Part shown: piece after piece, positions 1-64,000 of the stretch
How the letters are laid out: each line of letters opens with the position of its first letter
Numbering within the stretch: the stretch's first letter is position 1
Notes under the pieces: model-generated
What the model was told of the DNA's origin: nothing
What the model saw: only the letters and a program-made list of their open reading frames with translations
Database searches by the model: none
Made by a program: the position numbers and the translations under genes
Source: Gammaproteobacteria bacterium
GTDB lineage: Bacteria > Pseudomonadota > Gammaproteobacteria > Arenicellales > JAANXG01
Length of the DNA: 64,000 nt
Assembly: GCA_034520625.1 (NCBI GenBank)
Contig: JAXHNI010000004.1
Span: forward strand, 55,070 to 119,069
Direction of reading: 5' to 3'

Positions 1-1
1 G

Positions 2-199
2 GACCCGGTTCAACCCGCCGAGGTCGTCCCGCTTCTGGAGAAAGAGCCGGTCCCGGTTCCGGAGGTGCGCTCGGAAAAGGACCTGGTGGTCGACGCACTG
101 TGGCGGCACGGCTTCAACCGGACCCAGGCCGCCGCGGCCCTGGGTGTTTCGCGGAAGACCTTGTACAACAAGATCCGGAAGTTCGGCTTGTCGGGGTGA
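2..199 (+). CDS. sigma-54-dependent (NtrC/Fis-type) transcriptional activator, C-terminal fragment; 5' end lies outside the window
   Basis: Not in the ORF track because there is no start in the window. Frame 2 is open to TGA at 197-199 and reads ...EKDLVVDALWRHGFNRTQAAAALGVSRKTLYNKIRKFGLSG*. This is the typical Fis-type HTH tail of bacterial enhancer-binding proteins. Confidence 0.7.
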   Translation, partial: DPVQPAEVVPLLEKEPVPVPEVRSEKDLVVDALWRHGFNRTQAAAALGVSRKTLYNKIRKFGLSG

Positions 200-252
200 T
201 CGGGGTTGGGAGTTGGGCGATGGTTCGGTCACTATCGCCAACCCCCAAGCCC

Positions 253-942
253 CTAACCCACCACTTCCGGCCGGCACACCAGCGCGTCGAGCCCGTTCGG
301 CCACAATCCTTCGTTGTCCGCCTCGCGGGCTTCACCGAGCCCGAGCAGCAGGCCCGACCAGCCGGCGAGGCGGGCGGCCTGGGCCGCGGCCTGAGCCGCG
401 GTGCTGCGTTGGCGGAGCGACGGGAAGCCGGCGGCAAAGTCCACGACCCGCGGCATGACGATGATGGCGTCGGGCTCGACTCCGGCGGCCGCGGTTGCCC
501 CCCGGGCGTCGGCGACCACCGCCGCGGTATGAAACCCCCCGGCCTTGAATTGCCCCAGGCTGTTCAGCTCGTGGTCCAGGTCCAGCCCGACATCCGAGAG
601 CTGGCGGGAAAACTCGAGGTCCTGCTGTTCGACACTGGGCAGGTTGGCGATCCAGGTGATGCCCGAACGGTGCAGCCGCCCGTTTTCCAGGGCCACGTTG
701 AGAAACGGACCGCCCAGGAACAGACCCAGCATTACACCTTCGCAGCCCCAGGGATTCTCTACGACCTCGTCGATGAGACGGGCCGGCCCATGGCTGGTGG
801 GCAGCAGCATCGCGACCTCCTGGGGCATGCTTTCGTGGTGAAATCGTGCCCCGGCGGTCAGGATTCCGGCCGGGACGCCGGCCATGTCGTCCCGCTGGCT
901 ACGGGTGCCGGGCACGATCTTCCACCACAGTCGGTCGTTCAT
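253..942 (-). CDS. PEP-hydrolase-like TIM-barrel (COG5564-like) protein, divergent paralog of 7754-8587
   Basis: ORF 253-1011, trimmed to the internal Met (MNDRLWWKIV...). The core GITWIANLPSVEQQDLEFSRQLSDVGLDLDHELNSLGQFKAGGFHTAAVVADARGATAAAGVEPDAIIVMP parallels [70 protein letters not shown] of the 7754-8587 protein. Start codon uncertain. Confidence 0.45.
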   Translation of the reverse strand: MNDRLWWKIVPGTRSQRDDMAGVPAGILTAGARFHHESMPQEVAMLLPTSHGPARLIDEVVENPWGCEGVMLGLFLGGPFLNVALENGRLHRSGITWIANLPSVEQQDLEFSRQLSDVGLDLDHELNSLGQFKAGGFHTAAVVADARGATAAAGVEPDAIIVMPRVVDFAAGFPSLRQRSTAAQAAAQAARLAGWSGLLLGLGEAREADNEGLWPNGLDALVCRPEVVG

Positions 943-1291
943 GGCAAAGAACCTCGCAGTGCTTCTGTCGGCAAGCGGGAACGGTGAAGCGGTGCCCGGG
1001 GGCTGACGCATGAGTTGTTGAACAGAACCGAAAATTACTCAATTTTACCCATTCAGGCAATACGAAGCAGTTGCGGGGTGCCCGGCGCAAGCGTACGCTT
1101 TTTCCAAACGCCCGTCCGAGGCGGGGCCGAAAAATGGCCGTGGAAGCGGCTTTCGCCGAGGCGAACCGCGACTTACATAACAGCCGGTATCTTCGCGCTA
1201 CGCGGGATGCCAGCACGAGGAGTGGAGTGAGCACCTTGGTAACGACCCCTGTCGCGCGGGGCGCTCATCAATAGATGGGCCTGCCACCGGC

Positions 1292-2302
1292 ATGAGACAG
1301 TTCATCGAGCGCCATACCTTCTGGGCTGTGGTGATCCTGTTGCTGGCGGTCATTTTGCTGTGGCTGATCTTCGCCGTGTGGCCGGAATGGCTGGTGGAGG
1401 CGATCGGCCGCAAGAAGACCTTCGTGAACACCCTCCTGAACGGCCTGACCCTTGCCGGCCTCTACTTCCTGGTGGCCAGCGGTTTCACCCTGATTTTCGG
1501 CCTGATGCGCAACGTCAACCTGGCCCACGGGTCGATGTACCTGCTCGGCGCCTATATCGGCTACGAGGTCGCCGAGGCCAGCGGCAGCTGGTTCCTGGGC
1601 CTGTTCGTGGCGTTCGTGGCCGTGGCCTTCAGCGGGATACTGCTGCAGGTGCTGGTGTTCCGGCGCATGGAGGGCGACAACCTTCGCCAGACTCTGGTGA
1701 CCATCGCCATCTCCATCATCGCCGCGGACCTCATGCTGTGGATCTGGACCGGTACCACCTACCAGTTCGCGCCTCCGGAATGGTTGTTCGGTGCCGCCCA
1801 GCTGCCCGTGGTCTCGGTGATCAGGTCCTCCGGGGACCCGGTCTACATCATGTATCCCGTTTATCGCCTCGCGGTGCTCGCCGTCGCGGTGGCGGTGGGG
1901 ATCGCCCTGTGGTTGTTCCTCAACCGCACGCGGATCGGGATGATGATCCGCGCCGGCGTCAATGACCGGGATATGCTTTCCGCGTCCGGTGTAAACGTTC
2001 AGCTGGTGTTTGCACTGGTGTTCGCCATCGGCGCCGGCCTGGCCGGGTTTGCCGGTGTGATCGGCGGCACCGCGCTGTCCATCGCCCCCGGCGAGGATAT
2101 CCGCTACCTGCTCGCCTCGCTGGTGGTGGTAATCGTCGGCGGCCTGGGCTCGGTGCCCGGCGCGGCCATCGGCGCGCTGCTGATCGGTCTCGCCGAGCAG
2201 TTCGGGCTGGCGTACTTTCCCACCTACGGCGTGGTGCTGACCTTCCTGATCATGGTGGTGGTGCTCGCGGTGCGCCCCCAGGGCATCATGGGGCAGCGGT
2301 AG
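1292..2302 (+). CDS. branched-chain-amino-acid-type ABC transporter permease (LivH-like)
   Basis: 336 aa, polytopic and hydrophobic. N-terminal LNGLTLAGLYFLVASGFTLIFGLMRNVNLAHGSMYLLGAYIG is typical of the LivH family. First gene of a 5-gene co-directional block with tiny gaps. Confidence 0.9.
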   Translation: MRQFIERHTFWAVVILLLAVILLWLIFAVWPEWLVEAIGRKKTFVNTLLNGLTLAGLYFLVASGFTLIFGLMRNVNLAHGSMYLLGAYIGYEVAEASGSWFLGLFVAFVAVAFSGILLQVLVFRRMEGDNLRQTLVTIAISIIAADLMLWIWTGTTYQFAPPEWLFGAAQLPVVSVIRSSGDPVYIMYPVYRLAVLAVAVAVGIALWLFLNRTRIGMMIRAGVNDRDMLSASGVNVQLVFALVFAIGAGLAGFAGVIGGTALSIAPGEDIRYLLASLVVVIVGGLGSVPGAAIGALLIGLAEQFGLAYFPTYGVVLTFLIMVVVLAVRPQGIMGQR

Positions 2303-2305
2303 ACG

Positions 2306-3376
2306 ATGGATTCGCGAAGCCTGTTCTCCGGCGATTCCGTGCTGTCCCGGGTGCACCCCGCCGCGGTGGTGGCGGCAGTTTTCCTGATTGCCTTCCCGGC
2401 ATTCAGCTCTGATTTCTTCACCTACCAGATCGGCGCCTATTCGCTGCTGCTCGGCCTCGTGGCCCTGTCGTTGATGATGCTGGCGGGCTACGGCGGCATG
2501 GTGAGCCTCGCCCAGATGACGGTGGCGGGCCTGGCAGGCTACCTGGTGGCGATCCTCGGCCACAACAGCGTCGAGGTCATGGGGCTCGGCTGGCCGTGGT
2601 GGTTGACGGCCATCACCGCGATTTTTTGCGCAGCGCTGTTCAGCGCGTTCATCGGCGCGGTATCGGTCCGGACCGAAGGGATCTATATCATCATGATCAC
2701 CCTGGCCATCGCCGTGGCGTTCTTCTTCTTTGTCCGCCAGAACTATGCGCTGTTCAACGGCTTCACCGGCTATGCGGGGGTGGAGCCGCCGACCCTGTTC
2801 GGGATCTACTGGCGCGACCCGGTTCCCTTCTACTACCTCACGCTGGCGGTGGCGGCGGGTTTCCTGTGGGCGGTTTTCTATGCCTCGCGCTCGACCTTCG
2901 GCCTCACCCTGCAGGCGATCCGGGACAACCCGCGGCGCATGCGGGCGCTGGGGTTCAACGTCGCGTTTCACCGGATCTTCGCGTATTTCCTGTCCGGCCT
3001 GATCGCGGGCACCGCCGGTGTGCTGCTGGTGTGGTTCAACGGCCGGATCTCCCCCGGCTCGGTGAGCGTGGATGTGGTCATCGATATCCTGGTGATTGCC
3101 GTGATCGGCGGGCTACGGCACCCGATCGGCCCGTTCCTGGGCGCGATCCTCTTCGTCCTGCTGGAGAATTTCGCCATCGACCTCATTGACCGCGAGCGCT
3201 TCAACACGGTGATCGGTCTGGCATTCCTGCTGATCGTCCTGTTCTCGCCGGACGGGCTGCTGGGACTGTGGGAGCGGTTTCGCGCCCGGTTCAGCACTGA
3301 CAGAAAAGCGCGGTACACGAGTGACCGTGCTGAACAGATCGACGCGCATCCATCCGGATCCGTCGAAAACACGTAA
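2306..3376 (+). CDS. branched-chain-amino-acid-type ABC transporter permease (LivM-like)
   Basis: 356 aa polytopic membrane protein starting 4 nt after the LivH-like stop. LSLMMLAGYGGMVSLAQMTVAGLAGY and the later RDNPRRMRALGFNV are LivM-like motifs. Confidence 0.9.
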   Translation: MDSRSLFSGDSVLSRVHPAAVVAAVFLIAFPAFSSDFFTYQIGAYSLLLGLVALSLMMLAGYGGMVSLAQMTVAGLAGYLVAILGHNSVEVMGLGWPWWLTAITAIFCAALFSAFIGAVSVRTEGIYIIMITLAIAVAFFFFVRQNYALFNGFTGYAGVEPPTLFGIYWRDPVPFYYLTLAVAAGFLWAVFYASRSTFGLTLQAIRDNPRRMRALGFNVAFHRIFAYFLSGLIAGTAGVLLVWFNGRISPGSVSVDVVIDILVIAVIGGLRHPIGPFLGAILFVLLENFAIDLIDRERFNTVIGLAFLLIVLFSPDGLLGLWERFRARFSTDRKARYTSDRAEQIDAHPSGSVENT

Positions 3377-3399
3377 ACAAACCCTGCGGAGGAATTGAA

Positions 3400-4653
3400 A
3401 TGATTGGAATTGGCAGAAAAACCGTTGTGGCGGCGGCGATGACGCTGTCGCTTGGCGGCACAGCCGTCGCTCAAGACGACACTATCAAGATGGGTGGACT
3501 CGCGACCCTGGAGGGCGCTTTCACCGTGATGGGCGAGGACGGCATGCGCGGTGTACAGATGGCTCTTGAAGAGTTTGGCCACGAGGCCGGGGGCAAGAAG
3601 ATCGAGCTGATCACCGGCTCCTCGGATGCCTCGCCGGACAGCGCCGTGCGCGCCGCCCGCAAGCTCGTGGAGCAGGACGAAGTCCAGATCCTGGTGGGTC
3701 CGCTGTCGGGCTCGGAAGGCCTGGCCGTGAAGGACTACGCGAAAACCCAGCCGGACGTAACCTTCCTGAACGGTTCATCCGCCGCCCAGGACACCACGCT
3801 GCGCAACCCGGCGGAGAATTTCTTCCGGTTCAACACCGAAGGCGCGCAGTGGATGGCCGGTCTCGGGGAATACGCCTACAACGAGAAAGGATACCGCAAG
3901 GTCGCGGTCCTGGCCGAAGACTATTCGTTCCCCTACACCCAGGTATTCGGGTTTCTCGAACCGTTCTGCCGCCTCGGCGGTGAAGCTCCGATCGATGCGC
4001 GCTTCTGGGTGCCCATCGGCAACAAGGACTACTCGTCGGTGATCGCATCGCTGCCGGATGACGTCGATGCCATCTACGTGGCTCTCGGTGGCGCCGACGC
4101 GGTCAACTTCCTGACCCAGTACGAGCAGGCCGGCGGCCAGCTGCCGCTCATTGCCGGCTCCATCACCGTGGACCAGACGGTGCTGGGCTCCGAGGGCCGT
4201 ACCCGCGAGTTCGTCATCGGCACGCCTTCCGCCGGACCGATCTCCGATACCTGGGACGACCCGCGCTGGAACGAGTTCGTCCAGCGCTACCGGGAGCAGT
4301 TCCCGGACGGCTTCGGTTCCCCGTCGCTGTTCGCCCACGCCTACTACGTCAATACCAAGGCGGCACTGTTGGGACTCGAGGAAGTCGACGGCGACCTGTC
4401 CGACGGCGGCAAGAAGTACCGGGAAGCCCTGGCCGCACTGGAGTTCGAAACACCCACCGGCATGGTCAGTCTCGACGAGCGGCGCCAGGCGATCGCCGAT
4501 ATTTTCCTGACGGAGGTGATTGAAGGCCCCGAGGGCGGCCTGGTCAACAAGACCGTGGGTGTCACCAAGCAGGTCAGCCAGACCCTGGGTCTGCCGTACG
4601 AGGAGTTCCTCGAGTACGGGCAGGTCGGGCGCGAAAACCCGAGCTGCGAATAA
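3400..4653 (+). CDS. periplasmic substrate-binding protein (Leu/Ile/Val-binding-protein fold, type I PBP)
   Basis: GGAGGA RBS. Sec signal MIGIGRKTVVAAAMTLSLGGTAVAQDD, then IKMGGLATLEGAFTVMGEDGMRGVQMALEE... typical of the Peripla_BP_6 family. Sits inside the ABC operon. Confidence 0.85.
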   Translation: MIGIGRKTVVAAAMTLSLGGTAVAQDDTIKMGGLATLEGAFTVMGEDGMRGVQMALEEFGHEAGGKKIELITGSSDASPDSAVRAARKLVEQDEVQILVGPLSGSEGLAVKDYAKTQPDVTFLNGSSAAQDTTLRNPAENFFRFNTEGAQWMAGLGEYAYNEKGYRKVAVLAEDYSFPYTQVFGFLEPFCRLGGEAPIDARFWVPIGNKDYSSVIASLPDDVDAIYVALGGADAVNFLTQYEQAGGQLPLIAGSITVDQTVLGSEGRTREFVIGTPSAGPISDTWDDPRWNEFVQRYREQFPDGFGSPSLFAHAYYVNTKAALLGLEEVDGDLSDGGKKYREALAALEFETPTGMVSLDERRQAIADIFLTEVIEGPEGGLVNKTVGVTKQVSQTLGLPYEEFLEYGQVGRENPSCE

Positions 4654-4682
4654 ACCCGGGCGAGTACTAAGAGGTCCCTGCG

Positions 4683-5498
4683 ATGTCCGTGCCCGGAACC
4701 GACGCCCTTTCCCGCCTGCAGAGCGCCGGCCGCTATGCGCTGGAGCTCGAGGCCGTCAGCCGCCATTTCGGCGCGCTGGTGGCCCTGGCGGATATCAACC
4801 TGACCGTCAGGGCGGGGGAGCGGCGCGCGGTTTTGGGCTCGAACGGAGCGGGCAAGACCACGTTGTTCAACGCCATTACCGGAGACTTCCCTCCCACGAC
4901 CGGCCGCGTGCGGCTGTTCGGGGAGGACGTGACGGACCTGCCCGTACACGAGCGGGTCCGTCGCGGTCTTCGCCGGACTTACCAGATTTCCCTTTTGTTC
5001 CACGGCCTTACGGTCATTGACAATATTTACCTCGCCTGCCGGGGCATCAATCGGCGGCGCTATTCCCTGCGCCGACCGTCCCGGGACGACACCACCATGG
5101 AAGCGGCCGAGACGCTGATCGAGGCTGTTCATTTGCACGCGCTGCGGGACGCGCCGGTGTCGACCCTCAGCTACGGCCAACAGCGCCAGCTGGAAGTCGC
5201 CCTGGCGCTGGCGGGCGCACCGCGCCTGATCCTGTTCGACGAGCCCGCGGCGGGGCTGTCCCAGACGGAACGGGCCGAGCTCGTCGAAATCCTGCAGTCC
5301 CTGCCGGAGCACATCGGCTTTATCATCATCGAGCACGACATGGACGTGGCGCTGCGGGTGGCGGAGAGCGTCACCATGATGCACAACGGGCGGGTCTTCA
5401 AAGAGGGCACGCCCGCGGAAATCGAGAGCGACCCGGAAGTCCAGGAGCTCTACCTCGGCCAGGGCAATGTCGAACGTGGAGACCAGGCGCGTGCGTGA
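4683..5498 (+). CDS. ABC transporter ATP-binding protein (LivG-like)
   Basis: Walker A GSNGAGKTTLFN, signature LSYGQQRQLEVA, Walker B LILFDEPAAGL, and the LivG-type C-terminal extension ...PEVQELYLG. Confidence 0.9.
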   Translation: MSVPGTDALSRLQSAGRYALELEAVSRHFGALVALADINLTVRAGERRAVLGSNGAGKTTLFNAITGDFPPTTGRVRLFGEDVTDLPVHERVRRGLRRTYQISLLFHGLTVIDNIYLACRGINRRRYSLRRPSRDDTTMEAAETLIEAVHLHALRDAPVSTLSYGQQRQLEVALALAGAPRLILFDEPAAGLSQTERAELVEILQSLPEHIGFIIIEHDMDVALRVAESVTMMHNGRVFKEGTPAEIESDPEVQELYLGQGNVERGDQARA

Positions 5499-7767
5499 CC
5501 GGGCCCGCAATCAACGTCGTTCCGCCGCGTCGGCGGTGCTGCAGATCCGGGACCTGCATGTCCATTACGGCCAGTCCCACGCCCTGCAGGGCGTGGACCT
5601 GACCCTGGAGCAGGGGGTACACGCCGTGGTGGGCCGCAACGGCATGGGCAAGACCACGCTGTGCAACGCCATCATGGGCCTCCTGCCGGTCAGCCGGGGA
5701 TCCGTGCGCTTCCAGGGCGAGGACATTACGGGACTGCCGCCCTACAAGGTGGCCTCGCGCGGCATCGGCTACACGCCCCAGGGGCGCCGCTTGTGGCCAT
5801 CGCTGACCGTGGACGAGCACCTGCGGCTCACCGACAGCGGCGGCGCCTGGTCCCTCGACCGGATCTACAGCACCTTCCCGCGCCTTGCGGACCGCCGGCA
5901 GAACAGCGGCGGACAGTTGTCGGGCGGTGAGCAGCAGATGCTGGCGATCTCGCGGGCGCTGCTGCAGGACCCCGAGCTGCTGATCCTGGACGAGCCCACC
6001 GAGGGCCTGGCCCCGGTAATCGTCGACCAGGTGGAGAAGCTGCTGGCGGAGCTCGCCGCCGACGGCGAGGTGTCGATCCTGTTGATCGAGCAGAACATCG
6101 CAGTGGCCACCGCCATCTCCGACGACATCGCTATCATGGTCAACGGCCGGATCAGCCGCGTCATGCCCGCCCGGGAACTGGCCGCGGACCGCACCCTGCA
6201 GGAGCGGCTGTTGGGAGTCGGCCGGCATTCCCACGAGGATCTGGAGGACACGGCGCCCGCGCCAGCACCCGCCGCAAGCGCGGCGTCGGAATCCGATGAA
6301 TCAGCGCCGGAGGCGCAAGAGGGCAGCGCGCCATCATCCGACACGCGGTTCGCCACCAGTGTCGTCTATGTGCCGCCCACCCGATGGTCCAGTGCCGCCT
6401 GGCAGGAAAGTGGTCCCGGCGGCGAGGCGCTGCCCAAGCCGTCCGCCGCCGAGCCGCCTTCCCGGCCCTTCGATGCCCGGCCCGAGCCGCTTTTCAAGGA
6501 GCCCATGCAAGCCCTGCGAACGTCCGACGAGGATTTCGTGTATGTCGTGGGCACGTTCGACACCAAGGGGTCCGAGCTGGCCTATGTCCGGGACCGGGTG
6601 GCCGGGCACGGCCTGCGGGTGCGAACCGTGGACCTGTCCACATCCGGCAAGCCGTCGTCGGCGGATATTCCGCCCCACGTGGTGGCCGCTTATCATCGCG
6701 GCGGCTCCAGCACGGTGTTCACCGGCGAGCGCGGCGCATCGGTGCGCGCCATGGGCGAGGCGTTCGAGAACTGGATCCGGCACCAGGGCGGCGTCGCCGG
6801 TATCATTTCCGCCGCCGGATCCGGCGGTACGGCCCTGGCCACCCCCGCCATGCGCGCCCTCCCGGTGGGGGTGCCCAAGGTGATGATCTCCACCGTGGCC
6901 TCCGGCGACGTCGCCCGGTATGTCGGCTCCTCGGACATCATGATGATGTACTCGGTGACCGACGTGCAGGGGCTGAACCGGATTTCCCGACAGGTGCTCG
7001 CCAACGGCGCCAATGCCCTGGCCGGCATGGTGATGGACGCGCGCAAGGCCGCGCGGGAAGTCCGCGGCGGCGGCGACAAGCCGGGCCTGGCCCTGACCAT
7101 GTTCGGAGTGACCACCACGGCGGTGCAGCAGATTGTCTCCCGGCTCGAGGACCGCTACGACTGCATGGTGTTTCACGCCACCGGCACCGGTGGACGCTCC
7201 ATGGAGAAGCTGGCGGACAGCGGCTTGTTGACGGCGGCGGTGGACCTCACCACCACGGAGATCTGCGACATGATGATGGGCGGCGTGTTCGCCGCCGACG
7301 AGGATCGCTTCGGCGCCTTCAGCCGCACGCGTATTCCCTGGGTCGGCTCGGTGGGCGCCCTGGACATGGTGAACTTCGGCGCGCCGGATACCGTGCCCGA
7401 ACGCTACCGCGGCCGGACTTTCGTCGAGCACAACCCCCAGGTCACGCTCATGCGCACCACGGCTGAAGAAAACCGGCGCATGGGCGAGTGGATCGCCGAC
7501 CGCATCAATCTGATGACCGGTCCGGTGCGCTTCCTGATTCCCGAAGGCGGGGTATCTGCGCTGGACGCGCCGGGCCAGCCCTTCCACGATCCCGAGGCGG
7601 ACCGCGCGCTGTTCGACGCCATCGCCGGGCGCTTCCAGGAGACCGCCTCCCGGAGGCTGGTTCGCACCCCCCACCACGTCAACGACCCGGCCTTTGCCCA
7701 GGCCGTGGTGGACGCACTGGAGGAAATCAATCCCATGCACAGGAGCATCAGAAATGCCACGATTTGA
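5467..7767 (+). CDS. fusion protein: LivF-like ABC ATPase + low-complexity linker + UPF0261 (Tm-1-like ATP-binding) domain
   Basis: Single 766-aa ORF with no stop. The N-terminal domain has Walker [13 protein letters not shown], signature [11 protein letters not shown] and Walker [13 protein letters not shown] linker rich in A/P/S/E follows (...[31 protein letters not shown]...). The C-terminal domain begins [22 protein letters not shown]... and continues with ...[33 protein letters not shown]..., which I recognise as UPF0261. The start could instead be the GTG near 5536. Confidence 0.8.
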
Positions 7768-8587
7768 GCGGGCAGCATTGCTCGAGAAATTCAACGACCT
7801 CAGGCGCCGGGGCATTCCCATCGTGGGCGGCGGCGCGGGCACCGGGCTGTCGGCCAAATGCGAGGAGGCGGGGGGCATCGACCTGATCGTCATCTACAAT
7901 TCCGGCCGCTATCGCATGGCGGGCCGCGGCTCGCTGTCGGGCCTCATGCCCTACGGCAACGCCAACGATGTGGTCATGGAGATGGCGCATGAGGTGCTGC
8001 CCGTGGTGTCGAAGACGCCGGTGCTGGCGGGGGTCAACGGGACCGACCCGTTCTGCATCTTCGACCACTACCTGGACCAGGTGAAAGCCATCGGCTTCTC
8101 CGGCGTGCAGAACTTCCCGACGGTGGGGCTCATCGACGGCAACTTCCGCGCCAACCTGGAGGAGACCGGCATGGGCTACGGCCTGGAGGTGGACATGATC
8201 CGCCTGGCCCGCGAGAAAGGCCTGCTCACCACGCCCTACGTGTTCTGCGAGGACGACGCGAAGGCCATGGCATCGGCCGGGGCGGACATCGTGGTCTGCC
8301 ACCTGGGACTGACCACCGGCGGCTCCATCGGCGCCGAGACCGCCCTGACCCTGGAGGAATGCCCGGCGCTGGTGAACGCCTGGGCCGAGGCCGCCCTGCG
8401 GGTGAACCCGGATATCCTGGTGCTGGCGCACGGTGGCCCGGTGGCCATGCCCGAGGACGCGCGCTACGTACTGGACAACACCGACAACTGCCACGGATTC
8501 TACGGCGCCTCGTCCATGGAGCGGCTGCCGACGGAAACCGCATTAACCGAACAGACCAGGGCCTTCAAGGCTCTTGGCACAGCCTGA
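7754..8587 (+). CDS. PEP-hydrolase-like TIM-barrel protein (usual partner of UPF0261)
   Basis: ORF 7694-8587, trimmed to [71 protein letters not shown]..., which matches the phosphoenolpyruvate-hydrolase-like family. Overlaps the upstream gene by 14 nt. Confidence 0.85.
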
Positions 8588-8603
8588 ACAGGAGGATGAA
8601 AGC

Positions 8604-10709
8604 ATGAGCAGCGGTCTGGTTGGATCGATCATTCTCTGGCTCATCGTCGCGATCATCGCGATCGTGGTGGTGGTGTACCTGCTGAACTGGCTTTATCACC
8701 GCTCGACCCGGGAAGTCGCCTTCGTGCGCACGGGCTTCGGCGGCGAAAAAGTGGTCATCAGCGGCGGGGCGTTCGTGCTGCCGATCCTGCACGAAGTCAC
8801 CCCCGTCAATCTCAATGTGGTGCGGATTCCGGTGAACCGCAGCCGGGAGGAAGCGATCAGCACCCGCGATCGGATGCGGGTGGACGTCGAGGCCGAGTTT
8901 TTCGTGCGTGTGTCCCAGGAGCCGGAGGCGGTCTCCGCGGCTGCCTCGACCCTCGGCCGGCGCACCATGGAGCGCGAGGGTCTGGGCGAGCTGCTGTCCG
9001 GCAAGTTCGTCGGGGCGCTGCGCTCGGTGGCCGCGGAAATGTCCATCGACGAGATGCACGAGCATCGTGAGGACATGCTTTCCAAGGTCGAGGAGCGGGC
9101 CCGGACCGCCCTGGCCCAAAACGGCCTGGAGCTGGAATCCGTGGCCATCACGGACCTGGACCAGACCAACCTGGAGTATTTCAACCCGGCCAACCGCTTC
9201 GACGCCGAGGGCATGACCCAGCTCATCGAGGCCATCGAGGGCCGGCGCAAGTTGCGCAACGACATCGAGCAGGCCTCCATGGTGGCGATCCGCAGCCGTA
9301 ACCTGGAGGCCGAGAAGGAAACCCTGAAGCTGGAGCAGGAAAGCGAGAGCTCGCGCCTGGCCCAGGAGCAGGAGCTGGAGGCCATGCGCGCCGAACAGCG
9401 GGCGGCGATCCAGCAGTCCCGGGTCACCCGGGAGGCGGAGTCCGAACAGTGGCGCATCGCGAGCGAGCAGGAAACCCGCGAGCGCGAGATCACCCGCCAG
9501 CGTGCACTGGAAGGGGCGGAGATCGCTGCCCGGGAGGAAACGGAGAAGGCCCGCATCGATCATGAACGGTCCCTGGAAAGCGCCCGCCTGGATCGGGAGC
9601 ACCATGTGCGGTCCCAGCAGATCAAGCAGAAGCACGAAATCGACCACTCTGAGATCGCCTCCAACGAGGATATCGAGCGCTCACGCATCGTGTCGGAGCG
9701 CCAACTGCGCGAGTCGCGTATCGCGGCGGACGAGGAGACCGAGTCCCGAGAGATCGTCAAGGGCCAGCAGGTGGAGAGCGCCCGGCTCACCGCCCACAAG
9801 ACGGTGGAATCGGCGCGCATCGAGCAGGAAAAGACCCTGGACAAGGCGCGCATCGAGCGCGACCGGCTGCTGCGTGCGCAGCAGATCTCCCAGCGCCAGT
9901 CCATCGAGGAAGCCGAGATCTCCGCCAACGAGGAGATCGAGCGGGCGCGGGTGGCGTCGGAGCGCGGCCTGGACGAAGTACGCATCCTCAAGGAACGGGA
10001 CCTCAAGCGTCTCGAAGTGGAGCGCGACATGGCGCTGGAGCTGGCGCAGATCGAGCGCCACATCAGCGTGCTGGAGAAGCAGTCGGAAGAAGCGGAAGCG
10101 CGCGCCACCACCGAGGCCGAGCGGGTGAAGGCGGTCGAGGCCGAAGAGAACGTGAACACCCGCCGCGAGACGGTGATTGCAGAGCGCATCGCCGCGGTGG
10201 ACCGGCTGCTGGCGGAGAAGGATGCCGACACCACCCGCATCGCCGCGGAGGCGGACAAGATCTCCTCGGCGGTGGCGGCGGAGGCCCAGCGGCTGCGCAA
10301 CGAGGCGGACAACATCCTCAGCCCCGATGCCCGCGCCGGCGCGCTGCGGGCCAGGATGATTGACCGCCTGGAGCACATCGTGCGCGAAAGCGTGAAGCCC
10401 ATGGAGAACATCGAGGGCATCAAGATCCTCCATGTGGACGGACTGGGCGGGAGCGGCGACGGCCGCCACCGCTCGCCCACCGACGAGGTCATCGAGAGCG
10501 CCTTGCGCTACCGAGCCCAGGCGCCGCTGATCGACGAAATGATGAAGGAGATCGGCGTCGAGAACTCCAACGTCACGGGCATGGGCGACATCTTCCGCTC
10601 CGCCAGGGATGCGCAGGGCCTGGCCCAGAGTTCGGACAAGGGCTCGTCAAAGAGCGGCGGCCAGGAAAAGAACTCGGAAAGGAAATCCGAGAAAGAGTCG
10701 GACGAGTAG
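8604..10709 (+). CDS. flotillin / SPFH-domain protein (YqiK-like) with an extended coiled coil
   Basis: AGGAGGA RBS 8 nt before the ATG. N-terminal TM (IILWLIVAIIAIVVVVYLL), then the SPFH core (VAFVRTGFGGEKVVISGGAFVLPILHEVTPVNLNVV...). About 400 aa of E/R/A-rich heptad-like sequence follows, then ...IEGIKILHVDGLGG and a K/S/E tail. Confidence 0.85.
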   Translation: MSSGLVGSIILWLIVAIIAIVVVVYLLNWLYHRSTREVAFVRTGFGGEKVVISGGAFVLPILHEVTPVNLNVVRIPVNRSREEAISTRDRMRVDVEAEFFVRVSQEPEAVSAAASTLGRRTMEREGLGELLSGKFVGALRSVAAEMSIDEMHEHREDMLSKVEERARTALAQNGLELESVAITDLDQTNLEYFNPANRFDAEGMTQLIEAIEGRRKLRNDIEQASMVAIRSRNLEAEKETLKLEQESESSRLAQEQELEAMRAEQRAAIQQSRVTREAESEQWRIASEQETREREITRQRALEGAEIAAREETEKARIDHERSLESARLDREHHVRSQQIKQKHEIDHSEIASNEDIERSRIVSERQLRESRIAADEETESREIVKGQQVESARLTAHKTVESARIEQEKTLDKARIERDRLLRAQQISQRQSIEEAEISANEEIERARVASERGLDEVRILKERDLKRLEVERDMALELAQIERHISVLEKQSEEAEARATTEAERVKAVEAEENVNTRRETVIAERIAAVDRLLAEKDADTTRIAAEADKISSAVAAEAQRLRNEADNILSPDARAGALRARMIDRLEHIVRESVKPMENIEGIKILHVDGLGGSGDGRHRSPTDEVIESALRYRAQAPLIDEMMKEIGVENSNVTGMGDIFRSARDAQGLAQSSDKGSSKSGGQEKNSERKSEKESDE

Positions 10710-10718
10710 CGCGCCGTC

Positions 10719-11156
10719 ATGCCACAGGTCTACACATCATCCGTCATCGGCGCACCGGCGGACCGGGTCTGGGCCACGGTCCGCGATTTCAACGGCCTGC
10801 CGGACTGGCACCCGAACATCGCCGAGAGCCGCATCGAAGGCGCCGCACCCGCCGACCAGGTGGGCTGCGTGCGCGCCTTCCGGCTGCACGACGGCGGCGC
10901 CATCCGGGAGAAGCTGCTGGCGTTGTCGGACTACGATTTCTGCTGCACCTATTCGATCCTGGAAAGTCCCATGGGGGTGACGAACTATGTCGCGACCCTG
11001 AAGCTGACCCCGATCACCGACGGCAGCCGCACCTTCGCGGAATGGTCGGCGGAATTCGACTGCCCGCCGGAGCGCGAGGCCGAGCTCACCCAGTTGATCG
11101 GCCAGGGGGTGTTCCAGGGCGGCTTCGACGCGCTGAAGGAACGGTTCGGCAGGTAG
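10719..11156 (+). CDS. SRPBCC (START/Bet v1-like) family protein
   Basis: 145 aa. VIGAPADRVWATVRDFNGLPDWHP... is typical of polyketide-cyclase/SRPBCC proteins. Paralogous to the N-terminus of the 11317-12816 product. Confidence 0.8.
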   Translation: MPQVYTSSVIGAPADRVWATVRDFNGLPDWHPNIAESRIEGAAPADQVGCVRAFRLHDGGAIREKLLALSDYDFCCTYSILESPMGVTNYVATLKLTPITDGSRTFAEWSAEFDCPPEREAELTQLIGQGVFQGGFDALKERFGR

Positions 11157-11229
11157 CGCAATGTCGGGTCCATATCCAACCGAACCGCGGCTCCCCGGGA
11201 TTGCTTTCGGCGTCCCCGCAGATCGACCG

Positions 11230-11289
11230 CCTGTAGGTCGGGCGCAAGCCCGACAATTGTATGAGTCGGGCTCGCGGCCGACCTACAGG
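11230..11289. repeat. REP-like palindrome, family 1 (CTGTAGGTCGGGCGCRAGCCCGAC ... GTCGGGCTCGCGSCCGACCTACAG)
   Basis: About 24-bp inverted arms around a 10-nt spacer. A second copy with near-identical arms lies at 39432-39489. Confidence 0.8.
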
Positions 11290-11316
11290 GTCGAGGGATA
11301 CCGCGGGTGAAATCCC

Positions 11317-12816
11317 GTGATTAAGGTTCGCCGCAGCACGGTCATCGACGCCCCGGTTTCGGCGGTGTGGGCGGTGCTGCGCGACTTCAACGGCCACGAC
11401 AAGTGGCATCCCGCGGTGGCGCAGAGCACGCTGGAGGAGGCGACCTGCGCCGACGAGATCGGGGCGGTGCGCCATTTTCGCCTCACCAGCGGCGAGCGCC
11501 TGCGGGAAAAGCTGTTGTCCCTGTCCGACCGGCAGCACAGCTTTCGCTACGCCATCGTGGACAGCGAGGTGCCGCTGCATGACTACGTGGCGGAAGTCCA
11601 GCTCAAGCCGGTGACCGACGGCGACCGCACGTTCTGGTCCTGGAGCTCGAAGTTCAACAGCCCCGCGGGCCGGGAGCGCGAGCTGGCGAAGCTGGTGGCG
11701 GAGAACGTCTACGAGGCCGGCTTCGAGGCGGTGCGCGGCCGGGTCGAGGCGCCGGCACGGACAACCCCGGCCACGGGCCGGTCCTATATCAGCGATCCCC
11801 GGCCCGCCACGGGTCCCGCCACGACGGAGGCGATTCCCGGCACGGCGATGATTATCGACCGCTACGGCGGCGCCGACGAGCTGCATCCGGCGGCGGTCTC
11901 GGCGCCGCCACCGGGGCCGGGAGAGATTCGGATGCGGCAGACCGCAGTGGGCGTGAACTTCATCGATGTCTATTGCCGCACTGGTTACTTCGGTCTGCTC
12001 CAGCCGCCCGGCGCGCCGGGCATGGAGGCGACCGGCGAAGTGATCGACGTCGGCGAGGGGGTGCGCCGCCTGTCGCCAGGCCAGCGCGTCGCCTACGCCT
12101 GTCCCCCGGTCGGCGCCTACGCCACGGTGCGCACCATGGACGCCGGCCTGGTGGTGCCCCTGCCGGATTTCATCGACGACGTCACCGCCGCGGGTGGTCT
12201 GCTCAAGGGCATGACGGCGGAGTTTCTCCTGCATCGCGTCCACCCGCTGAAAGCGGGGGAGACGGTGCTGATATTCGCGCCGGCGGGCGGAGTCGGCCGG
12301 CTGTTGTGCCAGTGGGCGGCGCACCTCGGCGCGACGGTGATCGGGGCGACTTCGAGCGAAGAGAAGGCCCGCGCGGCGCGCGATGCCGGCGCCCGGCATG
12401 TGATCCTGCCCGGGGAGGCCAGTCTGGAAGCGCAGGTGCGGGGGCTGACCGGCGGGCGCGGCGTCGATGTGATCTACGATGCGGTGGGCCGCGACAGCTT
12501 CGACCACTCGGTGGCCGCGCTTGCGCCCCGCGGGCATCTGGTGAGCTACGGCCAGGCCTCGGGCGACATCGGCGCCCGGGATATCGGTGCGCTGGCGGCA
12601 AGCTCCGTCACCCTGTCCCGGCCCAACTACGTGCATTACACCGATACGCCGGAGAAAGTCGCAGCCATCACGGAACGACTGTTCGATGCCATCCGCCGGC
12701 AGGTCATACGAATCGAGGTCGGGCATCGCTACAAGCTGAGCGAGGCCGCGGCGGCGCATCGGGCCCTGGAGAACCGGCAGACCACGGGATCGATCGTGTT
12801 GATCCCGGATTCATAG
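11317..12816 (+). CDS. fusion protein: SRPBCC domain + NADPH:quinone oxidoreductase (MDR/zeta-crystallin-like)
   Basis: GTG start. Residues 1-150 (VIDAPVSAVWAVLRDFNGHDKWHPAV...) are SRPBCC. After a P/A/T linker, the Qor-like domain reads GEIRMRQTAVGVNFIDVYCRTGYF...GMEATGEVIDVGEGV...VLIFAPAGGVGRLLCQWAAHLGATVIG...HRALENRQTTGSIVLIP. Confidence 0.85.
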   Translation: MIKVRRSTVIDAPVSAVWAVLRDFNGHDKWHPAVAQSTLEEATCADEIGAVRHFRLTSGERLREKLLSLSDRQHSFRYAIVDSEVPLHDYVAEVQLKPVTDGDRTFWSWSSKFNSPAGRERELAKLVAENVYEAGFEAVRGRVEAPARTTPATGRSYISDPRPATGPATTEAIPGTAMIIDRYGGADELHPAAVSAPPPGPGEIRMRQTAVGVNFIDVYCRTGYFGLLQPPGAPGMEATGEVIDVGEGVRRLSPGQRVAYACPPVGAYATVRTMDAGLVVPLPDFIDDVTAAGGLLKGMTAEFLLHRVHPLKAGETVLIFAPAGGVGRLLCQWAAHLGATVIGATSSEEKARAARDAGARHVILPGEASLEAQVRGLTGGRGVDVIYDAVGRDSFDHSVAALAPRGHLVSYGQASGDIGARDIGALAASSVTLSRPNYVHYTDTPEKVAAITERLFDAIRRQVIRIEVGHRYKLSEAAAAHRALENRQTTGSIVLIPDS

Positions 12817-12884
12817 CCCGGGTTTGTACCCCGGCACCCGCGGGACGGGGTGTCTGAAAGGTTTCAATTGAACGAGAGAAGAAA

Positions 12885-13751
12885 ATGAAATTCGCCGTAT
12901 TTGACTGGAAAGGCATGCGCCACATCGGCCGCGTCAATGAGGCCGGGAAAACGGTCGACCGTTTTGACCTGCCCGCGGGGCTCGCCGACAATTTTGGCGT
13001 GGCCTGCCTGATCGACGCCCGCCCGCCGGCGGTGGCGGAGACTCTTGAGCTGGAAGAAGTGGTTTTCCAGGCGCCGATACCGCGCCCGCGACGCAATATT
13101 TTCTGTGTCGGCAAGAACTACTTTGACCATGCCAACGAGTTCGCGTCCTCGGGGTTCGACAGCTCCGCCGCCAAGGGGGCGGTGCCGGAAGCCCCTATCG
13201 TGTTCTCCAAGGTGCCGGAAACCGTGATCCCGACAGGGGAGCCGATCCGGATCGACCCGTCCGTGGACGAGGCTGTCGACTACGAGGCCGAGCTGGCGGT
13301 GATCATCGGCAAGACCGGCCGCAGTATCAGTCCCGGGGATGCCCTGTCCCACGTCTGGGGCTACACCATTGTCAACGATGTCACCGCGCGGGAGCTGCAG
13401 GGCCGGCACAGCCAGTGGTTGATCGGTAAGTCCCAGGACACTTTCTGCCCCATGGGCCCCTGGGCTGTGACCGCCGACGAGATCGACCTGGTAAACACCG
13501 CGGTGCGCTGCTGGATTAACGAAGAGCTGAGGCAGGATGCGAACACCGGGCTACTGATCTTCGACGTCCCCACAATCATCGCCGCAATCTCCAACGGCAT
13601 CACCCTGTGGCCCGGCGACGTGATCGCCACCGGGACTCCGGCGGGGGTCGGCATCGGCTTCAAGCCGCCCAGGTACCTGGCGGCGGGGGACCGGGTCCGC
13701 ATCGAGATCGAGAATATAGGCGTGCTGGAAAACCCCGTGGAGCAGGTATGA
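12885..13751 (+). CDS. fumarylacetoacetate hydrolase (FAH) family protein
   Basis: NIFCVGKNYFDHANE...PIVFSKVPETVIPTGEPIRI...VDYEAELAVIIGKTGRSIS...GYTIVNDVTARELQ...GKSQDTFCPMGPW...PGDVIATGTPAGVG. Confidence 0.9.
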   Translation: MKFAVFDWKGMRHIGRVNEAGKTVDRFDLPAGLADNFGVACLIDARPPAVAETLELEEVVFQAPIPRPRRNIFCVGKNYFDHANEFASSGFDSSAAKGAVPEAPIVFSKVPETVIPTGEPIRIDPSVDEAVDYEAELAVIIGKTGRSISPGDALSHVWGYTIVNDVTARELQGRHSQWLIGKSQDTFCPMGPWAVTADEIDLVNTAVRCWINEELRQDANTGLLIFDVPTIIAAISNGITLWPGDVIATGTPAGVGIGFKPPRYLAAGDRVRIEIENIGVLENPVEQV

Positions 13752-14545
13752 CCGATTTCAGAGTGGGCAGTATGGTGATCGAGGACACCGGCGAGGGGCC
13801 GGCAGTGGTGATGGTCCACGGCCTGGGCGGCACGTCCAACAGCTTTCAGACCCTGATGGGTGGCCTCGAAGGCTTCCGTATCCTGCGGCCCGACCTGCCG
13901 GGTGCCGGACGCTCGGCCTACCGGCCGGGTCTCCCCGGACTGGTGCGCATGGCGTACTCGCTGAAGGACTGCCTGCGCGCTGCCGGGCTGGAACGGGCCC
14001 ATTTCGTGGGCCACTCCATGGGCACGCTGCTGTGCCAGTACCTCGCGGCGGCGTCCCCGGACATGGTCGACAGCCTCGCACTGTTCGGGCCTATACTGGA
14101 GCCGCCGGCGGCCGCGCGCCAGGCCCTCAAGGAGCGCGCCGGGGCAGCGCGGACCGCCGGCATGACCGGCGTCGCCGACGCGGTATCGACGGGCAGCGTG
14201 GCCGAGGCATCGCGTCGCGACAACCCGGTCACCGCGGCGTTCGTGCGCGAGAGCCTGACCCGCCAGGATCCCGCCGGCTACGCCGCCCACTGCGAGGCGC
14301 TGAGCGAGGCGCCGGCGGCGGACCACGCGGCGATACGCTGTCCGACGCTGCTGGTGGCGGGGGAGAACGACCCGGTGGCGCCGGTGGACATGGTGCGCCG
14401 GCTCGGCGAGCGGATAGACAAGGCCCGGGTCGAGGTCATACCCGGCATCGGGCACTGGATGATGGTGGAGGCTCCCGGGCGCTCCACTGAACTGCTTCGC
14501 GCTCACCTCGATACGAGCGCATCACAACCCGGCACTGGAGGGTAG
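13748..14545 (+). CDS. alpha/beta hydrolase, 3-oxoadipate enol-lactonase-like
   Basis: ORF 13607-14545, trimmed to the ATG of an ATGA overlap with the FAH stop. VVMVHGLGGTSNSF..., nucleophile elbow GHSMG, ...CPTLLVAGENDPVAP...GHWMMVE. Confidence 0.85.
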   Translation: MTDFRVGSMVIEDTGEGPAVVMVHGLGGTSNSFQTLMGGLEGFRILRPDLPGAGRSAYRPGLPGLVRMAYSLKDCLRAAGLERAHFVGHSMGTLLCQYLAAASPDMVDSLALFGPILEPPAAARQALKERAGAARTAGMTGVADAVSTGSVAEASRRDNPVTAAFVRESLTRQDPAGYAAHCEALSEAPAADHAAIRCPTLLVAGENDPVAPVDMVRRLGERIDKARVEVIPGIGHWMMVEAPGRSTELLRAHLDTSASQPGTGG

Positions 14546-14549
14546 CACC

Positions 14550-15908
14550 ATGGCGGAAAACAGCTTCAGCGGCTGGGGCGGCGGCAACGGCGCCCCCGAT
14601 CGCGAACCCGAAATCACTTTCAGCAACGTGCGCATTCTGGATGCCACCGGCGAGGCGCCCTACACCGGCGACGTCACCGTGTCGGGCAACCGGATCAAGT
14701 CCGTCAAACGCTCCGGCATGGGGAGCTACAGCTTCAACACCAACGGCGGCCAGCGCATCGACTGCCGCGGCATGACCCTGATGCCCGGCCTGATCGACGC
14801 GCACCTGCATTTGAGCTGGAACAACGCGCCTGGTATCAACCCGATCCAGATGATGCCGGTGGAGGAACATGTCATCAACTGCATCGAGATGGCCAAGGTG
14901 GTGTTGGACGCCGGTTTCACGGCGGGCCGCGGCGCCGCGGCGGCGAAGATCCGGCTCGATGTGGTGATCCGCGACGCCATCAACGCCGGGCGCTGTCCCG
15001 GCCCGCGCTATACCGCTGCCGGACCCGAGATTACTTCCGTGGGCGGTCTGGGTGACGCCACGCTGCCGCACATAGATCATCCGGGCCTGAATCTCGGACT
15101 GGTGGTATCCGGTCCCGAAGAGGTCCGGCGCACCGTGCGCGAGTTGATCAAGTGGGGCGTGGACACCATCAAGCTCAACCTTTCGGGCGAAGAGATCACC
15201 GGCATGTCGGCCGAAACCAACCAGTTCGGCGACGACGAGATCGCCATGGCGGTCAGGGAAGCGCGCGGGCGCGGCAAGACCCTGGCGGCCCACGCGCGGT
15301 CCAAGGAGTCGATCCAGAAATGCGTAGAGTTCGGTATCGACTACATCTACCACGCTTCCTTCAGCGATGAAAAAACACTGGACATGCTGGAAGCGGCCAA
15401 GGACAAGCACTTCGTGGCCCCGGGCCTGGCCTGGCTGCTCAATACGGCGCGCAACGCGGGCGACTACGGCATCAAGCCCGGTACGCCGCTCACTGATATG
15501 TACGAGCGCGAGCTCGAGCATGCCGTGGACACCATGCAGAAGATGCACAAGCGCGGGATCCGGGTGCTGATCGGCGGCGACTACGGCTTCGCCTGGACGC
15601 CCCACGGCACCAACGCCAAGGATATCGAGTACTTCGTGGACCTGGTGGGCATGAGCCCCATGGAGGCGATCCAGGCCGGCACCAAGTACGGCGGCGAGAT
15701 CATGGGTATGGGCAACGAATTGGGCCTCCTCCGGGAGGGCTACCTGGCGGACATGCTGTTGGTGGATGGCGACCCGCTGTCGGACGTGCGCATTCTCCAG
15801 GACCAGAAGCGGCTGGTGGCCATCATGAAGGACGGCAAGTTCCACAAGTCCCCGGACGGCCTGTCCATGGGCATGGGTCTCGGTGCAGGAATGCGCTATA
15901 CCGCCTGA
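14550..15908 (+). CDS. amidohydrolase-superfamily metal-dependent hydrolase
   Basis: GGAGGG RBS. MPGLIDAHLHLSW (HxH metal motif), ...GKTLAAHARS..., ...IGGDYGF..., ...GYLADMLLVDGDPL. Confidence 0.85.
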   Translation: MAENSFSGWGGGNGAPDREPEITFSNVRILDATGEAPYTGDVTVSGNRIKSVKRSGMGSYSFNTNGGQRIDCRGMTLMPGLIDAHLHLSWNNAPGINPIQMMPVEEHVINCIEMAKVVLDAGFTAGRGAAAAKIRLDVVIRDAINAGRCPGPRYTAAGPEITSVGGLGDATLPHIDHPGLNLGLVVSGPEEVRRTVRELIKWGVDTIKLNLSGEEITGMSAETNQFGDDEIAMAVREARGRGKTLAAHARSKESIQKCVEFGIDYIYHASFSDEKTLDMLEAAKDKHFVAPGLAWLLNTARNAGDYGIKPGTPLTDMYERELEHAVDTMQKMHKRGIRVLIGGDYGFAWTPHGTNAKDIEYFVDLVGMSPMEAIQAGTKYGGEIMGMGNELGLLREGYLADMLLVDGDPLSDVRILQDQKRLVAIMKDGKFHKSPDGLSMGMGLGAGMRYTA

Positions 15909-15918
15909 CCGGCCACAA

Positions 15919-15946
15919 AATCAATGGAGTCAGACTCGATTGATCC
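15919..15946. repeat. REP-like palindrome, family 2 (GGATCAATGGrGTCAGACyCGATTGATCC)
   Basis: AATCAATGGAGTCAGACTCGATTGATCC. Related copies lie at 16147-16176, 17715-17744, 17777-17806 and 37237-37267, with a partial copy at 39312-39336. Confidence 0.8.
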
Positions 15947-16013
15947 CGGAGTCGTACGGCAGCACCGGGATGGGGTGGGGTCGTGGGCAGTACGTGGGTT
16001 CCTGTAGCGGGGA

Positions 16014-16121
16014 GCGAGGGGCCGGGAGGGTCTGCCAGGGCCGCTGTAAATACATCTGTGTACGCTCTGGCTCAAACGTCCCTGTTTTCGACAGCCCTGT
16101 CAGACCCTCCCGGCCCCTCGC
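16014..16121. repeat. 108-bp element: 21-bp perfect terminal inverted repeat around a conserved ~66-bp core (family 3)
   Basis: Arms are GCGAGGGGCCGGGAGGGTCTG and CAGACCCTCCCGGCCCCTCGC. The core CCAGGGCCGCTGTAAATACATCTGTGTACGCTCTGGCTCAAACGTCCCTGTTTTCGACAGCCCTG recurs inverted, roughly 90 percent identical by eye, at 56670-56779 between different arms. Confidence 0.8.
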
Positions 16122-16146
16122 TTGTGGCGAACTCAGTCTATGGGGA

Positions 16147-16176
16147 GATCAATCGAGTCCGACCCCGTTGAATTGA
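16147..16176. repeat. REP-like palindrome, family 2 (inverted relative to 15919-15946)
   Basis: GATCAATCGAGTCCGACCCCGTTGAATTGA. Overlaps the last 8 codons and the stop codon of the AraC gene. Confidence 0.75.
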
Positions 16177-17045
16177 ACTCCGCGTCGGACTTCGCCGGCG
16201 TACATACCGAAATGTCTGCGAAACGTGCGCGAGAAGGCGGCTTCGGACTGGTAGCCGACGGACTGGGCAACGGACAGCACGGACTCCCCCTTAGACAGGG
16301 CCGACCAGGCCAGCTGCATGCGCCACCAGGTCTGGTAACGTCGCCAGGTCCAGCCGCTGGCGACCTTGAAAGTGCGTGCGAAACGTGCCCGGCTCATGTG
16401 GGCGGTGCCGGCGGCTTTCTCGAGGGTCCACGGCTCGTCCGGCGACTCGTGAAACCCTTTCATCGCCCGGCTCAACGCCGGGTCGGTATACGCCGTCAGG
16501 AATCCGACCGGCTGGCGCGCATCCCTGATGCAGTGTCGTACGACTTCCATGAACACGACTTCCGCAAGGCGGTCGACGATGACCTCGCTGCCCGGGCCAC
16601 CAGACCGGCTCACGGCCACCAGCTGTTCGAGAACCGGCATCAGCCACCTTGCGGCTTCGGAGTGGTGGCGCACAATCAGGTATTCGGGCCATGCGTCCAG
16701 CAATTGTTCCGAGGCGCGGTGCTCGAAACGGATGGCGGCGCAGAGCAGGCCCGTAGCGTCGGGTCGCCATTTCTCGCTCAGGTCATGGCGCTCACCGGGG
16801 TATCCAGGCGGCGAGATCGGGACGAGCCTGTGCCGGATCTCCCTGGGAAACAGCACTACGTCTCCGGTACGAAGCGCGGTTTCATGGCCGCCGACATCGA
16901 GGATGCACTCCCCGTGGGACACCAGGTGAAAGCAGGTTTGTCCGACTGCATGCTCTTCCAGGAGCCAGTCCCCGCAGACCTGCTGATTGTGGTAGACGCT
17001 GCACTGGAGTTGCAGGAGCCGGAGGAAGTCGTCGAGTGCGGACAT
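16149..17045 (-). CDS. AraC-family transcriptional regulator (cupin-like N-terminal domain + HTH)
   Basis: 298 aa. N-terminal sensing domain (CFHLVSHGECILDV...GDVVLFPREIRHRL). C-terminal AraC HTH (WTLEKAAGTAHMSRARFARTFKVASGWTWRRYQTWWRMQLAWSALSKGESVLSVAQSVGYQSEAAFSRTFRRHFG). Confidence 0.9.
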   Translation of the reverse strand: MSALDDFLRLLQLQCSVYHNQQVCGDWLLEEHAVGQTCFHLVSHGECILDVGGHETALRTGDVVLFPREIRHRLVPISPPGYPGERHDLSEKWRPDATGLLCAAIRFEHRASEQLLDAWPEYLIVRHHSEAARWLMPVLEQLVAVSRSGGPGSEVIVDRLAEVVFMEVVRHCIRDARQPVGFLTAYTDPALSRAMKGFHESPDEPWTLEKAAGTAHMSRARFARTFKVASGWTWRRYQTWWRMQLAWSALSKGESVLSVAQSVGYQSEAAFSRTFRRHFGMYAGEVRRGVQFNGVGLD

Positions 17046-17046
17046 C

Positions 17047-17092
17047 GATACGAAACAGCAAGAAATAGAGACGGATTATAACTTTTCGTATC
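17047..17092. promoter_or_regulatory. candidate operator: 9-bp perfect inverted repeat GATACGAAA-N28-TTTCGTATC in the AraC/CMD divergent intergenic region
   Basis: Read directly from the sequence. It lies immediately upstream of the AraC start and about 45 nt upstream of the CMD-family gene start. No binding data. Confidence 0.3.
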
Positions 17093-17137
17093 ACAAAGGG
17101 GGTAGTCTGCCTCTACATTCAACATTTGGAGGGTTAT

Positions 17138-17704
17138 ATGTTTACCACGCACACCCCCGACACGGCCCCTGCCGAATCCGCCCAGGTGCTGAAAGGCGTC
17201 CAGGAGAAGATGGGCTTCGTCCCGAATCTTTTCGCCCATATAGCGGAATCCCCGACGGCCACCAAGGCCTATGCCCAGCTCAGCGAGCTGCTCGGGCAGT
17301 CGTCGCTGTCACCGCAGGAGCTGCAGATCGCCCTGCTCGCCACCAGCGTGGAGAACCGGTGCCATTTCTGCGTGGCGGCCCATACCGCCGGCGGAACCAA
17401 AGCCAAGGTGTCCCAGCAAACCCTGGACGCTATCCGTTCGGAAACTGCGCCTGATGATGCAAAGGATGCGGCGCTGGTTCAGTTCGTGCGCCGGGTCGTG
17501 CGCGACCGGGGTTGGGTGCCGGAATCCGAAGTCAAGGCATTCGTGGATGCCGGCTACAGCGAAGCTCAGATATTGGACGTGATCACGGCCGTTGCGCTCA
17601 AGACGCTGTCCAACTACAGCAACCATCTTACGAATCCGGCGCTGAACCCGGAACTGGAAAAGTTTACCTGGGAACCCGAAGCGAAGCAGTCGAAGGTTGG
17701 TTGA
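17138..17704 (+). CDS. carboxymuconolactone decarboxylase (AhpD-like) family protein
   Basis: ATG preceded by GGAGGG (the track's 17126 start is a TTG). CxxC-type motif RCHFCVAAH is typical of the CMD/AhpD fold. Confidence 0.85.
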   Translation: MFTTHTPDTAPAESAQVLKGVQEKMGFVPNLFAHIAESPTATKAYAQLSELLGQSSLSPQELQIALLATSVENRCHFCVAAHTAGGTKAKVSQQTLDAIRSETAPDDAKDAALVQFVRRVVRDRGWVPESEVKAFVDAGYSEAQILDVITAVALKTLSNYSNHLTNPALNPELEKFTWEPEAKQSKVG

Positions 17705-17714
17705 TCGTCGGCTT

Positions 17715-17806
17715 GGGATCAATGGGGGCAGACTCGATTGATCAACCAAGTTTTCGACCATGCCGGTTGATTCGCAGGATCAATCGAGTCTGACCTCATT
17801 GATTCC
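17715..17806. repeat. head-to-head pair of family-2 REP-like palindromes
   Basis: GGGATCAATGGGGGCAGACTCGATTGATCA (17715-17744) and GGATCAATCGAGTCTGACCTCATTGATTCC (17777-17806, inverted). The second copy contains the stop and last codons of the DUF3179 gene. Confidence 0.8.
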
Positions 17807-18751
17807 GTCGAATACTTCTGTGTCCGGATGAAAAGCGATCCAGGCGAACCAGTACGCGATTACCGTCGGGATCTCGCTGCCGGATTCGTCCAGCACCCGG
17901 CCGGTGCGGTTGACGGCATCGAAATGCACGGTCAGCCGGCGCCCCGCGAGCTCGTCCTGGAACGGCGTGTCGAGCTTCGACAGTTCCGCGAACGGGTAGG
18001 CCTTCATCTGTCCATCCAACTCCAGGCCGATCACCTGTTCTTTGGAATGATACCGGGCGTCGCGGTTGGCAACTGGAAACCAGACCTGTTCGCTGTTCTC
18101 GTAGCCCGCATAGGGCGCGCGATCGTAGTTTCGGTTGTATCCGGTTTCCGTGGACAGCACCAGGGTATCCGGGTGGCGTGTTCGCCAGTCGCGCCAGGTC
18201 GTGTAACTGGCCGGCAGATGCTCCAGCCGGGTCCCGATCATCGGGCCGCTTACGGCTTCTGCCATGATCTGTGACCACAGGGACTCTGTCTCCCGGTCAT
18301 AGAGGAGCACGTCGCTGTTGTAGAGGAGCCCGGATACACCGAAGCTGGTGTTCCGGCCTCCGACACCGGACGAGAACGCCATACCCGTGCCGCACAGCGG
18401 GCAATAGCTGACCACCACTTCTTCGCCGTCGAAGTCGTCGTTCACGACTTCGTGGTAATTCAATATCTTGATGGGATACGCCTTGGCCACGCCGTTCAGG
18501 GTCATGCCCATGACGCGGTCTGCCGGCGCCAGGAAGTCAACGGATGCAGGTTTGAGGAACCTGGGTTCGTCGATCGCCGGAATACCGTCCTTTGGCGGCC
18601 CGCCGTGGTGAATATCATCCCGGGGGATCGACGTTTCACTCAAGTCAAAGCCGTTGAGCGACGGCCCGGCACCGTTTGCCGCTGCAGCCAGCAGCAGGAG
18701 TGCGACGCACTGTGGACGTATCACCGCCGGAAGAAGTCTCATAGTCAACAC
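17780..18751 (-). CDS. DUF3179 domain-containing secreted protein
   Basis: Signal peptide, then FDLSETSIPRDDIHHGGPPKDGIPAIDEPRF...VAKAYPIKILNYHEVVND...VVVSYCPLCGTGMAF, the hallmark of DUF3179. Confidence 0.85.
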   Translation of the reverse strand: MLTMRLLPAVIRPQCVALLLLAAAANGAGPSLNGFDLSETSIPRDDIHHGGPPKDGIPAIDEPRFLKPASVDFLAPADRVMGMTLNGVAKAYPIKILNYHEVVNDDFDGEEVVVSYCPLCGTGMAFSSGVGGRNTSFGVSGLLYNSDVLLYDRETESLWSQIMAEAVSGPMIGTRLEHLPASYTTWRDWRTRHPDTLVLSTETGYNRNYDRAPYAGYENSEQVWFPVANRDARYHSKEQVIGLELDGQMKAYPFAELSKLDTPFQDELAGRRLTVHFDAVNRTGRVLDESGSEIPTVIAYWFAWIAFHPDTEVFDGINEVRLD

Positions 18752-18820
18752 AATCTCATGGTCGTGGCAAAAAAATGAACCTTGACGATACAGACGGACA
18801 CGATGCGGATTTTATTCCCG

Positions 18821-18954
18821 TAGTCGTCATTGCATCCTTAGGGAGTCTCCGAACAATTGGAGAAGTCGTCATTGCGAGCGCAGAGAAGCAATCCAATTTG
18901 CCCGCCAATTAACGCTTTACGGATTATTTTGTCGCTCCGCTCCTCGCAATGACG
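18821..18954. repeat. CGTCATTGCGAG-type repeats (family 4): one partial and two full copies, the outer pair inverted
   Basis: GTAGTCGTCATTGCATCC (18821-18838), GTCGTCATTGCGAGCGCAGAGAAGCAATCC (18865-18894) and, inverted, GTCGCTCCGCTCCTCGCAATGACG (18931-18954). They lie in an AT-richer 330-bp intergenic region. Confidence 0.7.
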
Positions 18955-19108
18955 CACTTGATCAGAGATTCCCTGAGTCTGGAGACGGACCCTGCTCGTT
19001 GTGTAACCCGACACGCGGTCCCGGCATCCAATCAGTAACAGCGAAGTATCGCTGAGCAGGCTGAACAGTAAGCAGCCGTAAATGAACTATCAATCGGAGA
19101 TTACTATC

Positions 19109-19432
19109 ATGAAACTGAACAGTTCGAAAATTCGATTGCGTAACGCCGCCCTGATCCTGGGTGTTTTGGCTGTCGCACCTCTGGCCGCACAGGCCATGAT
19201 CACGGACCACGAGGTCGATATCCTGCGGCTCGAACCGGACTCGGCTCTCAATGCAGACCAGCGCTCGTCCGGAGATTCCGATTCCGCGCTCGCGCGTCGG
19301 TTCGGTGCCAACAGCGGGGTGTGGACCAACGGTAACTCCGTGAAATCCCTGAATGCGTCCGGCGAAGCAGCCGCCGACAGCGCGCACAATGCTGATTGGC
19401 GCGACGCCGAACACTTCAACCGGCTGCGGTAG
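19109..19432 (+). CDS. small secreted hypothetical protein
   Basis: GGAGA RBS 8 nt upstream of the ATG. Signal peptide MKLNSSKIRLRNAALILGVLAVAPLAAQA followed by a polar D/S/A/N-rich 78-aa region. A strong hairpin follows. No family recognised. Confidence 0.5.
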   Translation: MKLNSSKIRLRNAALILGVLAVAPLAAQAMITDHEVDILRLEPDSALNADQRSSGDSDSALARRFGANSGVWTNGNSVKSLNASGEAAADSAHNADWRDAEHFNRLR

Positions 19433-19483
19433 GACGCTCGATCCGGTTTCAGCATCACGTGACAATACCGGATTCAGGCAATC

Positions 19484-19510
19484 GAGCACGGCGGCTTGGC
19501 CGCCGTGCTC
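19484..19510 (+). terminator. GC-rich hairpin (12-bp perfect stem, 3-nt loop) downstream of the small secreted ORF
   Basis: GAGCACGGCGGC-TTG-GCCGCCGTGCTC followed by CTGTCGTT. The U-tract is weak, so terminator activity is inferred only. Confidence 0.45.
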
Positions 19511-19738
19511 CTGTCGTTACGATGTGCAAGTCTGTGGTCCGATGATGCCGCGTTATCCGTCGGGCTCTCGTTGGCGGGTTTCGCGCCATCCGGCTTGAGT
19601 ACTCGACGCGGCCCCGGACCCGGCAGGGGCGCTCAAGAACTTTATAACGCGCTCAGAGTCTCACCGAACATGCTTGGAGGGACGGGCGTTGCGCGGACGG
19701 CCCGAATACACGAACGCCACTTGGAGAAGTCTTCCAGT

Positions 19739-20713
19739 ATGAAACAGATTCCATCAACCGGACCTTCGTTCGGAGAAGAGCTGCGCCAAAACGGTTTGGG
19801 TTCCCTGAAGCGAGCCCACCTGACCGAGTTGCAGGTCAACGTCGGCAAGTTGTGCAATCAGGCGTGCAGCCACTGTCATGTCGATGCAGGACCCAAACGA
19901 ACGGAGATCATGACCCCCGAGATTATGGCGCGGATCGTGGCGTGGCTGGAGGATGCCGGCATTGCGCATGTCGACATAACCGGCGGCGCGCCGGAGTTGA
20001 ACCCCGGTTTCCACCGTTTCGTCGATGACATTCTTCAGGCGGGCGCCCGGGTCACTTCGCGGTGCAATCTTACAGTCCTATTCGAGCCCGGCCAGGAGGA
20101 TCTGGCACAGTGGTATGCCGACCGCCAGGTACGCCTGGTCTGTTCCCTGCCCTGCTATTCACGCCGCAATGTCGATGCCCAGCGCGGTAAGGGCGTATTC
20201 GGCAAGAGCATTGAGGCACTCAAGGCCCTGAACGAGGTCGGGTACAGCTCCGATCCCGAGCTGGTACTGGACCTCGTGTACAACCCCGGCGGAGCCAGTC
20301 TCCCGCCGTGCCAGGAGTCGTTGCAGGAAGAGTACCGGGAACGCCTTTGGGAGGACTTCGGTATACGGTTCAACAATCTTTTTACTCTCGCCAACCTGCC
20401 CATCAACCGTTTCGCGCATTTTCTGGAACGCCAGGGTAAAGCCGAGGAGTATCAGCACCTCCTGATCGACAACTTCAACCCGGACACCGTCAATGGCCTG
20501 ATGTGCCGCCATATCATATCGGTGGACTGGGAAGGCCGCGTCTATGACTGTGACTTCAACCAGATGCTGGAGCTGCCCATGGGCATGAACGGTGTGCAAT
20601 ACCTGTGGGACATCGATTCCAGGGAACTGGCAGACCAGCCAATCCGCGTGGACCGGCATTGTTTCGGCTGCACCGCCGGCGCCGGCTCGAGCTGCGGAGG
20701 CGCGTTGACATGA
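19739..20713 (+). CDS. arsS: radical SAM / Cys-rich domain protein, ArsS-like (TIGR04167-type)
   Basis: ORF 19496-20713, trimmed to MKQIPSTGPSF... Motifs: LQVNVGKLCNQACSHCHVDAGP (CxxxCxxC cluster), DITGGAPELNP, QRGKGVFGKSIEALKALN, LVYNPGGASLPP, ISVDWEGRVYDCDFNQML, and the C-terminal HCFGCTAGAGSSCGGAL. Confidence 0.85.
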   Translation: MKQIPSTGPSFGEELRQNGLGSLKRAHLTELQVNVGKLCNQACSHCHVDAGPKRTEIMTPEIMARIVAWLEDAGIAHVDITGGAPELNPGFHRFVDDILQAGARVTSRCNLTVLFEPGQEDLAQWYADRQVRLVCSLPCYSRRNVDAQRGKGVFGKSIEALKALNEVGYSSDPELVLDLVYNPGGASLPPCQESLQEEYRERLWEDFGIRFNNLFTLANLPINRFAHFLERQGKAEEYQHLLIDNFNPDTVNGLMCRHIISVDWEGRVYDCDFNQMLELPMGMNGVQYLWDIDSRELADQPIRVDRHCFGCTAGAGSSCGGALT

Positions 20714-21111
20714 CGCCGTCACCAAAGCACCTGCCGACGTCCCTGCTTTTGCTGCGCCTGGGAATCTTCCTGGTTTTCCTGATGTGGACCCTGGACAAGT
20801 TCGTGCAGCCGGAGCATGCGAGCCAGGTGTTTGCGTATTTCTATGGTCTGTCCGGGTTGGCGCAAACCACCCTGTATGTGATAGGCGCTTTGCAGATGGT
20901 GCTGATCGCGCTGTTCGTAGCCGGTGCCTACAAGACCCTTACTTACGGTGCGATCACCGCTTTTCATGCCGTGTCGACATTCACTTCCTTTCCACAATAC
21001 CTGCGACCGTTCGACAATCTCCTGTATTTCGCTGCGTGGCCGATGCTGGCGGCATGTGTGGCGCTTTTCCTTTTGCGGGAGCACGACACCTTGACACTGC
21101 TACGCCGCTGA
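20710..21111 (+). CDS. small 4-TM membrane protein (DoxX-like), translationally coupled to the ArsS-like gene
   Basis: ATGA start/stop overlap with the upstream gene. 133 aa with four hydrophobic spans (LLLLRLGIFLVFLMW, LYVIGALQMVLIALFVAGAY, ...). Family call is tentative. Confidence 0.6.
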   Translation: MTPSPKHLPTSLLLLRLGIFLVFLMWTLDKFVQPEHASQVFAYFYGLSGLAQTTLYVIGALQMVLIALFVAGAYKTLTYGAITAFHAVSTFTSFPQYLRPFDNLLYFAAWPMLAACVALFLLREHDTLTLLRR

Positions 21112-21201
21112 AGCGGCCGGGACGCAGTGGACGTTCGCCGTATGGGATGATGCGACGGGTGCATCGAATGCTGCCGGCAACGCCAAACGCCACTTGAAAT
21201 A

Positions 21202-21237
21202 CCAGGAGCCTGTCCGATCACTCGGACAGGCTCCTGG
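21202..21237. repeat. perfect 16-bp-stem palindrome CCAGGAGCCTGTCCGA-TCAC-TCGGACAGGCTCCTGG (family 5, compact form)
   Basis: Read directly. The same arms occur about 200 bp apart at 23192-23426. The stop codon of the truncated kinase ORF lies in the loop. Confidence 0.85.
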
Positions 21238-21919
21238 CCGTCGGCTTCCTCACGGCCCCTTTCTGGGTGCTGGTGCGGAAGCGCTCCGCGGCGTCCGCGA
21301 GCCGGCGGAGGCGGCGGGTCAGAAGGGCGGAAATTATCAGTGCGGTGACGAGGGCGGACACCAGGGCGGTGCCGGCGGACCACACACCAAGTGTCAGTGC
21401 ATGGCTGTGTCGAATGTCGTCAACGACCGTGTGGAACTTCGCGCCGGTCAGGACCAGGTACAGGTACCCGGTCAGCTCGCCGTCGTCGGTTATCGATGAG
21501 GCGGAGAAGATCACGCCCTGCTCCGGGCGGATCGGATCTTCGCCGGAAAGGGGGAACGGGTCTCCGGCCAGCATCTTCCGAATCGGAGTGGTGTCCACGC
21601 TTTCGACCTGAATACCTGATTCCGGAACCGAGTGTGCGAGGATCCCCCCTCCGGCGTCGAGCAGGTATACGTCGACGCCCGGATTGACAGACGCCATGGC
21701 GTTGAACAACGACTCGAGCCGCGCTGCGTCGGGCCGACCGCCGATGAGCAGCTCTTCCCGGTCGACGATCTGCGCCGCCAGGGACCGGTTCAGCTTCTGA
21801 TAGAGCTCCTGATGGTACAGATCGCTGCTGTAGTAGATCAGTGCCCCGAACATGAAGCCGATAATCGCGTACAGGCCCACTAGAACGAGCGCGACTTTTG
21901 GAAACAGGCGCCGAAACAA
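21218..21919 (-). pseudogene. sensor histidine kinase N-terminal remnant (TM1, periplasmic domain, TM2, start of HAMP); no kinase core
   Basis: 233 aa with TM1 (VALVLVGLYAIIGFMFGALIYY), a ~150-aa extracytoplasmic domain and TM2 (LGVWSAGTALVSALVTALIISALL). Then TRRLRRLADAAERF, and the ORF ends ...RSLSE* inside the family-5 palindrome. No HisKA or HATPase region follows. Confidence 0.5.
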
Positions 21920-22129
21920 ACGCTGCGCTCCTGTGTCTATGCGCCCGTGATCGCCGGCGCCAACCGGCGCGTGTCATCGTTGCCGATAATCGATGTCGGG
22001 TCTGGCATGGTTCCGAAACGCGGCATGGTCCCGGAAAGACTGTCGACGGGGTTCGTTTATTCCCGTATTCATGACTTCGGTGCGGGCGGATCGCATAAAT
22101 ATTCCGGCCGTGACAGGCGGACCTGACTC

Positions 22130-22447
22130 TCACAGCCGGGACAGGTAGTCCGCGATGGAATCGATTTCCGCATCCGTCAGTCCCTGCGCGACGGGCTTCA
22201 TCTGCACGATGAGGCCCTTGTCCCGGGCTCCCGACCTGATGTCCTGGATCTGTCGTATCAGGTAGTCCCTGTTTTGTCCCGCGAACTTGGGATAACCGCT
22301 GTTGATGGGCGTTTCACCGTCGTCGCCATGGCAGGCGGCGCAGCCTTTTTCCGAGTACAGGGCATCACCTTCAAAAGTGCTGGCGGCAGCTGATACCGAT
22401 GCAGCGAACGCCGCGTTCAGGGCAAGAGTCGCGAATCTGCGTTTCAC
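22130..22447 (-). CDS. class I c-type cytochrome (monoheme, periplasmic)
   Basis: 105 aa. Signal peptide MKRRFATLALNAAFAASVSAAAS, heme motif CAACH, distal Met candidate in LIVQMKP. Confidence 0.85.
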   Translation of the reverse strand: MKRRFATLALNAAFAASVSAAASTFEGDALYSEKGCAACHGDDGETPINSGYPKFAGQNRDYLIRQIQDIRSGARDKGLIVQMKPVAQGLTDAEIDSIADYLSRL

Positions 22448-22714
22448 GTAGGTTTCCCCAGAGAGCCTCGAGTGAATGGGTCGAACTGTAGTTGTGTAAT
22501 GACGACAGTCGTCGCTCTGAAATCCCCTTCAGGCAGGGCCCGACAACCATGTCCGGAAGATGGCTGGCGCCCGATGGAACCACGCTCCGTTCCGCGGGGT
22601 CGAAGTATTGGATATGGAGGATGTATGGTGAACGGACTCGGACAACCGATTTTTCGGTCCCGCTAACAGGCTGTTTTTCAACAGCCTGTTAGACCCATAG
22701 ACGGAGAGTCCCTC

Positions 22715-23188
22715 ATGCGATTTACGCTGACCGCCGCTGTACTTGCACTGCTTCTTGCCGCCTCAATGTCTGCGAATGCCGATGACCGGAACCCCTACTC
22801 GGGTATGCAGAGCGTTGATACCGGTGTCCCGATCCTGGAATATCAGGAGTCGCTTCTTGAGGCCGTGAAAGCCAACGATATGGGGGTGGTGGCTCAAGCC
22901 TGTGCCGACTGCGGTGCAAAGGCGGTGCTGGGCAAGGATATCCCCCGAAACCGCGTGATCATGATTTTCCATCCGAGGTTTGCGGTGCGAATGCTCGAGG
23001 CCAGCGTGGCCGCCGGCATCGAAGCTCCGCTGCGTCTGTATCTGACGGAACAGGAAGACGGTACGGCGAGACTGACCTATCGGCTGCCGAGCCATGTATT
23101 CGGGGCTTATGAAGTGGCGGCGCTGGACGAGCTGGGCCGGGAGCTGGACGGGACAATCGCCCGTATCGTCGACGACGCGGGACGGTAA
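22715..23188 (+). CDS. DUF302 domain-containing periplasmic protein
   Basis: Signal peptide MRFTLTAAVLALLLAASMSANA. Core ...NDMGVVAQACADCGAKAVLGKDIPRNRVIMIFHPRFAVRMLEASVAAGIEAPLRLYLTE... is typical of DUF302. Confidence 0.8.
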   Translation: MRFTLTAAVLALLLAASMSANADDRNPYSGMQSVDTGVPILEYQESLLEAVKANDMGVVAQACADCGAKAVLGKDIPRNRVIMIFHPRFAVRMLEASVAAGIEAPLRLYLTEQEDGTARLTYRLPSHVFGAYEVAALDELGRELDGTIARIVDDAGR

Positions 23189-23191
23189 GCA

Positions 23192-23426
23192 CCAGCAGCC
23201 TGTCCGAGTAATCATGGCGCCACTGCGGCGGTGGCAAATCGGCCCATATTTCCGATCCTTTTGTTCGACGGATCCCTGCGCCTTACCCCTTCGGGGCTGG
23301 CGCGAAAAATCGCTCTGGGCGATTTTTTCGTCATATCGTTACCACTATGCTCCTCGAATCATCGAAAATCTGGCCTCGGTTGCCCACTCGCCTCGCTACG
23401 CGCGGGTCACTCGGACAGGCTCCTAG
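23192..23426. repeat. family-5 element, expanded form: AGCCTGTCCGAGT arms flanking ~200 bp
   Basis: Left ACCAGCAGCCTGTCCGAGTAATC and right GGGTCACTCGGACAGGCTCCTAG carry a 13-bp perfect inverted repeat. The flanks match the compact palindrome at 21202-21237. The interior contains an A/T hairpin CGAAAAATCGC-TCTGG-GCGATTTTTTCG. Confidence 0.7.
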
Positions 23427-23447
23427 TGCATATCCCGGGTCAACGCG

Positions 23448-24605
23448 GTGATTGACAAATCGGTCCATGGGCTTTGGCTCGCCGTCGCGGCCACCGTGGT
23501 GCTGACGCTGATTCTGCACCTGCAAAGGAGCGGTGGGACCCTGGCGGTGCTTTTCGTCATTGGCATTGCCCTGGGCGCAACGTTGTACCACGCCGCGTTG
23601 GGTTTCACGGCCGCTTATCGCCGATTCTTCCTGGATGGAGAGATCTCGGGGATTGTGGCCCAGATTGTAATGCTTGCGGTTGCCATGACCCTGTTTGCCC
23701 CGGTGTTGGCGGCTGGCGAAGTTTTTGGCCATGGTGTTTCCGGCGCCGTCGCGCCGGTAGGCGTGTCGATGGTGCTGGGCGCCTTTTTGTTCGGTATCGG
23801 TATGCAGCTGGGCGGGGGGTGCGGTTCCGGCACCCTGTTTACCATGGGCGGAGGCGATGCGCGAATGGTTGTCACGCTGGCGTGCTTCTGCATCGGCGGC
23901 TTCTGGGGCAGCCTGGACCTGGCCTGGTGGAGGACGCTTCCGGAAGCCCCTGCCGCTGCGCTCGGGGAACGCTGGGGGTATGGACGAGCGTTGGCGGCTC
24001 AATTGGTCGTTCTCGGTCTGGTCTATGTCGTCCTGCGGCGCAGGTTCGGCCGGCCGGTTCCGTCGCGCCCGCCGCCGGGCGGGCCGGAGCGCCCATCGCT
24101 CCTGTATGGACCGTGGCCGTTGCTGCTCGGGGCGGTGCTACTGGCGGTGCTGAACTGGTTGACGCTGCTCGTAGCCGGCCATCCCTGGAGCATCACCTGG
24201 GGGATGACGCTCTGGGGCGCCAAGGCGGCAGTGCTTGTGGGTTGGGAGCCGGTGGGGCAGGGCTTCTGGTCTGGATTGTTTCAGCAACAGGCTCTGGCGA
24301 ATCCGGTGCTTGACGACCCAACGTCCGTAATGGACGTGGGCATCATTGCCGGCGCGTTCGTGGCCGCGGTTCTGGCAGGACGCTTCAGGCCGACGCTTCA
24401 CATACCACCGCGCGCCCTGTTGGCTTCCGTAGTTGGCGGTTTCCTGCTGGGATACGGCGCCCGGTTGGCCTACGGCTGCAACATCGGTGCGTTTTTCTCC
24501 GGGGTGGCATCCACCAGCCTCCACGGCTGGTTGTGGATAGCGGCGGCACTGCCCGGCAACTGGCTCGGTATCAAGTTGAGGCCCTGGTTCGGCCTGCCGC
24601 GGTAA
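23448..24605 (+). CDS. YeeE/YedE family inner-membrane protein (thiosulfate/sulfur-compound transporter family)
   Basis: 385 aa, polytopic, GTG start. Two sulf_transp-type motifs: QLGGGCGSGTLFTMGGG and AYGCNIGAFFSG. Confidence 0.85.
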   Translation: MIDKSVHGLWLAVAATVVLTLILHLQRSGGTLAVLFVIGIALGATLYHAALGFTAAYRRFFLDGEISGIVAQIVMLAVAMTLFAPVLAAGEVFGHGVSGAVAPVGVSMVLGAFLFGIGMQLGGGCGSGTLFTMGGGDARMVVTLACFCIGGFWGSLDLAWWRTLPEAPAAALGERWGYGRALAAQLVVLGLVYVVLRRRFGRPVPSRPPPGGPERPSLLYGPWPLLLGAVLLAVLNWLTLLVAGHPWSITWGMTLWGAKAAVLVGWEPVGQGFWSGLFQQQALANPVLDDPTSVMDVGIIAGAFVAAVLAGRFRPTLHIPPRALLASVVGGFLLGYGARLAYGCNIGAFFSGVASTSLHGWLWIAAALPGNWLGIKLRPWFGLPR

Positions 24606-24628
24606 CAGGGGCTCGGATCAGCCGGTAT

Positions 24629-24922
24629 TCATTTGCCGGCAGCGCGCTTCGCCGCGACGATACCCTTGATTATCTGTTCTGGTATTTCTTCGCTGCCGTC
24701 GCCGTTTTCACCGTGGAAGTTCTTTTGACATAACGTGATCGATCGGCGGTAGCGCTCAAGGTAGTCCTTGCAGCCGGTGCACAATCGTATGTGCCACTCA
24801 AATACGAGTTGCTGCTTCCTGGGCAGCTCCCCGGCCAGGTAATCATCCAGGAACTGGTCGGCTTCCTCGCAGGTCACCATCATCGGCATATACTGCATCA
24901 TCATGGCTCTTATTTGGCTCAT
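24629..24922 (-). CDS. soluble zinc-binding anti-sigma factor (ZAS family)
   Basis: 97 aa with no TM segment. HxxxCxxC motif in EWHIRLCTGCKDYL plus an upstream Cys (VTCEE). Lies immediately downstream of an ECF sigma gene. Met-rich N-terminus, so the start is ambiguous. Confidence 0.75.
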   Translation of the reverse strand: MSQIRAMMMQYMPMMVTCEEADQFLDDYLAGELPRKQQLVFEWHIRLCTGCKDYLERYRRSITLCQKNFHGENGDGSEEIPEQIIKGIVAAKRAAGK

Positions 24923-24948
24923 CCAGGTAACTCCCGCCGGGTGTAATT

Positions 24949-25584
24949 CTATATAGCATTACTTTCAACTATCGGGTCCAGCAGCCGCTTGAGCGCCGCA
25001 CGGGCCCGGTGCAGCCTGGTTTTCACCAATGGTTTGGAAATATCCAATAGTTCCGCTGTTTCAGAGGTGCTGAGTTGCTCTATATCCCGTGCTATTACGA
25101 TCGCTCGATACTCGTTCGGCAGACGGTCTATGGCAGCTCTGATTGCAGCCTGCGTTTGACCCTGTTCATACAGATTCTCGACTTCCTTCGCTTCCGAGAG
25201 CGGGGCTTCCTCGATCCGCATCCCCTGCGGATCGAATGCAGGGAGCAGATCATCCAGCGAATCCTCCCGCGTGCGGTTCCTGGATCGCAGCCGCATCAAC
25301 GCGGTGTTTGCGGTGACGCGATGCAGCCAGGTATCCAGACTGGAACGCCCCTGAAACTGGGCCATGCTGGTAAAGCATTTCAAAAGGGCTTCCTGGAGGC
25401 AATCATGTGCGTCGGCCTCGTTGCCGGTAATGCGCCGGGCAACCGCCAGCATTCGGCCGCCGTGATTCCTGACCAAAATCTCGAAAGCGCTCTCATCGCC
25501 TGCCAGGATGCCTTGTACCAGCTCCGCTTCCGTGACATCGGTTTCCGCGTGGCTCTGAGTCGTGTTCACAGGGTTGGATGCCAT
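24949..25584 (-). CDS. ECF-type RNA polymerase sigma-70 family factor
   Basis: Region 2 (FEILVRNHGGRMLAVARRITGNEADAHDCLQEALLKCF...DTWLHRVTANTALMRLR) and region 4 (LPNEYRAIVIARDIEQLSTSETAELLDISKPLVKTRLHRARAALKRLL). Confidence 0.9.
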   Translation of the reverse strand: MASNPVNTTQSHAETDVTEAELVQGILAGDESAFEILVRNHGGRMLAVARRITGNEADAHDCLQEALLKCFTSMAQFQGRSSLDTWLHRVTANTALMRLRSRNRTREDSLDDLLPAFDPQGMRIEEAPLSEAKEVENLYEQGQTQAAIRAAIDRLPNEYRAIVIARDIEQLSTSETAELLDISKPLVKTRLHRARAALKRLLDPIVESNAI

Positions 25585-25638
25585 AGGTGCTCCAGAGGTT
25601 ACACTCCTACGAGAAGGTGCGCCCCGCGGGCAGGACCG

Positions 25639-25857
25639 CTACGAGGTGGACTTTGCGCGCTCGGACAGGCATTGCTGGTAGTGCTTGTACTTCTCGTGCT
25701 CACGCCATTCATTGGCAATGGAGGCCATGTTAGCCCGGATGTGGGCTTCGGCCTGCTCCCGGCAGTCTCCTTTGGCGGCGGCGCCGGCCTGCCGTTCCAG
25801 TGAGGCGGCGCAGGCGGAAAGAATCATCGTGGCTGATAGCAGTAGAATCGCACGCAT
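25639..25857 (-). CDS. small lipoprotein (hypothetical)
   Basis: ORF 25639-25923, trimmed to MRAILLLSATMILSAC (lipobox LSAC). 72 aa. Lies between the protease and sigma genes on the same strand. Confidence 0.55.
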   Translation of the reverse strand: MRAILLLSATMILSACAASLERQAGAAAKGDCREQAEAHIRANMASIANEWREHEKYKHYQQCLSERAKSTS

Positions 25858-25977
25858 TGCTGATCTCCAGGTTCCCGTGGCGCAAGGCGCCGTGTGTTCT
25901 TCGTGCCCGGATTGTGGGCCCATGGGGATTCACCGTTAACGGTGGTTCCGTTCCAGTGTTCAGACGCGGTCACCCCG

Positions 25978-26811
25978 CTAGAAATTCCCCGAGCCGGGCG
26001 AGTGTTCGAGGATGAAGCGCATCACATCACGGGCCGGAATGGCGTACGCGGCACCGGTATTGACGTATTCACCGTCCCGGTTTTCCAGGTCAAAAGCGAA
26101 AATCATTCCCACCAGTTCCCCGTCCATGTCGAAGACGGGGCCCCCGGAATGGCCGGGTTCGACGCGTAATGCGAGCTGTATGGGTCCCTGAAAGCCGTAC
26201 TCCCCATAACCCACGCGTCGACCGAGGGCCGGGTCAGTGACGTGCCCGACTGATACGGCGCCGGGACGGTTGCCTGGGGTGCCGATGGCGAAGACCGGCT
26301 GATTCCGGCGGGCCCCGGAGGCGGGCCGGACTGCCGCAAACCGGGTTCCTGTGCCTTCGATCTGCAGCAATGCCAGTTCACGTTCGGCATCCACCTTGAG
26401 GATACGGGCGGGGTACACGCGGCCGTCTACCGTGGTCACCCTGGCCTCCAAAGACGTGCTCTTCGCGATGTGAGCCGCGGTGACGACGTAGCCGGCGGGA
26501 TCCACGATGACGCCGCTTGCGCCGGTGATGATCTCCGGTCCCGGTTCGTGTCCACGATTCCGGCGTGGTGACGCCTGGTTCATGACCACGTTCATGACTA
26601 CGAGTTTCACGTAGGAGCGTGACGCCGATTCGGCAGTTACCCGGAGGATTTCCATATCGAAATGCGGGGAAGCGGACTGTGCAAAGCGCAGCTGCACCGG
26701 CCCGCGTCCGCCTGGCGGTCCGGTGCAGGCAGCAGCAGTGAACGTCAGCAGAAACAGAATGAAGGTGCCCGCCGGCCGCCCGGCAATCCGCTTGGTAAAG
26801 GTGGGCGACAT
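25978..26811 (-). CDS. trypsin-like serine protease (S1C/DegP-like core, no PDZ), probable lipoprotein
   Basis: N-terminal LLTFTAAAC. Catalytic triad context: VVTAAHIA (His), DAERELALLQI (Asp), GHSGGPVFDMDGELVGM (Ser). Confidence 0.85.
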   Translation of the reverse strand: MSPTFTKRIAGRPAGTFILFLLTFTAAACTGPPGGRGPVQLRFAQSASPHFDMEILRVTAESASRSYVKLVVMNVVMNQASPRRNRGHEPGPEIITGASGVIVDPAGYVVTAAHIAKSTSLEARVTTVDGRVYPARILKVDAERELALLQIEGTGTRFAAVRPASGARRNQPVFAIGTPGNRPGAVSVGHVTDPALGRRVGYGEYGFQGPIQLALRVEPGHSGGPVFDMDGELVGMIFAFDLENRDGEYVNTGAAYAIPARDVMRFILEHSPGSGNF

Positions 26812-26871
26812 CGATTTGCGGGCCTGGTGTCCTGTTGATCTGGTTCTCCATACGTCCGCACTCGCAAGGCA

Positions 26872-26899
26872 AAGTTCCGGAAACGGATAGATGGAACTT
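26872..26899. promoter_or_regulatory. inverted pair AAGTTCC-N14-GGAACTT in the protease-operon/porin divergent region (candidate back-to-back ECF -35 boxes or a dimer site)
   Basis: Read directly. GGAAC(TT) is the common ECF -35 core. No convincing -10 at canonical spacing on either side, so the call is weak. Confidence 0.3.
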
Positions 26900-27043
26900 T
26901 AGCCGGCCGGGAATAAATTCAGAAGAGCCGCCGTCTTGCTCTTACCTTGACGAAATAACAACAAGCAGTGTTGCAGGGATACAACACGCGCCCCGCGGGC
27001 GGAGATCACCCAATCGTGATCAACAAACAATGAGGACGACGTT

Positions 27044-28417
27044 ATGAACCATACTCCAACGCGGACACAGATATCCCGTAGTGTCCGATCCATTCTGATC
27101 GGTTCGAGCACCGCGCTGGCGCTCTCCGCGGGCGGCGGCGTGGTGGCGGCCGAACCCCAGGACATCGATGTTCTGAAGGATCAAGTGCGGATGCTGATGG
27201 AACGCATCGACGAATTGGAACAGCAACAGGCCGCTTCCGACCGAAAAACCACTGAACACGAAGAGCAGTTATCCCAGGCCAAGGAGCGGGTGGAAACGGC
27301 GCCGGCCAATGTCGTTACCGCCGGGGACACTCCGGGATCCTTCAAGATTCCCGGAACCGATACTTCCGTTTCGATCAGCGGCTACGTCAAGGGCGACGTC
27401 ATCTACGACCTGGATGCCGACGTCGGCGACAGCTTTTCGGTGGGCGCCATCCCGAACGACGGAGTGAGTACCAAGGACAACGTTCGGCTGCACGCCCGGC
27501 AATCCCGCCTGAGAGTGGGCACCAATACGGATGTCGGCAACGGAAGCTCTATTGACACGCTTATCGAGGGTGACTTCTTCGGTTCCGGCGGCAACGAGCT
27601 GTTCTCCAATTCATCGGGTTTCCGCATACGCCACGCCTACGGTGAATACAACACCCCGGGTGGTAGTTTCCTTGCGGGGCAGACCTGGACGCTGTTCGGC
27701 GGCTTCAACTACGTGCCGACGGTGGACTTCTTTGCGCCCAATGGCCAGACCTTCCTGCGCCAGGGCCAGGTTCGCTGGACGCTGCCAAATGGCTTTGCCG
27801 TCGGTCTGGAGAACCCGGAAACCTTCTTCGGTTTCGGCCAGACGGCCGAGTCGGTGGATGAGCTGCCTGATCTGGTGGCGAAATGGACCGGTGGGCCGGG
27901 CGGTGCCGGCGGCACCTATAACATATCCGGGGTGGTGCGCCAGGTCGGGGGCATCGGGACCGGCATTGATGGTGCCGCGTTCGACGATACCGAGACGGCG
28001 TGGGGCATCCATGCCGGCGGTACCTGGGATCTGGACTCGGTCCTGTTCACCACGGGCGTCGCCCTTGGTGACGGCCTGGGCCGGTATCACCTGGCCAACA
28101 CTTCGGCCGGCGTTGTCGGCGTTGGCGGCCAGCTCGAGACCATTGAGCAGTATGGCGTGACCGCGGGTCTGACGTTCCGTACGTCGGATACGTCTTCGGT
28201 CAACTTAAACCTCGGGTATTCAGAACGCGATGACGAGTTCGCCGCGCTGACTCCGACTGCCGACGAGAACGGGTTGTCGCTTCACGCCAACTACATGTGG
28301 AGCCCGTGGCCGGGTACAAACTTCGGCGTAGAAGTCATCCATGGCCAGAGGGAGCAGTTCGACGGCGTTGACGGCGACGCGACTCGCCTGCAGTTCGGCG
28401 CCCAGCGCAGCTTCTGA
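27044..28417 (+). CDS. outer-membrane porin, DcaP-like (N-terminal coiled coil + beta-barrel)
   Basis: Signal peptide, then coiled coil DIDVLKDQVRMLMERIDELEQQQAAS. Alternating amphipathic strands follow (FKIPGTDTSVSISGYVKGDVIYDL...). C-terminal ...LQFGAQRSF ends in Phe. Confidence 0.8.
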   Translation: MNHTPTRTQISRSVRSILIGSSTALALSAGGGVVAAEPQDIDVLKDQVRMLMERIDELEQQQAASDRKTTEHEEQLSQAKERVETAPANVVTAGDTPGSFKIPGTDTSVSISGYVKGDVIYDLDADVGDSFSVGAIPNDGVSTKDNVRLHARQSRLRVGTNTDVGNGSSIDTLIEGDFFGSGGNELFSNSSGFRIRHAYGEYNTPGGSFLAGQTWTLFGGFNYVPTVDFFAPNGQTFLRQGQVRWTLPNGFAVGLENPETFFGFGQTAESVDELPDLVAKWTGGPGGAGGTYNISGVVRQVGGIGTGIDGAAFDDTETAWGIHAGGTWDLDSVLFTTGVALGDGLGRYHLANTSAGVVGVGGQLETIEQYGVTAGLTFRTSDTSSVNLNLGYSERDDEFAALTPTADENGLSLHANYMWSPWPGTNFGVEVIHGQREQFDGVDGDATRLQFGAQRSF

Positions 28418-28462
28418 CGAGGCTGTATCACACACGGGCTGATGGAGCAGCTATGAAGTACC

Positions 28463-28496
28463 GATCCCCGCCGGGTTGCCGGCGGGGATCTTTTTC
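28463..28496 (+). terminator. rho-independent terminator after the porin gene
   Basis: GATCCCCGCCGG-GTTG-CCGGCGGGGATC followed by TTTTTCATT. Confidence 0.8.
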
Positions 28497-28522
28497 ATTC
28501 GAGATCTTCCGCGCAGCAATTC

Positions 28523-30595
28523 ATGTCCTTGAAGCAGGCAATTCGATTGCATGAGCAAGGGAACCTACGGGGGGCCGAGCTCGAGTACCGCCGGGTTCTG
28601 GCCGGCGATGCAGGCTGTCACGAAGCCCTGCACGGGCTCGGGCTCATCATGCATCAGAACGGGCGGCATGAGCTGGGGATATCGCTGATCGGCAAAGCCC
28701 TGGAGTTGTATCCAGGCGCTGCCGACTACCATTACCACCTTGCGGAAGTACTGCGCGCGGCGGGGCGATGCGATGAGGCGGTTCCCGAGTACCGGGAGGC
28801 GATCCGCTTGGCAGCCAGGGAAGCGGACTACTACTTCGGCTTGGGCAACGCCCTGGCGGAACTGGGTTCCGACACTGAATCCGTACAGGCTTACCAGCAG
28901 GCCCTGCGCCTGGATCCGGAGGATGCCGAGCTACACAACAACCTCGGCAATGGACTGGCCGCAATCGGAGACATTGAGCGGGCTGTCGAGCACCTGCGGC
29001 GAGCCGTGACGCTTTCCCCGGGCTACGCGGAAGCTCATCACAATCTGGCACTGGTGCTGGAGGAGTCCGGCAGCCTGAGCGAGGCGGTCGGGCACGCCCG
29101 GCGGGCCTGCGAGGTGTCGCCGGACAGGGCGGAGGCCCTGGCAAACCTCGGACGGCTCCTGGATCGGTCGGGAGATACATCCGGCGCAGTGTGGTGTTAC
29201 CGCAAGGCGGTCGAGCGGGCTGTGTACGACCCGGCGCTGCTGGCCAGCATCGCCAAGAAACTGCGCATGGCCGGGTATGCGCGCGATGCGGCCGGTGCTT
29301 ATCAGGCCGCCATTGAAAAGGAGCCGGCAAATCCGGTGTATCGAGCGGGCCATTGCCATTGCCTGATTCAGCTGCATCGCTTTGCGGAAGCCGAAGCGGA
29401 AAGCCGACGAGCGCTCGAGCTCGAACCGGATTGTCCAGCCGCGCTCGGCACCCTGGCGGTGTGTCTGCAAACCCGCGGACGTTTCGACGATGCGGTGGAA
29501 CTGCTGCGCCTGGCCCTCCGGCGTGATCCGACACTTACGGAAGCCGCCTACCTCCTGGCCGCCAATGGTGGATATGACGTGTCGGATGGGGAACTGGAGC
29601 TCTGGGAGCACTTCCTGGACAGTCCCGAGTTGTCGAGCGAAAAGCGCTGTCACCTTCATTTCGCGGTAGCAAAGGCGTATGAACGCCGTGGCCGGTACGA
29701 TACAGCGTTCAGGCATTTTCAGCAGGCCAACGGGATCAAGGCTCGCCTTTATCCATTCGATGCGCGCCGTCACGGTGAGTTCGTCGAGCGGATCATGGCG
29801 ACATTCACCCCGGATTTCTTTGAACAGAGACGCGATTTCGGAATCGATGACGCGAGACCCGTTTTCGTTATCGGCATGCCTCGAAGCGGCTCCACGCTTG
29901 TGGAGCAGATATTGTCCCGTCACCCGGATGTGTCGGGCATGGGAGAACACCCGGAAATGCGGGAGATCATGCGGGAGCTTCCCGGATTGATTGACGATGG
30001 GCGGCCGGCGCCGGAGTGCTGCAGCGCCGTGTCCGCGGAGCTTTCCCGGACATTGGCGCGGCGTTATCTGGCCAGCATTGCGGAGCCCGGTGAAACTGCG
30101 GTAAGGATCTGCGACAAGATGCTGGGCAACTTTCTGCGCCTTGGGCTAATCGCTTTGCTGTTTCCCCGCGCGCGGGTGGTGAACTGCGTCCGGAACCCGC
30201 TGGATACCTGTGTGTCCTGTTTTACGCAGGATTTCGCCCAGGGGCTTCGTTTTACTACTGATCTGGAGCACCTGGCTCTGTTCCATCGGAGCTACCGGGC
30301 ATTGCTGGCGCATTGGCGGCACAGCCTGCCTCTGCCCATCCTGGACGTCAAATACGAATCGCTGGTGGAAGATCTGGCAACTGTAAGCCGCGAGCTGGTG
30401 GAGTTCTGTGGTTTGCCCTGGGATGATGCATGTCTGGACCCGCACCTCGGTCAACGCGATGTCGCGACAGCCAGCGTATGGCAGGCGCGGCAGCCTGTTT
30501 ACACGAGCTCCATTGAGCGCTGGCGACGCTATGAAAAGCACCTGGGCCCGTTGATCGATGGTCTGCGGGAAGCAGGCATCGTAGATGCGGCGTAA
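28523..30595 (+). CDS. TPR-repeat protein with C-terminal sulfotransferase domain
   Basis: About 330 aa of TPR repeats (AEYHYHLAEVLRAAGRCDEAVPEYREAIRL..., AELHNNLGNGLAAIGDIERAVEHLRRAVTL...). Then the PAPS-binding 5'-PSB-like motif FVIGMPRSGSTLVEQILSRHPDV. Confidence 0.85.
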   Translation: MSLKQAIRLHEQGNLRGAELEYRRVLAGDAGCHEALHGLGLIMHQNGRHELGISLIGKALELYPGAADYHYHLAEVLRAAGRCDEAVPEYREAIRLAAREADYYFGLGNALAELGSDTESVQAYQQALRLDPEDAELHNNLGNGLAAIGDIERAVEHLRRAVTLSPGYAEAHHNLALVLEESGSLSEAVGHARRACEVSPDRAEALANLGRLLDRSGDTSGAVWCYRKAVERAVYDPALLASIAKKLRMAGYARDAAGAYQAAIEKEPANPVYRAGHCHCLIQLHRFAEAEAESRRALELEPDCPAALGTLAVCLQTRGRFDDAVELLRLALRRDPTLTEAAYLLAANGGYDVSDGELELWEHFLDSPELSSEKRCHLHFAVAKAYERRGRYDTAFRHFQQANGIKARLYPFDARRHGEFVERIMATFTPDFFEQRRDFGIDDARPVFVIGMPRSGSTLVEQILSRHPDVSGMGEHPEMREIMRELPGLIDDGRPAPECCSAVSAELSRTLARRYLASIAEPGETAVRICDKMLGNFLRLGLIALLFPRARVVNCVRNPLDTCVSCFTQDFAQGLRFTTDLEHLALFHRSYRALLAHWRHSLPLPILDVKYESLVEDLATVSRELVEFCGLPWDDACLDPHLGQRDVATASVWQARQPVYTSSIERWRRYEKHLGPLIDGLREAGIVDAA

Positions 30596-31226
30596 GTGGG
30601 TATATGCAGCGGGGTTGGTCGTCTGTGTCTTGCTAGTACCTCTGCGGACAACGGCTGATCCGGTCGGGGAGGTCGCGGTGTCGGCGGTAATCGAACATGC
30701 GCCCGCCCGGGAGTTGGAAAAGGCGGATGTCGTGTATCCCCTGGCGGTATTGGAAGGTGCGGGTTGGGAATGGCCGGGTATCGAGCGGGCGGTACGACAG
30801 GTCGAGGAAATATTCGGTCAGTGCGGGGTTGCCGTCACTGTTGGACACATTTATCTGCTGTCGGCGCCCGATGACTTTTTGGAGCTGGACGAGTCGATGC
30901 AGTCCCGGCTCCTGGACAGGCTTCCGGAGTCCAGGCCGGCGGCGTTGCTGGTGGGCCGAACCACTGATCAAGATACGGCGTATTCCTATCTGGTGTCGGC
31001 GCCGGTGCCGAGCCGGGGCACCGCATGGGTGACCAGAGCCAGCCGGCCGGTGTGCCTCGGTGTTCTTCTGGCCCATGAGCTCGGCCACATACTATTGAAT
31101 ACAGCCCGTCACAACAGGGATCCGGAGAACTTAATGTCCTATACCTGTACCATCTCGAATATACAAAGATCCGCGATTGGCGCCCGACTGAGTGCTTCCC
31201 AGTGCAGGCAGCTGCGTGAACGATAG
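30585..31226 (+). CDS. secreted HExxH metalloprotease-like protein (hypothetical)
   Basis: Overlaps the upstream stop by 11 nt. Signal-like N-terminus MRRKWVYAAGLVVCVLLVPLRTTA. Motif LLAHELGHILLNTARHNRDPENLMSY (HExxH plus a possible Met-turn). Confidence 0.6.
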   Translation: MRRKWVYAAGLVVCVLLVPLRTTADPVGEVAVSAVIEHAPARELEKADVVYPLAVLEGAGWEWPGIERAVRQVEEIFGQCGVAVTVGHIYLLSAPDDFLELDESMQSRLLDRLPESRPAALLVGRTTDQDTAYSYLVSAPVPSRGTAWVTRASRPVCLGVLLAHELGHILLNTARHNRDPENLMSYTCTISNIQRSAIGARLSASQCRQLRER

Positions 31227-31314
31227 ATCCCGGTGCTGTTCGGTGCCCTGGATGCCGTTGACCCCGATCGCTTTCGATTGACGGAACATACCTTCGCGCT
31301 GCGGGTCTCAGTAT

Positions 31315-31346
31315 TCAAGAAAAAGGGGGGCGCGACCGCGCCCCCC
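31315..31346 (-). terminator. minus-strand-oriented intrinsic terminator hairpin with no annotated minus-strand gene upstream
   Basis: The plus strand reads AAGAAAAA-GGGGGGCGCG-AC-CGCGCCCCCC-TCAAAT. On the minus strand the 10-bp GC stem is followed by TTTTTCTT. Confidence 0.5.
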
Positions 31347-31528
31347 TCAAATCCCGATATACGGGATGAACTATGTTTAAAAAACGCCGCGAACACACCG
31401 CAATAAATGCGCCCGTGACAATTCTTAAGACGCATGGAGGGCTTGAATATTCCTGTTGTCGCTGAAGACGTTCCGGACCTCCTCCGGGCGCGCGGCACCC
31501 CGCCGACGCCGAACGGAGTGGACGGGCA

Positions 31529-32074
31529 ATGATGCGGGCGCCCCATCCTGCATTGCACCGGCGCATGGAAGCCGTGCGGCCGAAGCTCTTTCGCACCGCA
31601 TTTGCCTGGTGCCACAACCGCGACCTTGCTGAGGACCTTGCGCAGGAGACGCTGGCCAAGGCCTTGACGAAAGTCGGACAACTGAGGTCCATCGATGCCC
31701 TGGAGGGTTGGTTGTTTCGAATCATGGCGAATCTTTGGCGGGACCATGTACGCAGGGACCGTCCCATGGACACCATGGAGGACGTGGACGTCAGGACCGA
31801 GGAAACACCAGAGGACATCAACAGCCAGCAGCAGACCGTCGCCCGTGTACGACGCGCTCTGGGGCAGTTGCCGGACAACTACCGGGTTGCATTGACCCTG
31901 GTGGACCTGGAGGGCTTTTCCTACTCCGAAACCGCCTCGATCATGGAAGTTCCCGTGGGAACGGTCATGAGCCGGCTGTCACGCGGAAGAAGTCAGCTCG
32001 CTAAGCTGTTGAAGGAATCCGGTAATACGAGCGAACTCCCTGCGGTGACATCCCACGTGAAACAGGTGAAATGA
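31529..32074 (+). CDS. ECF-type RNA polymerase sigma factor
   Basis: Region 2 (LFRTAFAWCHNRDLAEDLAQETLAKAL...GWLFRIMANLWRDHVRR) and region 4 (LPDNYRVALTLVDLEGFSYSETASIMEVPVGTVMSRLSRGRSQLAKLL). Confidence 0.9.
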   Translation: MMRAPHPALHRRMEAVRPKLFRTAFAWCHNRDLAEDLAQETLAKALTKVGQLRSIDALEGWLFRIMANLWRDHVRRDRPMDTMEDVDVRTEETPEDINSQQQTVARVRRALGQLPDNYRVALTLVDLEGFSYSETASIMEVPVGTVMSRLSRGRSQLAKLLKESGNTSELPAVTSHVKQVK

Positions 32075-32104
32075 AACAGCCGAACGCAAGCGGGCCGGGT
32101 GCCG

Positions 32105-32138
32105 GAAAAAATCAGGGGCCAATTTGCATTGGCCCCTG
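32105..32138 (-). terminator. second minus-strand-oriented terminator hairpin, just after the plus-strand sigma gene stop
   Basis: The plus strand reads GAAAAAAT-CAGGGGCCAAT-TTGC-ATTGGCCCCTG-AAATCC. On the minus strand the stem is followed by ATTTTTTCC. Confidence 0.5.
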
Positions 32139-32531
32139 AAATCCCTGCGGGACGATGCAGTCCTTGCTCAGGAGATGTCAGGAACATGTCCGTGAAAACG
32201 GCGATGTCCATGACACAGGACAAGACGAGGCCGGCACGAAATTATTCCATTGGTGAGACGATGCAACTTGAGGTTGTCGGGGTCCGCCGGAACTACCGGC
32301 CGCCGGGAATAAATCCTGTTGCAGAAACGTCTCGTTTCCAGTTGCCAAATCCAGTTTTGGTATAGTGATTGCTTTTCCCATGGGTGATGCCTGCTGGAGT
32401 ACCATCCCGACGAAACTCGAGGACGAACAGCGAATGTCTGAGGAAGCAGATTTCCGCAGAACCATGTTGACCCTAGCCGGCAGTTCGCGGGCGTATGCAA
32501 GCGTGCTCCGGGCGCGCGGGGGGAGACGGGG

Positions 32532-33275
32532 GTGCCGATGACCGATGATTACAGATTTTCCGATGAACTGTTGAATGCCTATGTCGACGGTGAGCTTGTT
32601 GACGAGGAGCGGCGGTTCATCGACGAAGCCATGCGCAGCGACGACCGCCTCCGTGAACGGGTGCAGGAGCTGCAAGGCCTTAAATCATTGGTCAGGGACG
32701 CTTACCAGGATGAGATCCCCATGCGCGAGGTGGTTGCCGGTCGCCGTCTTTGGAACACAGCGGCTCTGGCGGCGTCCGTGGCTGCTTTTGCCGTGGGGGT
32801 TGCCGTTACCTGGGGGGTGTATACGTATACTGATTCGGCCGGCGGGCCCCGCGTGGCATCATTGTCGAGCCAGGACGAGGGTAACAGCGGCGACGTTCAG
32901 GGCGCTGTCAAAGTGGTGTTTCATGTGAGCAGGGATGATCCGGAAAAGCTGATCGATATCCTCAATGAGGCCGAAGCGCTGCTGACCACCACGACACGGG
33001 CGGGTACAACCGCTTCGGTGCGGATTATTGCCAGCGGTGAGGGGTTGTCACTGTTCGAGAACCGGCCCACCTCGGCGACGGAACGCGTCACAGAGATGAA
33101 GGCGGCGTATGAGGGAGATTTGATTTTCAGTGGCTGCGGAGTTGCATACGACCAACTGAAGGAACAACGGCCGGACGGCAAGCTGGAGCTCTTGCCGGCG
33201 ATCAAGCTCGTGGATCTGGGGGTTCTGGAGCTCATGCGCCGGCAGCGTGAAGGTTGGGCGTATATCCGCTTGTGA
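32532..33275 (+). CDS. membrane anti-sigma factor with a C-terminal DsrE/DsrF-like (COG1416-type) domain
   Basis: N-terminal anti-sigma region (LLNAYVDGELVDEERRFIDEAMRSDDRLRERVQELQGLKSLVRDAY). One TM (AALAASVAAFAVGVAVTWGVY). The C-terminal domain starts VKVVFHVSRDDPEKLIDILNEAEALL and ends GVLELMRRQREGWAYIRL*, which resembles the COG1416 DsrE-like fold. Confidence 0.7.
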   Translation: MPMTDDYRFSDELLNAYVDGELVDEERRFIDEAMRSDDRLRERVQELQGLKSLVRDAYQDEIPMREVVAGRRLWNTAALAASVAAFAVGVAVTWGVYTYTDSAGGPRVASLSSQDEGNSGDVQGAVKVVFHVSRDDPEKLIDILNEAEALLTTTTRAGTTASVRIIASGEGLSLFENRPTSATERVTEMKAAYEGDLIFSGCGVAYDQLKEQRPDGKLELLPAIKLVDLGVLELMRRQREGWAYIRL

Positions 33276-33335
33276 AGCCGGGGGCTGCCGGACGGACTTC
33301 CACCGAGTCGTTTCCTGCATCGTCCCGCGCTGTTT

Positions 33336-34781
33336 TTAATAGGCATCAGGCGGCCGCGACTGATGCGGGAGTCCCGATCCGCCGTGATACGTTTCGCTAT
33401 CATCACGGCGGGGTTGCAGACCGGCGGCGAAAGAAACGAATCCGGTAACCAGCACGGCTCCGGTGATCGCAAGCAATCGGGAGTATTTGTGCTCCAATCC
33501 CGTCAGCGTTTCAATGATGGCTGTATACCCGGCGTTCTCAACGAAGTAGATCGCGGCGCCCGCGAACGCGGCAGTCACCGAGGCCGCCAGACTCCACGCC
33601 GCGATTTCACGCTTGCCCCAGATGCAGAACACAATAACCGGGGTCAGGAACAGTGAGGCCGTTCCGCTGACGGCGACGGCGGCAAACAGATCGTCCGTCC
33701 CGAGAAAGACCAGCATAAGCCCCAGTACGCAGAACAGACCCATGGCGACTCTTCCGTTTCCGGGCGTCGAATCAGCCAAGCCCATATCCTGGATTACCAG
33801 CTTCGCCGCACTGGAAAATGTGGAATCAAGTGTAGACGCGGCCGAGATCACCAAGGCCACGCTGAGCATGAGTGTGGCAGGCGCTCCGAGCAGCCGGTTC
33901 AAGGTTCCCAGCAGTTCCTCTTCCCCGGACCGGTTCAAGCCCGCGAACACGCCGAGCAACCCGAAGGCCAGGATGCACAGTGCCGATATCCAGAACGCAT
34001 GCAGGAAGCTTCGCCGGGTAATATTTCGGTCAGCGATGAAACCGCGGTCCATCATTACCGGGTCGTGCAGCGGATAACTCCAGACCTGCAGTGCTGCCAC
34101 GATCAGCAGTATCCAGCCCGGGTTGCCGAGCTCCGGGCTGCTCACGGCGATGCTCCGGAGCTCGAACAGTGGGCTGGCTACCATCAGCCCAGACAAAGCG
34201 GCGAGCAGCGCCACAAGAATGCTCAGCTGCAATACATCCGTGCGAAGCGAAGCCCGGAGACCGCCGTTCATGGAGTAACCCACAGTTACCGCGGACACGG
34301 CAAGTATTGCGGCCGCGTAGCCCGATGAACCCGCCGCTCCGAACACAATGCCGACGACGAGCAGATTCGCGAACACCTCGCTCAACAGCCGCAGCGACAC
34401 CAGGATGTTGAAGCTGCCGCTGCCCAGGCGGCCGAAGCGCCGGGCCAGGAAAGTCTGCACATTGCCGGCGCCATGTCTGAACCGCAGTGAATCGACGATC
34501 AGCCAACCGGTAAGGAACGATCCGTAGTACGCGGTGTATGCCAGGGCGCCGGATATCCCGTAGTAGTACCCCAGAATTCCCGCATTCAGCAGTGATCGCG
34601 CGAATATCCAGGTCGTTACCTGGGAGAAGGTGAGTGTGAGAACCCCCGGCAGGATTCCGGTGTCTCCGGATCCCCGGTAAAAACCGTCCGCGGTTCGGAC
34701 TCTCGGAGCGATCGCGATGCTCAGTACGCCGATGGCGACAAGTATGCCGATGAGCAACGGCAGATGTGTCTCGATTTTCAT
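33336..34781 (-). CDS. sodium:solute symporter (SSF) family transporter
   Basis: 481 aa, about 13 hydrophobic spans. Motifs such as FYRGSGDTGILPGVLTLTFSQVTTWIFARSLLNAGILGYYYGISGALAYTAYY and GGLRASLRTDVLQ. Confidence 0.8.
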   Translation of the reverse strand: MKIETHLPLLIGILVAIGVLSIAIAPRVRTADGFYRGSGDTGILPGVLTLTFSQVTTWIFARSLLNAGILGYYYGISGALAYTAYYGSFLTGWLIVDSLRFRHGAGNVQTFLARRFGRLGSGSFNILVSLRLLSEVFANLLVVGIVFGAAGSSGYAAAILAVSAVTVGYSMNGGLRASLRTDVLQLSILVALLAALSGLMVASPLFELRSIAVSSPELGNPGWILLIVAALQVWSYPLHDPVMMDRGFIADRNITRRSFLHAFWISALCILAFGLLGVFAGLNRSGEEELLGTLNRLLGAPATLMLSVALVISAASTLDSTFSSAAKLVIQDMGLADSTPGNGRVAMGLFCVLGLMLVFLGTDDLFAAVAVSGTASLFLTPVIVFCIWGKREIAAWSLAASVTAAFAGAAIYFVENAGYTAIIETLTGLEHKYSRLLAITGAVLVTGFVSFAAGLQPRRDDSETYHGGSGLPHQSRPPDAY

Positions 34782-35061
34782 CGTTGTATTTCTCCCTTGA
34801 TCCCGGCACCCATCGGGTGAACAACGCTGTTGGTTGCGGTGTGGTCGAAGAAGTTCCAGGTATCGCCTGGGAACCCGGGATGCCGTGTCGTTTCATCGTG
34901 AGGACGCAAATGCTGAATGATGCTGCGGCGCAGCATGGGAATAATTCCCTGGATGAGGGCGTCTGGTCATATGAATGATTTCTTCGCCCCGGGAATAGCG
35001 CCGGGGGCTGGAGTTCCGTAAACGCTGTCAAGTCAAACAAGCACATCCTCGGGAGTGAACA

Positions 35062-35742
35062 ATGGCCAACATGCCGCACTTGAAAGGTTTCAGGAAAAAT
35101 ACGCTACACGTCGCGGTAATCGGCGCGGTGTTCGGTTTTTCCGGTGCATCTGCGCCGGCGCTGGCTGCAGAAAGCGGTTCGTTGGAATCCATTCTCGTCG
35201 CGTCGACGTGCAACCCCTGCAACCCCTGCAACCCGTGCAACCCGTGCAACCCGTGCAACCCGTGCGCTGCGGGGGGGGTGGATCCCGATGATGTGGTCCG
35301 GCCGGATGGTACGGAACCCTATTCGGGGGACAGGCAGGAGCTGGTGTCCATGGGTGAAGCGTTGTGGTCGGATACCGAGCTGAGCACCAATGGGCTGTCG
35401 TGCCAGACCTGCCACCAGGGGAATCAGAACTTCAAGGCAACCTTCGCCAGTCCCTATCCTCATGAGGTCGAAATGGCGACTCAGAGAGCAGGTCTGGGAA
35501 AGATTACTTCCGAGGAGATGGTGCAGCTTTGCATGGTCGTCCCGATGCAGGCGAAGCCTCTGGCCTGGGACTCGAAAGAACTGGCCGCCCTGGCGGCATA
35601 CACGGAGAAGGTACAGAAGAGCTACAACCCCTGTGCCGCCGCGAATCCCTGCACTGCTGCGTGCGCTCCGTGTAATCCCTGTGCCGCCGCATGCGCCCCC
35701 TGCAATCCGTGCAATCCGTGCAATCCCTGCGCCGCCAATTGA
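35062..35742 (+). CDS. secreted monoheme c-type cytochrome flanked by Cys-Asn-Pro / NPC repeat tracts
   Basis: GGGAG RBS. Signal peptide ...GASAPALA|AESG, then (CNP)6-C. The central domain carries CQTCH (nt 35401-35415) and a distal Met candidate (VVPMQAKP). C-terminal tail: [39 protein letters not shown]. Confidence 0.8.
35209..35265 (+). repeat. 9-bp tandem repeat (TGCAACCCN) x6 encoding (CNP)6-C
   Basis: tgcaacccc x2 then tgcaacccg x4, then tgc. In frame with the cytochrome ORF. Confidence 0.95.
35623..35739 (+). repeat. degenerate NPC/APC/AAC triplet-repeat tract at the cytochrome C-terminus
   Basis: Encodes [39 protein letters not shown]. 10 Cys in 39 residues. Confidence 0.9.
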
Positions 35743-35884
35743 TGCGTCCGGCGGCGAGGCAGAGATCAAGAGATTAAGAGATTAAAGGTATCGACGGGGT
35801 TTTACATTTTGAGTACGTCATCCGTACGGGTGACGGGCCACTCCACTACCAACCATCAACACATACCAGAGAGGAGTCGTTACC

Positions 35885-36259
35885 ATGACTGATGCCCCCG
35901 AGAAGAACGGGCTGAAAATGAAACCCATCTGTGCCGCGGTGATGGGTGCCGCCATGGGATTGGCGGTTGCCGGCACGCCGGCGTTGGCCGCAGATACCAG
36001 CAGTCAGCCGATCACGGTTGCATCCTCGTGCAACCCGTGCAACCCGTGCAACCCATGCAACCCATGCAACCCATGCAACCCATGCAACCCGTGCAACCCG
36101 TGCAACCCGTGCAATCCATGCAATCCATGCAATCCATGCAATCCATGCAATCCATGCAATCCGTGCAATCCATGCAATCCGTGCAATCCGTGCAATCCGT
36201 GCAATCCATGCAATCCATGCAATCCATGCAATCCATGCAATCCATGCGCCGCTGACTGA
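35885..36259 (+). CDS. secreted (CNP)24 repeat protein, heme-less paralog of the upstream gene's N-terminus
   Basis: AGGAG RBS 8 nt upstream. Signal peptide ...[10 protein letters not shown]|ADTSS. The leader [12 protein letters not shown] is homologous to [13 protein letters not shown] of the upstream protein. Then 24 perfect Cys-Asn-Pro units, Cys, AAD*. A strong terminator follows. Confidence 0.75.
36029..36247 (+). repeat. 9-bp tandem repeat (TGCAAYCCR) x24 plus terminal TGC
   Basis: Unit order: AAC-CCG x2, AAC-CCA x4, AAC-CCG x3, AAT-CCA x5, AAT-CCG x1, AAT-CCA x1, AAT-CCG x3, AAT-CCA x5. All differences between units are synonymous in the CNP frame. Confidence 0.95.
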
Positions 36260-36310
36260 GGCTCCGGGTTGTCGCGCCCTTGCACGGCCGATGTGCATTG
36301 CGAGTCAGTC

Positions 36311-36356
36311 GCAGGGCGGGGAGAAGTATCGACCTTCTCCCCGCCCTGCTTTTCCT
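36311..36356 (+). terminator. rho-independent terminator after the (CNP)24 gene
   Basis: GCAGGGCGGGGAGAAG-TATCGAC-CTTCTCCCCGCCCTGC followed by TTTTCCTGTGTTT. Confidence 0.85.
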
Positions 36357-36452
36357 GTGTTTGGGGCCTCGCATCCCGCGTCGGGGGACCACCGCACCCC
36401 TGGACTTGAAACGCATGCTGATCGGGTTCAGATTAGTCGGAGAGACGAAACA

Positions 36453-37193
36453 ATGCTTACCAAGACCGATATGAATGAGCGATTGGCCCTGGTTGACAAG
36501 TCGCAGCTGGATCCAAAGGAGCTGCAGGCACTGTGTGCGGCCGGAGACGAGATCCAGGAATGCTACCGGGTGTTGAGCAAGGCGAAGATGAACATCGTGG
36601 GCGAGTGCCTGAAGAATCAGGGCGCGTTCATGAAGTTCAATCACTATCCCAAGGGGGATGTGTATGACTGGGAAACCCATGCTCAATACTACTATCATAC
36701 CCACCGGGGTATCGCGGACGAGCACGGGCACTTCCACACGTTCATGCGCGCACGGGGCATGCCGGACGGGGTCGAACCGGTACCTTATGACGGGGATGTG
36801 GATTGGCCGTCAGGAAAGGATGCCGTATCGCATATTATCGCCATATCCATGGACAAGTTTGGCTACCCTGTCGGACTTTTTGCAACCAACCGCTGGGTAA
36901 CCGGGGAAACCTGGTACGCGGCGGAGGATGTTGTCGCCATGGTGGACAACTACAGGATCGACCATGCCTACCCGAACTGGCCGGTCAATCGGTGGATTAC
37001 CGCGATGTTCAGGTTGTTCCGGCACGAGATATTCGCTTTGCTCAGGCATCGCGACGAGGTCGTGGCGAGGTGGGGACGCGAGCATGTGGGTGTGGACACC
37101 TTCGAGGATCGGGACCTCGAAATCACCGGCTTCATTTCCGCAACCGTCGAGGACCAACTCGAAGCCGTTGATCAGGCGTTGGGGAGTCGTTGA
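36453..37193 (+). CDS. conserved-looking hypothetical protein with a His-rich motif (possible metal-binding/cupin-like)
   Basis: C-terminal 246 codons of track ORF 35946-37193. GGAGA RBS 9 nt before ATG 36453. Motif NHYPKGDVYDWETHAQYYYHTHRGIADEHGHFHTFMRA. No family confidently recognised. Confidence 0.7.
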   Translation: MLTKTDMNERLALVDKSQLDPKELQALCAAGDEIQECYRVLSKAKMNIVGECLKNQGAFMKFNHYPKGDVYDWETHAQYYYHTHRGIADEHGHFHTFMRARGMPDGVEPVPYDGDVDWPSGKDAVSHIIAISMDKFGYPVGLFATNRWVTGETWYAAEDVVAMVDNYRIDHAYPNWPVNRWITAMFRLFRHEIFALLRHRDEVVARWGREHVGVDTFEDRDLEITGFISATVEDQLEAVDQALGSR

Positions 37194-37236
37194 TCGCGAT
37201 TTCCGGTGCGAACCACGCGACCGGTTTCGAGCGACA

Positions 37237-37267
37237 GGGATCAATGGAGTCTGACCCCATTGATTCC
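37237..37267. repeat. family-2 REP-like palindrome
   Basis: GGGATCAATGGAGTCTGACCCCATTGATTCC. Confidence 0.8.
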
Positions 37268-37286
37268 TTGATTCCGGTTCTTAGTC

Positions 37287-37542
37287 CCCTTGGGCATAAA
37301 TACACACACGTTCAGAGCGCCTCCAAAGCGCCAATGCAAGGCGCGGTTCGCAGGGAATGGCGAGCCCTTTCCAAGAAGCGCAACGCCGCAGTGGCGCTTT
37401 GGAGGCGCTCCCTTCGGGCGGGTCGGAAAAGCCCCTCGCCGGCGTTGCGCTCGCTTGAATTGGCTGGCCAGTCCTGCGCTCGCGCGCCTTGGCGATGAGC
37501 TTTTCCGATCCCGCTGAACGTGTGTGTATTTATGCCCAAGGG
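37287..37542. mobile_element. 256-bp MITE-like element: 29-bp perfect terminal inverted repeats and a 9-bp (8/9) flanking direct repeat; no transposase
   Basis: Left TIR CCCTTGGGCATAAATACACACACGTTCAG (37287-37315) and its exact reverse complement at 37514-37542. Flanks are TTCTTAGTC (37278-37286) and TACTTAGTC (37543-37551). The interior has nested palindromes (AGCGCCTCCAAAGCGCC ... GGCGCTTTGGAGGCGCT). Confidence 0.65.
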
Positions 37543-37545
37543 TAC

Positions 37546-39219
37546 TTAGTCGCGCAGTATGCCCGGCAGGTTCAGCCCGTGCTCCCGGGCGCACTGGATG
37601 GCGTCTTCGTAGCCGGCGTCGGCGTGGCGCATGACGCCGGAAGCCGGGTCGTTCCACAGCACGCGCTTGATGCGTTCGGCGGCCTCGTCGGTGCCGTCGC
37701 AGCAGATCACCATGCCGGCATGCTCGGCGAAGCCGATACCCACCCCGCCGCCGTGGTGGATGCTCACCCAGGTGGCGCCGGAGGCGCAGTTCAAAAGGGC
37801 GTTGAGCATGGGCCAGTCCGCCACGGCGTCCGAGCCGTCCTTCATGGCCTCGGTCTCGCGGTTGGGGGACGCCACTGAGCCGGCGTCGAGATGGTCGCGG
37901 CCGATCACTACCGGCGCCTTGAGCTCGCCGCTTTTCACCATGTCGTTGAACGCCAGGCCGAGCCGGTCGCGCTGGCCGAGCCCGACCCAGCAAATGCGCG
38001 CCGGCAGGCCCTGGAACGAGATCCGCTCCCGGGCCATGTCCAGCCATTGGTGCAGGTGCGGGTCGTCGGGGATCAGTTTCTTGACCCGGGCGTCGGTTCT
38101 GTAGATGTCCTCCGGGTCCCCGGACAGCGCCGCCCAACGGAACGGACCCACTCCCCGGCAGAACAGGGGCCGGATATAAGCGGGTACGAAGCCCGGGAAA
38201 TCGAAGGCATTCTCCAGCCCTTCCTCGTAGGCGATCTGGCGGATGTTGTTGCCGTAGTCCACGGTGGGTATGCCGCGATGCGAGAACTCGAGCATTGCCT
38301 GTACGTGCTGCCTGATGGAAGCGCGGGCGGCCCGGTTCACGGCGCCGGGGTCGTTGCGGCTCCGGTCCCGCCACTCCTCGATGGTCCAGCCGACGGGCAG
38401 GTAGCCGTGGCCGGGATCGTGCGCGGAGGTCTGGTCGGTGACGATGTGCGGCTGCGCGCCGCGCTTCACCAGTTCCGGCAGCACCTCGGCGGCGTTGCCG
38501 AGCAGGCCGACGGATTTCGCCTGGCCGGACGCCGTCCAGTCGGCGATCATGGACAGGGCGTCGTCGATGGAATCGGCTCTTTCGTTGAGGTAGCGCGTGC
38601 GCAGCCGGAAATCGATCCGATCCGGGTCGCACTCCACCGCCAGGCAGCAGGCGCCCGCCATCACCGCCGCCAGGGGCTGGGCGCCCCCCATGCCGCCGAG
38701 GCCGCCGGTGAGGATCCACTTGCCGGTCAGGTCGCCGCCGTAGTGCTGGCGCCCTGCTTCGACGAAGGTTTCGTAGGTGCCCTGGATGATTCCCTGGGAA
38801 GCGATGTAGATCCACGAGCCCGCCGTCATCTGGCCGTACATCATCAGGCCTTTCTTGTCGAGCTCGTTGAAATGGTCCCAGGTCGCCCAGTGGCCGACGA
38901 GGTTGGAGTTGGCGATGAGCACCCGGGGGGCGTCGCGGTGGGTCTTGAACACCCCCACGGCCCGGCCGGACTGGATCAGCAGTGATTCATCGTCCTCGAG
39001 TTTCTCCAGCGCCCCGATGATGCGGTCGTAGTCGTCCCAGGTGCGTGCCGCGCGCCCGATCCCGCCGTATACCACCAGCTCGTGCGGATTCTCCGCGACG
39101 TCCGGGTGCAGGTTGTTCATCAGCATTCGCATGGGCGCTTCGGTGAGCCAGGACTTGGCGGTGAGCTGCGTGCCGGTGGACGGTTTGATGGTGCGGTTCT
39201 GGTTGCGGGGGTCGGGCAT
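37546..39219 (-). CDS. hutU: urocanate hydratase
   Basis: 557 aa with full-length urocanase features: ...[27 protein letters not shown]..., [14 protein letters not shown], ...[11 protein letters not shown]... Confidence 0.95.
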
Positions 39220-39311
39220 GGCTGCGGTCTCAGGCTGGTTCAGGGTTCCCGGTTCGGTTTATCTCATACTGGCATTGACGCCGGCAACAATGATCGATGG
39301 CTGAGACGAAT

Positions 39312-39383
39312 GGGATCAATGGGGTAATTTGATGCCAATGGGAGATCCCGTAGCGGGGCGCGAGGGGCCGGGAGGGTCCTCGC
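39312..39383. repeat. partial family-2 palindrome plus a truncated copy of the family-3 left arm
   Basis: GGGATCAATGGGGTAATTTGATGCC, then CCGTAGCGGGGCGCGAGGGGCCGGGAGGGTCCTCGC. Compare CCTGTAGCGGGGAGCGAGGGGCCGGGAGGGTCTG at 16001-16034. The conserved core is absent here. Confidence 0.6.
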
Positions 39384-39431
39384 TTTGCGTTGATTTGAAG
39401 GCCGGGGGCTTCGACAAATGCAGGTCGGGCG

Positions 39432-39489
39432 CTGTAGGTCGGGCGCGAGCCCGACATTTGTTTCCAGTCGGGCTCGCGCCCGACCTACA
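39432..39489. repeat. REP-like palindrome, family 1 (second copy)
   Basis: CTGTAGGTCGGGCGCGAGCCCGAC-ATTTGTTTCCA-GTCGGGCTCGCGCCCGACCTACA. The right arm overlaps the hutG stop codon. Confidence 0.8.
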
Positions 39490-40288
39490 TGGATTCGCTG
39501 CATACGGACCCAAGGATGGAGCTACGCAGCGCATCCAGCAGCGTTCGTAAATGTCCCCGCAGGGCGTCGGCGCGGTCTGGGCGGTAGGTCCATGGTGGTG
39601 CTTCGTCCATGTATGCCCGTTGGGCAAGCTCCATCTGGATCGCGTGGATGCCGTTGTCCGGGTCGCCGTAGTGCCGGGTGGTCCAGCCGCCCTTGAAACG
39701 GCCGTTGACCACGGTGTCGAATCCGACGGCGCGGCGGCAGATGCCGGCCGCCAGCGCCTCGATGCGCGAGGAGCAGCTTTGCCCGTCATTGGTGCCGATG
39801 TTGAACACCGGCAGCGTGCCCTCGAACAGATGAGGAATCCGCGAGCGGATGGAATGACAGTCGTACAGGACCGCGATGCCATGCCGGCGCCGGATGCGCT
39901 CGAGCTCGCCGGACAATGCGTCATGATAGGGGGCGTGATACGCCAGCCGGCGTGCTTCGATTTCGTCCGTCGATGGCTCCTGTCCCGGCCGGTAGATGGG
40001 CCGCCCGTCGAAATCGGTGACGGGGCACAGCCCGGTGGTGTTCAGGCCGGGGTAGAGGGACTCGTCCTCCGGCCCCCGGTTCACGTCGATGACGTAGCGG
40101 TGCAGGGTGGCGCGCACCACGGTGGTGTCGGCCAGCAGGCCGTCGTACAGCCGGTCGACGTGCCAGTCGGTATCCCGGAGTGATCTGCCGTCTTCGTTGA
40201 GCCGCTCGGCGATCCCCCCGGGCAGTTCGGTGCCGGTATGCGGCTGGGCCAGCAGGACCGGCCCGTCGCCCCGCTCGATGTGCACCAT
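39485..40288 (-). CDS. hutG: N-formylglutamate amidohydrolase (formylglutamate deformylase)
   Basis: 267 aa. VLLAQPHTGTELPGGIAERL...DTDWHVDRLY...VIDVNR... is FGase family. Its ATG shares one nucleotide with the hutH stop. Confidence 0.85.
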   Translation of the reverse strand: MVHIERGDGPVLLAQPHTGTELPGGIAERLNEDGRSLRDTDWHVDRLYDGLLADTTVVRATLHRYVIDVNRGPEDESLYPGLNTTGLCPVTDFDGRPIYRPGQEPSTDEIEARRLAYHAPYHDALSGELERIRRRHGIAVLYDCHSIRSRIPHLFEGTLPVFNIGTNDGQSCSSRIEALAAGICRRAVGFDTVVNGRFKGGWTTRHYGDPDNGIHAIQMELAQRAYMDEAPPWTYRPDRADALRGHLRTLLDALRSSILGSVCSESM

Positions 40289-41835
40289 CAGCCGCCGCTT
40301 TCCAGGTCGGGAAACGCGGCCCCGCAGGCGGCTTCGCAGACCCGGCCTGCGCCGACGAGCGCCGCGGCCTGTTCCAGGTCCGGGGCCAGGTACCGGTCCT
40401 GGTCCAGGCCCGGTACCATGGTGCGCAGCAGGTCCACCACCTGCTCCAGCACCGCGCTGGTGCGCAGCGGCCGGCGCAGCTCAATGCCCTGGACGGCGAT
40501 CAGCAGCTCGATGCCGATGATGCGTGAGAGATTGTCGTTCATGTCCAGCAGCCGGCGCGCCCCATGGGTGGCCATGGAGACGTGGTCTTCCTGGTTGGCG
40601 CTGGTGGGCGTGGAGTCCACCGAGCAGGGCGCCGCGTGCTGCTTGTTCTCGGAATACAGCGCCGCTGCAGTGACCTCGGCCACCATGAAGCCGGAATTGA
40701 GCCCGGGGCTCGGGGTGAGGAACGCCGGCAGCCCGAAGCTCAGGGCAGGATCTACCAGCATGGCGATGCGCCGCTCGGTGATTGAGCCGATTTCCGCGAT
40801 GGCCAGCGCGAGCTGGTCCGCCGCGAAGGCCACGGGCTCGGCGTGAAAATTGCCGCCGGAGAGAATCAGGCCGCTGTCCGGAAAGATCAGGGGGTTGTCG
40901 GTGACCGCATTGGCCTCGCGCTCCAGCGTGCGGCCGGCCTGGCGGATGAGGTCCAGGCATGCCCCCATCACCTGGGGCTGGCAGCGCAGGCAGTAAGGGT
41001 CCTGAACCCGCTCGTCGCCGAAACGATGGGACTCCCGGATTTCGGAGCCGGACATGAGTGCCCGCAGGGTCGCGGCGGCATCGATCTGCCCCGGCTGGCC
41101 GCGCAGCGCGTGGATCTCGGCTTGGAACGGCGCCGACGATCCCATTCCCGCGTCGGTGCACAACGCACCGGTCACCATGGCGCTGTTCAGCAGGCGGTGG
41201 GCGTCGAACAGGCCGGCCAGTGCCAGCGCCGTTGAAATCTGGGTACCGTTGATGAGCGCCAGGCCTTCCTTGGCGGTCAGCACGATGGGCTCGATGCCGG
41301 CCAGGCTCAGGGCCTCGCCACCGCTCCGGCGCCGGTCCCCGCAATACGCCTCGCCCTCGCCGATCATCACCGCCGCCACGTGTGCCAGCGGCGCGAGGTC
41401 GCCGGACGCCCCCACGGAGCCTTGCCCGGGAACGACGGGGATTACGTCCCTCGCCAGCATCTGCTCCAGCACCTCGATCAATCGCCAGCGCACGCCGGAG
41501 GCGCCGCGGCCGAGGGACAGCAGCTTCAGGGCCATGGCCAGTCGCACGATGCCCGCCGGCAGCGGCTCGCCGACGCCCGCGCAGTGGGACAGGATCAGGT
41601 TGCGCTGGAGTGTCTCGGTATCGCCGGCGGGGATGCGCACCTGGGCCAGCTTTCCGAACCCGGTATTGACGCCGTACACGGGTTCCCCGCCCGCTGCGGC
41701 TTCCGCCACCAGCCCGGCGGACTGCTCGACGAGTCCGCGGCAGGCCGGATCGAGGCGGCACGCGGCGCCTTCGCGGTAAATGCGTTCCAGGTCCCGAAGT
41801 CCGGCGGCGCCGGGCCTGAGTATCGCCCCGTTCAT
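40288..41835 (-). CDS. hutH: histidine ammonia-lyase
   Basis: 515 aa. MIO-forming triad in [34 protein letters not shown]. Confidence 0.95.
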
Positions 41836-43076
41836 TGCGGGCGACCCCGGTAAATTCGACGCGACAGGGGGTTCAGGCCCAGGTAATAGGCCAGCTCTGA
41901 CGGATGGTCGATGTGCCAGACGGCGAGGTTCGCCAACTTGCCGGCTTCCACGGTGCCGGTTTCATCCTCGATGCCGAGCGCCCGGGCGGCGTGGCGGGTC
42001 ATACCCGCCAGAGCTTCCTCCGGCGTCATCCGGAACAGGGTGCACGCCATGTTGAGCATGGCGAGCGGGGAGGTGACCGGCGAAGAGCCGGGGTTGCAGT
42101 CGGTAGCCACCGCCATCGAGACACCGGCTTCCCGCAGGCCACCGATGGGCGGGAGGCGGGTTTCCCGCAGCGTGTAAAAGGCACCCGGCAGCAGCACGGC
42201 GACGGTGCCTGACCGCGCCATGGCGTCGATGCCCCCCGCATCGAGGTACTCCAGGTGGTCCGCGGACAGGGCGTTGAAGGACGCCGCCATCTCGGTGCCG
42301 CTGGAGTCGGAAAGCTGCTCGGCATGCAGCTTGACCGGCAGCCCGAGCTCCCGGGCCCGGGTGAACACGCGAGCGACCTGGGCGGTAGTGAAGGCGATGC
42401 GTTCACAGAATGCGTCCACCGCGTCCGCAAGCCTCTCGCGGTGCACGGCGGGCAGCACGCTGTCGCAGACGAACTCCACATAGTCGTCTGCACGGTTGTC
42501 GTACTCGGGCGGAATGGCATGGGCGCCGAGAAACGTGGCATGAACATCGACCGGCCTCTCCGACCCGATGCGCCGGACGGCGCGCAGCATTTTCATCTCC
42601 GTATCCAGGTCCAGCCCGTAGCCGGACTTGATTTCGATCGTGGCCACGCCCTCGCCGATCATGGCGTCGGCGCGGCGCAGGGCGCCGGCCACCAGTTCGT
42701 CTTCCGTCGCCCGCCGTGTGGCGGTGACCGTGGACAGGATGCCGCCGCCGGCTTTGGCGATTTCCTCATAGCTCGCGCCTTCCAGGCGCATCTCGAATTC
42801 CCGGGCGCGGTTTCCGCCGTAAACGAGATGCGTGTGGCAGTCGATGAGCGCCGGGGTGACGACTTGTCCGGCCAGGTCCTCGGTGGGAAGATCGCGAAAC
42901 GCTTCCGGCAGGGATAACCGGGGGCCGACCCACTGTACCTGCTCATCGGCAATGACGATCGCCCCGTCTTCCACCAGGCCATAGGGCGGCCCGCCGCCGC
43001 TCATAGTGGCAACGGTTGCGTTGGTCAGCAGCATGTCATTGCCGTGCACGGATTCTCCGGCTCGTCGTTTCGCCAT
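41832..43076 (-). CDS. hutI: imidazolonepropionase
   Basis: 414 aa. [14 protein letters not shown], ...KLHAEQLS..., ...[13 protein letters not shown]... ATGA overlap with hutH. Confidence 0.95.
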
Positions 43077-43186
43077 GAAATTTCATGCAAAATACATAGA
43101 AGCATCGCAGGTGTCCATAAAATGAACGACGTCTACAATGCCTGTCCCGGTGGGAACGGCACGGCTCCCGACACCGGGATTCCGGC

Positions 43187-44563
43187 ATGACGCGACTGTT
43201 CGCGAAGCAGGCGCTGCTTCCCGGGGGGTGGGCCCGGGATGTCCGCGTGACCCTGTCCGCTGAAGGTCGTATCGGCGCCGTGGAGGTCGATGCCGCTCAA
43301 GGTTCCGATGATGTCGATCTCGGCGACCGGGTTCTGCTGCCGGCGCCGGGCAACCTGCACAGCCACGCTTTTCAACGCGCCATGGCGGGGATGACCGAGC
43401 ACCGGTCTTCGGGCCGGGACAGCTTCTGGACCTGGCGGGAACTGATGTACCGTTTCGTCCGCCAGCTTACGCCGGAGCAGATCGAGGCCATCGCCGCCCT
43501 GGTATACATGGAAATGCTCGAGTCCGGGTACGCCGCCGTTGGCGAGTTCCACTACATCCATCACCGGCCCAGCGGCCAGCCCTACGAGCGGTTGACCGAA
43601 ACCACACAGCGGGTCTTCGCGGCAGCCGCGGAAACGGGGATCGGCCTGACGCATCTTCCGGTCCTGTACTCCTACGGCGGCGCCGGGGAGCAGGCGTTGA
43701 AGGTCGGCCAGATACGCTTTGCCAACGACCTCGACGGTTATTCGACCCTGGTGCAGGAAGCCCGCTCGGTTGCCCGCGCCGAGCTGCCTGTCGATGCCCG
43801 GGTCGGGATCGCGCCGCATTCACTGCGCGCCACATCCCCCCAGCAGTTCAAGGGGCTGCTCCGGGCATTCCGGGGCGGCCCGGTCCATATCCATATCGCC
43901 GAGCAGCCGGCGGAAGTCGAGGAAGTCGTGGCATGGCTGGGGGACCGGCCGGTGGCCTGGCTGCTGAACCGGTTCGAGGTCGATGCCCACTGGTGCCTGG
44001 TGCATGCCACCCAGATGACCGGCGAGGAGACGGCCGCGCTGGCCCGGTCCGGGGCCGTAGCGGGTCTGTGTCCCATTACCGAGTCGAACCTCGGGGACGG
44101 CATCTTCAACGGTCCTGGTTTTACCGGTGCCGGTGGATCCTTCGGGATCGGCTCCGACTCCAACGTCCGCATATCGTTGTCGGAGGAGCTGCGGGTGCTG
44201 GAGTACAGCCAGCGGCTGCGCGACCGCGCCCGGAACGTGCTGCTGGATGGAGAAGGCTCGGTCGGGGGCAGCCTGTATCGGCACGTGCTGGCCGGCGGCG
44301 CCCGGGCGCTCGGCCGCGAGTCGGGGGCAATCCGGACCGGCCTGTTCGCTGATCTCGTTGCCCTGGACGGCGAAGACATAGCGTTTCACGGCGCGGACGG
44401 GGACGGGCTATTGGACGCCTGGATATTCGCCGCGGACGACCGCGTCGTCACCGACGTCTGGTCGGCGGGCCGACACTGCGTCGAGGACGGCCGCCACAAG
44501 CACCATGATGCCATTGTTGCCCGCTACAGACGGGCGACCAGGTCGTTGTTCTCCCAATTGTGA
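43187..44563 (+). CDS. hutF: formimidoylglutamate deiminase
   Basis: 458 aa, amidohydrolase fold. LPAPGNLHSHAFQRAMAG, ...VHIHIAEQPAEVEE..., ...GSDSNV... Divergent from hutI. Together with hutG it indicates the five-step Hut route. Confidence 0.9.
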   Translation: MTRLFAKQALLPGGWARDVRVTLSAEGRIGAVEVDAAQGSDDVDLGDRVLLPAPGNLHSHAFQRAMAGMTEHRSSGRDSFWTWRELMYRFVRQLTPEQIEAIAALVYMEMLESGYAAVGEFHYIHHRPSGQPYERLTETTQRVFAAAAETGIGLTHLPVLYSYGGAGEQALKVGQIRFANDLDGYSTLVQEARSVARAELPVDARVGIAPHSLRATSPQQFKGLLRAFRGGPVHIHIAEQPAEVEEVVAWLGDRPVAWLLNRFEVDAHWCLVHATQMTGEETAALARSGAVAGLCPITESNLGDGIFNGPGFTGAGGSFGIGSDSNVRISLSEELRVLEYSQRLRDRARNVLLDGEGSVGGSLYRHVLAGGARALGRESGAIRTGLFADLVALDGEDIAFHGADGDGLLDAWIFAADDRVVTDVWSAGRHCVEDGRHKHHDAIVARYRRATRSLFSQL

Positions 44564-44566
44564 ATC

Positions 44567-44626
44567 GGGGCTCGGGGCTCGGGGTTGGTGCTCACCGGTC
44601 ACCAACCCCCAGCCCCGAGCCCCCAA
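44567..44626. repeat. GGGGCTCGGGGCTCGGGG-type imperfect palindrome between convergent genes (terminator-like)
   Basis: GGGGCTCGGGGCTCGGGGTTGGTG-CTCACCGGT-CACCAACCCCCAGCCCCGAGCCCC. A related GGCTCGGGGCTCGG...CCGAACCCCGAACCCCGAG structure lies at 45714-45776. Confidence 0.7.
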
Positions 44627-44631
44627 CCCCG

Positions 44632-45384
44632 TCAGTTATACACCCGCGGCCCCACCACACGCCGGTTCGAGAACAGCTTTGACATCCGCTCGTCGTGGGG
44701 TATGCGCACGATGAGATTGTTCTCGACCAGGTGAATCTCGGTATCCCGTGCCTCCGGTTCCCCGTATACCCAGACGTTGTCGATCATCAGGCCGGCATGC
44801 TTGAAGTTATTGCAGATTTCATAACCGTTGCCTTCCCGGCCCCTGGGAAAACGGTCTCCGGCGAACGGACGGTCATCGGCGTAGAACTGAAACAGCGTGA
44901 ACTGGGAGAAGCAGGGCGCGCCGGATTGAATGGCCTGGGCATGCTCGCGGCTGTCGTCGAACAGGCGGCCCCTGGGCCCGAGATTCATGGACGCGCCGTT
45001 CATGGGCGCGTAGGCGCAGCCCACGGCGCGGGCGACATAGTAGGCGAGGGCGTCGTCGCCAAGCATGGCGGCCACGTTGTGGATGCTTTCCGTCGGGGAT
45101 CGCGTGCCGAGGGATTTCATTATCGCCTCCGTGTATCCGCCAACGACTTCCCGGCGTTCGGACTCGTAGGCCTCGTCGTTGTAGCTGCGATTGTAGACGT
45201 CGACGATGAACCGGCCGAACTCGGGGTCGTTTTCCGTGGCCTCGAAGATGCTGCGCGTCCCGTCGCGGGGCACGCCGCAGAATACGGTCACCTGCTCGCG
45301 GTTGGTCGCCAGCAGTTCCTTTCCGATCAATCTGTCCGTGTAGTCGCCGTAGATAATCATTCGGTTAACGGGTTCCTCCGTCAT
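44632..45384 (-). CDS. hypothetical protein, no family recognised
   Basis: ORF 44632-45651, trimmed to MTEEPVNRMIIYGDYTDRL... (250 aa). Protein-like composition with mixed hydrophobic/charged residues and low Arg bias, unlike the Arg-rich upstream extension. Start uncertain. Confidence 0.55.
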   Translation of the reverse strand: MTEEPVNRMIIYGDYTDRLIGKELLATNREQVTVFCGVPRDGTRSIFEATENDPEFGRFIVDVYNRSYNDEAYESERREVVGGYTEAIMKSLGTRSPTESIHNVAAMLGDDALAYYVARAVGCAYAPMNGASMNLGPRGRLFDDSREHAQAIQSGAPCFSQFTLFQFYADDRPFAGDRFPRGREGNGYEICNNFKHAGLMIDNVWVYGEPEARDTEIHLVENNLIVRIPHDERMSKLFSNRRVVGPRVYN

Positions 45385-45713
45385 GTTGTGAATGAACAGT
45401 GGGTTCAACTGCACCCACCAAACCTGTTTCCGACAGCCTCCGAACAGCCGGTGTACGAAACACGATTCGATACGCCGAGCAGTGCCGATCGACCGGGTCG
45501 GCATACAGAGAATTCCGGGGAGCACATGCCGATTCCGGCGGCGGCGTACCGATGCGAGTGCCGGCACGCGCCCGGGCCGGGGCGGCATGATGTTCAGTGT
45601 CCTGCGGCGCGGGGAATCCCGCGTTTCGGGCCCTCCCTGGGAGGAAGCCATGCCGCCGGCATGCTCCGCGCTTTTATTGCCACAGATTCACACTAATTGC
45701 AATAGGGGGGCGT

Positions 45714-45776
45714 GGCTCGGGGCTCGGAGACCGCGGTTCGCGACACCCCATCGAATCACCGAACCCCGAACCCCGA
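45714..45776. repeat. second GGCTCGGGGCTCGG ... CCGAACCCCGAACCCCGAG palindrome
   Basis: Read directly. Located just downstream of the ettA stop and about 330 bp upstream of the orphan gene start. Confidence 0.65.
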
Positions 45777-45784
45777 GTCACGAA

Positions 45785-47452
<1,668 letters not shown>

Positions 47453-47488
47453 TGCGTTCCCGCGGTCTGGTTTCAGGGGCCGCGTATT

Positions 47489-48598
47489 ATGGGAAACAAC
47501 ACCTCCTGCGTCTACGTGACCCGGGAATCGTCCCGATACCGGGATTGCCAATGGGGGAATCCGGCCCACTTGATACAGAAATTACGAAAGCACATCGGGC
47601 TTCTGGCCTATTTCACCGCCGGCACGGCCGTCGGGCTGTACCTTGTCCATCTGCTCGCCGGGGAGGTCGGCGCCCTGGTGGTGCGGCAGGGCATCGAAGG
47701 GGTTCTGCCCGTGGCCCTCGCGGCCATCGGCTGGTTCATCGTTCCCCTGTACGCGGCGACCCGCTCCTGGCGATTGCTGTTTCCCTCCGGCACCGGTCCC
47801 GGGCCCTGGAAGTCGGCGGAGCTGACCTGGATCGGATTGAGCGTGAACTGGCTCTTGCCGGCGGCGCTGGTGGGTGGTGAGCTGGTCAAGCTCAGGCTGG
47901 CGCGGCGGCGGATCCTGGATTCCGGAAACCTGGTGGCCAGCCTCGTCGGCGACAAGACGATTCAGGTGGCCACGCAACTGGTATACACGCTACTGGGCCT
48001 GTCGATACTCGCCTGGGTGAGCGGCCGGGTGGTGGGCGGGCTGCGCGAGGCGGTCGGACTCCTCGCGTTCGCCGGCGTGGTTTATCTTTTCTATCGAATC
48101 CAGCGGGGCGGTCTGTTCGCCCGGGCGGCGATGCCCCTCAGGCGATTGGTACGGGATCGGGCCCGGCTCGGGATAAACGCGGCCCGCATGGATGCGGCGA
48201 TCGAGGAGATGTACCAGCGCCCGGGGCGGTTGTGGCTGTCGGCAGGGTGGCGAATGGCCTTCCGGTTGCTCATGGCGGGAGAGGTCGCTCTGGTTTTCTG
48301 GTGGCTCGAGTACCCGGCCGGGTTGCTCACAGTGCTGGCGCTGGAAAGCATGGCCCAGGCGTCCCGGGTCGCGGCCCTGGCTATCCCGGCTGCGATCGGT
48401 GCCCAGGAAGCGGTCATCGTCGCCGCCGGGCTGTTCCTGGGTTGTCCGCCCGAAGTGCTGATCGGCGTCGCTGTGGTGAAGCGGATCAGGGAGCTGGGTA
48501 TAGGGGGGGCGGGCCTAGTGGCCTGGCAACTCAAGGAGATGCGGGCCTTCGCTCGCGGCGGTTCTGAGGACCGGGGAAACTCCGTAGCTCGCCACTGA
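47489..48598 (+). CDS. flippase-like / lysylphosphatidylglycerol-synthase-TM-domain family membrane protein (UPF0104, HpnL-like)
   Basis: About 8 TM spans, with R/K-rich loops such as LVKLRLARRRILDSGNLVASLVGDKTIQ. Start codon uncertain because the N-terminal 30 aa are atypical. Confidence 0.7.
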   Translation: MGNNTSCVYVTRESSRYRDCQWGNPAHLIQKLRKHIGLLAYFTAGTAVGLYLVHLLAGEVGALVVRQGIEGVLPVALAAIGWFIVPLYAATRSWRLLFPSGTGPGPWKSAELTWIGLSVNWLLPAALVGGELVKLRLARRRILDSGNLVASLVGDKTIQVATQLVYTLLGLSILAWVSGRVVGGLREAVGLLAFAGVVYLFYRIQRGGLFARAAMPLRRLVRDRARLGINAARMDAAIEEMYQRPGRLWLSAGWRMAFRLLMAGEVALVFWWLEYPAGLLTVLALESMAQASRVAALAIPAAIGAQEAVIVAAGLFLGCPPEVLIGVAVVKRIRELGIGGAGLVAWQLKEMRAFARGGSEDRGNSVARH

Positions 48599-48663
48599 TA
48601 CCGGGCAATTCGCTGTCTCACTACGAAAGTCACACTATCAGTGGGTTATGACGAAATGAGGCC

Positions 48664-48716
48664 ATTGTGGGTCGGGCTTGATGCCTGACTTGTCAGCCTT
48701 GAAGGCTGACCCACAT
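48664..48716. repeat. double-hairpin REP-like element, family 6 (GTGGGTCrGGC...GCCTGAC-wT-GTCAGCCTTrAAGGCTGAsCCACA)
   Basis: ATTGTGGGTCGGGCTTGATGCCTGACTTGTCAGCCTTGAAGGCTGACCCACAT. A second copy lies at 59741-59794. Confidence 0.8.
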
Positions 48717-48792
48717 GGGCTTTCCATTCTTTCTTGTTACTTCGGCCCGCTGTGGCGCATTCTCGCTACGGATATTTCCACGACACAAGATC

Positions 48793-49401
48793 CTAACTGT
48801 CGTCGTTGCCGCTGGCGTTGCCACTCTGACCCGGCGGATCGCCGCTTTGCCCCGGCGGGTTGCCGTCCAATCCCGGCGGGTTGCCGCCCTGACCGGAACC
48901 GGGAAAGTTCTCCTCGACCTCGATGTTTCCGGGCGTGGCGAAGCCCTGTTCCATGTCTACGACGATATCGTTGACGCTGACCCTGGCTCCCGCGGGGACG
49001 GTCCCGATGGGGAGGGCGACCGTTTTCTCGTCCTCGAAGACGAAGCTCAGCACGAAGTTGTCGCTTGGTGACACGTCTTCGAGCACGAAGTTGCCGTTAT
49101 CGTCGGTGGTGGTGAGCTGCCCGCCGCCGAACACCTGAATGCCGCCCAAGAAAGTCAGCTGTGCGTTGACGGGCTGGGCCACCCAGTTCATCACTCCGGC
49201 GATCATTCGTCGGACCATGGCCTGTTCAGCATCCGGGCCGTCAGCAATGATCTGCGACACGTTGCCGGTCACCGTGGTAATGCCCGTTCCGCCGATACCG
49301 GAGTCGCCACTGCCCACGGTGGTGGTGCCGCTGCCGCAGGAAGACAATATCAGCGTCAGGGCCAGCAGCAGTGGAACGAGAATCCGGGGTGGAATGGTCA
49401 T
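48793..49401 (-). CDS. lipoprotein with carboxypeptidase-regulatory-like (Ig-like) domain and Gly/Asn/Pro-rich tail (paralog A)
   Basis: MTIPPRILVPLLLALTLILSSCG (lipobox). GTGITTVTGNVSQIIADGP..., TTDDNGNFVLEDVSPSDNFVLSFVF. Tail GGNPPGLDGNPPGQSGDPPGQSGNASGNDDS. Confidence 0.75.
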   Translation of the reverse strand: MTIPPRILVPLLLALTLILSSCGSGTTTVGSGDSGIGGTGITTVTGNVSQIIADGPDAEQAMVRRMIAGVMNWVAQPVNAQLTFLGGIQVFGGGQLTTTDDNGNFVLEDVSPSDNFVLSFVFEDEKTVALPIGTVPAGARVSVNDIVVDMEQGFATPGNIEVEENFPGSGQGGNPPGLDGNPPGQSGDPPGQSGNASGNDDS

Positions 49402-49462
49402 GCGAGTGACGGAATGATCAGGTCGACAGGTCCGGGTTCGCTTGTGGATACGGTGAACATAG

Positions 49463-49479
49463 GTGGGATGTGTGCCCAC
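49463..49479. promoter_or_regulatory. palindromic motif GTGGGATG-T-GTGCCCAC upstream of lipoprotein A (copy 1 of 3)
   Basis: 62-78 nt upstream of the ATG at 49401. The extended match TGAACATAGGTGGGATGTGTGCCCACGTCAAG is shared with the copy at 50389-50420. Confidence 0.55.
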
Positions 49480-49721
49480 GTCAAGCGTGCCCGTGCCGGC
49501 CGGTTTTACCGGTGTTCCGCCAGTTGACTCGGGCTGTGGCGTGCCGTGGACGGTGACGACGGGGTTCCCCTGGTCTGCGACGCAGTGCGGATCAATGTGG
49601 GGTGCCCGGCTGTGTCTGCCCGTTGCTGGCGCCAGGCAGCCATTGTCGGAGAGGCCGGACGGAGGTCGACGGTGACAAACCGCGCGTTCCGGGAAACGAT
49701 GACCGCACGGCCAACGGATAG

Positions 49722-50327
49722 TCAGCCGTTGCTGTCCTGATCGCTGTTATCGTCGCTCTCGTCGTCGCTGTTGTCGTCACCGTCGTCATCACTGAGGTCA
49801 TCGCTGTCATCGTCCGCCGATCCGCCGCTGTCCTGGATCTCTATCCCGCCGGCCGTCGCGAAGCCCTGGCCGGTGTCGACCAGAATGTTGATCACGCGGA
49901 TACGGGCACCGTCCGGTACAGACCCGATGGGCAGCAGGATCGGATCTTCGTCCGGGAGCACGAACCTGAGTACGAAATTGTCGCTGGGGGTAACGTCCTC
50001 GAGTATGAACTCGCCGCTGTCATTCGTGGTCGTCACGCGCCCGCCGCCGATGACCTGAATGCCGGCCAGGGAGCCCGATTGCGCGTTGACCGGCGTCGCA
50101 AGCCAGTCCACTGTACCGGCGAGCAGTTTCCGGGTGAGTGTCTGGTTGGCCGGGCCCGCGGCCACGACCTGGGACACATTACCCGTCACCGTGGTGATGC
50201 CCGTGCCGCCGACCCCGGAGCCGCCCACGCCGGCCGTGGTGCCGGAGCCGCCGCCGCACGATGACAACGCGAGCGCCAGTATTAGAATAAGAGGGCCGAG
50301 GCAGAGGGACCGTGTGGTAGGTTGCAT
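49722..50327 (-). CDS. lipoprotein with carboxypeptidase-regulatory-like domain and poly-acidic tail (paralog B)
   Basis: MQPTTRSLCLGPLILILALALSSCGG. Roughly 60 percent identical by eye to paralog A (GTGITTVTGNVSQVVAAGP, TTNDSGEFILEDVTPSDNFVLRFVL). Tail DDDSDDLSDDDGDDNSDDESDDNSDQDSNG. Confidence 0.75.
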   Translation of the reverse strand: MQPTTRSLCLGPLILILALALSSCGGGSGTTAGVGGSGVGGTGITTVTGNVSQVVAAGPANQTLTRKLLAGTVDWLATPVNAQSGSLAGIQVIGGGRVTTTNDSGEFILEDVTPSDNFVLRFVLPDEDPILLPIGSVPDGARIRVINILVDTGQGFATAGGIEIQDSGGSADDDSDDLSDDDGDDNSDDESDDNSDQDSNG

Positions 50328-50397
50328 GGTGGTTTTTTCAGCTGACAGAACTTGCAGTTTACAGAAACGGTTATATTCTGGGGTAAACTGAACATAT

Positions 50398-50414
50398 GTG
50401 GGAATGATTTCCAC
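50398..50414. promoter_or_regulatory. palindromic motif GTGGGAAT-G-ATTTCCAC in the divergent region between lipoprotein B and the HTH-like gene (copy 2 of 3)
   Basis: 71-87 nt upstream of ATG 50327 and 30-46 nt upstream of ATG 50444. Confidence 0.55.
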
Positions 50415-50443
50415 GTCAAGTACGCCAGATCGAACCAGACCAG

Positions 50444-51322
50444 ATGGGATCTCCATCCGACTCAGTGACGAAGTCCGACTCGAAACCGACCGCCCCGGCC
50501 GGTCCGGAGGCGTTGAGAACCGCCGTGATGCGGGTACTCCGACCCCTGGTCGGCCTACTCATGGAGCACGGACTGACCTTCCCGTGGCTGAGCGGGGTGC
50601 TCAAGACAGTGTTCGTGGACGTGGCAGAGAAGGAATTCCGCCTGCCGGACAAGCGCCAGACCGACAGCCGGGTGACACTGCTCACCGGTGTTCACCGCAA
50701 GGATGTCCGGCGACTTCGCCACGAGCACGACCCGTCGGAATCCGCTCCTCCGGCGAGCGTTTACCTAGGTGCCCACCTGGTGGCCGTGTGGACCAGTGAC
50801 GAGCGATTCCTGGATCTGCAGGGGCGGCCCAAGCCGCTGACGCGGCTGCCGAGCGGCAACGCGCCCAGCTTCGAGAAACTGGTGACCGGCATCAGCAAGG
50901 ATATCCGCCCGAGGGCGGTGCTGGATGAGTTGCTGCGGCTCGGTGCCGTGGAAATCGACGACAACGACTGCGTGCGCCTGCAGACCGACGCTTTCATCCC
51001 CTCCAAGGGTTTCGACGAAAAAGCCTACTACCTGGGCCGCAACGTCCACGACCATATCGCGGCCGCCCGCCACAACGTGCAGGGCGGCGACCCCCCGTTC
51101 CTGGAACGCAGTGTCTACTACGACGATCTTTCGGCGGAGTCTGTCAGGGAACTGGATGAGCTCGCCCGGTTGGAAGGCATGAAGCTGCTTCAGATGGTGA
51201 ATCGCCGCGCCCGGGAACTGCAGGCCGTTGACGTGGAGGCCGGCAACACCGGTTCCCGGGTCAATTTCGGCCTGTATTTCTACCACGGTCCCGACGACGA
51301 GGACTCTGCGGCGAACCAGTAG
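50444..51322 (+). CDS. hypothetical protein with a probable N-terminal helix-turn-helix; candidate regulator of the lipoprotein island
   Basis: 292 aa. The segment QTDSRVTLLTGVHRKDVRRLR looks like an HTH recognition unit. The remainder is soluble and alpha-helical-looking. Family not confidently recognised; start uncertain. Confidence 0.65.
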   Translation: MGSPSDSVTKSDSKPTAPAGPEALRTAVMRVLRPLVGLLMEHGLTFPWLSGVLKTVFVDVAEKEFRLPDKRQTDSRVTLLTGVHRKDVRRLRHEHDPSESAPPASVYLGAHLVAVWTSDERFLDLQGRPKPLTRLPSGNAPSFEKLVTGISKDIRPRAVLDELLRLGAVEIDDNDCVRLQTDAFIPSKGFDEKAYYLGRNVHDHIAAARHNVQGGDPPFLERSVYYDDLSAESVRELDELARLEGMKLLQMVNRRARELQAVDVEAGNTGSRVNFGLYFYHGPDDEDSAANQ

Positions 51323-51432
51323 CCGCGTCTTTACCCGGTTTTTCTCCCTCGATTAGACCGCGCGTCGGCACAGGCGCTGCGTTCGTCAGGCACGCCTGTC
51401 GGGAAACGCGCCAGGGACGTAGACTAGTTTAA

Positions 51433-51449
51433 GTGGGAAATTTTCCCAC
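51433..51449. promoter_or_regulatory. perfect palindrome GTGGGAAA-T-TTTCCCAC upstream of lipoprotein C (copy 3 of 3)
   Basis: 77-93 nt upstream of ATG 51526. 8+8 bp perfectly complementary around one central base. Confidence 0.6.
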
Positions 51450-51525
51450 ACAAGTGTTTCGGCCGGCTCATTCGTGGATGACTGACTCTGCCGGACTTTA
51501 TTCACGTTTCCGTGAGGTAGTAAAG

Positions 51526-52155
51526 ATGAACAAATTGATCAAAGGACAGGTAATCACCCTGTTCGCCCTCCTGACGGCCATGGTGGTTACCCTGGCCGCC
51601 TGCGGCGGCGGCAGCAGCTCCTCCGGCGGCAGCTCGGCATCGGGGGCCACGGTGGCCGGCACCGTCGACAACGGCGTCGCGACGCTGTACCGCCTGGAAG
51701 ACCAACGTCCGATACTGGCTGCCCTCACTGACATGCTGATCGAGCCGTCCCACGCCGCGGGCGTGGCCGGTGTCACCGTCGAGCTGGTCAACAGTTCCGG
51801 TGCGGTCGTCGGATCCCAGACCACCGATGCCAGCGGCCGGTTCATGTTCACTGGCCTGGTGCCCGACAGCTATTCCATCCGCCTGTCCCAGAACGGCGCC
51901 CCCCTGGGCGAGACCCCGGTCATCCAGGTCGATCCCGACACCCGGACCGAGATAAGATTGGCCCTCAGCGGCGCGGTCACCTCCGTCAACGTCCAGGCCC
52001 GGAACGACCAGGTTTCCGGCCAGGTCCGCGGGGACGACGACAGCAGCGACGATGACAGTCTCGATGACGACAGCAGTGATGACGACAGTCTCGACGACGA
52101 CAGCAGTGACGACGTCAGCGACGATGACCCTGACGACGACAGCAGTAACACCTGA
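51526..52155 (+). CDS. lipoprotein with carboxypeptidase-regulatory-like domain and poly-acidic SDDD-repeat tail (paralog C)
   Basis: GAGG RBS. MNKLIKGQVITLFALLTAMVVTLAACGG (lipobox). GVTVELVNSSGAVVGSQTTDASGRFMFTGLVPDSYSIRL. Tail GDDDSSDDDSLDDDSSDDDSLDDDSSDDVSDDDPDDDSSNT. Confidence 0.8.
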   Translation: MNKLIKGQVITLFALLTAMVVTLAACGGGSSSSGGSSASGATVAGTVDNGVATLYRLEDQRPILAALTDMLIEPSHAAGVAGVTVELVNSSGAVVGSQTTDASGRFMFTGLVPDSYSIRLSQNGAPLGETPVIQVDPDTRTEIRLALSGAVTSVNVQARNDQVSGQVRGDDDSSDDDSLDDDSSDDDSLDDDSSDDVSDDDPDDDSSNT

Positions 52156-52208
52156 TGACTTCGCAATGAGGCATTCAACCCGAACACCGACCTCCGATAC
52201 GACGCGGA

Positions 52209-52982
52209 TTGACTGACCCAAGCCAAAGACGGTCGGATGCTGCGGCCGGTGCCACCCTGCTCGAGGTGGACACCGGCCGTTTTTTATGGGCGGTGTTTCT
52301 GGGCTGCCTGATCATCGAAGTTGCCCTGGTGTATCTCGACCTGACGGTCAACTGGTGGCGCTGGAGCGACAGCGGGGCGATACGGCGTCTTTTCAACACT
52401 ACCCGGGAAGACGGCTTGGCTTCCTGGTTCATGATCTCCCAGACGCTCATCGCCGCTCTCGTGGCCTGGATGATCTTCGCGGTGCTGGTTCATCAGAAAA
52501 CCACGGCCGGCCGCCGGATCGGCTGGTTTGTCGTCGCTGCCTTCTTCACCTACATGTGCGCCGACGACGGGGCGCTGATCCACGAGCGCGTCGGTACTGC
52601 ATTCAAGGACAGCACCGGTATCGGCAGCTTTCCGAGTTATGCCTGGCAGTACGTGCTGATGCCTTTCTTTGCCACGATGGGCGTATTCATTCTGTTGTTC
52701 CTCTGGAAGGAGATGCCGCGAACACGGGACCGGGTGAAAGTCGTCGCGGCGCTCGGATGCTTTGCGGCCGCCGTCGCCCTGGACTTCGTGGAGGGCCTGG
52801 ACGAAGGCTATCGCTTGTTGGTGGATGCCACGGGTTGGCGGCCCGCGACATTCCGCCATTTTTCCAAGTCCCTGGAGGAATTCCTGGAGATGCTGGTCAT
52901 GACCATTTTCCTGGTGACCTTCCTCGGCCATCTGGCGTCGGTGGCGCCCCGGCTGGAGGTACGCAGCGTCGGCGGAGACTAG
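52209..52982 (+). CDS. integral membrane protein, hypothetical (about 6 TM)
   Basis: TTG start in the track (uncertain). Hydrophobic spans FLWAVFLGCLIIEVALVYL, WFMISQTLIAALVAWMIFAVLV, WFVVAAFFTYMCA, YVLMPFFATMGVFILLFLW, VVAALGCFAAAVALDF, LEMLVMTIFLVTFLGHL. Confidence 0.6.
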   Translation: MTDPSQRRSDAAAGATLLEVDTGRFLWAVFLGCLIIEVALVYLDLTVNWWRWSDSGAIRRLFNTTREDGLASWFMISQTLIAALVAWMIFAVLVHQKTTAGRRIGWFVVAAFFTYMCADDGALIHERVGTAFKDSTGIGSFPSYAWQYVLMPFFATMGVFILLFLWKEMPRTRDRVKVVAALGCFAAAVALDFVEGLDEGYRLLVDATGWRPATFRHFSKSLEEFLEMLVMTIFLVTFLGHLASVAPRLEVRSVGGD

Positions 52983-53032
52983 TGCCGCAGGAGACTAGTG
53001 CCGCAGGAAAGTCGAAGGCCGAGTTTGCCAAG

Positions 53033-54064
53033 CTATTCGCCGGACGGGACATTCGCCCGCGGATCGAGCGGGAATCGCAGCAGGCCGCGCTTTTTGTAGT
53101 CAGCCACGGCATCGCGCAGGGTGTCTTCCAGCGGTCGCGGCGACCAGCAGAGTGTCCGGCGGGTTTCCCGGTTGTCGAAGGTAACCGGCACCCCGGCCAG
53201 CCTGATGCCGGAGAAGGGCGCCGCCGGGGGGCGATGGGTAATCCAGTCGGCGATCAGCTCGTTGACGGCCCCGGCTGCGTATGCGAGCGCATAGGGGACG
53301 CGCCGCTTTACCATCTCTCGGCCCGCCAGCTCGCCAAGCAGCGCCAGCATTCGGCCTATGCGTACGTCGTGGGCACCGAGGATGTATCGTTGTCCGGCCT
53401 CGCCGTGTTCGGCGGCCAGCCAGTGGCCCTCGGCGATGTCCCGGGCGTCGGCCAGGTTGAGGGTGCTGTCGAGGTAAGCCGGATAGGCGCCGTTCAGAAA
53501 GCCGAGCATCATCCGAGTCGGCGGCGTGATCCAATGGTCCCCGGGGCCGGCCGGAATCGTCGGATTGACAATGACCACCCGCCGGCCCTCGCCCGCGGCA
53601 TGCCGCGCTTCCTGCTCGGCGAGATATTTTCCGCGGCAATACGCCCCCGCCATCTCCGAAAGCCGGCATTCGGTGTGCTCGTTCACCGTCTGTGGCCGGC
53701 GTCCCCTGCCCATGGCGATCAATACGGATTCCGTGGAGGTATGCACAATCGTTTCGACGCCTGTCCGTCGGCCGGCGTCGAGGACGTTGCGTGTTCCGGT
53801 CCGGTTGACGGTGACGAAGGCTTTCTTGTCCGGTCCCCACAGCCCCGACAGCGCGGCGAGGTGGAAAATTCTGCGGCAACCTCCGGCGGCGCGCGCCACC
53901 GCTGCCGCATCGGCAATCGATTCCTGTTGATAGTCGACACCGGCAATGGGTTCGATGGGGGCCTTCAGGTCCAGCACCCGGACCGCTTCACCGCGCCGGC
54001 GAAGCAGCTCGACCAGATGCGTCCCGATGAAGCCGCAGCCGCCGGTAACGAGGTTCAATCCCAT
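53033..54064 (-). CDS. NAD-dependent epimerase/dehydratase (SDR; HpnA/dihydroflavonol-reductase-like)
   Basis: Rossmann motif LVTGGCGFIGTHLVELL. Catalytic YxxxK in AYCRGKYLAE. Confidence 0.85.
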   Translation of the reverse strand: MGLNLVTGGCGFIGTHLVELLRRRGEAVRVLDLKAPIEPIAGVDYQQESIADAAAVARAAGGCRRIFHLAALSGLWGPDKKAFVTVNRTGTRNVLDAGRRTGVETIVHTSTESVLIAMGRGRRPQTVNEHTECRLSEMAGAYCRGKYLAEQEARHAAGEGRRVVIVNPTIPAGPGDHWITPPTRMMLGFLNGAYPAYLDSTLNLADARDIAEGHWLAAEHGEAGQRYILGAHDVRIGRMLALLGELAGREMVKRRVPYALAYAAGAVNELIADWITHRPPAAPFSGIRLAGVPVTFDNRETRRTLCWSPRPLEDTLRDAVADYKKRGLLRFPLDPRANVPSGE

Positions 54065-54099
54065 GACATACCCATGACGGCGATTTTAGTCCAAACTGA

Positions 54100-55278
54100 A
54101 TGCCGTCCATTCACACTCGACAGCAACGCCCGACCCCGGATTCCATCGTGCCGCAGCACCCGCCGACACCCACCTGGAACCACCCGCTGTTCGGCGCGGA
54201 CCCGCTGACGCTGCTGGCCGCCCTGGCATGCAACAGGCCCTTCAGCGCGGGTGTCCGGCCCCTGGCCGGCGCGATGGTGGTCGCAGCGCTGCTGCGCGCC
54301 CCCGCGTCGCTGTGTGAGCACGCCTGGACCGTCGCCGGACTCCGGCGGCTGCCGCCGCCGCGGTCGCCGGTCTTCATTCTCGGCCACTGGCGCAGCGGCA
54401 CCACACACCTGTTCAATCTCCTGAGCCGGGACCCGGCCTTCGCCTGGCCCGATCCGTTTGCCGCGGGACTGCCCTGGGATTTCCGGATACTGGGGCGACT
54501 GGCCCGGCCGCTGATGAAGCGGGCCCTGCCGGAGAACCGGTACATCGACGACGTGGCCGTGGATCCCGACTCTCCCCAGGAGGATGAGATCGCTCTGGCG
54601 TCCATGCAGAATGTCTCCTATTACCACGCGGTCTATTTTCCAAGGCGCTTCGAGTCGTGGTACCGGCGGGGCGTATTCCTGGAAGGCGTCAGCGACCGGC
54701 ACCTCGCGCGCTGGCGCCGTCGATTCGAGTACTACCATGGCAAACTGCTGGCAGCCCGGCCCGGAGCGACGCTGCTGGTCAAGAATCCCGTTTATACGGG
54801 CCGGGTCGCGCTCATCCGGAGAATCTGGCCGGATGCCCGGTTCATTCACATCCATCGCAATCCCTACGTGGTGTTCGAGTCGACCCGGAAGTTCCATCGC
54901 GCACTGCTCCGGCGGTTTGCGCTGCAGGGCTTCGACGAGGACATTGCCGAGCAATTCATCGAGGTGACATATCCCAGGATGATCGAGAACCTGTACGCGG
55001 ACGTTGCGGACCTGGGCAGTGACCGCTTCGTCGAGCTGAGCTTCGATTCACTGGAAGACGAGCCGCTCGCTCAGCTGGAACGGATCTATACTTCACTGGG
55101 GCTTCCGGGCTTCCCGGAGATGTATCCGGAATTCCAGGCCTACCTGGATTCCGTCGCGCATTACAGGAAAAGCGGACATGTATTCACCAAAGAAACCATC
55201 GACAGGGTGGACCGGCACTGGGACGGGCTGGTGCGCCGGTGGTCCTACTCGCCGCCGAAGGACGGGCATCCGCGGTGA
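54100..55278 (+). CDS. sulfotransferase family protein
   Basis: 5'-PSB-like motif VFILGHWRSGTTHLFNLLSRDP and 3'-PB-like LLVKNPVYTGRVALIRRIWPDARFIHIHRNP. Confidence 0.8.
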   Translation: MPSIHTRQQRPTPDSIVPQHPPTPTWNHPLFGADPLTLLAALACNRPFSAGVRPLAGAMVVAALLRAPASLCEHAWTVAGLRRLPPPRSPVFILGHWRSGTTHLFNLLSRDPAFAWPDPFAAGLPWDFRILGRLARPLMKRALPENRYIDDVAVDPDSPQEDEIALASMQNVSYYHAVYFPRRFESWYRRGVFLEGVSDRHLARWRRRFEYYHGKLLAARPGATLLVKNPVYTGRVALIRRIWPDARFIHIHRNPYVVFESTRKFHRALLRRFALQGFDEDIAEQFIEVTYPRMIENLYADVADLGSDRFVELSFDSLEDEPLAQLERIYTSLGLPGFPEMYPEFQAYLDSVAHYRKSGHVFTKETIDRVDRHWDGLVRRWSYSPPKDGHPR

Positions 55279-56546
55279 TTGAAACCTTCAGGAACGTGGC
55301 CTCGCTCCTGCTGGGCTATGCGTTGATGATCATGGCCAATGCGTTGTTCAACACCCTGTTGGGCATCCGCATGGAGTTGGAGCAGTTCGGTGCCACGGTA
55401 ACCGGCACGGTCATGAGTGCCTATTTCGTCGGCCTGCTGATCGGCGCCCGCTCGGTGTCGCGCGTCATCACGCGGGTCGGGCATATCCGCTGCTTTGGCC
55501 TGTTCGCGTCCATCATCTCCATTACCGCTCTGGTCCACATCCTGTGGGTGGACCCCGTGGTATGGGGCACCATGCGCATCATGTCGGGTTTCTGCATGGC
55601 CGGCATGATCACCATTACGGAAAGCTGGTTGAACGCGCGTACCGACAACAAGCACCGGGGCCAGGTGCTTTCCTGGTACATGATCACCAATTACGCGGCC
55701 GCGGGTCTGGGCCAGTTTCTGCTGCCGCTGGCGGACCCGGGCGAGTTCGTCCTGTTCTGCCTGATATCGATCCTGTTCTCCGCGGCGTTGATCCCGGTCA
55801 TGGTGACCCGCGCCAGTGCCCCCCGGCCCTCGCCCCCGGCCCGGGTATCCATCAAGTATCTCTACCATCTGGCACCGCTGGCCTGCATCGGGGCCGTCGG
55901 CTCCGGCATGATGAACGCCAGTTTCTACAGCCTGGCGCCGGTGTTTACCCAGCGAATCGGCCTGTCCCTGAACCAGACGTCGCTGTTCATGGCGATTACC
56001 GTGATGAGCGGGATGCTGCTGCAGTGGCCCCTGGGACGGCTTTCGGACCGGATCGGACGGGGCAATATTCTGGGAAGCGTCACCATCGTCACCGGGCTGG
56101 CCTGCTTCGGCATCGCCGTATTCGGCGCCCAGGCGGGACCCTGGTTGTTCCCGTTGGCCGCGGTCTACGGCGGTACCGTGTTCACGGTCTATTCCATATC
56201 CTCGGCGCAGGCCAATGATCTGACCGAGCCGGACAATCTGGTACTGACGGCCGGGGCGCTGCTGATCGCTTTCGGCATCGGCGCCATCATCGGTCCGATG
56301 ATCGGCGGCGTGGTCATGCGAACCATCAGCCCCGGTGCGCTGTTCGGCGTGAACGGGGTCATTGCCTTCCTGATCGCCCTGTACGCGTTCCGGAGGTCGG
56401 CGGCGGTCCGGCGGGCCCGGGCACTCGGGGTTTTCCTGCCCAGCCCCGGCAGCCAGTTCACGTCCGGCCTGCTGCACCGCCGGGTGCGGGACCAGATCGA
56501 CCGCGACCTGCGGCGCTACGGCCAGTACTCCGGGCGGCGCTTCTGA
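55275..56546 (+). CDS. MFS transporter
   Basis: GTGA start/stop overlap with the sulfotransferase gene (the track's start is 55239). 12 hydrophobic spans, with an MFS loop motif GRLSDRIGRGNIL. Confidence 0.8.
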   Translation: MIETFRNVASLLLGYALMIMANALFNTLLGIRMELEQFGATVTGTVMSAYFVGLLIGARSVSRVITRVGHIRCFGLFASIISITALVHILWVDPVVWGTMRIMSGFCMAGMITITESWLNARTDNKHRGQVLSWYMITNYAAAGLGQFLLPLADPGEFVLFCLISILFSAALIPVMVTRASAPRPSPPARVSIKYLYHLAPLACIGAVGSGMMNASFYSLAPVFTQRIGLSLNQTSLFMAITVMSGMLLQWPLGRLSDRIGRGNILGSVTIVTGLACFGIAVFGAQAGPWLFPLAAVYGGTVFTVYSISSAQANDLTEPDNLVLTAGALLIAFGIGAIIGPMIGGVVMRTISPGALFGVNGVIAFLIALYAFRRSAAVRRARALGVFLPSPGSQFTSGLLHRRVRDQIDRDLRRYGQYSGRRF

Positions 56547-56669
56547 AGCGTCGTCCCCGTCGGATCACCGGTGCCCGCCGTGGATGACGCAACGCAGCCC
56601 GCCACTGATATCGCAACATTCACCGAGCCGCGTCCATTGGTCCGGGCTGAAGGCCTGCATGATCGGGGA

Positions 56670-56779
56670 GGCCAGAGTCGGGGGCCATCACCCAGGGCTG
56701 TCGAAAACAGGGATGTTTGAGCCAGAGCGTACATGGATGTATTCACAGCGGTCCTGGGAGATGGCCCCCGACTCTGGCC
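56670..56779. repeat. 110-bp family-3 element (second copy, inverted orientation, different arms)
   Basis: Arms are GGCCAGAGTCGGGGGCCATC and GATGGCCCCCGACTCTGGCC, 20 bp and perfect. The core is the reverse complement of the 16035-16100 core with a handful of substitutions. Confidence 0.8.
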
Positions 56780-56881
56780 CCACACCATGGCGCCGGCTCA
56801 CAAACCGGGCCGCGGTATGCGCGAACGCTCCGGCTCCCGACGGCTCGCAAACTCCTGGAACGTCACGAAATCAGTGGAGGG

Positions 56882-57427
56882 CTACGCCGGCGTGTCCCGG
56901 GTCTGGTCGTATCGCCTGACGGACTCCATGATTTCCTGCTTGGCCTGTTCCGGGCCGACCCAGCCGAGAATTTTTACCCATTTTCCCGGCTCGAGATCCT
57001 TGTAGTGGTCGAAGAAATGGGAAATACGCTCGAGCAGCTCCTTGGGTATGTCCCGGAAGGTGTGCACGTCATCGTACAGCGGAGTCAGCTTGTCTACCGG
57101 CACCGCCAGGATCTTGGCATCAATGCCGGATTCGTCCTCCATTTTCAGCATGCCGACGGGCCGGCACCGCACGATGGAGCCCGGGATGAGGCGGAACGGG
57201 GTCACGGCAAGGACGTCCACGGGATCGCCGTCCTCGGAGAGGGTCTGTGGTATATAGCCGTAGTTGGTGGGGTAATACATGGCCGTCGCCATGAACCGGT
57301 CGACGAACATGGTGCCGGTGTCCTTGTCAACCTCGTATTTGACGGGATCGCCGTGGCGGGGGATCTCCACGACAACATTGACGTCCTCGGGAACGGCGTG
57401 TCCCGGCGCTACCAGTCCCAGGCTCAT
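56882..57427 (-). CDS. ppa: soluble inorganic pyrophosphatase (family I)
   Basis: 181 aa. [21 protein letters not shown]..., [22 protein letters not shown], ...[10 protein letters not shown]... Confidence 0.95.
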
Positions 57428-57667
57428 GGCTCAGGCTCGCGATTTGTAGAAGCGGAGCCCGCATTATAGGACTGAAATGTTGCAATGCACAACCATCCGG
57501 GCTATACAATACCGCGCTTTCGCCCGGTGGACGAAAAAGGCTGGGAACCCGGCCCGCGGTTCTATAACATGTCGCGCCGGTCCTGTCGGGGCCGATTCTG
57601 ACCGGTTCAGAGTGTCCCCGGACGATTCTAAATATCAACGAACCGACATTACTGATAAGGGGAGATT

Positions 57668-59680
<2,013 letters not shown>

Positions 59681-59706
59681 ACGTCCCTGATCACGGAGGA
59701 CCTGGA

Positions 59707-59736
59707 AAAGCCCCGCGGCAACGCGGGGCTTTTTTC
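59707..59736 (+). terminator. rho-independent terminator after hppA
   Basis: AAAAGCCCCGCG-GCAA-CGCGGGGCTTTT followed by TTCT. Confidence 0.8.
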
Positions 59737-59740
59737 TGGG

Positions 59741-59794
59741 GTGGGTCAGGCTTTGCGCCTGACATGTCAGCCTTAAAGGCTGAGCCACAATGGC
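59741..59794. repeat. family-6 double-hairpin REP-like element (second copy)
   Basis: GTGGGTCAGGCTTTGCGCCTGACATGTCAGCCTTAAAGGCTGAGCCACAATGGC. Confidence 0.8.
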
Positions 59795-59825
59795 TTCGTT
59801 TTGTCCTATCAAGGCTGGGTCATCA

Positions 59826-61184
59826 ATGACGAGTCCGCACACCGAGGCCGCAGCCCGGCGGGACGACTGGACGCGGCGACCGCACCGCAAAATCTGGGCG
59901 CTGGCCCTGCCCATCATGCTGGCCAACGTCTCCATTCCCCTGGTGGGCGCGGTGGATACGGCCGTCATGGGTCACCTGCCCAGCGAGGTATATATCGGCG
60001 CGGTGGCCATCGGCGCCGTGATCTTCAGCTTTCTTTACTGGGGGTTCGGCTTCCTGCGCATGGGCACCACCGGCTTCGTGTCCCAGGCCTTCGGCGCCCG
60101 GGACCACGACGAGATGGCCAATGCCTTCTGCCGTGCCGTGGCGGTCGGGGTGGCCACCGGCTTGCTGTTGATCCTCCTGCATTGGCCCATCGGTCGGCTG
60201 GCGTTGTGGCTGTTCGAGGCCGAGGCGGAAACGGAAAGCCTGGCCTGGCTGTACTTCTCGATCCGGATTTGGAGTGCTCCCGCCGCTCTGGTGCAATACG
60301 CGGCGCTTGGTTTCCTGATCGGCGTTCAGCGGACGCCTGCGGTGCTTGGGCTGCAGCTGCTCCTGAACGGAACCAATATCACCCTGGATCTTGTGTTCGT
60401 CCTGGGCATGGGTTGGGGAGTCGAGGGTGTGGCGACTGCGAGCCTGATCGGCGAGTACACCGCCGCCATTGCCGGTGTGCTGCTGGTACGCGGAACCCTG
60501 CGCCGCCTCGGGGGCCGGGTTGAAACGACCCGTCTGCTCGACCCGTCGGCCTTCAAGGCTTTGGTCAGCGTGAATTTCAATATTTTTGTACGCACGCTGT
60601 GCCTGGTGTTCGCGTTCGCGTATTTCACAGCCCAGGGTGCCTCGTTCGGTACGACCACCCTGGCAGCCAATGCGGTTCTGATGCAGATGATCGCTTTCAT
60701 TGCCTATGGCCTGGACGGCTTCGCCCACGCCGTGGAAACCCTGGGCGGCAGCGCCTACGGCGCCCGGGATTTGCGAACGTTCCGGGTGGTGGTCAGGACC
60801 TCCACGCTATGGGCGGCGTTCATGGCGTTCCTGAATGTCGCGGTGTTCTACCTTGTGGGCGGGATCTTTATCGGCTGGATGACGTCCCTGGATGCGGTTC
60901 GCGAAGAGGCGCTGCAGTACCTGCCCTGGGTGGCGCTGTCGCCGCTGCTGTCGGTATGGAGCTTCCAGCTCGACGGTATCTATATCGGTACGACATTCAG
61001 CCGCGAGATGCGCAACGGTATGCTGGTATCACTGGCGGGCTATCTCGCGGCGGTTTCGCTGCTCACCCCCTGGTGGGGCAACCACGGCCTGTGGTGCGCC
61101 CTGCTGCTGTTCTTCGTCCTGCGGGCGTTGACCCTGTACGCCTGGTACCCGCGGATCGAGGCGCGGATGGCGGAAATGGGTTAG
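59826..61184 (+). CDS. MATE family efflux transporter (DinF-like)
   Basis: ORF 59790-61184, trimmed to MTSPHTEAA... IWALALPIMLANVSIPLVGAVDTAVMGHL. 12 TM. Second-half repeat LLVRGTLRRL...FVRTLCLVFAFAYFTAQGA. Confidence 0.8.
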   Translation: MTSPHTEAAARRDDWTRRPHRKIWALALPIMLANVSIPLVGAVDTAVMGHLPSEVYIGAVAIGAVIFSFLYWGFGFLRMGTTGFVSQAFGARDHDEMANAFCRAVAVGVATGLLLILLHWPIGRLALWLFEAEAETESLAWLYFSIRIWSAPAALVQYAALGFLIGVQRTPAVLGLQLLLNGTNITLDLVFVLGMGWGVEGVATASLIGEYTAAIAGVLLVRGTLRRLGGRVETTRLLDPSAFKALVSVNFNIFVRTLCLVFAFAYFTAQGASFGTTTLAANAVLMQMIAFIAYGLDGFAHAVETLGGSAYGARDLRTFRVVVRTSTLWAAFMAFLNVAVFYLVGGIFIGWMTSLDAVREEALQYLPWVALSPLLSVWSFQLDGIYIGTTFSREMRNGMLVSLAGYLAAVSLLTPWWGNHGLWCALLLFFVLRALTLYAWYPRIEARMAEMG

Positions 61185-61194
61185 GGGTCGGGGG

Positions 61195-62469
61195 TTAGAC
61201 CTCGAATGGCTTCAGCTTTTTCTTGACCTGGACGTTTTTCGGCCGGACATAATCCGGGAGGCCGTTTTTGTAAGGCGGGTAGTCCTCGCCCTTGATCAGG
61301 GGCGCAAGGTAGGTACGGCACTTGCCGGTGATGCCGAAACCGTCCCGGCTGATGAAGCTCTTTGGCATTTTCTTCTCTACGTTGGCTACCCTGGACAGCG
61401 GCGCCATCTCGATGCGCCACTCGTAGGGCTGATCGGACAGCCTCTTGACGGCGGGCATGACCGCGTTCTCCCCGGCCAGCGCCATCTTCACGGCGGCCTT
61501 GCCCACTGCGTAGGCGTGCCGGACGTCCGTCCTGGACGCCACGTGGCGCGCCGCGCGCTGCAGGTAGTCGGCCACGGCCCAGTGATACTTGTAACCGAGG
61601 TCCTGCTTGACCATGTCGGCGATCACCGGCGCCACGCCGCCCAACTGGGCATGACCGAAGGCGTCGGTCAGTCCCTGGTCGGAGAGGAATCGGCCCTGGT
61701 CGTCCTGGGCCCCCTCTGACACGACGACCGAAACGTAGCCGTACTTCTTCACTTTCCGCTCGATGGCCTTGATGAACGCCGCACGGTCGAAGGGCACTTC
61801 CGGAAACAGGATGACGATGGGGATGTCGTGGTCCTGGTCGGCCGCCATGCCGCCCGCGGCGGCGATCCACCCGGCATGCCGGCCCATCACTTCCAGTATG
61901 AATACCTTCGTGGACGTCCTGGCCATGGAGGCGACATCGAAGCTCGCCTCGCGGGTGGATACCGCCACGTACTTGGCCACGGAGCCGAAACCCGGGCAGT
62001 TGTCCGTGATGGGCAGGTCGTTGTCGACGGTTTTCGGCACGTGGATTGCCTGGATCGGGAAGCCCATGGTCTCGGAAAGCTGGGAAACCTTCAGGCAGGT
62101 GTCCGCCGAGTCGCCGCCGCCGTTGTAGAAGAAGTAGCCGATATCGTGGGCCTCGAACACTTCCATCAGCCGTTCGTACTCGCGGCGGTTTTCCTCCAGG
62201 CCCTTGAGCTTGTAGCGGCAGGAGCCGAAAGCCCCGCTCGGAGTATGGCGCAGTCCTTCGATGGTCTTCCCGCTTTCCTTGCCGGTGTCGATCAGCTCCT
62301 CCGTCAGGGCGCCGATGATGCCGTTGTTGCCCGCGTACACTCGGCCGATCTTCTTCGGGTGCTTGCGGGCGGTCTCGATCACGCCGGCGGCGCTGGCGTT
62401 GATCACGGCGGTGACGCCGCCGGACTGGGCGTAAAATGCGTTCCTTGGTCTGGGCTTGGACTTGGCCAT
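61195..62469 (-). CDS. pfp: pyrophosphate-dependent 6-phosphofructokinase
   Basis: ORF trimmed to MAKSKPRPRNAFYAQSGGVTAVINAS... (424 aa). PFK fold with NGGGDS (Asp where ATP-PFKs have Gly) and PKTVDNDL (Lys where ATP-PFKs have Gly). I recall this pair as the PPi-specific signature. Confidence 0.85.
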   Translation of the reverse strand: MAKSKPRPRNAFYAQSGGVTAVINASAAGVIETARKHPKKIGRVYAGNNGIIGALTEELIDTGKESGKTIEGLRHTPSGAFGSCRYKLKGLEENRREYERLMEVFEAHDIGYFFYNGGGDSADTCLKVSQLSETMGFPIQAIHVPKTVDNDLPITDNCPGFGSVAKYVAVSTREASFDVASMARTSTKVFILEVMGRHAGWIAAAGGMAADQDHDIPIVILFPEVPFDRAAFIKAIERKVKKYGYVSVVVSEGAQDDQGRFLSDQGLTDAFGHAQLGGVAPVIADMVKQDLGYKYHWAVADYLQRAARHVASRTDVRHAYAVGKAAVKMALAGENAVMPAVKRLSDQPYEWRIEMAPLSRVANVEKKMPKSFISRDGFGITGKCRTYLAPLIKGEDYPPYKNGLPDYVRPKNVQVKKKLKPFEV

Positions 62470-62639
62470 GGCACTGCGATCCTGAAGGCTTGTACCTGGT
62501 TGATTGGGATGTGTCGGTCGGGATTCTATCCCGACATCGTCCGAATGTCGGCACCAATGCCGGCTTCTGGCGCCGGCGATTTTCCCATATTGGGCGGTGC
62601 GCGCAAGCGACGGCCCTTGGAGCGCGCTTGCGGACATGA

Positions 62640-64000
<1,361 letters not shown>

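Follow-up and report, generated by a model that had tools for sequence, protein, structure and literature searches.

The window analysed here is a stretch of 64,000 nucleotides of gammaproteobacterial DNA. Two neighbouring genes in it, ORF1 and ORF2, encode proteins that consist largely of Asn-Pro-Cys (NPC) repeats and that are, judged by the sequence of their signal peptides, exported; ORF1 is fused to a SoxA/TsdA-like heme domain. All features and positions that an earlier note had given for the pair are present in the DNA (Table 1). Both genes are real, and they appear to form the core of a conserved envelope module under ECF sigma control. The cluster to which they belong is widespread and unstudied; it probably handles reactive sulfur in the periplasm, or possibly a thiol-loving metal.

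Table 1. Features of the NPC locus and of related genes elsewhere in the window (positions in the window unless given as residues).
Feature	Position	Strand	Remarks
DUF3179 secreted protein, displaced	17780..18751	-	Pfam E=1e-90
Small cytochrome c gene	22130-22447		Pfam
DUF302 protein, displaced about 12 kb upstream	22715..23188	+	Pfam, tblastn
YeeE/YedE-type 'sulphur transport' membrane protein (PF04143), displaced	23448..24605	+	Pfam E=1.4e-66
ECF-type sigma factor, upstream of the NPC genes	31529..32074	+	Pfam Sigma70_r2, r4_2
Anti-sigma factor	32532..33275	+	zf-HC2 N-terminus, hydrophobic stretch, DsrE-like C-terminal domain
Sodium/solute-symporter-like transporter, between anti-sigma and NPC genes	33336..34781	-	weak TIGR00813 match
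ORF1, NPC-armed monoheme c-type cytochrome	35062..35742	+	226 aa; ORF and translation
ORF1 signal peptide	residues 1-35, ending ..APALA before AESG	+	signal-like, judged by sequence
ORF1 N-arm (CNP)6C	nt 35209-35265, C50 to C68	+	
ORF1 SoxA/TsdA-like heme domain	nt 35272-35625	+	
ORF1 CQTCH heme motif	residues 114-118, nt 35401-35415	+	
ORF1 invariant Cys157	nt 35530-35532	+	
ORF1 NPC-rich tail Y188-N226	nt 35623-35739	+	39 aa, 10 Cys
ORF2, heme-less secreted NPC peptide	35885..36259	+	124 aa; ORF and translation
ORF2 signal peptide	residues 1-35, ending ..TPALA before ADTSS	+	followed by a short pro-region
ORF2 (CNP)24 tract	36029-36244	+	followed by C-AAD-stop
Intrinsic terminator after ORF2	36311..36349	+	16-bp stem, 12 G-C pairs, T run
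DUF6969 protein	36453..37193	+	246 aa, no signal peptide; Pfam E=2.9e-82

The CxxCH-type heme attachment motif of ORF1 (CQTCH) lies behind a Sec-like signal, and one such motif together with NPC tracts is found in each of the 120 best homologs, of at least 869 clusters. ORF1 matches the Pfam family SoxA-TsdA_cyt-c (PF21342) at 36.4 bits against a cut-off of 27. When its heme domain was compared with the PDB by Foldseek, the top ten matches were all SoxA or TsdA, seven of them TsdA, with probabilities of 0.95-1.0 but E-values of 0.02-0.12. The best PDB profile match of the family is SoxA of R. sulfidophilum (1h31_A, E=2e-4), and the family cysteine aligns with that of SoxA 'QMINAC', which we take to be Cys114, the heme-1 ligand of the structure. 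The score of ORF1 against the NCBIfam SoxA equivalog (25.7 bits) falls far under the 110-bit cut-off, and therefore ORF1 is not SoxA itself. The structure prediction suggested in the earlier note gave an AF2 model with a core pLDDT of about 90 and Cys arms below 50, so the Cys tracts of ORF1 are predicted to be disordered.

The distal heme ligand had been proposed to be a Met, a view that the family alignment does not favour. Of 251 sequences, essentially all keep Cys157, the 53 remote ones without exception, whereas the candidate distal Met residues are conserved at 92-95% only (Met162, 94%). Cys157 is thus the most likely candidate for the sixth ligand of the ORF1 heme, with Met162 as a candidate alternative or switch ligand. 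The residue four before Cys157 is Met in 95% of family members, and position 142, 15 before Cys157 (R142 in ORF1), is Arg in 27% only. A second heme for electron exit is not provided by ORF1, which has one heme motif and no C-terminal heme domain, nor by an adjoining SoxX-like gene. A multiheme cytochrome gene occurs in 26 of 83 loci anchored on the NPC cytochrome, and the window has a small cytochrome c gene; either type could replace SoxX or the second heme.

ORF2 is preceded by an AGGAG ribosome-binding site 8-12 nt upstream of its ATG and has 25 Cys among its last 76 residues. Tandem Repeats Finder describes the tract as 24.3 copies of period 9 with 96% matches. The units vary solely at AAC/AAT and CCG/CCA; these differences fall on the third position of codons read as CNP and would change the amino acid in the other frames. 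The units are arranged as ordered blocks of four synonymous variants. A check of the reading frame bears this out, as CNP is the frame conserved in homologs from hundreds of genomes. The strong terminator that had been noted after ORF2 is present and is identical in an independent Logan contig. This assembly (SRR26473339) is 100% identical to the window from within the last three repeat units through DUF6969, and its contig breaks inside the repeat; in terms of the proposed check for a repeat artefact, the 3' end and the stop codon are therefore confirmed, whereas the number of units, 24, is not. Neither the exact ORF1 and ORF2 proteins nor their alternative starts and overlapping other-frame ORFs have an exact match in a collection of 15 billion proteins, which therefore offers no independent full-length confirmation of the repeat. 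ORF2 and the Cys arms match no Pfam or NCBIfam family and no SoxYZ fold with its GGCGG carrier Cys, and scans of window ORFs against Pfam and NCBIfam gave no match to a metallothionein or Csp family. With its 9-bp unit, the repeat can readily give rise to length variants that stay in frame.

The search for NPC tracts and their neighbours that the earlier note had recommended returned at least 869 clusters of ORF1 homologs, with relatives in 269 species genomes; both ECF sigma genes and the His-rich DUF6969 gene co-occur with them. About 500 further clusters are mostly signal-bearing, heme-less NPC-repeat proteins of 80-130 aa. The relatedness of the two leaders also held: cytochrome and peptide of one locus share leader and pro-region, with a median leader score of 64 within loci versus 31 across loci, and the two are genuine secreted paralogs. 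The view that no characterised family covers these proteins stands as well, and a literature search by name and sequence strings found no publication on the NPC family, its sole related item being the NPC repeat of CdeC. CdeC is a cysteine-rich, self-assembling protein of 405 aa from the C. difficile exosporium with a 6x NPC repeat (PMC7677010). It shares the tripeptide with the NPC family, but it is a structural protein of a Gram-positive spore surface with neither Sec signal nor heme context, and homology is not evident.

Across the family, the conserved unit is NPC and not the CxxC pair that had been taken as the key motif. Of 4266 tract cysteines, 82% have Asn two residues before them and 84% have Pro immediately before, whereas many members space their Cys six apart and have no CxxC at all, which rules out CxxC as the functional unit family-wide. 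A typical unit has two or three Cys (CNPCNPC) and is followed by a spacer. Unbroken (NPC)n runs reach at most 3 units among 238 homolog proteins and at most 5 among about 200 ORFs from the loci; with 6 units in ORF1 and 24 in ORF2, the window tracts are outliers in purity, and runs of more than 5 are seen in the window only. The nearest relative of ORF2, from locus L004, has 121 aa and (NPC)3-4 blocks with AAD between them. Spacer charge switches from AAK to AAD between lineages, and the lineage of the window has AAD/AAE spacers or none. The spacers are therefore no conserved anion-binding site, and Lys-rich AAK spacers as attractors of anionic substrates were discarded. The NPC arms have neither His nor Met. 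Other members carry KCGAC arms or, in several cases, Cys-free GEAEAK or His-rich arms on the same heme domain, and about a quarter of 128 family representatives are armless. The hosts include methylotrophs, nitrifiers, Entotheonella and Methylomirabilota, from soil, groundwater, marine and sponge-associated habitats.

The two genes are not isolated and belong to a cluster of 8-10 genes that the earlier note had not seen. Its recurrent components are ECF sigma and anti-sigma factors, the NPC cytochrome, the NPC peptide, DUF6969, an unknown secreted protein, DUF302, a YeeE/YedE-type transporter and DUF3179; apart from the unknown secreted protein, every component is present in the window, some of them at dispersed positions. 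A heme-less NPC ORF adjoins the cytochrome or DUF6969 in 39 of the 83 loci. YeeE/YedE-type genes occur in 37 loci, DUF302 in 29 (usually just upstream of the transporter gene) and DUF3179 in 23. The YeeE/YedE-type gene of the window has sub-threshold NCBIfam matches to YedE/FdhT and TsuA. In Acidithiobacillia, DUF302 sits between soxA and soxB (PMC5037610), and the DUF3179 family includes UxxC selenoprotein members (PMC9312934). The unknown secreted neighbour (159 aa) matches no Pfam or NCBIfam family, and its PDB matches, to cupredoxin-type domains, are non-significant (E about 1). Homologs of the symporter-like gene occur in a few other NPC loci (L006, L008, L082 and L083). FGE-sulfatase-like secreted proteins adjoin DUF6969 or NPC genes in 18 loci. 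The module, undescribed and present in at least 269 species genomes, thus combines a SoxA/TsdA-type heme domain, a candidate for Cys ligation, with disordered poly-Cys arms and a free poly-Cys peptide, and ties these proteins to DUF6969 and a YeeE/YedE-type transporter. Whatever its function, DUF6969, DUF302, DUF3179 and DUF3379 gain a testable common context.

ECF sigma genes are found in the NPC loci of 28-44 of the 83 genomes, depending on the method, and in about 20 of those genomes the gene is directly upstream, co-directional and accompanied by an anti-sigma gene. In the window, zf-HC2 and anti-sigma models match the anti-sigma factor weakly, under curated cut-offs. Its C-terminal domain has nothing in Pfam, even at E up to 10, and in a PDB sequence search matches MTH1491 (1l1s, E=2.7e-6), ST0148 and a DsrE-like design. 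This DsrE-like domain retains one Cys and would be periplasmic, behind a putative membrane segment read by eye. An ECF-type motif (GGAAC-N17/18-GTC) occurs upstream of the ECF sigma and DUF302 genes, and a GGAAT variant upstream of ORF1. With 9 sites versus 5.6 expected, a number that 11 of 100 shuffles reach, the motif shows no enrichment in the window and was dropped as regulatory evidence.

DUF6969 is predicted to be a cytoplasmic, His-rich protein. Of the 83 loci anchored on the cytochrome, 57 have it, in most cases immediately downstream and in the same orientation. Conversely, among 50 loci anchored on DUF6969 in which 1.5 kb or more of sequence was available upstream, 42 have an NPC gene. 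The remaining eight have none, and several of them carry FGE-like or DUF2336 genes instead. In L039, L057, L069, L079 and L083, DUF6969 is immediately preceded by a heme-less NPC gene, some 10-30 bp away. About nine His residues are invariant or nearly so, together with Asp/Glu; H64, H82, H84, H93, H95, H127 and H171 are among the invariant residues. The AF2 model is confident (pLDDT 88.5, pTM 0.89) and finds no fold match in the PDB (best E=0.75), nor does the sequence match a PDB entry; a cupin, guessed from an HxH..E..H string, was rejected on these grounds. In B. glumae, the gene before a 34%-identical DUF6969 encodes another type of secreted Cys-repeat peptide (..KCASKCAPKCAPKCAPKCAAQ), and the genes run sigma, zf-HC2, transporter, Cys peptide, DUF6969. 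The order on S. meliloti pSymB is secreted rhodanese, Sulf_transp (YeeE), DUF6969, and in Azospirillum the neighbours of DUF6969 are DUF2336 and a PAS kinase, and no Cys peptide is encoded in the vicinity. The absence of a maturase, on which the earlier note had relied, holds for the known enzymes: Pfam found neither MNIO (DUF692) nor DUF2063 in the window ORFs scanned (16.1-26.8 kb and 27.0-37.2 kb), and MNIO, DUF2063 and DoxX are lacking among the annotated recurrent neighbour families. It overlooks the conserved partner DUF6969 directly downstream which, paired in B. glumae with another Cys-repeat peptide, keeps a RiPP-like reading in play.

The tentatively preferred reading is that the NPC pair, under stress control, carries sulfane or thiosulfate-type sulfur on a periplasmic thiol array, in the manner of SoxAX-SoxY. 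Both products would be exported by Sec, and ORF1 would receive one c-type heme with Cys157 as distal ligand, as in the Cys-ligated cytochromes SoxA and TsdA. The disordered NPC arms and the free NPC peptide would serve as multi-thiol carrier arms, in the role that the swinging-arm Cys of SoxY has for SoxAX, and the heme domain would load sulfane, thiosulfonate or polysulfide sulfur covalently onto the NPC cysteines, or unload it. The loaded thiols would buffer or shuttle reactive sulfur in the periplasm at high capacity, with sulfur species handed to the YeeE/YedE-type importer for cytoplasmic processing by DUF6969, and the ECF sigma factor would regulate the system. If this holds, the NPC proteins are a second, structurally unrelated solution to the swinging-arm problem of SoxY, and a high-capacity buffer for reactive sulfur exists in many organisms that are no sulfur oxidisers.

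The SoxA/TsdA family catalyses the oxidative joining of thiosulfate-type sulfur to a thiolate, or the reverse. SoxA-family enzymes conjugate thiosulfate to thiolate via the Cys heme ligand (PMC4423706). With the SoxAX-SoxYZ system, the NPC proteins share a periplasmic SoxA/TsdA-type c-heme domain in which the conserved Cys aligns with the SoxA heme ligand, a substrate thiol on a flexible arm (as proposed here) and DUF302 as a neighbour. Support for a sulfur carrier comes from the agreement of Pfam, Foldseek and PDB profile on this domain with its invariant Cys157, and from the arms, whose disorder in the AF2 model is what one would expect of a swinging arm. Gene context has strengthened this option, which the earlier note had raised as a persulfide or polysulfide carrier: YeeE/YedE-type genes, DUF302 and DUF3179 recur in the loci and occur in the window, the anti-sigma factor of the window has a DsrE-like domain keeping its Cys, and the secreted rhodanese of S. 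meliloti, a different type of periplasmic sulfane carrier, occupies the equivalent slot beside YeeE and DUF6969. In carriers of the rhodanese/Sud and DsrE families, sulfur is likewise held covalently on Cys outside or across the membrane, as proposed for NPC; unlike the NPC arms, which are disordered arrays of 7-25 Cys, these proteins are folded and have one active Cys.

Other observations count against a sulfur carrier. ORF1 has a single heme domain and no SoxX, its profile fits the N-terminal, non-catalytic heme-1 domain of SoxA best, and the poly-NPC carrier, fused or free, differs from the folded SoxYZ with its one GGCGG Cys. SoxYZ, SoxB, SoxCD and other recognised sox genes are not seen among the annotated recurrent neighbour families. 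TsdA has a His/Cys-ligated N-terminal domain to which the heme domain of ORF1 is related; unlike ORF1, TsdA also has a second heme domain for electron exit and lacks Cys-repeat arms. TsdA binds thiosulfate with arginines near the Cys ligand, Arg109 and Arg119 (PMC4423706), whose counterparts are not evident near Cys157, the positional equivalence being assumed and not drawn from a residue-level TsdA alignment. The armless members, the Cys-free arms of several others, which could bind cations and not sulfur, the flip of the spacers from AAK to AAD and the many host taxa that are not classical sulfur oxidisers also speak against it.

A less likely alternative, argued by analogy, is a sponge for soft metals or metalloids, in which NPC thiolates would chelate Cu(I), Hg(II), Cd(II), As(III) or, as selenotrisulfide, selenium. 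The heme domain would be a redox switch, disulfide formation releasing the metal and reduction re-arming the array. Dense thiol arrays lacking other side chains would suit this role, and units of two or three Cys fit trigonal thiolate sites on chemical grounds. The Glu-rich, His-rich or KCGAC arms that replace NPC on the same heme domain make ion-binding arms the simplest common denominator, and ECF sigma/anti-sigma control is akin to that of envelope metal-stress systems. The FGE-sulfatase-like neighbours are relevant too, as FGE enzymes are cuproenzymes (PMC12452194), and genes for ArsS-like radical SAM proteins are found in the window, next to the cluster of B. glumae and at 7 further loci. 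A precedent is that of the bufferins, Cys-containing, Sec-exported copper chelators with sigma/anti-sigma genes and cytochrome c or FGE fusions (PMC12452194, PMC11626156). However, no cop, cus, mer, ars or czc-type family was found among the annotated recurrent neighbour families, where the sulfur-linked ones (YeeE/YedE, DUF302, rhodanese, DsrE-like, the SoxA-like heme domain) recur, and the NPC arms offer no His or Met. Bufferins and oxazolins (Buf1, Buf2, Buf_EGKCG/HvfA) also bear on the unlikely case that DUF6969 is a cytoplasmic metalloenzyme of new fold that modifies Cys before Sec export, as MNIO does, the mature product being a metallophore or redox peptide and no plain thiol array. That DUF6969 would act in this way both on the NPC-type proteins described here and on the PKCA/KCGAC-type peptides of Burkholderia and other lineages is just as hard to credit. 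If it did, one substrate would be a heme protein with its own modified arms, and the products would be a new, MNIO-independent class of RiPP-like periplasmic metallophores or redox polymers. As in the bufferin and oxazolin systems, Cys-containing precursors with putative Sec signals are encoded directly upstream of a putative cytoplasmic metalloenzyme, with sigma/anti-sigma genes within the cluster, repeat-type members with dozens of Cys (PMC12452194, PMC11626156, PMC11252979), cytochrome c fusions and FGE-sulfatase fusions or neighbours. The conserved and often tight order of precursor and DUF6969, the frequency of NPC genes at DUF6969-anchored loci, the B. glumae arrangement, the leader and pro-region common to cytochrome and peptide, the strict motif and the conserved His and Asp/Glu residues point the same way, and RiPP precursors with Sec signals are established (PMC12452194). 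Against this, the partner is DUF6969 and no MNIO, DUF2063 or DoxX; it also occurs without any Cys peptide nearby (Azospirillum, S. meliloti, the eight loci above); RRE-like partners, proteases and known maturases were not seen; in the window, ORF2 and DUF6969 have a strong terminator between them; and a 226-aa cytochrome would be an unusual RiPP substrate. Should one of these alternatives be true, it would add a new kind of periplasmic metal(loid) sink or of modified peptide.

That (CNP)24 is an assembly artefact or the result of very recent slippage, the true gene having short blocks with spacers, or that NPC tracts form a disulfide-cross-linked structure like CdeC, is highly improbable. Such readings draw on the 24- and 6-unit runs, outliers against a maximum of 5 elsewhere, on the break of the k-mer assembly within the tract, on the absence of the exact proteins from a large collection and on the self-assembly of CdeC with its NPC repeat (PMC7677010). 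Yet the length of ORF2 is typical of the family (124 aa versus 121 aa in the nearest genome), the ordered blocks of synonymous variants are unexpected from simple collapse, and frame, signal peptide, stop and terminator are intact, with the 3' end independently confirmed; even with a wrong copy number, both genes and their family would remain real. The heme domain and the conserved cluster, moreover, would find no explanation in a structural role. Very unlikely, too, is a sacrificial redox buffer, in which the thiol peptides would scavenge HOCl, H2O2, reactive chlorine or nitrogen species or electrophiles and be re-reduced via the heme domain, DUF3179 or other cytochromes. It is consistent with ECF sigma control, with the recurrence of DUF3179 (a family with UxxC members) and cytochrome genes in the cluster, and with the AhpC/TSA-type and chlorite-dismutase-family neighbours of one lineage (L001/L002). 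It would, however, leave the YeeE/YedE transporter, DUF302 and cytoplasmic DUF6969 without a role, and no MsrP, DsbD/CcdA or other dedicated reductase is conserved in NPC clusters; CcdA with thioredoxin occurs in the B. glumae cluster only. Such a buffer would resemble MrpX, a Met-rich periplasmic peptide of Azospira suillum that Melnyk et al. are said to have described in 2015, reportedly under SigF/NrsF control and with MsrP/YedY as partner. This partner is absent from NPC loci and MrpX is rich in Met, not Cys, but both are exported low-complexity peptides dominated by a single redox-active residue and associated with ECF sigma control.

ORF calling and translation bore out in full the earlier note's description of two adjacent secreted proteins built on Cys-Asn-Pro (CNP) triplets, a monoheme c-type cytochrome (ORF1) and a heme-less peptide (ORF2). 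In ORF1, (CNP)6-C occupies C50-C68, followed by a domain of about 118 aa with CQTCH at residues 114-118 and a 39-aa end tail with 10 Cys. After its signal, ORF2 runs through 24 perfect CNP units to a C-terminal C-AAD. Tandem Repeats Finder gives the tract a 9-bp period and 24.3 copies. In the CNP frame, all variation among the four kinds of unit is confined to the third codon base of Asn (AAC/AAT) and of Pro (CCG/CCA). In an independent Logan assembly (SRR26473339), the sequence is 100% identical over the final three repeat units, the stop codon, the terminator, and the DUF6969 gene. This contig starts within the repeat, so short k-mers cannot span the tract; it confirms the 3' end, not the copy number of 24. 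The exact ORF1 and ORF2 sequences had no match in a 15-billion-protein collection. Long ORFs in other frames also cross the repeat, reading as HAI, WIA, HGL, and MDC repeats. One of them, beginning at a GTG at 35946, runs into the DUF6969 frame, whose true start is ATG 36453 according to homologs. ORF1 and ORF2 are separated by 142 bp, which contain an 8-bp tandem repeat (AGAGATTA, three copies).

Features of the window discussed in the text
Feature	Position	Strand	Remark
DUF3179	17780-18751	-	
ArsS-like radical SAM gene	19496-20713	+	TIGR04167, 439 bits; Radical_SAM and DUF3641
DUF302	22715-23188	+	
YeeE/YedE-type transporter	23448-24605	+	
Second ECF sigma	24949-25584	-	
Genes outside the conserved cluster	25978-31226		
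ECF sigma	31529-32074	+	
Anti-sigma, zf-HC2-type	32532-33275	+	
Symporter-like gene	33336-34781	-	
ORF1, ORF2, and DUF6969 together	35062-37193	+	
ORF1	35062-35742	+	226 aa; signal-like start to APALA, then AESG
8-bp tandem repeat	35761-35785		
Other-frame ORF	35846-36298	-	
ORF2	35885-36259	+	124 aa; AGGAG 5' of ATG; signal to TPALA, then ADTSS
Other-frame ORF	35946-37193	+	
Other-frame ORF	36004-36285	-	
Other-frame ORF	36012-36737	-	
Intrinsic terminator, strong	36311-36349		downstream of ORF2
Histidine-utilisation block	37546-44563		

Both proteins belong to a broad family. ORF1 homologs form at least 869 clusters at 90% identity, the best being 76% identical, and a pattern scan recovered relatives in 269 species-representative genomes. 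The hosts are chiefly Beta- and Gammaproteobacteria (Burkholderiales, Gallionellaceae, Nitrosomonadales, Methylophilaceae) and further include Rhodospirillaceae, Magnetospirillum, Methylocystis, Methylomirabilota, Rokubacteria, Gemmatimonadales, and Entotheonella. Strains with the NPC cytochrome include Denitromonas iodatirespirans IR-12 and Motiliproteus sp. MSK22-1. The nearest genome, a gammaproteobacterial MAG from the Red Sea Suakin Deep, shows 70% identity in the heme domain. Every one of the 120 best ORF1 homologs combines a single heme motif with 3-43 NPC motifs, which flank the heme domain on either side. ORF2-like proteins, typically 80-130 aa with a signal peptide and then NPC blocks, make up most of about 500 further clusters, and a heme-less NPC ORF adjoins the cytochrome gene or DUF6969 in 39 of 83 loci. 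In leader and pro-region, the two NPC proteins resemble each other more in the same locus than across loci (median local alignment scores of 64 vs 31), which supports the view that they are paralogs. The NPC tracts match no model in Pfam or NCBIfam, and a search of a paper library found no mention of these sequences or of DUF6969.

The CxxC pairs stressed in the earlier note are not the repeat unit of the family. That unit is NPC, because the Asn and Pro positions are conserved (among 4266 tract cysteines, Asn at -2 in 82% and Pro at -1 in 84%) and many members with NPCAAK-type repeats lack any CNPC. Consecutive tract cysteines lie 3 residues apart in 55% of cases and 6 apart in 21%. An Asn-Pro pair is able to adopt an Asx-Pro turn, and deamidation of Asn is blocked by a following Pro; Asn-Pro before Cys would give a chemically robust presentation of the thiol. 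Typical proteins carry NPC in blocks of 2-3 units; the spacers between blocks are AAK in Betaproteobacteria of freshwater and soil, and AAD, AAS, or AAN in the marine relatives. Unbroken NPC runs reach at most 3 units among 238 homolog proteins and 5 among about 200 locus ORFs, and the peptide of the nearest genome, at 121 aa, reads (NPC)4-AAD, (NPC)4-AAD, (NPC)4-AAD, (NPC)3-AAD, (NPC)4-AAE. Thus, the runs of 6 and 24 in the window are outliers in purity, not in size. The window peptide looks like a homogenised, spacer-free derivative, as expected from slippage of a 9-bp unit.

The heme domain of ORF1 scores 36.4 bits against Pfam SoxA-TsdA_cyt-c (gathering cut-off 27) and also matches the CCP_MauG N-terminal heme-motif region. 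In an AF2 model built from 19 sequences, residues 71-190 reach a pLDDT of about 90, and the signal peptide and both arms, the low-complexity tracts flanking the heme domain, fall below 50. The ten best Foldseek PDB matches are all SoxA (1h31, 3oa8, 3ocd) or TsdA (4wq7 and relatives), with probabilities of 0.95-1.0 yet E-values of only 0.02-0.12. For a profile of 27 core sequences, the best PDB sequence is R. sulfidophilum SoxA (E=2e-4), and the family motif EMVQxC aligns with SoxA QMINAC, whose Cys we take to be the heme-1 ligand. The corresponding Cys157 is kept in essentially all of 251 family members, including 53 of 53 remote ones, and so outranks the other candidate ligands, Met162 (94%), Met153 (95%), Met138 (92%), and His134 (96%). 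To judge from conservation, His/Cys ligation through Cys157 is thus more likely than the distal Met ligand suggested previously, and a Cys/Met ligand switch is possible. Two positions near Cys157, assumed equivalent to the thiosulfate-binding arginines of TsdA, are unlike them. Because of this difference and its single heme, ORF1 belongs to a new subfamily that is neither SoxA nor TsdA.

At the 50%-identity representative level the heme-domain family comprises 276 clusters. Arm type varies among the 128 representatives whose sequence is near full length: NPC arms occur in 57, other Cys-rich arms (e.g., KCGAC repeats) in 10, and acidic arms in 2; arms are short or absent in 31 and of other kinds in 28, including GEAEAK arms with HHRHH patches. 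The arms are thus exchangeable low-complexity modules on a constant heme domain. The distant members P0371, P0413, P0418, P0443, P0387, and P0482 have no NPC arms; theirs are Cys-free GEAEAK with HHRHH patches or KCGAC repeats, and others are armless.

Neighbourhoods were compared by tblastn with window proteins and de novo ORF clustering across 83 loci, many on truncated contigs. The recurrent order is ECF sigma (28-44 of 83, by method), DUF3379 anti-sigma (20), an optional NPC peptide, the NPC cytochrome, an optional NPC peptide, and DUF6969 (57), followed by a secreted protein of about 159 aa without a known family (29), DUF302 (29), a YeeE/YedE-type transporter (PF04143; 37), and DUF3179 (23). 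A multiheme cytochrome gene is also common (26 of 83). Conversely, of 50 DUF6969-anchored metagenome loci that extend 1.5 kb or more upstream, 42 include an NPC gene. In one lineage (L001/L002, 7133-9971), the NPC cytochrome is flanked by AhpC/TSA-type and chlorite-dismutase-family genes, not DUF6969.

DUF6969 has 5948 homolog clusters, lacks a signal peptide, and has invariant residues that include H64, D69, D72, H82, H84, E90, H93, H95, H127, D134, E152, D170, and H171. A PDB search with its confident AF2 model (pLDDT 88.5, pTM 0.89) gave no fold match (best E=0.75), nor did its sequence match any PDB entry. On Burkholderia glumae pWSGX3, a 34% identical copy directly follows an 89-aa secreted Cys-repeat peptide (L166, 5568-5837) whose (A/G)(P/S/A)KC repeats (..CGPKCASKCGAKCGAK..KCASKCAPKCAPKCAPKCAAQ) differ in type from NPC. 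Upstream lie thioredoxin, CcdA, ECF sigma, zf-HC2 anti-sigma, and MFS transporter genes, and ArsS-system genes flank the cluster, which also holds MTA phosphorylase and TIGR04282/TIGR04283 genes. On S. meliloti 1021 pSymB (~1.09 Mb; L165, 3389-6579), a secreted rhodanese, a YeeE/YedE-type transporter, and DUF6969 stand in a row, a stretch without listed features in the plasmid collection. These contexts link DUF6969 to more than one type of secreted Cys-repeat peptide and to sulfur-transport genes. The Azospirillum copy sits beside a PAS kinase and DUF2336, a recurrent DUF6969 neighbour, with no Cys peptide. FGE-sulfatase-like secreted proteins (PF03781) adjoin DUF6969 or NPC genes in L104, L124, L128, L133, L154, and 13 other loci; several of these DUF6969 copies are metagenomic.

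The window keeps the cluster set in dispersed form; tblastn did not find the ~159-aa secreted protein, the multiheme cytochrome, or a DUF3379-type anti-sigma there. The window's anti-sigma has a C-terminal domain with DsrE-like relatives (MTH1491, 1l1s, E=2.7e-6), a similarity without a Pfam detection, in which a Cys is retained. This domain is probably periplasmic and could be a sulfur-sensing input.

The cluster parts with biochemical precedent all point to sulfur. They comprise the SoxA/TsdA-type heme domain with its invariant Cys, the YeeE/YedE-type transporter, DUF302, DUF3179, the rhodanese in the equivalent S. meliloti slot, and the DsrE-like domain of the window. The SoxA/TsdA family couples thiosulfate to a thiolate via the Cys ligand (PMC4423706), DUF302 is located between soxA and soxB in Acidithiobacillia (PMC5037610), and the DUF3179 family includes UxxC selenoprotein members (PMC9312934). 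A thiol-array carrier or buffer is therefore favoured, tentatively and short of an even chance. The periplasmic NPC array would carry or buffer sulfane or thiosulfonate sulfur, its own SoxA-like heme domain would load or unload it, and the sulfur would be handed on to a YeeE/DUF6969 route. Such a system would share with the SoxA family heme chemistry on a carrier thiol, of which ORF1 would be a variant.

The main rival, a metal(loid) sponge, is rather unlikely but draws on several observations: Cys-, Glu-, and His-rich arms are exchangeable on the heme domain, the repeat unit has 2-3 Cys, and FGE-like and ArsS neighbours occur. It also has a close formal analogy in bufferins, which have Cys peptides with Sec signals, sigma/anti-sigma genes, and fusions to cytochrome c and FGE (PMC12452194). 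RiPP-like modification by DUF6969, which fits either the carrier or the sponge, is doubtful. That the thiols serve as a sacrificial redox buffer is improbable, and an artefact or a structural role is more improbable still. There is a substantial chance that the whole system is something new.

The window's ArsS-like gene matches the model named 'arsenosugar biosynthesis radical SAM (seleno)protein' and sits between DUF3179 and the DUF302/YeeE pair. Seven other loci likewise have ArsS no more than 10 kb from an NPC/DUF6969 cluster, and in B. glumae it adjoins the Cys-peptide/DUF6969 cluster. Outside the conserved cluster, 25978-31226 encodes a trypsin-like protease, a DcaP-like porin, a 690-aa TPR and sulfotransferase protein, and a 213-aa secreted protein that has a HELGH motif and matches no family. 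The downstream block, judged from translations, is an ordinary histidine-utilisation set (urocanate hydratase, formylglutamate deformylase-like, histidine ammonia-lyase, imidazolonepropionase, and formimidoylglutamate deiminase-like genes) that appears unrelated to the NPC genes.

Follow-up and report, generated by a model that had tools for sequence, protein, structure and literature searches.

Organization of the cassette

Between positions 48793 and 52982 of the window, by which we mean the whole stretch of 64,000 nucleotides that was analysed, lie five genes that form a conserved chromosomal cassette, in which, judged by the sequences, a helix-turn-helix (HTH) protein of the DUF6502 family would control itself, three lipoproteins and a membrane protein. 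All five open reading frames, including one for a soluble protein of 292 residues and one for a protein of six helices, had been proposed by an initial sequence-only reading and were recovered at the same positions. Two are on the reverse strand: gene A (48793–49401), encoding a 202-residue lipoprotein of a type that we designate A/B, with an LSSC lipobox, a Gly/Ser linker that contains the GIGGTGI motif, a β-sandwich-like core and a tail of GNPPG-type repeats; and gene B (49722–50327), encoding a close paralog of A with 201 residues and an Asp/Ser tail. Three are on the forward strand: gene D (50444–51322), whose 292-residue cytoplasmic DUF6502-family product is a predicted dimeric HTH regulator; gene C (51526–52155), encoding a 209-residue lipoprotein with an LAAC lipobox, a Gly/Ser linker, one β-sandwich of the CarboxypepD_reg/SdrD_B type and an Asp/Ser tail; and gene E (52209–52982), encoding a 257-residue six-helix inner-membrane protein, which starts 53 nucleotides past C and is probably co-transcribed with it. 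None of the five proteins matched any of the PADLOC models of anti-phage defence. The cassette is an uncharacterised module with a testable regulator-operator prediction.

The lipoproteins and the membrane protein E

The N-termini of A, B and C each show an n-region and an h-region followed by the lipobox that had been claimed for them, with the cysteine at position 22 in A (LSSC), 24 in B (LSSC) and 26 in C (LAAC). These signals bear out the prediction that all three are exported as lipoproteins. Defining the lipobox as the pattern [LVI][ASTVI][GAS]C at the end of an N-terminal signal peptide, we detected it in 33 of 34 A/B-type homologs. In A, B and C a glycine directly follows the lipobox cysteine and leads into the Gly/Ser linker. 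According to the rule established for E. coli, a glycine at +2 predicts Lol-dependent transfer to the outer membrane, which would then be the destination of all three proteins.

The description of these proteins as three paralogs holds fully for A and B, which are 59% identical (E 5e-47), whereas C is related to them only at the level of profiles: BLASTP gave no match between B and C, while the family profiles of the A/B-type and C-type proteins align over residues 1–123 with an hhalign probability of 99% (E 3.5e-18). A β-sandwich signature had likewise been reported in all three. C exceeds the Pfam thresholds for both CarboxypepD_reg (PF13620; 44.3 bits, gathering threshold 32.3) and SdrD_B (PF17210; 40.8 bits, cut-off 29.7), but A stays under the 32.3-bit threshold of CarboxypepD_reg with 16.9 bits, B has no match to this Pfam model, and neither A nor B matches SdrD_B. 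The tie of A and B to the CarboxypepD_reg class of C thus comes from the profile-profile match only. The A/B-type family is lineage-restricted, and an ortholog of A in a related locus (L207) has the same tail type and stands in tandem with a B-type gene. The predicted build of A, B and C is a flexible Gly/Ser tether, one prealbumin-like β-sandwich and a disordered, non-basic low-complexity tail.

The composition of these tails is as had been described, with GNPPG-type repeats in A and Asp/Ser-rich stretches in B and C, and their net charges are -6 in the Gly/Pro-rich tail of A, -18 in B and -22 in C, the last being encoded by DNA with a 15-nucleotide period. Across the homologs a tail is always present and never basic, but it is uniformly acidic only in the C-type proteins. 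The tails of A/B-type homologs can be acidic, Gly/Pro-rich or Asn-rich, and this varying chemistry weakens the case for a strictly anionic function. The binding of cations or mineral surfaces that had been proposed for the tails is only weakly indicated. Our leading guess, weakly held, is that the tails bind cations or form a charged, hydrated brush at the envelope. We regard it as rather unlikely that the lipoproteins are instead hydrophilin-like "entropic bristles", whose strongly hydrated tails, rather than binding specific ions, would shield or space the envelope during osmotic stress or desiccation. The salt-pan metagenome from which the window comes would suit such a role, as would the observation that A/B-type tails conserve disorder and a lack of basic residues and not acidity, and the tails of E/K/R/P repeats in the canonical cassettes found elsewhere (see below), where the co-regulated Pseudomonas protein is Gly-rich. 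It is harder to reconcile with the uniformly polyanionic C-type tails, or with a cassette that is also found in bacteria living in soil, in fresh water or as symbionts of sponges. The sequence itself was present in DNA sequencing runs only.

E was modelled as six long helices (pLDDT 91.6), in agreement with the approximately six transmembrane segments that had been noted. It is not an orphan, since its family comprises 6152 representative clusters. This large family is unnamed and has many invariant Asp, Glu, His and Arg residues; no solved structural relative was found for E. In eight related loci E directly follows the C-type lipoprotein, and we consider it a putative inner-membrane partner that recurs beside proteins of this type.

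A palindrome over the promoters of the cassette

The window contains three copies of a 17-bp palindrome with the consensus GTGGGAA-N3-TTCCCAC and half-site centres 10 bp apart, one upstream of A, one upstream of both B and D, and one upstream of C. A promoter scan, which returned 3 promoter-like sites against 0.7 expected, detected the sigma-70-like promoters of A (49456–49484, reverse strand) and B (50391–50419, reverse strand), both of the form TTGACG-17-TATGTT, independently of the palindrome, and the palindrome proved to be the spacer of each. The first candidate operator, OA (49463–49479, GTGGGATGTGTGCCCAC), fills the 17-nucleotide spacer of the A promoter and sits in a block of 32 nucleotides that shares 78% identity with the B promoter; its centre is G/C-rich here and one of its arms is degenerate in L207. 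The second, OB/D (50398–50414, GTGGGAATGATTTCCAC), occupies the spacer of the B promoter 30–46 nucleotides upstream of the ATG of D, where it overlaps the inferred -35 element and spacer of the divergent D promoter. This arrangement is kept in 13 orthologous loci, 5 of which have a perfect TATAAT on the D side of the palindrome, 6 nucleotides to its right. The third, OC (51433–51449, GTGGGAAATTTTCCCAC), is a perfect 8-1-8 palindrome situated 77–93 nucleotides upstream of the start of C. Given that a candidate -10 element, TAGACT (51420–51425), lies 7 nucleotides upstream of OC, this site would cover the transcription start of C; as we read the sequence, the -35 element of this promoter is poor. 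In 12 related loci the C-type gene is likewise preceded by an equivalent of OC, in several cases with clear -35 and -10 elements just before the palindrome, and such a site is present in L207 and L210 too.

Coordinate regulation of these genes had been suggested, and the presence of one and the same palindrome over the promoters of A, B/D and C strongly supports this suggestion. The accompanying remark that the upstream regions are AT-richer than their surroundings is true of the B/D intergenic region (GC 0.57) and the region upstream of C (0.59), but not of that upstream of A (0.65).

The DUF6502 protein and its association with the palindrome

D matches the Pfam family DUF6502 (PF20112) with 129.8 bits (E 1.1e-37; gathering threshold 27 bits), over residues 23–283 of the protein and positions 3–262 of the 268 in the profile. 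We found no paper on this Pfam family. D has more than 2158 homologs, and its identity is still about 50% to sequences from Pseudomonas, Aromatoleum, Gallionellaceae, Rhodospirillaceae, Myxococcota and Planctomycetota. In searches of Pfam and NCBIfam DUF6502 was the sole match, with no hit to TetR, MarR, GntR, IclR, LysR or any other HTH family, and D was not placed in any non-DNA-binding family. An AlphaFold2 (AF2) model of D, of moderate confidence only (pLDDT 74.7, pTM 0.48), contains an HTH at residues 74–94 (SRVTLLTG-VH-RKDVRRLRHE), with helices at 74–81 and 85–94 separated by a turn, followed by a second winged-helix-like unit at about 143–179 and by long C-terminal helices. Eight residues of this HTH (S75, R76, L80, G82, H84, R85, K86 and D87) do not vary among 39 sequences, and D also has a conserved H-D-H motif. 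In a Foldseek search with the model the best match was to HetR (E 0.047, TM ~0.3), which is not significant as a fold match; the other matches, including PcaR (IclR), FadR (GntR) and proteins of the MarR family, were to winged-helix regulators with E above 0.5, weak but all to DNA-binding regulators. A profile search of the PDB yielded one spurious coiled-coil match only. D is soluble, as had been described, and the modelled HTH, its invariant Arg/Lys-rich second helix and a palindrome that travels with DUF6502 across phyla give indirect support to the probable HTH of the earlier description.

The association between the palindrome and DUF6502 genes extends over Gamma-, Beta- and Alphaproteobacteria, Myxococcota and Planctomycetota. 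The exact form of the palindrome, GTGGGA[AT]5TCCCAC, occurs 48 times in 81 non-redundant DUF6502 loci (882 kb), against 0.01 occurrences expected from shuffles, and 45 of these 48 are within 1.5 kb of the D gene. A palindrome is found between -250 and +30 of the D start in 58 of 80 loci, and in many distant loci two or three sites stand in tandem ahead of D. For a test in the reverse direction, 120 metagenome contigs were picked only for carrying the exact palindrome; DUF6502 is encoded on 42 of these, within 300 nucleotides of the site in 39 cases. Among the 43 contigs that extend for 1.2 kb or more to each side of the site, 20 encode it. The absence of D from about half of the contigs with ample flanks implies that some sites are due to chance or belong to unlinked members of the regulon. 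The conservation of the palindrome at the promoters of D and of its neighbors would place D in the functional class of autoregulated operator-binding regulators.

A model for regulation and its alternatives

We consider it reasonably likely that D is an autoregulated dimeric HTH repressor, with A, B and C-E as its local regulon. A dimer of D would bind the 17-bp palindromes through the HTH seen in the model, occupying the operators in the spacers of the A and B promoters, the B copy of which also covers the -35 side of the D promoter, and a further operator copy just past the -10 element of the C promoter. With operators in these positions, binding should repress A, B, D itself, and C together with the downstream E, until a signal releases D, and it is on this ground that we infer repression rather than activation.

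That D is instead an activator, with the cassette switched on when D occupies the palindromes, seems unlikely. The weak -35 element of the C promoter here could need an activator, and the tandem sites upstream of D in distant loci would fit either mode. However, the sites at A and B fill a spacer of the normal 17 nucleotides, flanked by a -35 element close to consensus and a fair -10 element, and the site at C-type genes comes just after the -10 element, both being classical positions for a repressor. Activators of the MerR type that act on the spacer work with spacers of 19–20 nucleotides, as against the 17 nucleotides here.

We give little credence to the proposal that D does not bind DNA and instead serves the disordered exported proteins in the cytoplasm, for example as their chaperone or adaptor, with the palindrome being read by another factor or being structural. 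It would account for the lack of a match to any HTH family and for an identity across phyla that is unusually high for a transcription factor. Yet the palindrome lies 10–100 nucleotides upstream of DUF6502 in most lineages, whatever the neighboring genes, a pattern typical of autoregulation; the second helix of the modelled HTH is basic and invariant, and a deeply conserved HTH is matched by a deeply conserved operator. The site is also too short and too AT-centred for a terminator hairpin.

Resemblance of C to staphylococcal surface proteins

Like the staphylococcal Sdr/MSCRAMM proteins SdrC and SdrD, C has a prealbumin-like β-sandwich of the SdrD-B type followed by Asp/Ser-rich low complexity. 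Together with a Pfam score for the SdrD B-like domain that exceeds the cut-off and weak matches of C to the NCBIfam models of SdrD (20 bits, cut-off 2500) and SdrC (19 bits, cut-off 1700), this raises the prospect that the lipoproteins are small Sdr-like adhesins for attachment to surfaces or minerals. We find this improbable: the proteins have only about 200 residues, and C (209 residues) lacks the ligand-binding A domain, the LPXTG anchor and the SD dipeptide repeat region. Furthermore, the host here is Gram-negative, C has a lipid anchor at the N-terminus in place of a C-terminal LPXTG and a single B-like domain, and its D/S tail, which is not a strict dipeptide repeat, is a free C-terminus and not a stalk between domain and anchor.

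Genomic context

The region had been described as an island, but close relatives keep the same flanking genes, with HutF, an ABC-F protein and an HpnL-like protein on one side and an HpnA-like protein, a sulfotransferase, an MFS transporter and pyrophosphatases on the other; flanks and cassette are conserved together in three related loci, L207 among them. In more distant genomes the core (an A/B-type lipoprotein, the divergent DUF6502 gene, a C-type lipoprotein and sometimes E) recurs in other surroundings, giving at least three differing flanking contexts in all. In every context seen D has an A/B-type lipoprotein as its divergent neighbor, and in most contexts a C-type lipoprotein comes after D. 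Homologs of the cassette genes are hence clustered and not scattered. This conserved gene order indicates that the cassette is vertically inherited, and horizontal acquisition as a genomic island is highly improbable: the hairpin at its boundary, the slightly lower GC of two intergenic stretches and the lineage restriction of the A/B-type family are outweighed by the shared flanks in several relatives, a coding GC (0.61–0.69) like that of the flanks, and a cassette region with no integrase, transposase or tRNA genes.

The hairpin just mentioned (48664–48716) lies outside the cassette proper, in the gap that separates gene A from the convergent HpnL-like gene. It had been called a REP element, and "REP-like" is a reasonable label, as the hairpin is strong (MFE -40.7 kcal/mol, z -5.45) and a second, similar copy is present at 59740–59789, making two in the 64-kb window. 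It has no match in Rfam and probably either terminates transcription in both directions or represents a repeated extragenic palindrome.

Comparison with known systems

In its proposed role D resembles autoregulated local HTH repressors in the style of TetR, MarR, IclR and GntR, which likewise are small cytoplasmic HTH proteins encoded divergently from a target, with a palindromic operator, its half-sites one helical turn apart, over both promoters. It nevertheless falls outside all these families by sequence, differs from them in architecture (about 290 residues, two HTH-like units and a long helical C-terminus), and has an operator conserved across phyla, which is unusual for such regulators. 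HetR, the cyanobacterial heterocyst regulator, is an HTH DNA-binding protein of similar length and the top structural match of D; but with E 0.047–0.097, TM 0.27–0.30, an rmsd of about 15 Å and no sequence similarity, the match to HetR is not credible as a fold relationship.

The closest parallel is the DUF6502 - DUF5666 - OMP-like cassette of Pseudomonas putida, Aromatoleum, Azospirillum, Rhizobium and others, an arrangement found in 59 of the 81 loci, in which the same regulator family is accompanied by the same palindrome. RefSeq labels its genes only "DUF6502 family protein" and "DUF5666 domain-containing protein". The exported neighbors in this canonical cassette have N-terminal G-[IV]-GGTG motifs and highly charged, low-complexity C-terminal tails. 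The lineage of the window lacks both the DUF5666 protein and the OMP-like gene and has short lipoproteins with a sandwich of the CarboxypepD_reg type, together with E, instead; the tails are D/S-, G/P- or N-rich in place of E/K/R/P repeats, and homology between A/B-type and DUF5666 proteins is not demonstrable beyond the GIGGTG motif. Separately, there are hints of a link to cations or metals: the tails here are polyanionic, Pseudomonas has a partner rich in His and Gly, partners with Cys/His repeats occur in Candidatus Spongiihabitans, and D has its H-D-H motif.

As a tentative possibility, which we hold to be less than even, DUF6502 could be an ancient multi-phylum family of transcription factors that has retained one 17-bp operator and everywhere governs a small set of exported envelope proteins whose disordered tails are hyper-charged or extreme in some other way, as part of a previously unrecognised envelope system. 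If true, this system would perhaps buffer cations or metals or condition the cell surface, and the targets of DUF6502 would differ by lineage: DUF5666 proteins with an OMP-like protein in most Proteobacteria, but in the Arenicellales-like lineage tethered β-sandwich lipoproteins together with E, a membrane protein of new fold.

Organization and synteny of the DUF6502 cassette

All five genes proposed by the sequence-only reading are present in the window. Two of them, encoding lipoproteins, lie on the minus strand (A, 48793-49401, 202 aa; B, 49722-50327, 201 aa), and are followed on the plus strand by D (50444-51322, 292 aa), a third lipoprotein gene, C (51526-52155, 209 aa), and E (52209-52982, 257 aa), which encodes a membrane protein. 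These genes had been described as an island. In close relatives (D 81–82% identical), they are flanked by the same genes as in the window, namely those for HutF, an ABC-F protein and an HpnL-like protein on one side, and an HpnA-like protein, a sulfotransferase, an MFS transporter and pyrophosphatases on the other. This conserved synteny, together with the lack of mobility genes in the cassette region and a coding GC like that of the flanks, argues against an island. Between the flanks the close relatives have a single A/B-type gene (a homologue of A and B), then D, C and E, and one locus, L207, retains a tandem pair of B-type and A-type genes, each with its own distinct type of tail. The relatives are labelled as Arenicellales or Gammaproteobacteria MAGs; the window itself comes from a salt-pan metagenome, and the sequencing runs that contain it are of DNA only.

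The core of the cassette consists of an A/B-type lipoprotein gene divergent from D, followed by a homologue of C (C-type) and sometimes by E. It recurs in distant genomes in quite different surroundings, for example in Candidatus Spongiihabitans, and next to znuA-zur-znuCB in locus L210. The clustering in relatives on which the earlier reading depended was borne out, as a DUF6502 gene is the divergent neighbor of the A/B-type homologue in every case with visible context.

Several other features of the region were noted. The flanks (47489-48598 and 53033-56546) encode an HpnL-like/LPG_synthase_TM membrane protein, an HpnA-like SDR, a Sulfotransfer_3 enzyme and the MFS transporter, with the HpnL and HpnA scores lying below the NCBIfam cut-offs. 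This block, which recurs in the relatives L001, L207 and L214, may be a lipid- or glycolipid-sulfation block. Two similar, strongly folding extragenic hairpins, at 48664-48716 (z -5.45) and 59740-59789, look like members of a REP-like repeat family; each directly follows a gene end, the first at the HpnL-like gene and gene A and the second at the H+-pyrophosphatase gene. An ORF on the minus strand (44632-45651) has no Pfam or NCBIfam match and is conserved at the same position in L001 as a 242-aa gene (3069-3797); the window ORF probably begins at an internal Met.

A putative palindromic operator linked to DUF6502 genes

A 17-bp palindrome occurs once in each of the three upstream regions of the cassette: GTGGGATGTGTGCCCAC upstream of A (49463-49479), GTGGGAATGATTTCCAC between B and D (50398-50414), and GTGGGAAATTTTCCCAC, a perfect 8-1-8 palindrome, upstream of C (51433-51449). 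There are no further AT-centred copies in the 64-kb window, and an Rfam scan of 47000-54500 gave no match. A promoter scanner independently predicted TTGACG-17-TATGTT promoters for both A and B, with the palindrome as their spacer, and this geometry is kept in 13 related loci. On the other strand of the related loci the -10 element of D lies 6 nt beyond the palindrome (as a perfect TATAAT in 5 loci), so that the site overlaps the D promoter, too, on its -35 side. At the C-type genes of these loci the palindrome follows the -35/-10 pair by 7–8 nt and thereby covers the transcription start. All of these are positions from which a repressor would be predicted to act.

In 81 non-redundant DUF6502 loci (882 kb) the exact form GTGGGA[AT]5TCCCAC was found 48 times, against 0.01 occurrences expected from composition-preserving shuffles, and 45 of these copies lie within 1.5 kb of D. 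When at most one mismatch is allowed, the density of the palindrome is 0.43 per kb near D versus 0.038 per kb elsewhere, and a site is located between -250 and +30 of the D start in 58 of 80 loci. A reverse test used 120 metagenome contigs picked solely for containing GTGGGAAWWWTTCCCAC: 42 of them encode a DUF6502 protein, with the gene at most 300 nt from the site in 39, and among contigs with at least 1.2 kb on both sides of the site the fraction is 20 of 43. A palindrome that stays fixed at the promoter of one gene family amid changing neighbors is what comparative analysis typically shows for a DNA-binding protein that regulates its own gene. As this palindrome remains with the DUF6502 promoter while the neighbors change, we infer that D would bind it as a dimer; the centres of its half-sites are 10 bp apart. 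Four exact palindromes were also observed within about 200 nt (2870-3074) of a 5.1-kb metagenome contig, L085, which contains hardly any long ORFs, lacks a DUF6502 gene and is possibly unrelated sequence.

D is a full-length member of the Pfam DUF6502 family (129.8 bits); Pfam, NCBIfam and PADLOC returned nothing beyond this, NCBIfam supplies no name, and a literature search on DUF6502 / PF20112 found no paper. An AlphaFold model built from 39 homologues (pLDDT 74.7) predicts a helical N-terminal domain, then a second unit that resembles a winged helix (143-179), and long helices towards the C-terminus. The HTH proposed from sequence is reproduced within the N-terminal domain of this model as a helix at 74-81, a turn and a helix at 85-94, within which fall the residues S75, R76, L80, G82, H84, R85, K86 and D87, invariant across 39 sequences. 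Foldseek searches with the model gave nothing significant, the best matches being DNA-binding proteins, namely HetR (E 0.047) and PcaR, FadR and MarR-type regulators (E >0.5). A PDB profile match to Gp34 was discarded as a spurious coiled-coil hit.

The lipoproteins and their low-complexity tails

The N-termini of A, B and C each carry a signal peptide with a lipobox (LSSC, LSSC and LAAC, respectively), in which the Cys predicted to be lipid-modified is followed by Gly and then by a Gly/Ser linker; the Gly at +2 weakly suggests a location on the outer membrane. Each ends in a low-complexity tail, made of GNPPG-type repeats in A (net charge -6) and Asp/Ser-rich in B (-18) and C (-22), the last with a 15-nt period in the DNA. 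The three had been taken for paralogues, which holds in the close sense for A and B (59% identity, E 5e-47), whose promoter block is duplicated as well (32 nt, 78% identity, copies 935 nt apart). BLASTP gives no alignment of B with C; the family profiles of the A/B-type and C-type proteins do align (hhalign probability 99%, E 3.5e-18), which makes C a distant paralogue, related by profile alignment only. We rejected the idea that the long region upstream of A arose as a copy of the start of D that has since decayed, as the two have only a promoter block of about 95 nt in common. Only C passes the Pfam thresholds for CarboxypepD_reg and the SdrD B-like domain, with A falling below the former and B lacking a match. 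Scans of Pfam, NCBIfam and PADLOC assigned nothing to A, B or E, and a keyword search of the literature on acidic-tail lipoproteins returned nothing relevant.

The low-complexity tail is present in all 34 A/B-type homologues, with Lys and Arg almost absent, and falls into three chemical types: polyacidic (about half), Gly/Pro-rich as in A, and Asn-rich. C-type tails are acidic in all complete orthologs, being either Asp/Ser or poly-Gly-Glu. We suggest, with low confidence, that the tails form a charged, hydrated brush or bind cations. The hints of a cation or metal role are circumstantial, and comprise the SdrD-B-type domain, the polyanionic tails, a conserved H-D-H motif in D, and His-rich and Cys/His-repeat partners in other lineages. 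The non-acidic tails of the A/B-type proteins count against a strictly anionic mechanism and leave room for a hydrophilin-like or spacer role. In Candidatus Spongiihabitans (L003, 9992-11077) a third lipoprotein encoded downstream of the C-type gene contains a Cys- and His-rich motif of about 37 aa (ICHLPETGDQKTLFVTEPEYIAEHKVHGDIIGECK) in three tandem copies, and the C-type protein of L019 (7157-7966) ends in one copy of the same motif. This motif matches no Pfam family and could be a metal site.

The membrane protein E

E had been called an orphan of about six TM segments. It has no Pfam or NCBIfam match, and it proved to belong to a large family, with 313 close homologues and 6152 representative clusters in a profile search. 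The predicted structure (pLDDT 91.6, pTM 0.88) has six long helices, in keeping with the earlier description. Foldseek against the PDB retrieved only generic helical bundles (best E-value 0.2) and no solved structural relative, and a PDB sequence profile search returned nothing. The family has 18 invariant charged or polar residues, which we read as facing the periplasm from the positive-inside rule applied to the loops; invariant positions in E include D119, D120, H125, E126, D192, E195, H217, E223 and E224. The sole fusions are tandem duplications of E itself; in three such proteins of 458-528 aa (P0275, P0276 and P0375) the N-terminal copy is degenerate and retains few of the invariant acidic and His residues.

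E follows a C-type acidic-tail lipoprotein gene within the cassette in 5 scanned genome loci as well as in L210, and also in L204 and L205, contigs in which neither D nor the palindrome is present. In three further cases the E homologue stands alone. C and E thus form a recurrent, non-obligatory pair. With low confidence, we suggest that E works with C on the periplasmic side. In L204 the E homologue lies among lipid genes (GT4, PEMT, CMAS and CDP-alcohol phosphatidyltransferase).

Wider DUF6502 cassettes

The genome scan recovered DUF6502 proteins about 50% identical to D from Gamma-, Beta- and Alphaproteobacteria, Myxococcota and Planctomycetota, including Pseudomonas putida and Aromatoleum. 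Outside the lineage of the window, 59 loci encode a secreted DUF5666 protein after DUF6502, accompanied in 52 by an OMP-like protein of 250 aa, and a gene for a small secreted protein often comes before DUF6502. Neighbors of these other DUF6502 genes carry repeats of the G-[IV]-GGTG motif, which is also found after the lipobox of A and B, and end in charged repeats such as (EKVEKP)n and (ERPEI)n; in Pseudomonas the neighbor is a Gly/His-rich protein. We rejected the notion that A/B-type proteins are truncated DUF5666 proteins, as only a 10-residue GIGGTG motif aligns and homology is not demonstrable. RefSeq names the genes of these cassettes merely "hypothetical", "DUF6502 family protein" or "DUF5666 domain-containing protein", and the literature on DUF5666 was found to mention it in gene lists only, with no functional statement. 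The window thus holds a lineage-specific variant of a widespread, uncharacterised module.

The 250-aa protein, encoded downstream of DUF5666 genes in L016-L083 (e.g. L042 8762-9517; L080 8421-9173), carries a signal peptide, ends in an OMP-like C-terminus (...GGGMMVGYTY), and matches no Pfam or NCBIfam family. The secreted Gly/His-rich protein, with (GGEPGDDHGNHV)n-type repeats, is encoded directly downstream of a perfect palindrome (L042 5153-5824 in P. putida PSE9; also L118, L159 and L168). In Pseudomonas genomes its gene precedes DUF6502 by about 900 nt, and it also occurs on metagenome contigs with no DUF6502 gene within several kb, hence it may be an unlinked member of the regulon.

A proposed regulatory circuit

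With fair confidence, we propose that D is an autoregulated repressor, a dimer of which would bind the palindrome and repress its own gene, A, B and C-E. If this is true, DUF6502 would pass from a domain of unknown function to a transcription-factor family with a defined operator, from which the regulon could be predicted in hundreds of genomes, including those of tractable carriers such as Pseudomonas putida, Azospirillum, Rhizobium and Aromatoleum. The predicted binding of D to GTGGGAA-N3-TTCCCAC offers a sharp and cheap experimental handle. The analysis further draws attention to exported proteins of a widespread, unstudied class, which have nothing in common except an extreme low-complexity tail, and to the large membrane-protein family of E, with a confidently predicted fold and no solved relative. 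This changes no paradigm; it brings several "hypothetical proteins" together as a single system that can be tested. The regulator family and its operator are uncharacterised, as are the lipoprotein families and E; the kind of system that they make up is familiar, an envelope regulon under a local HTH regulator and its palindromic operator.
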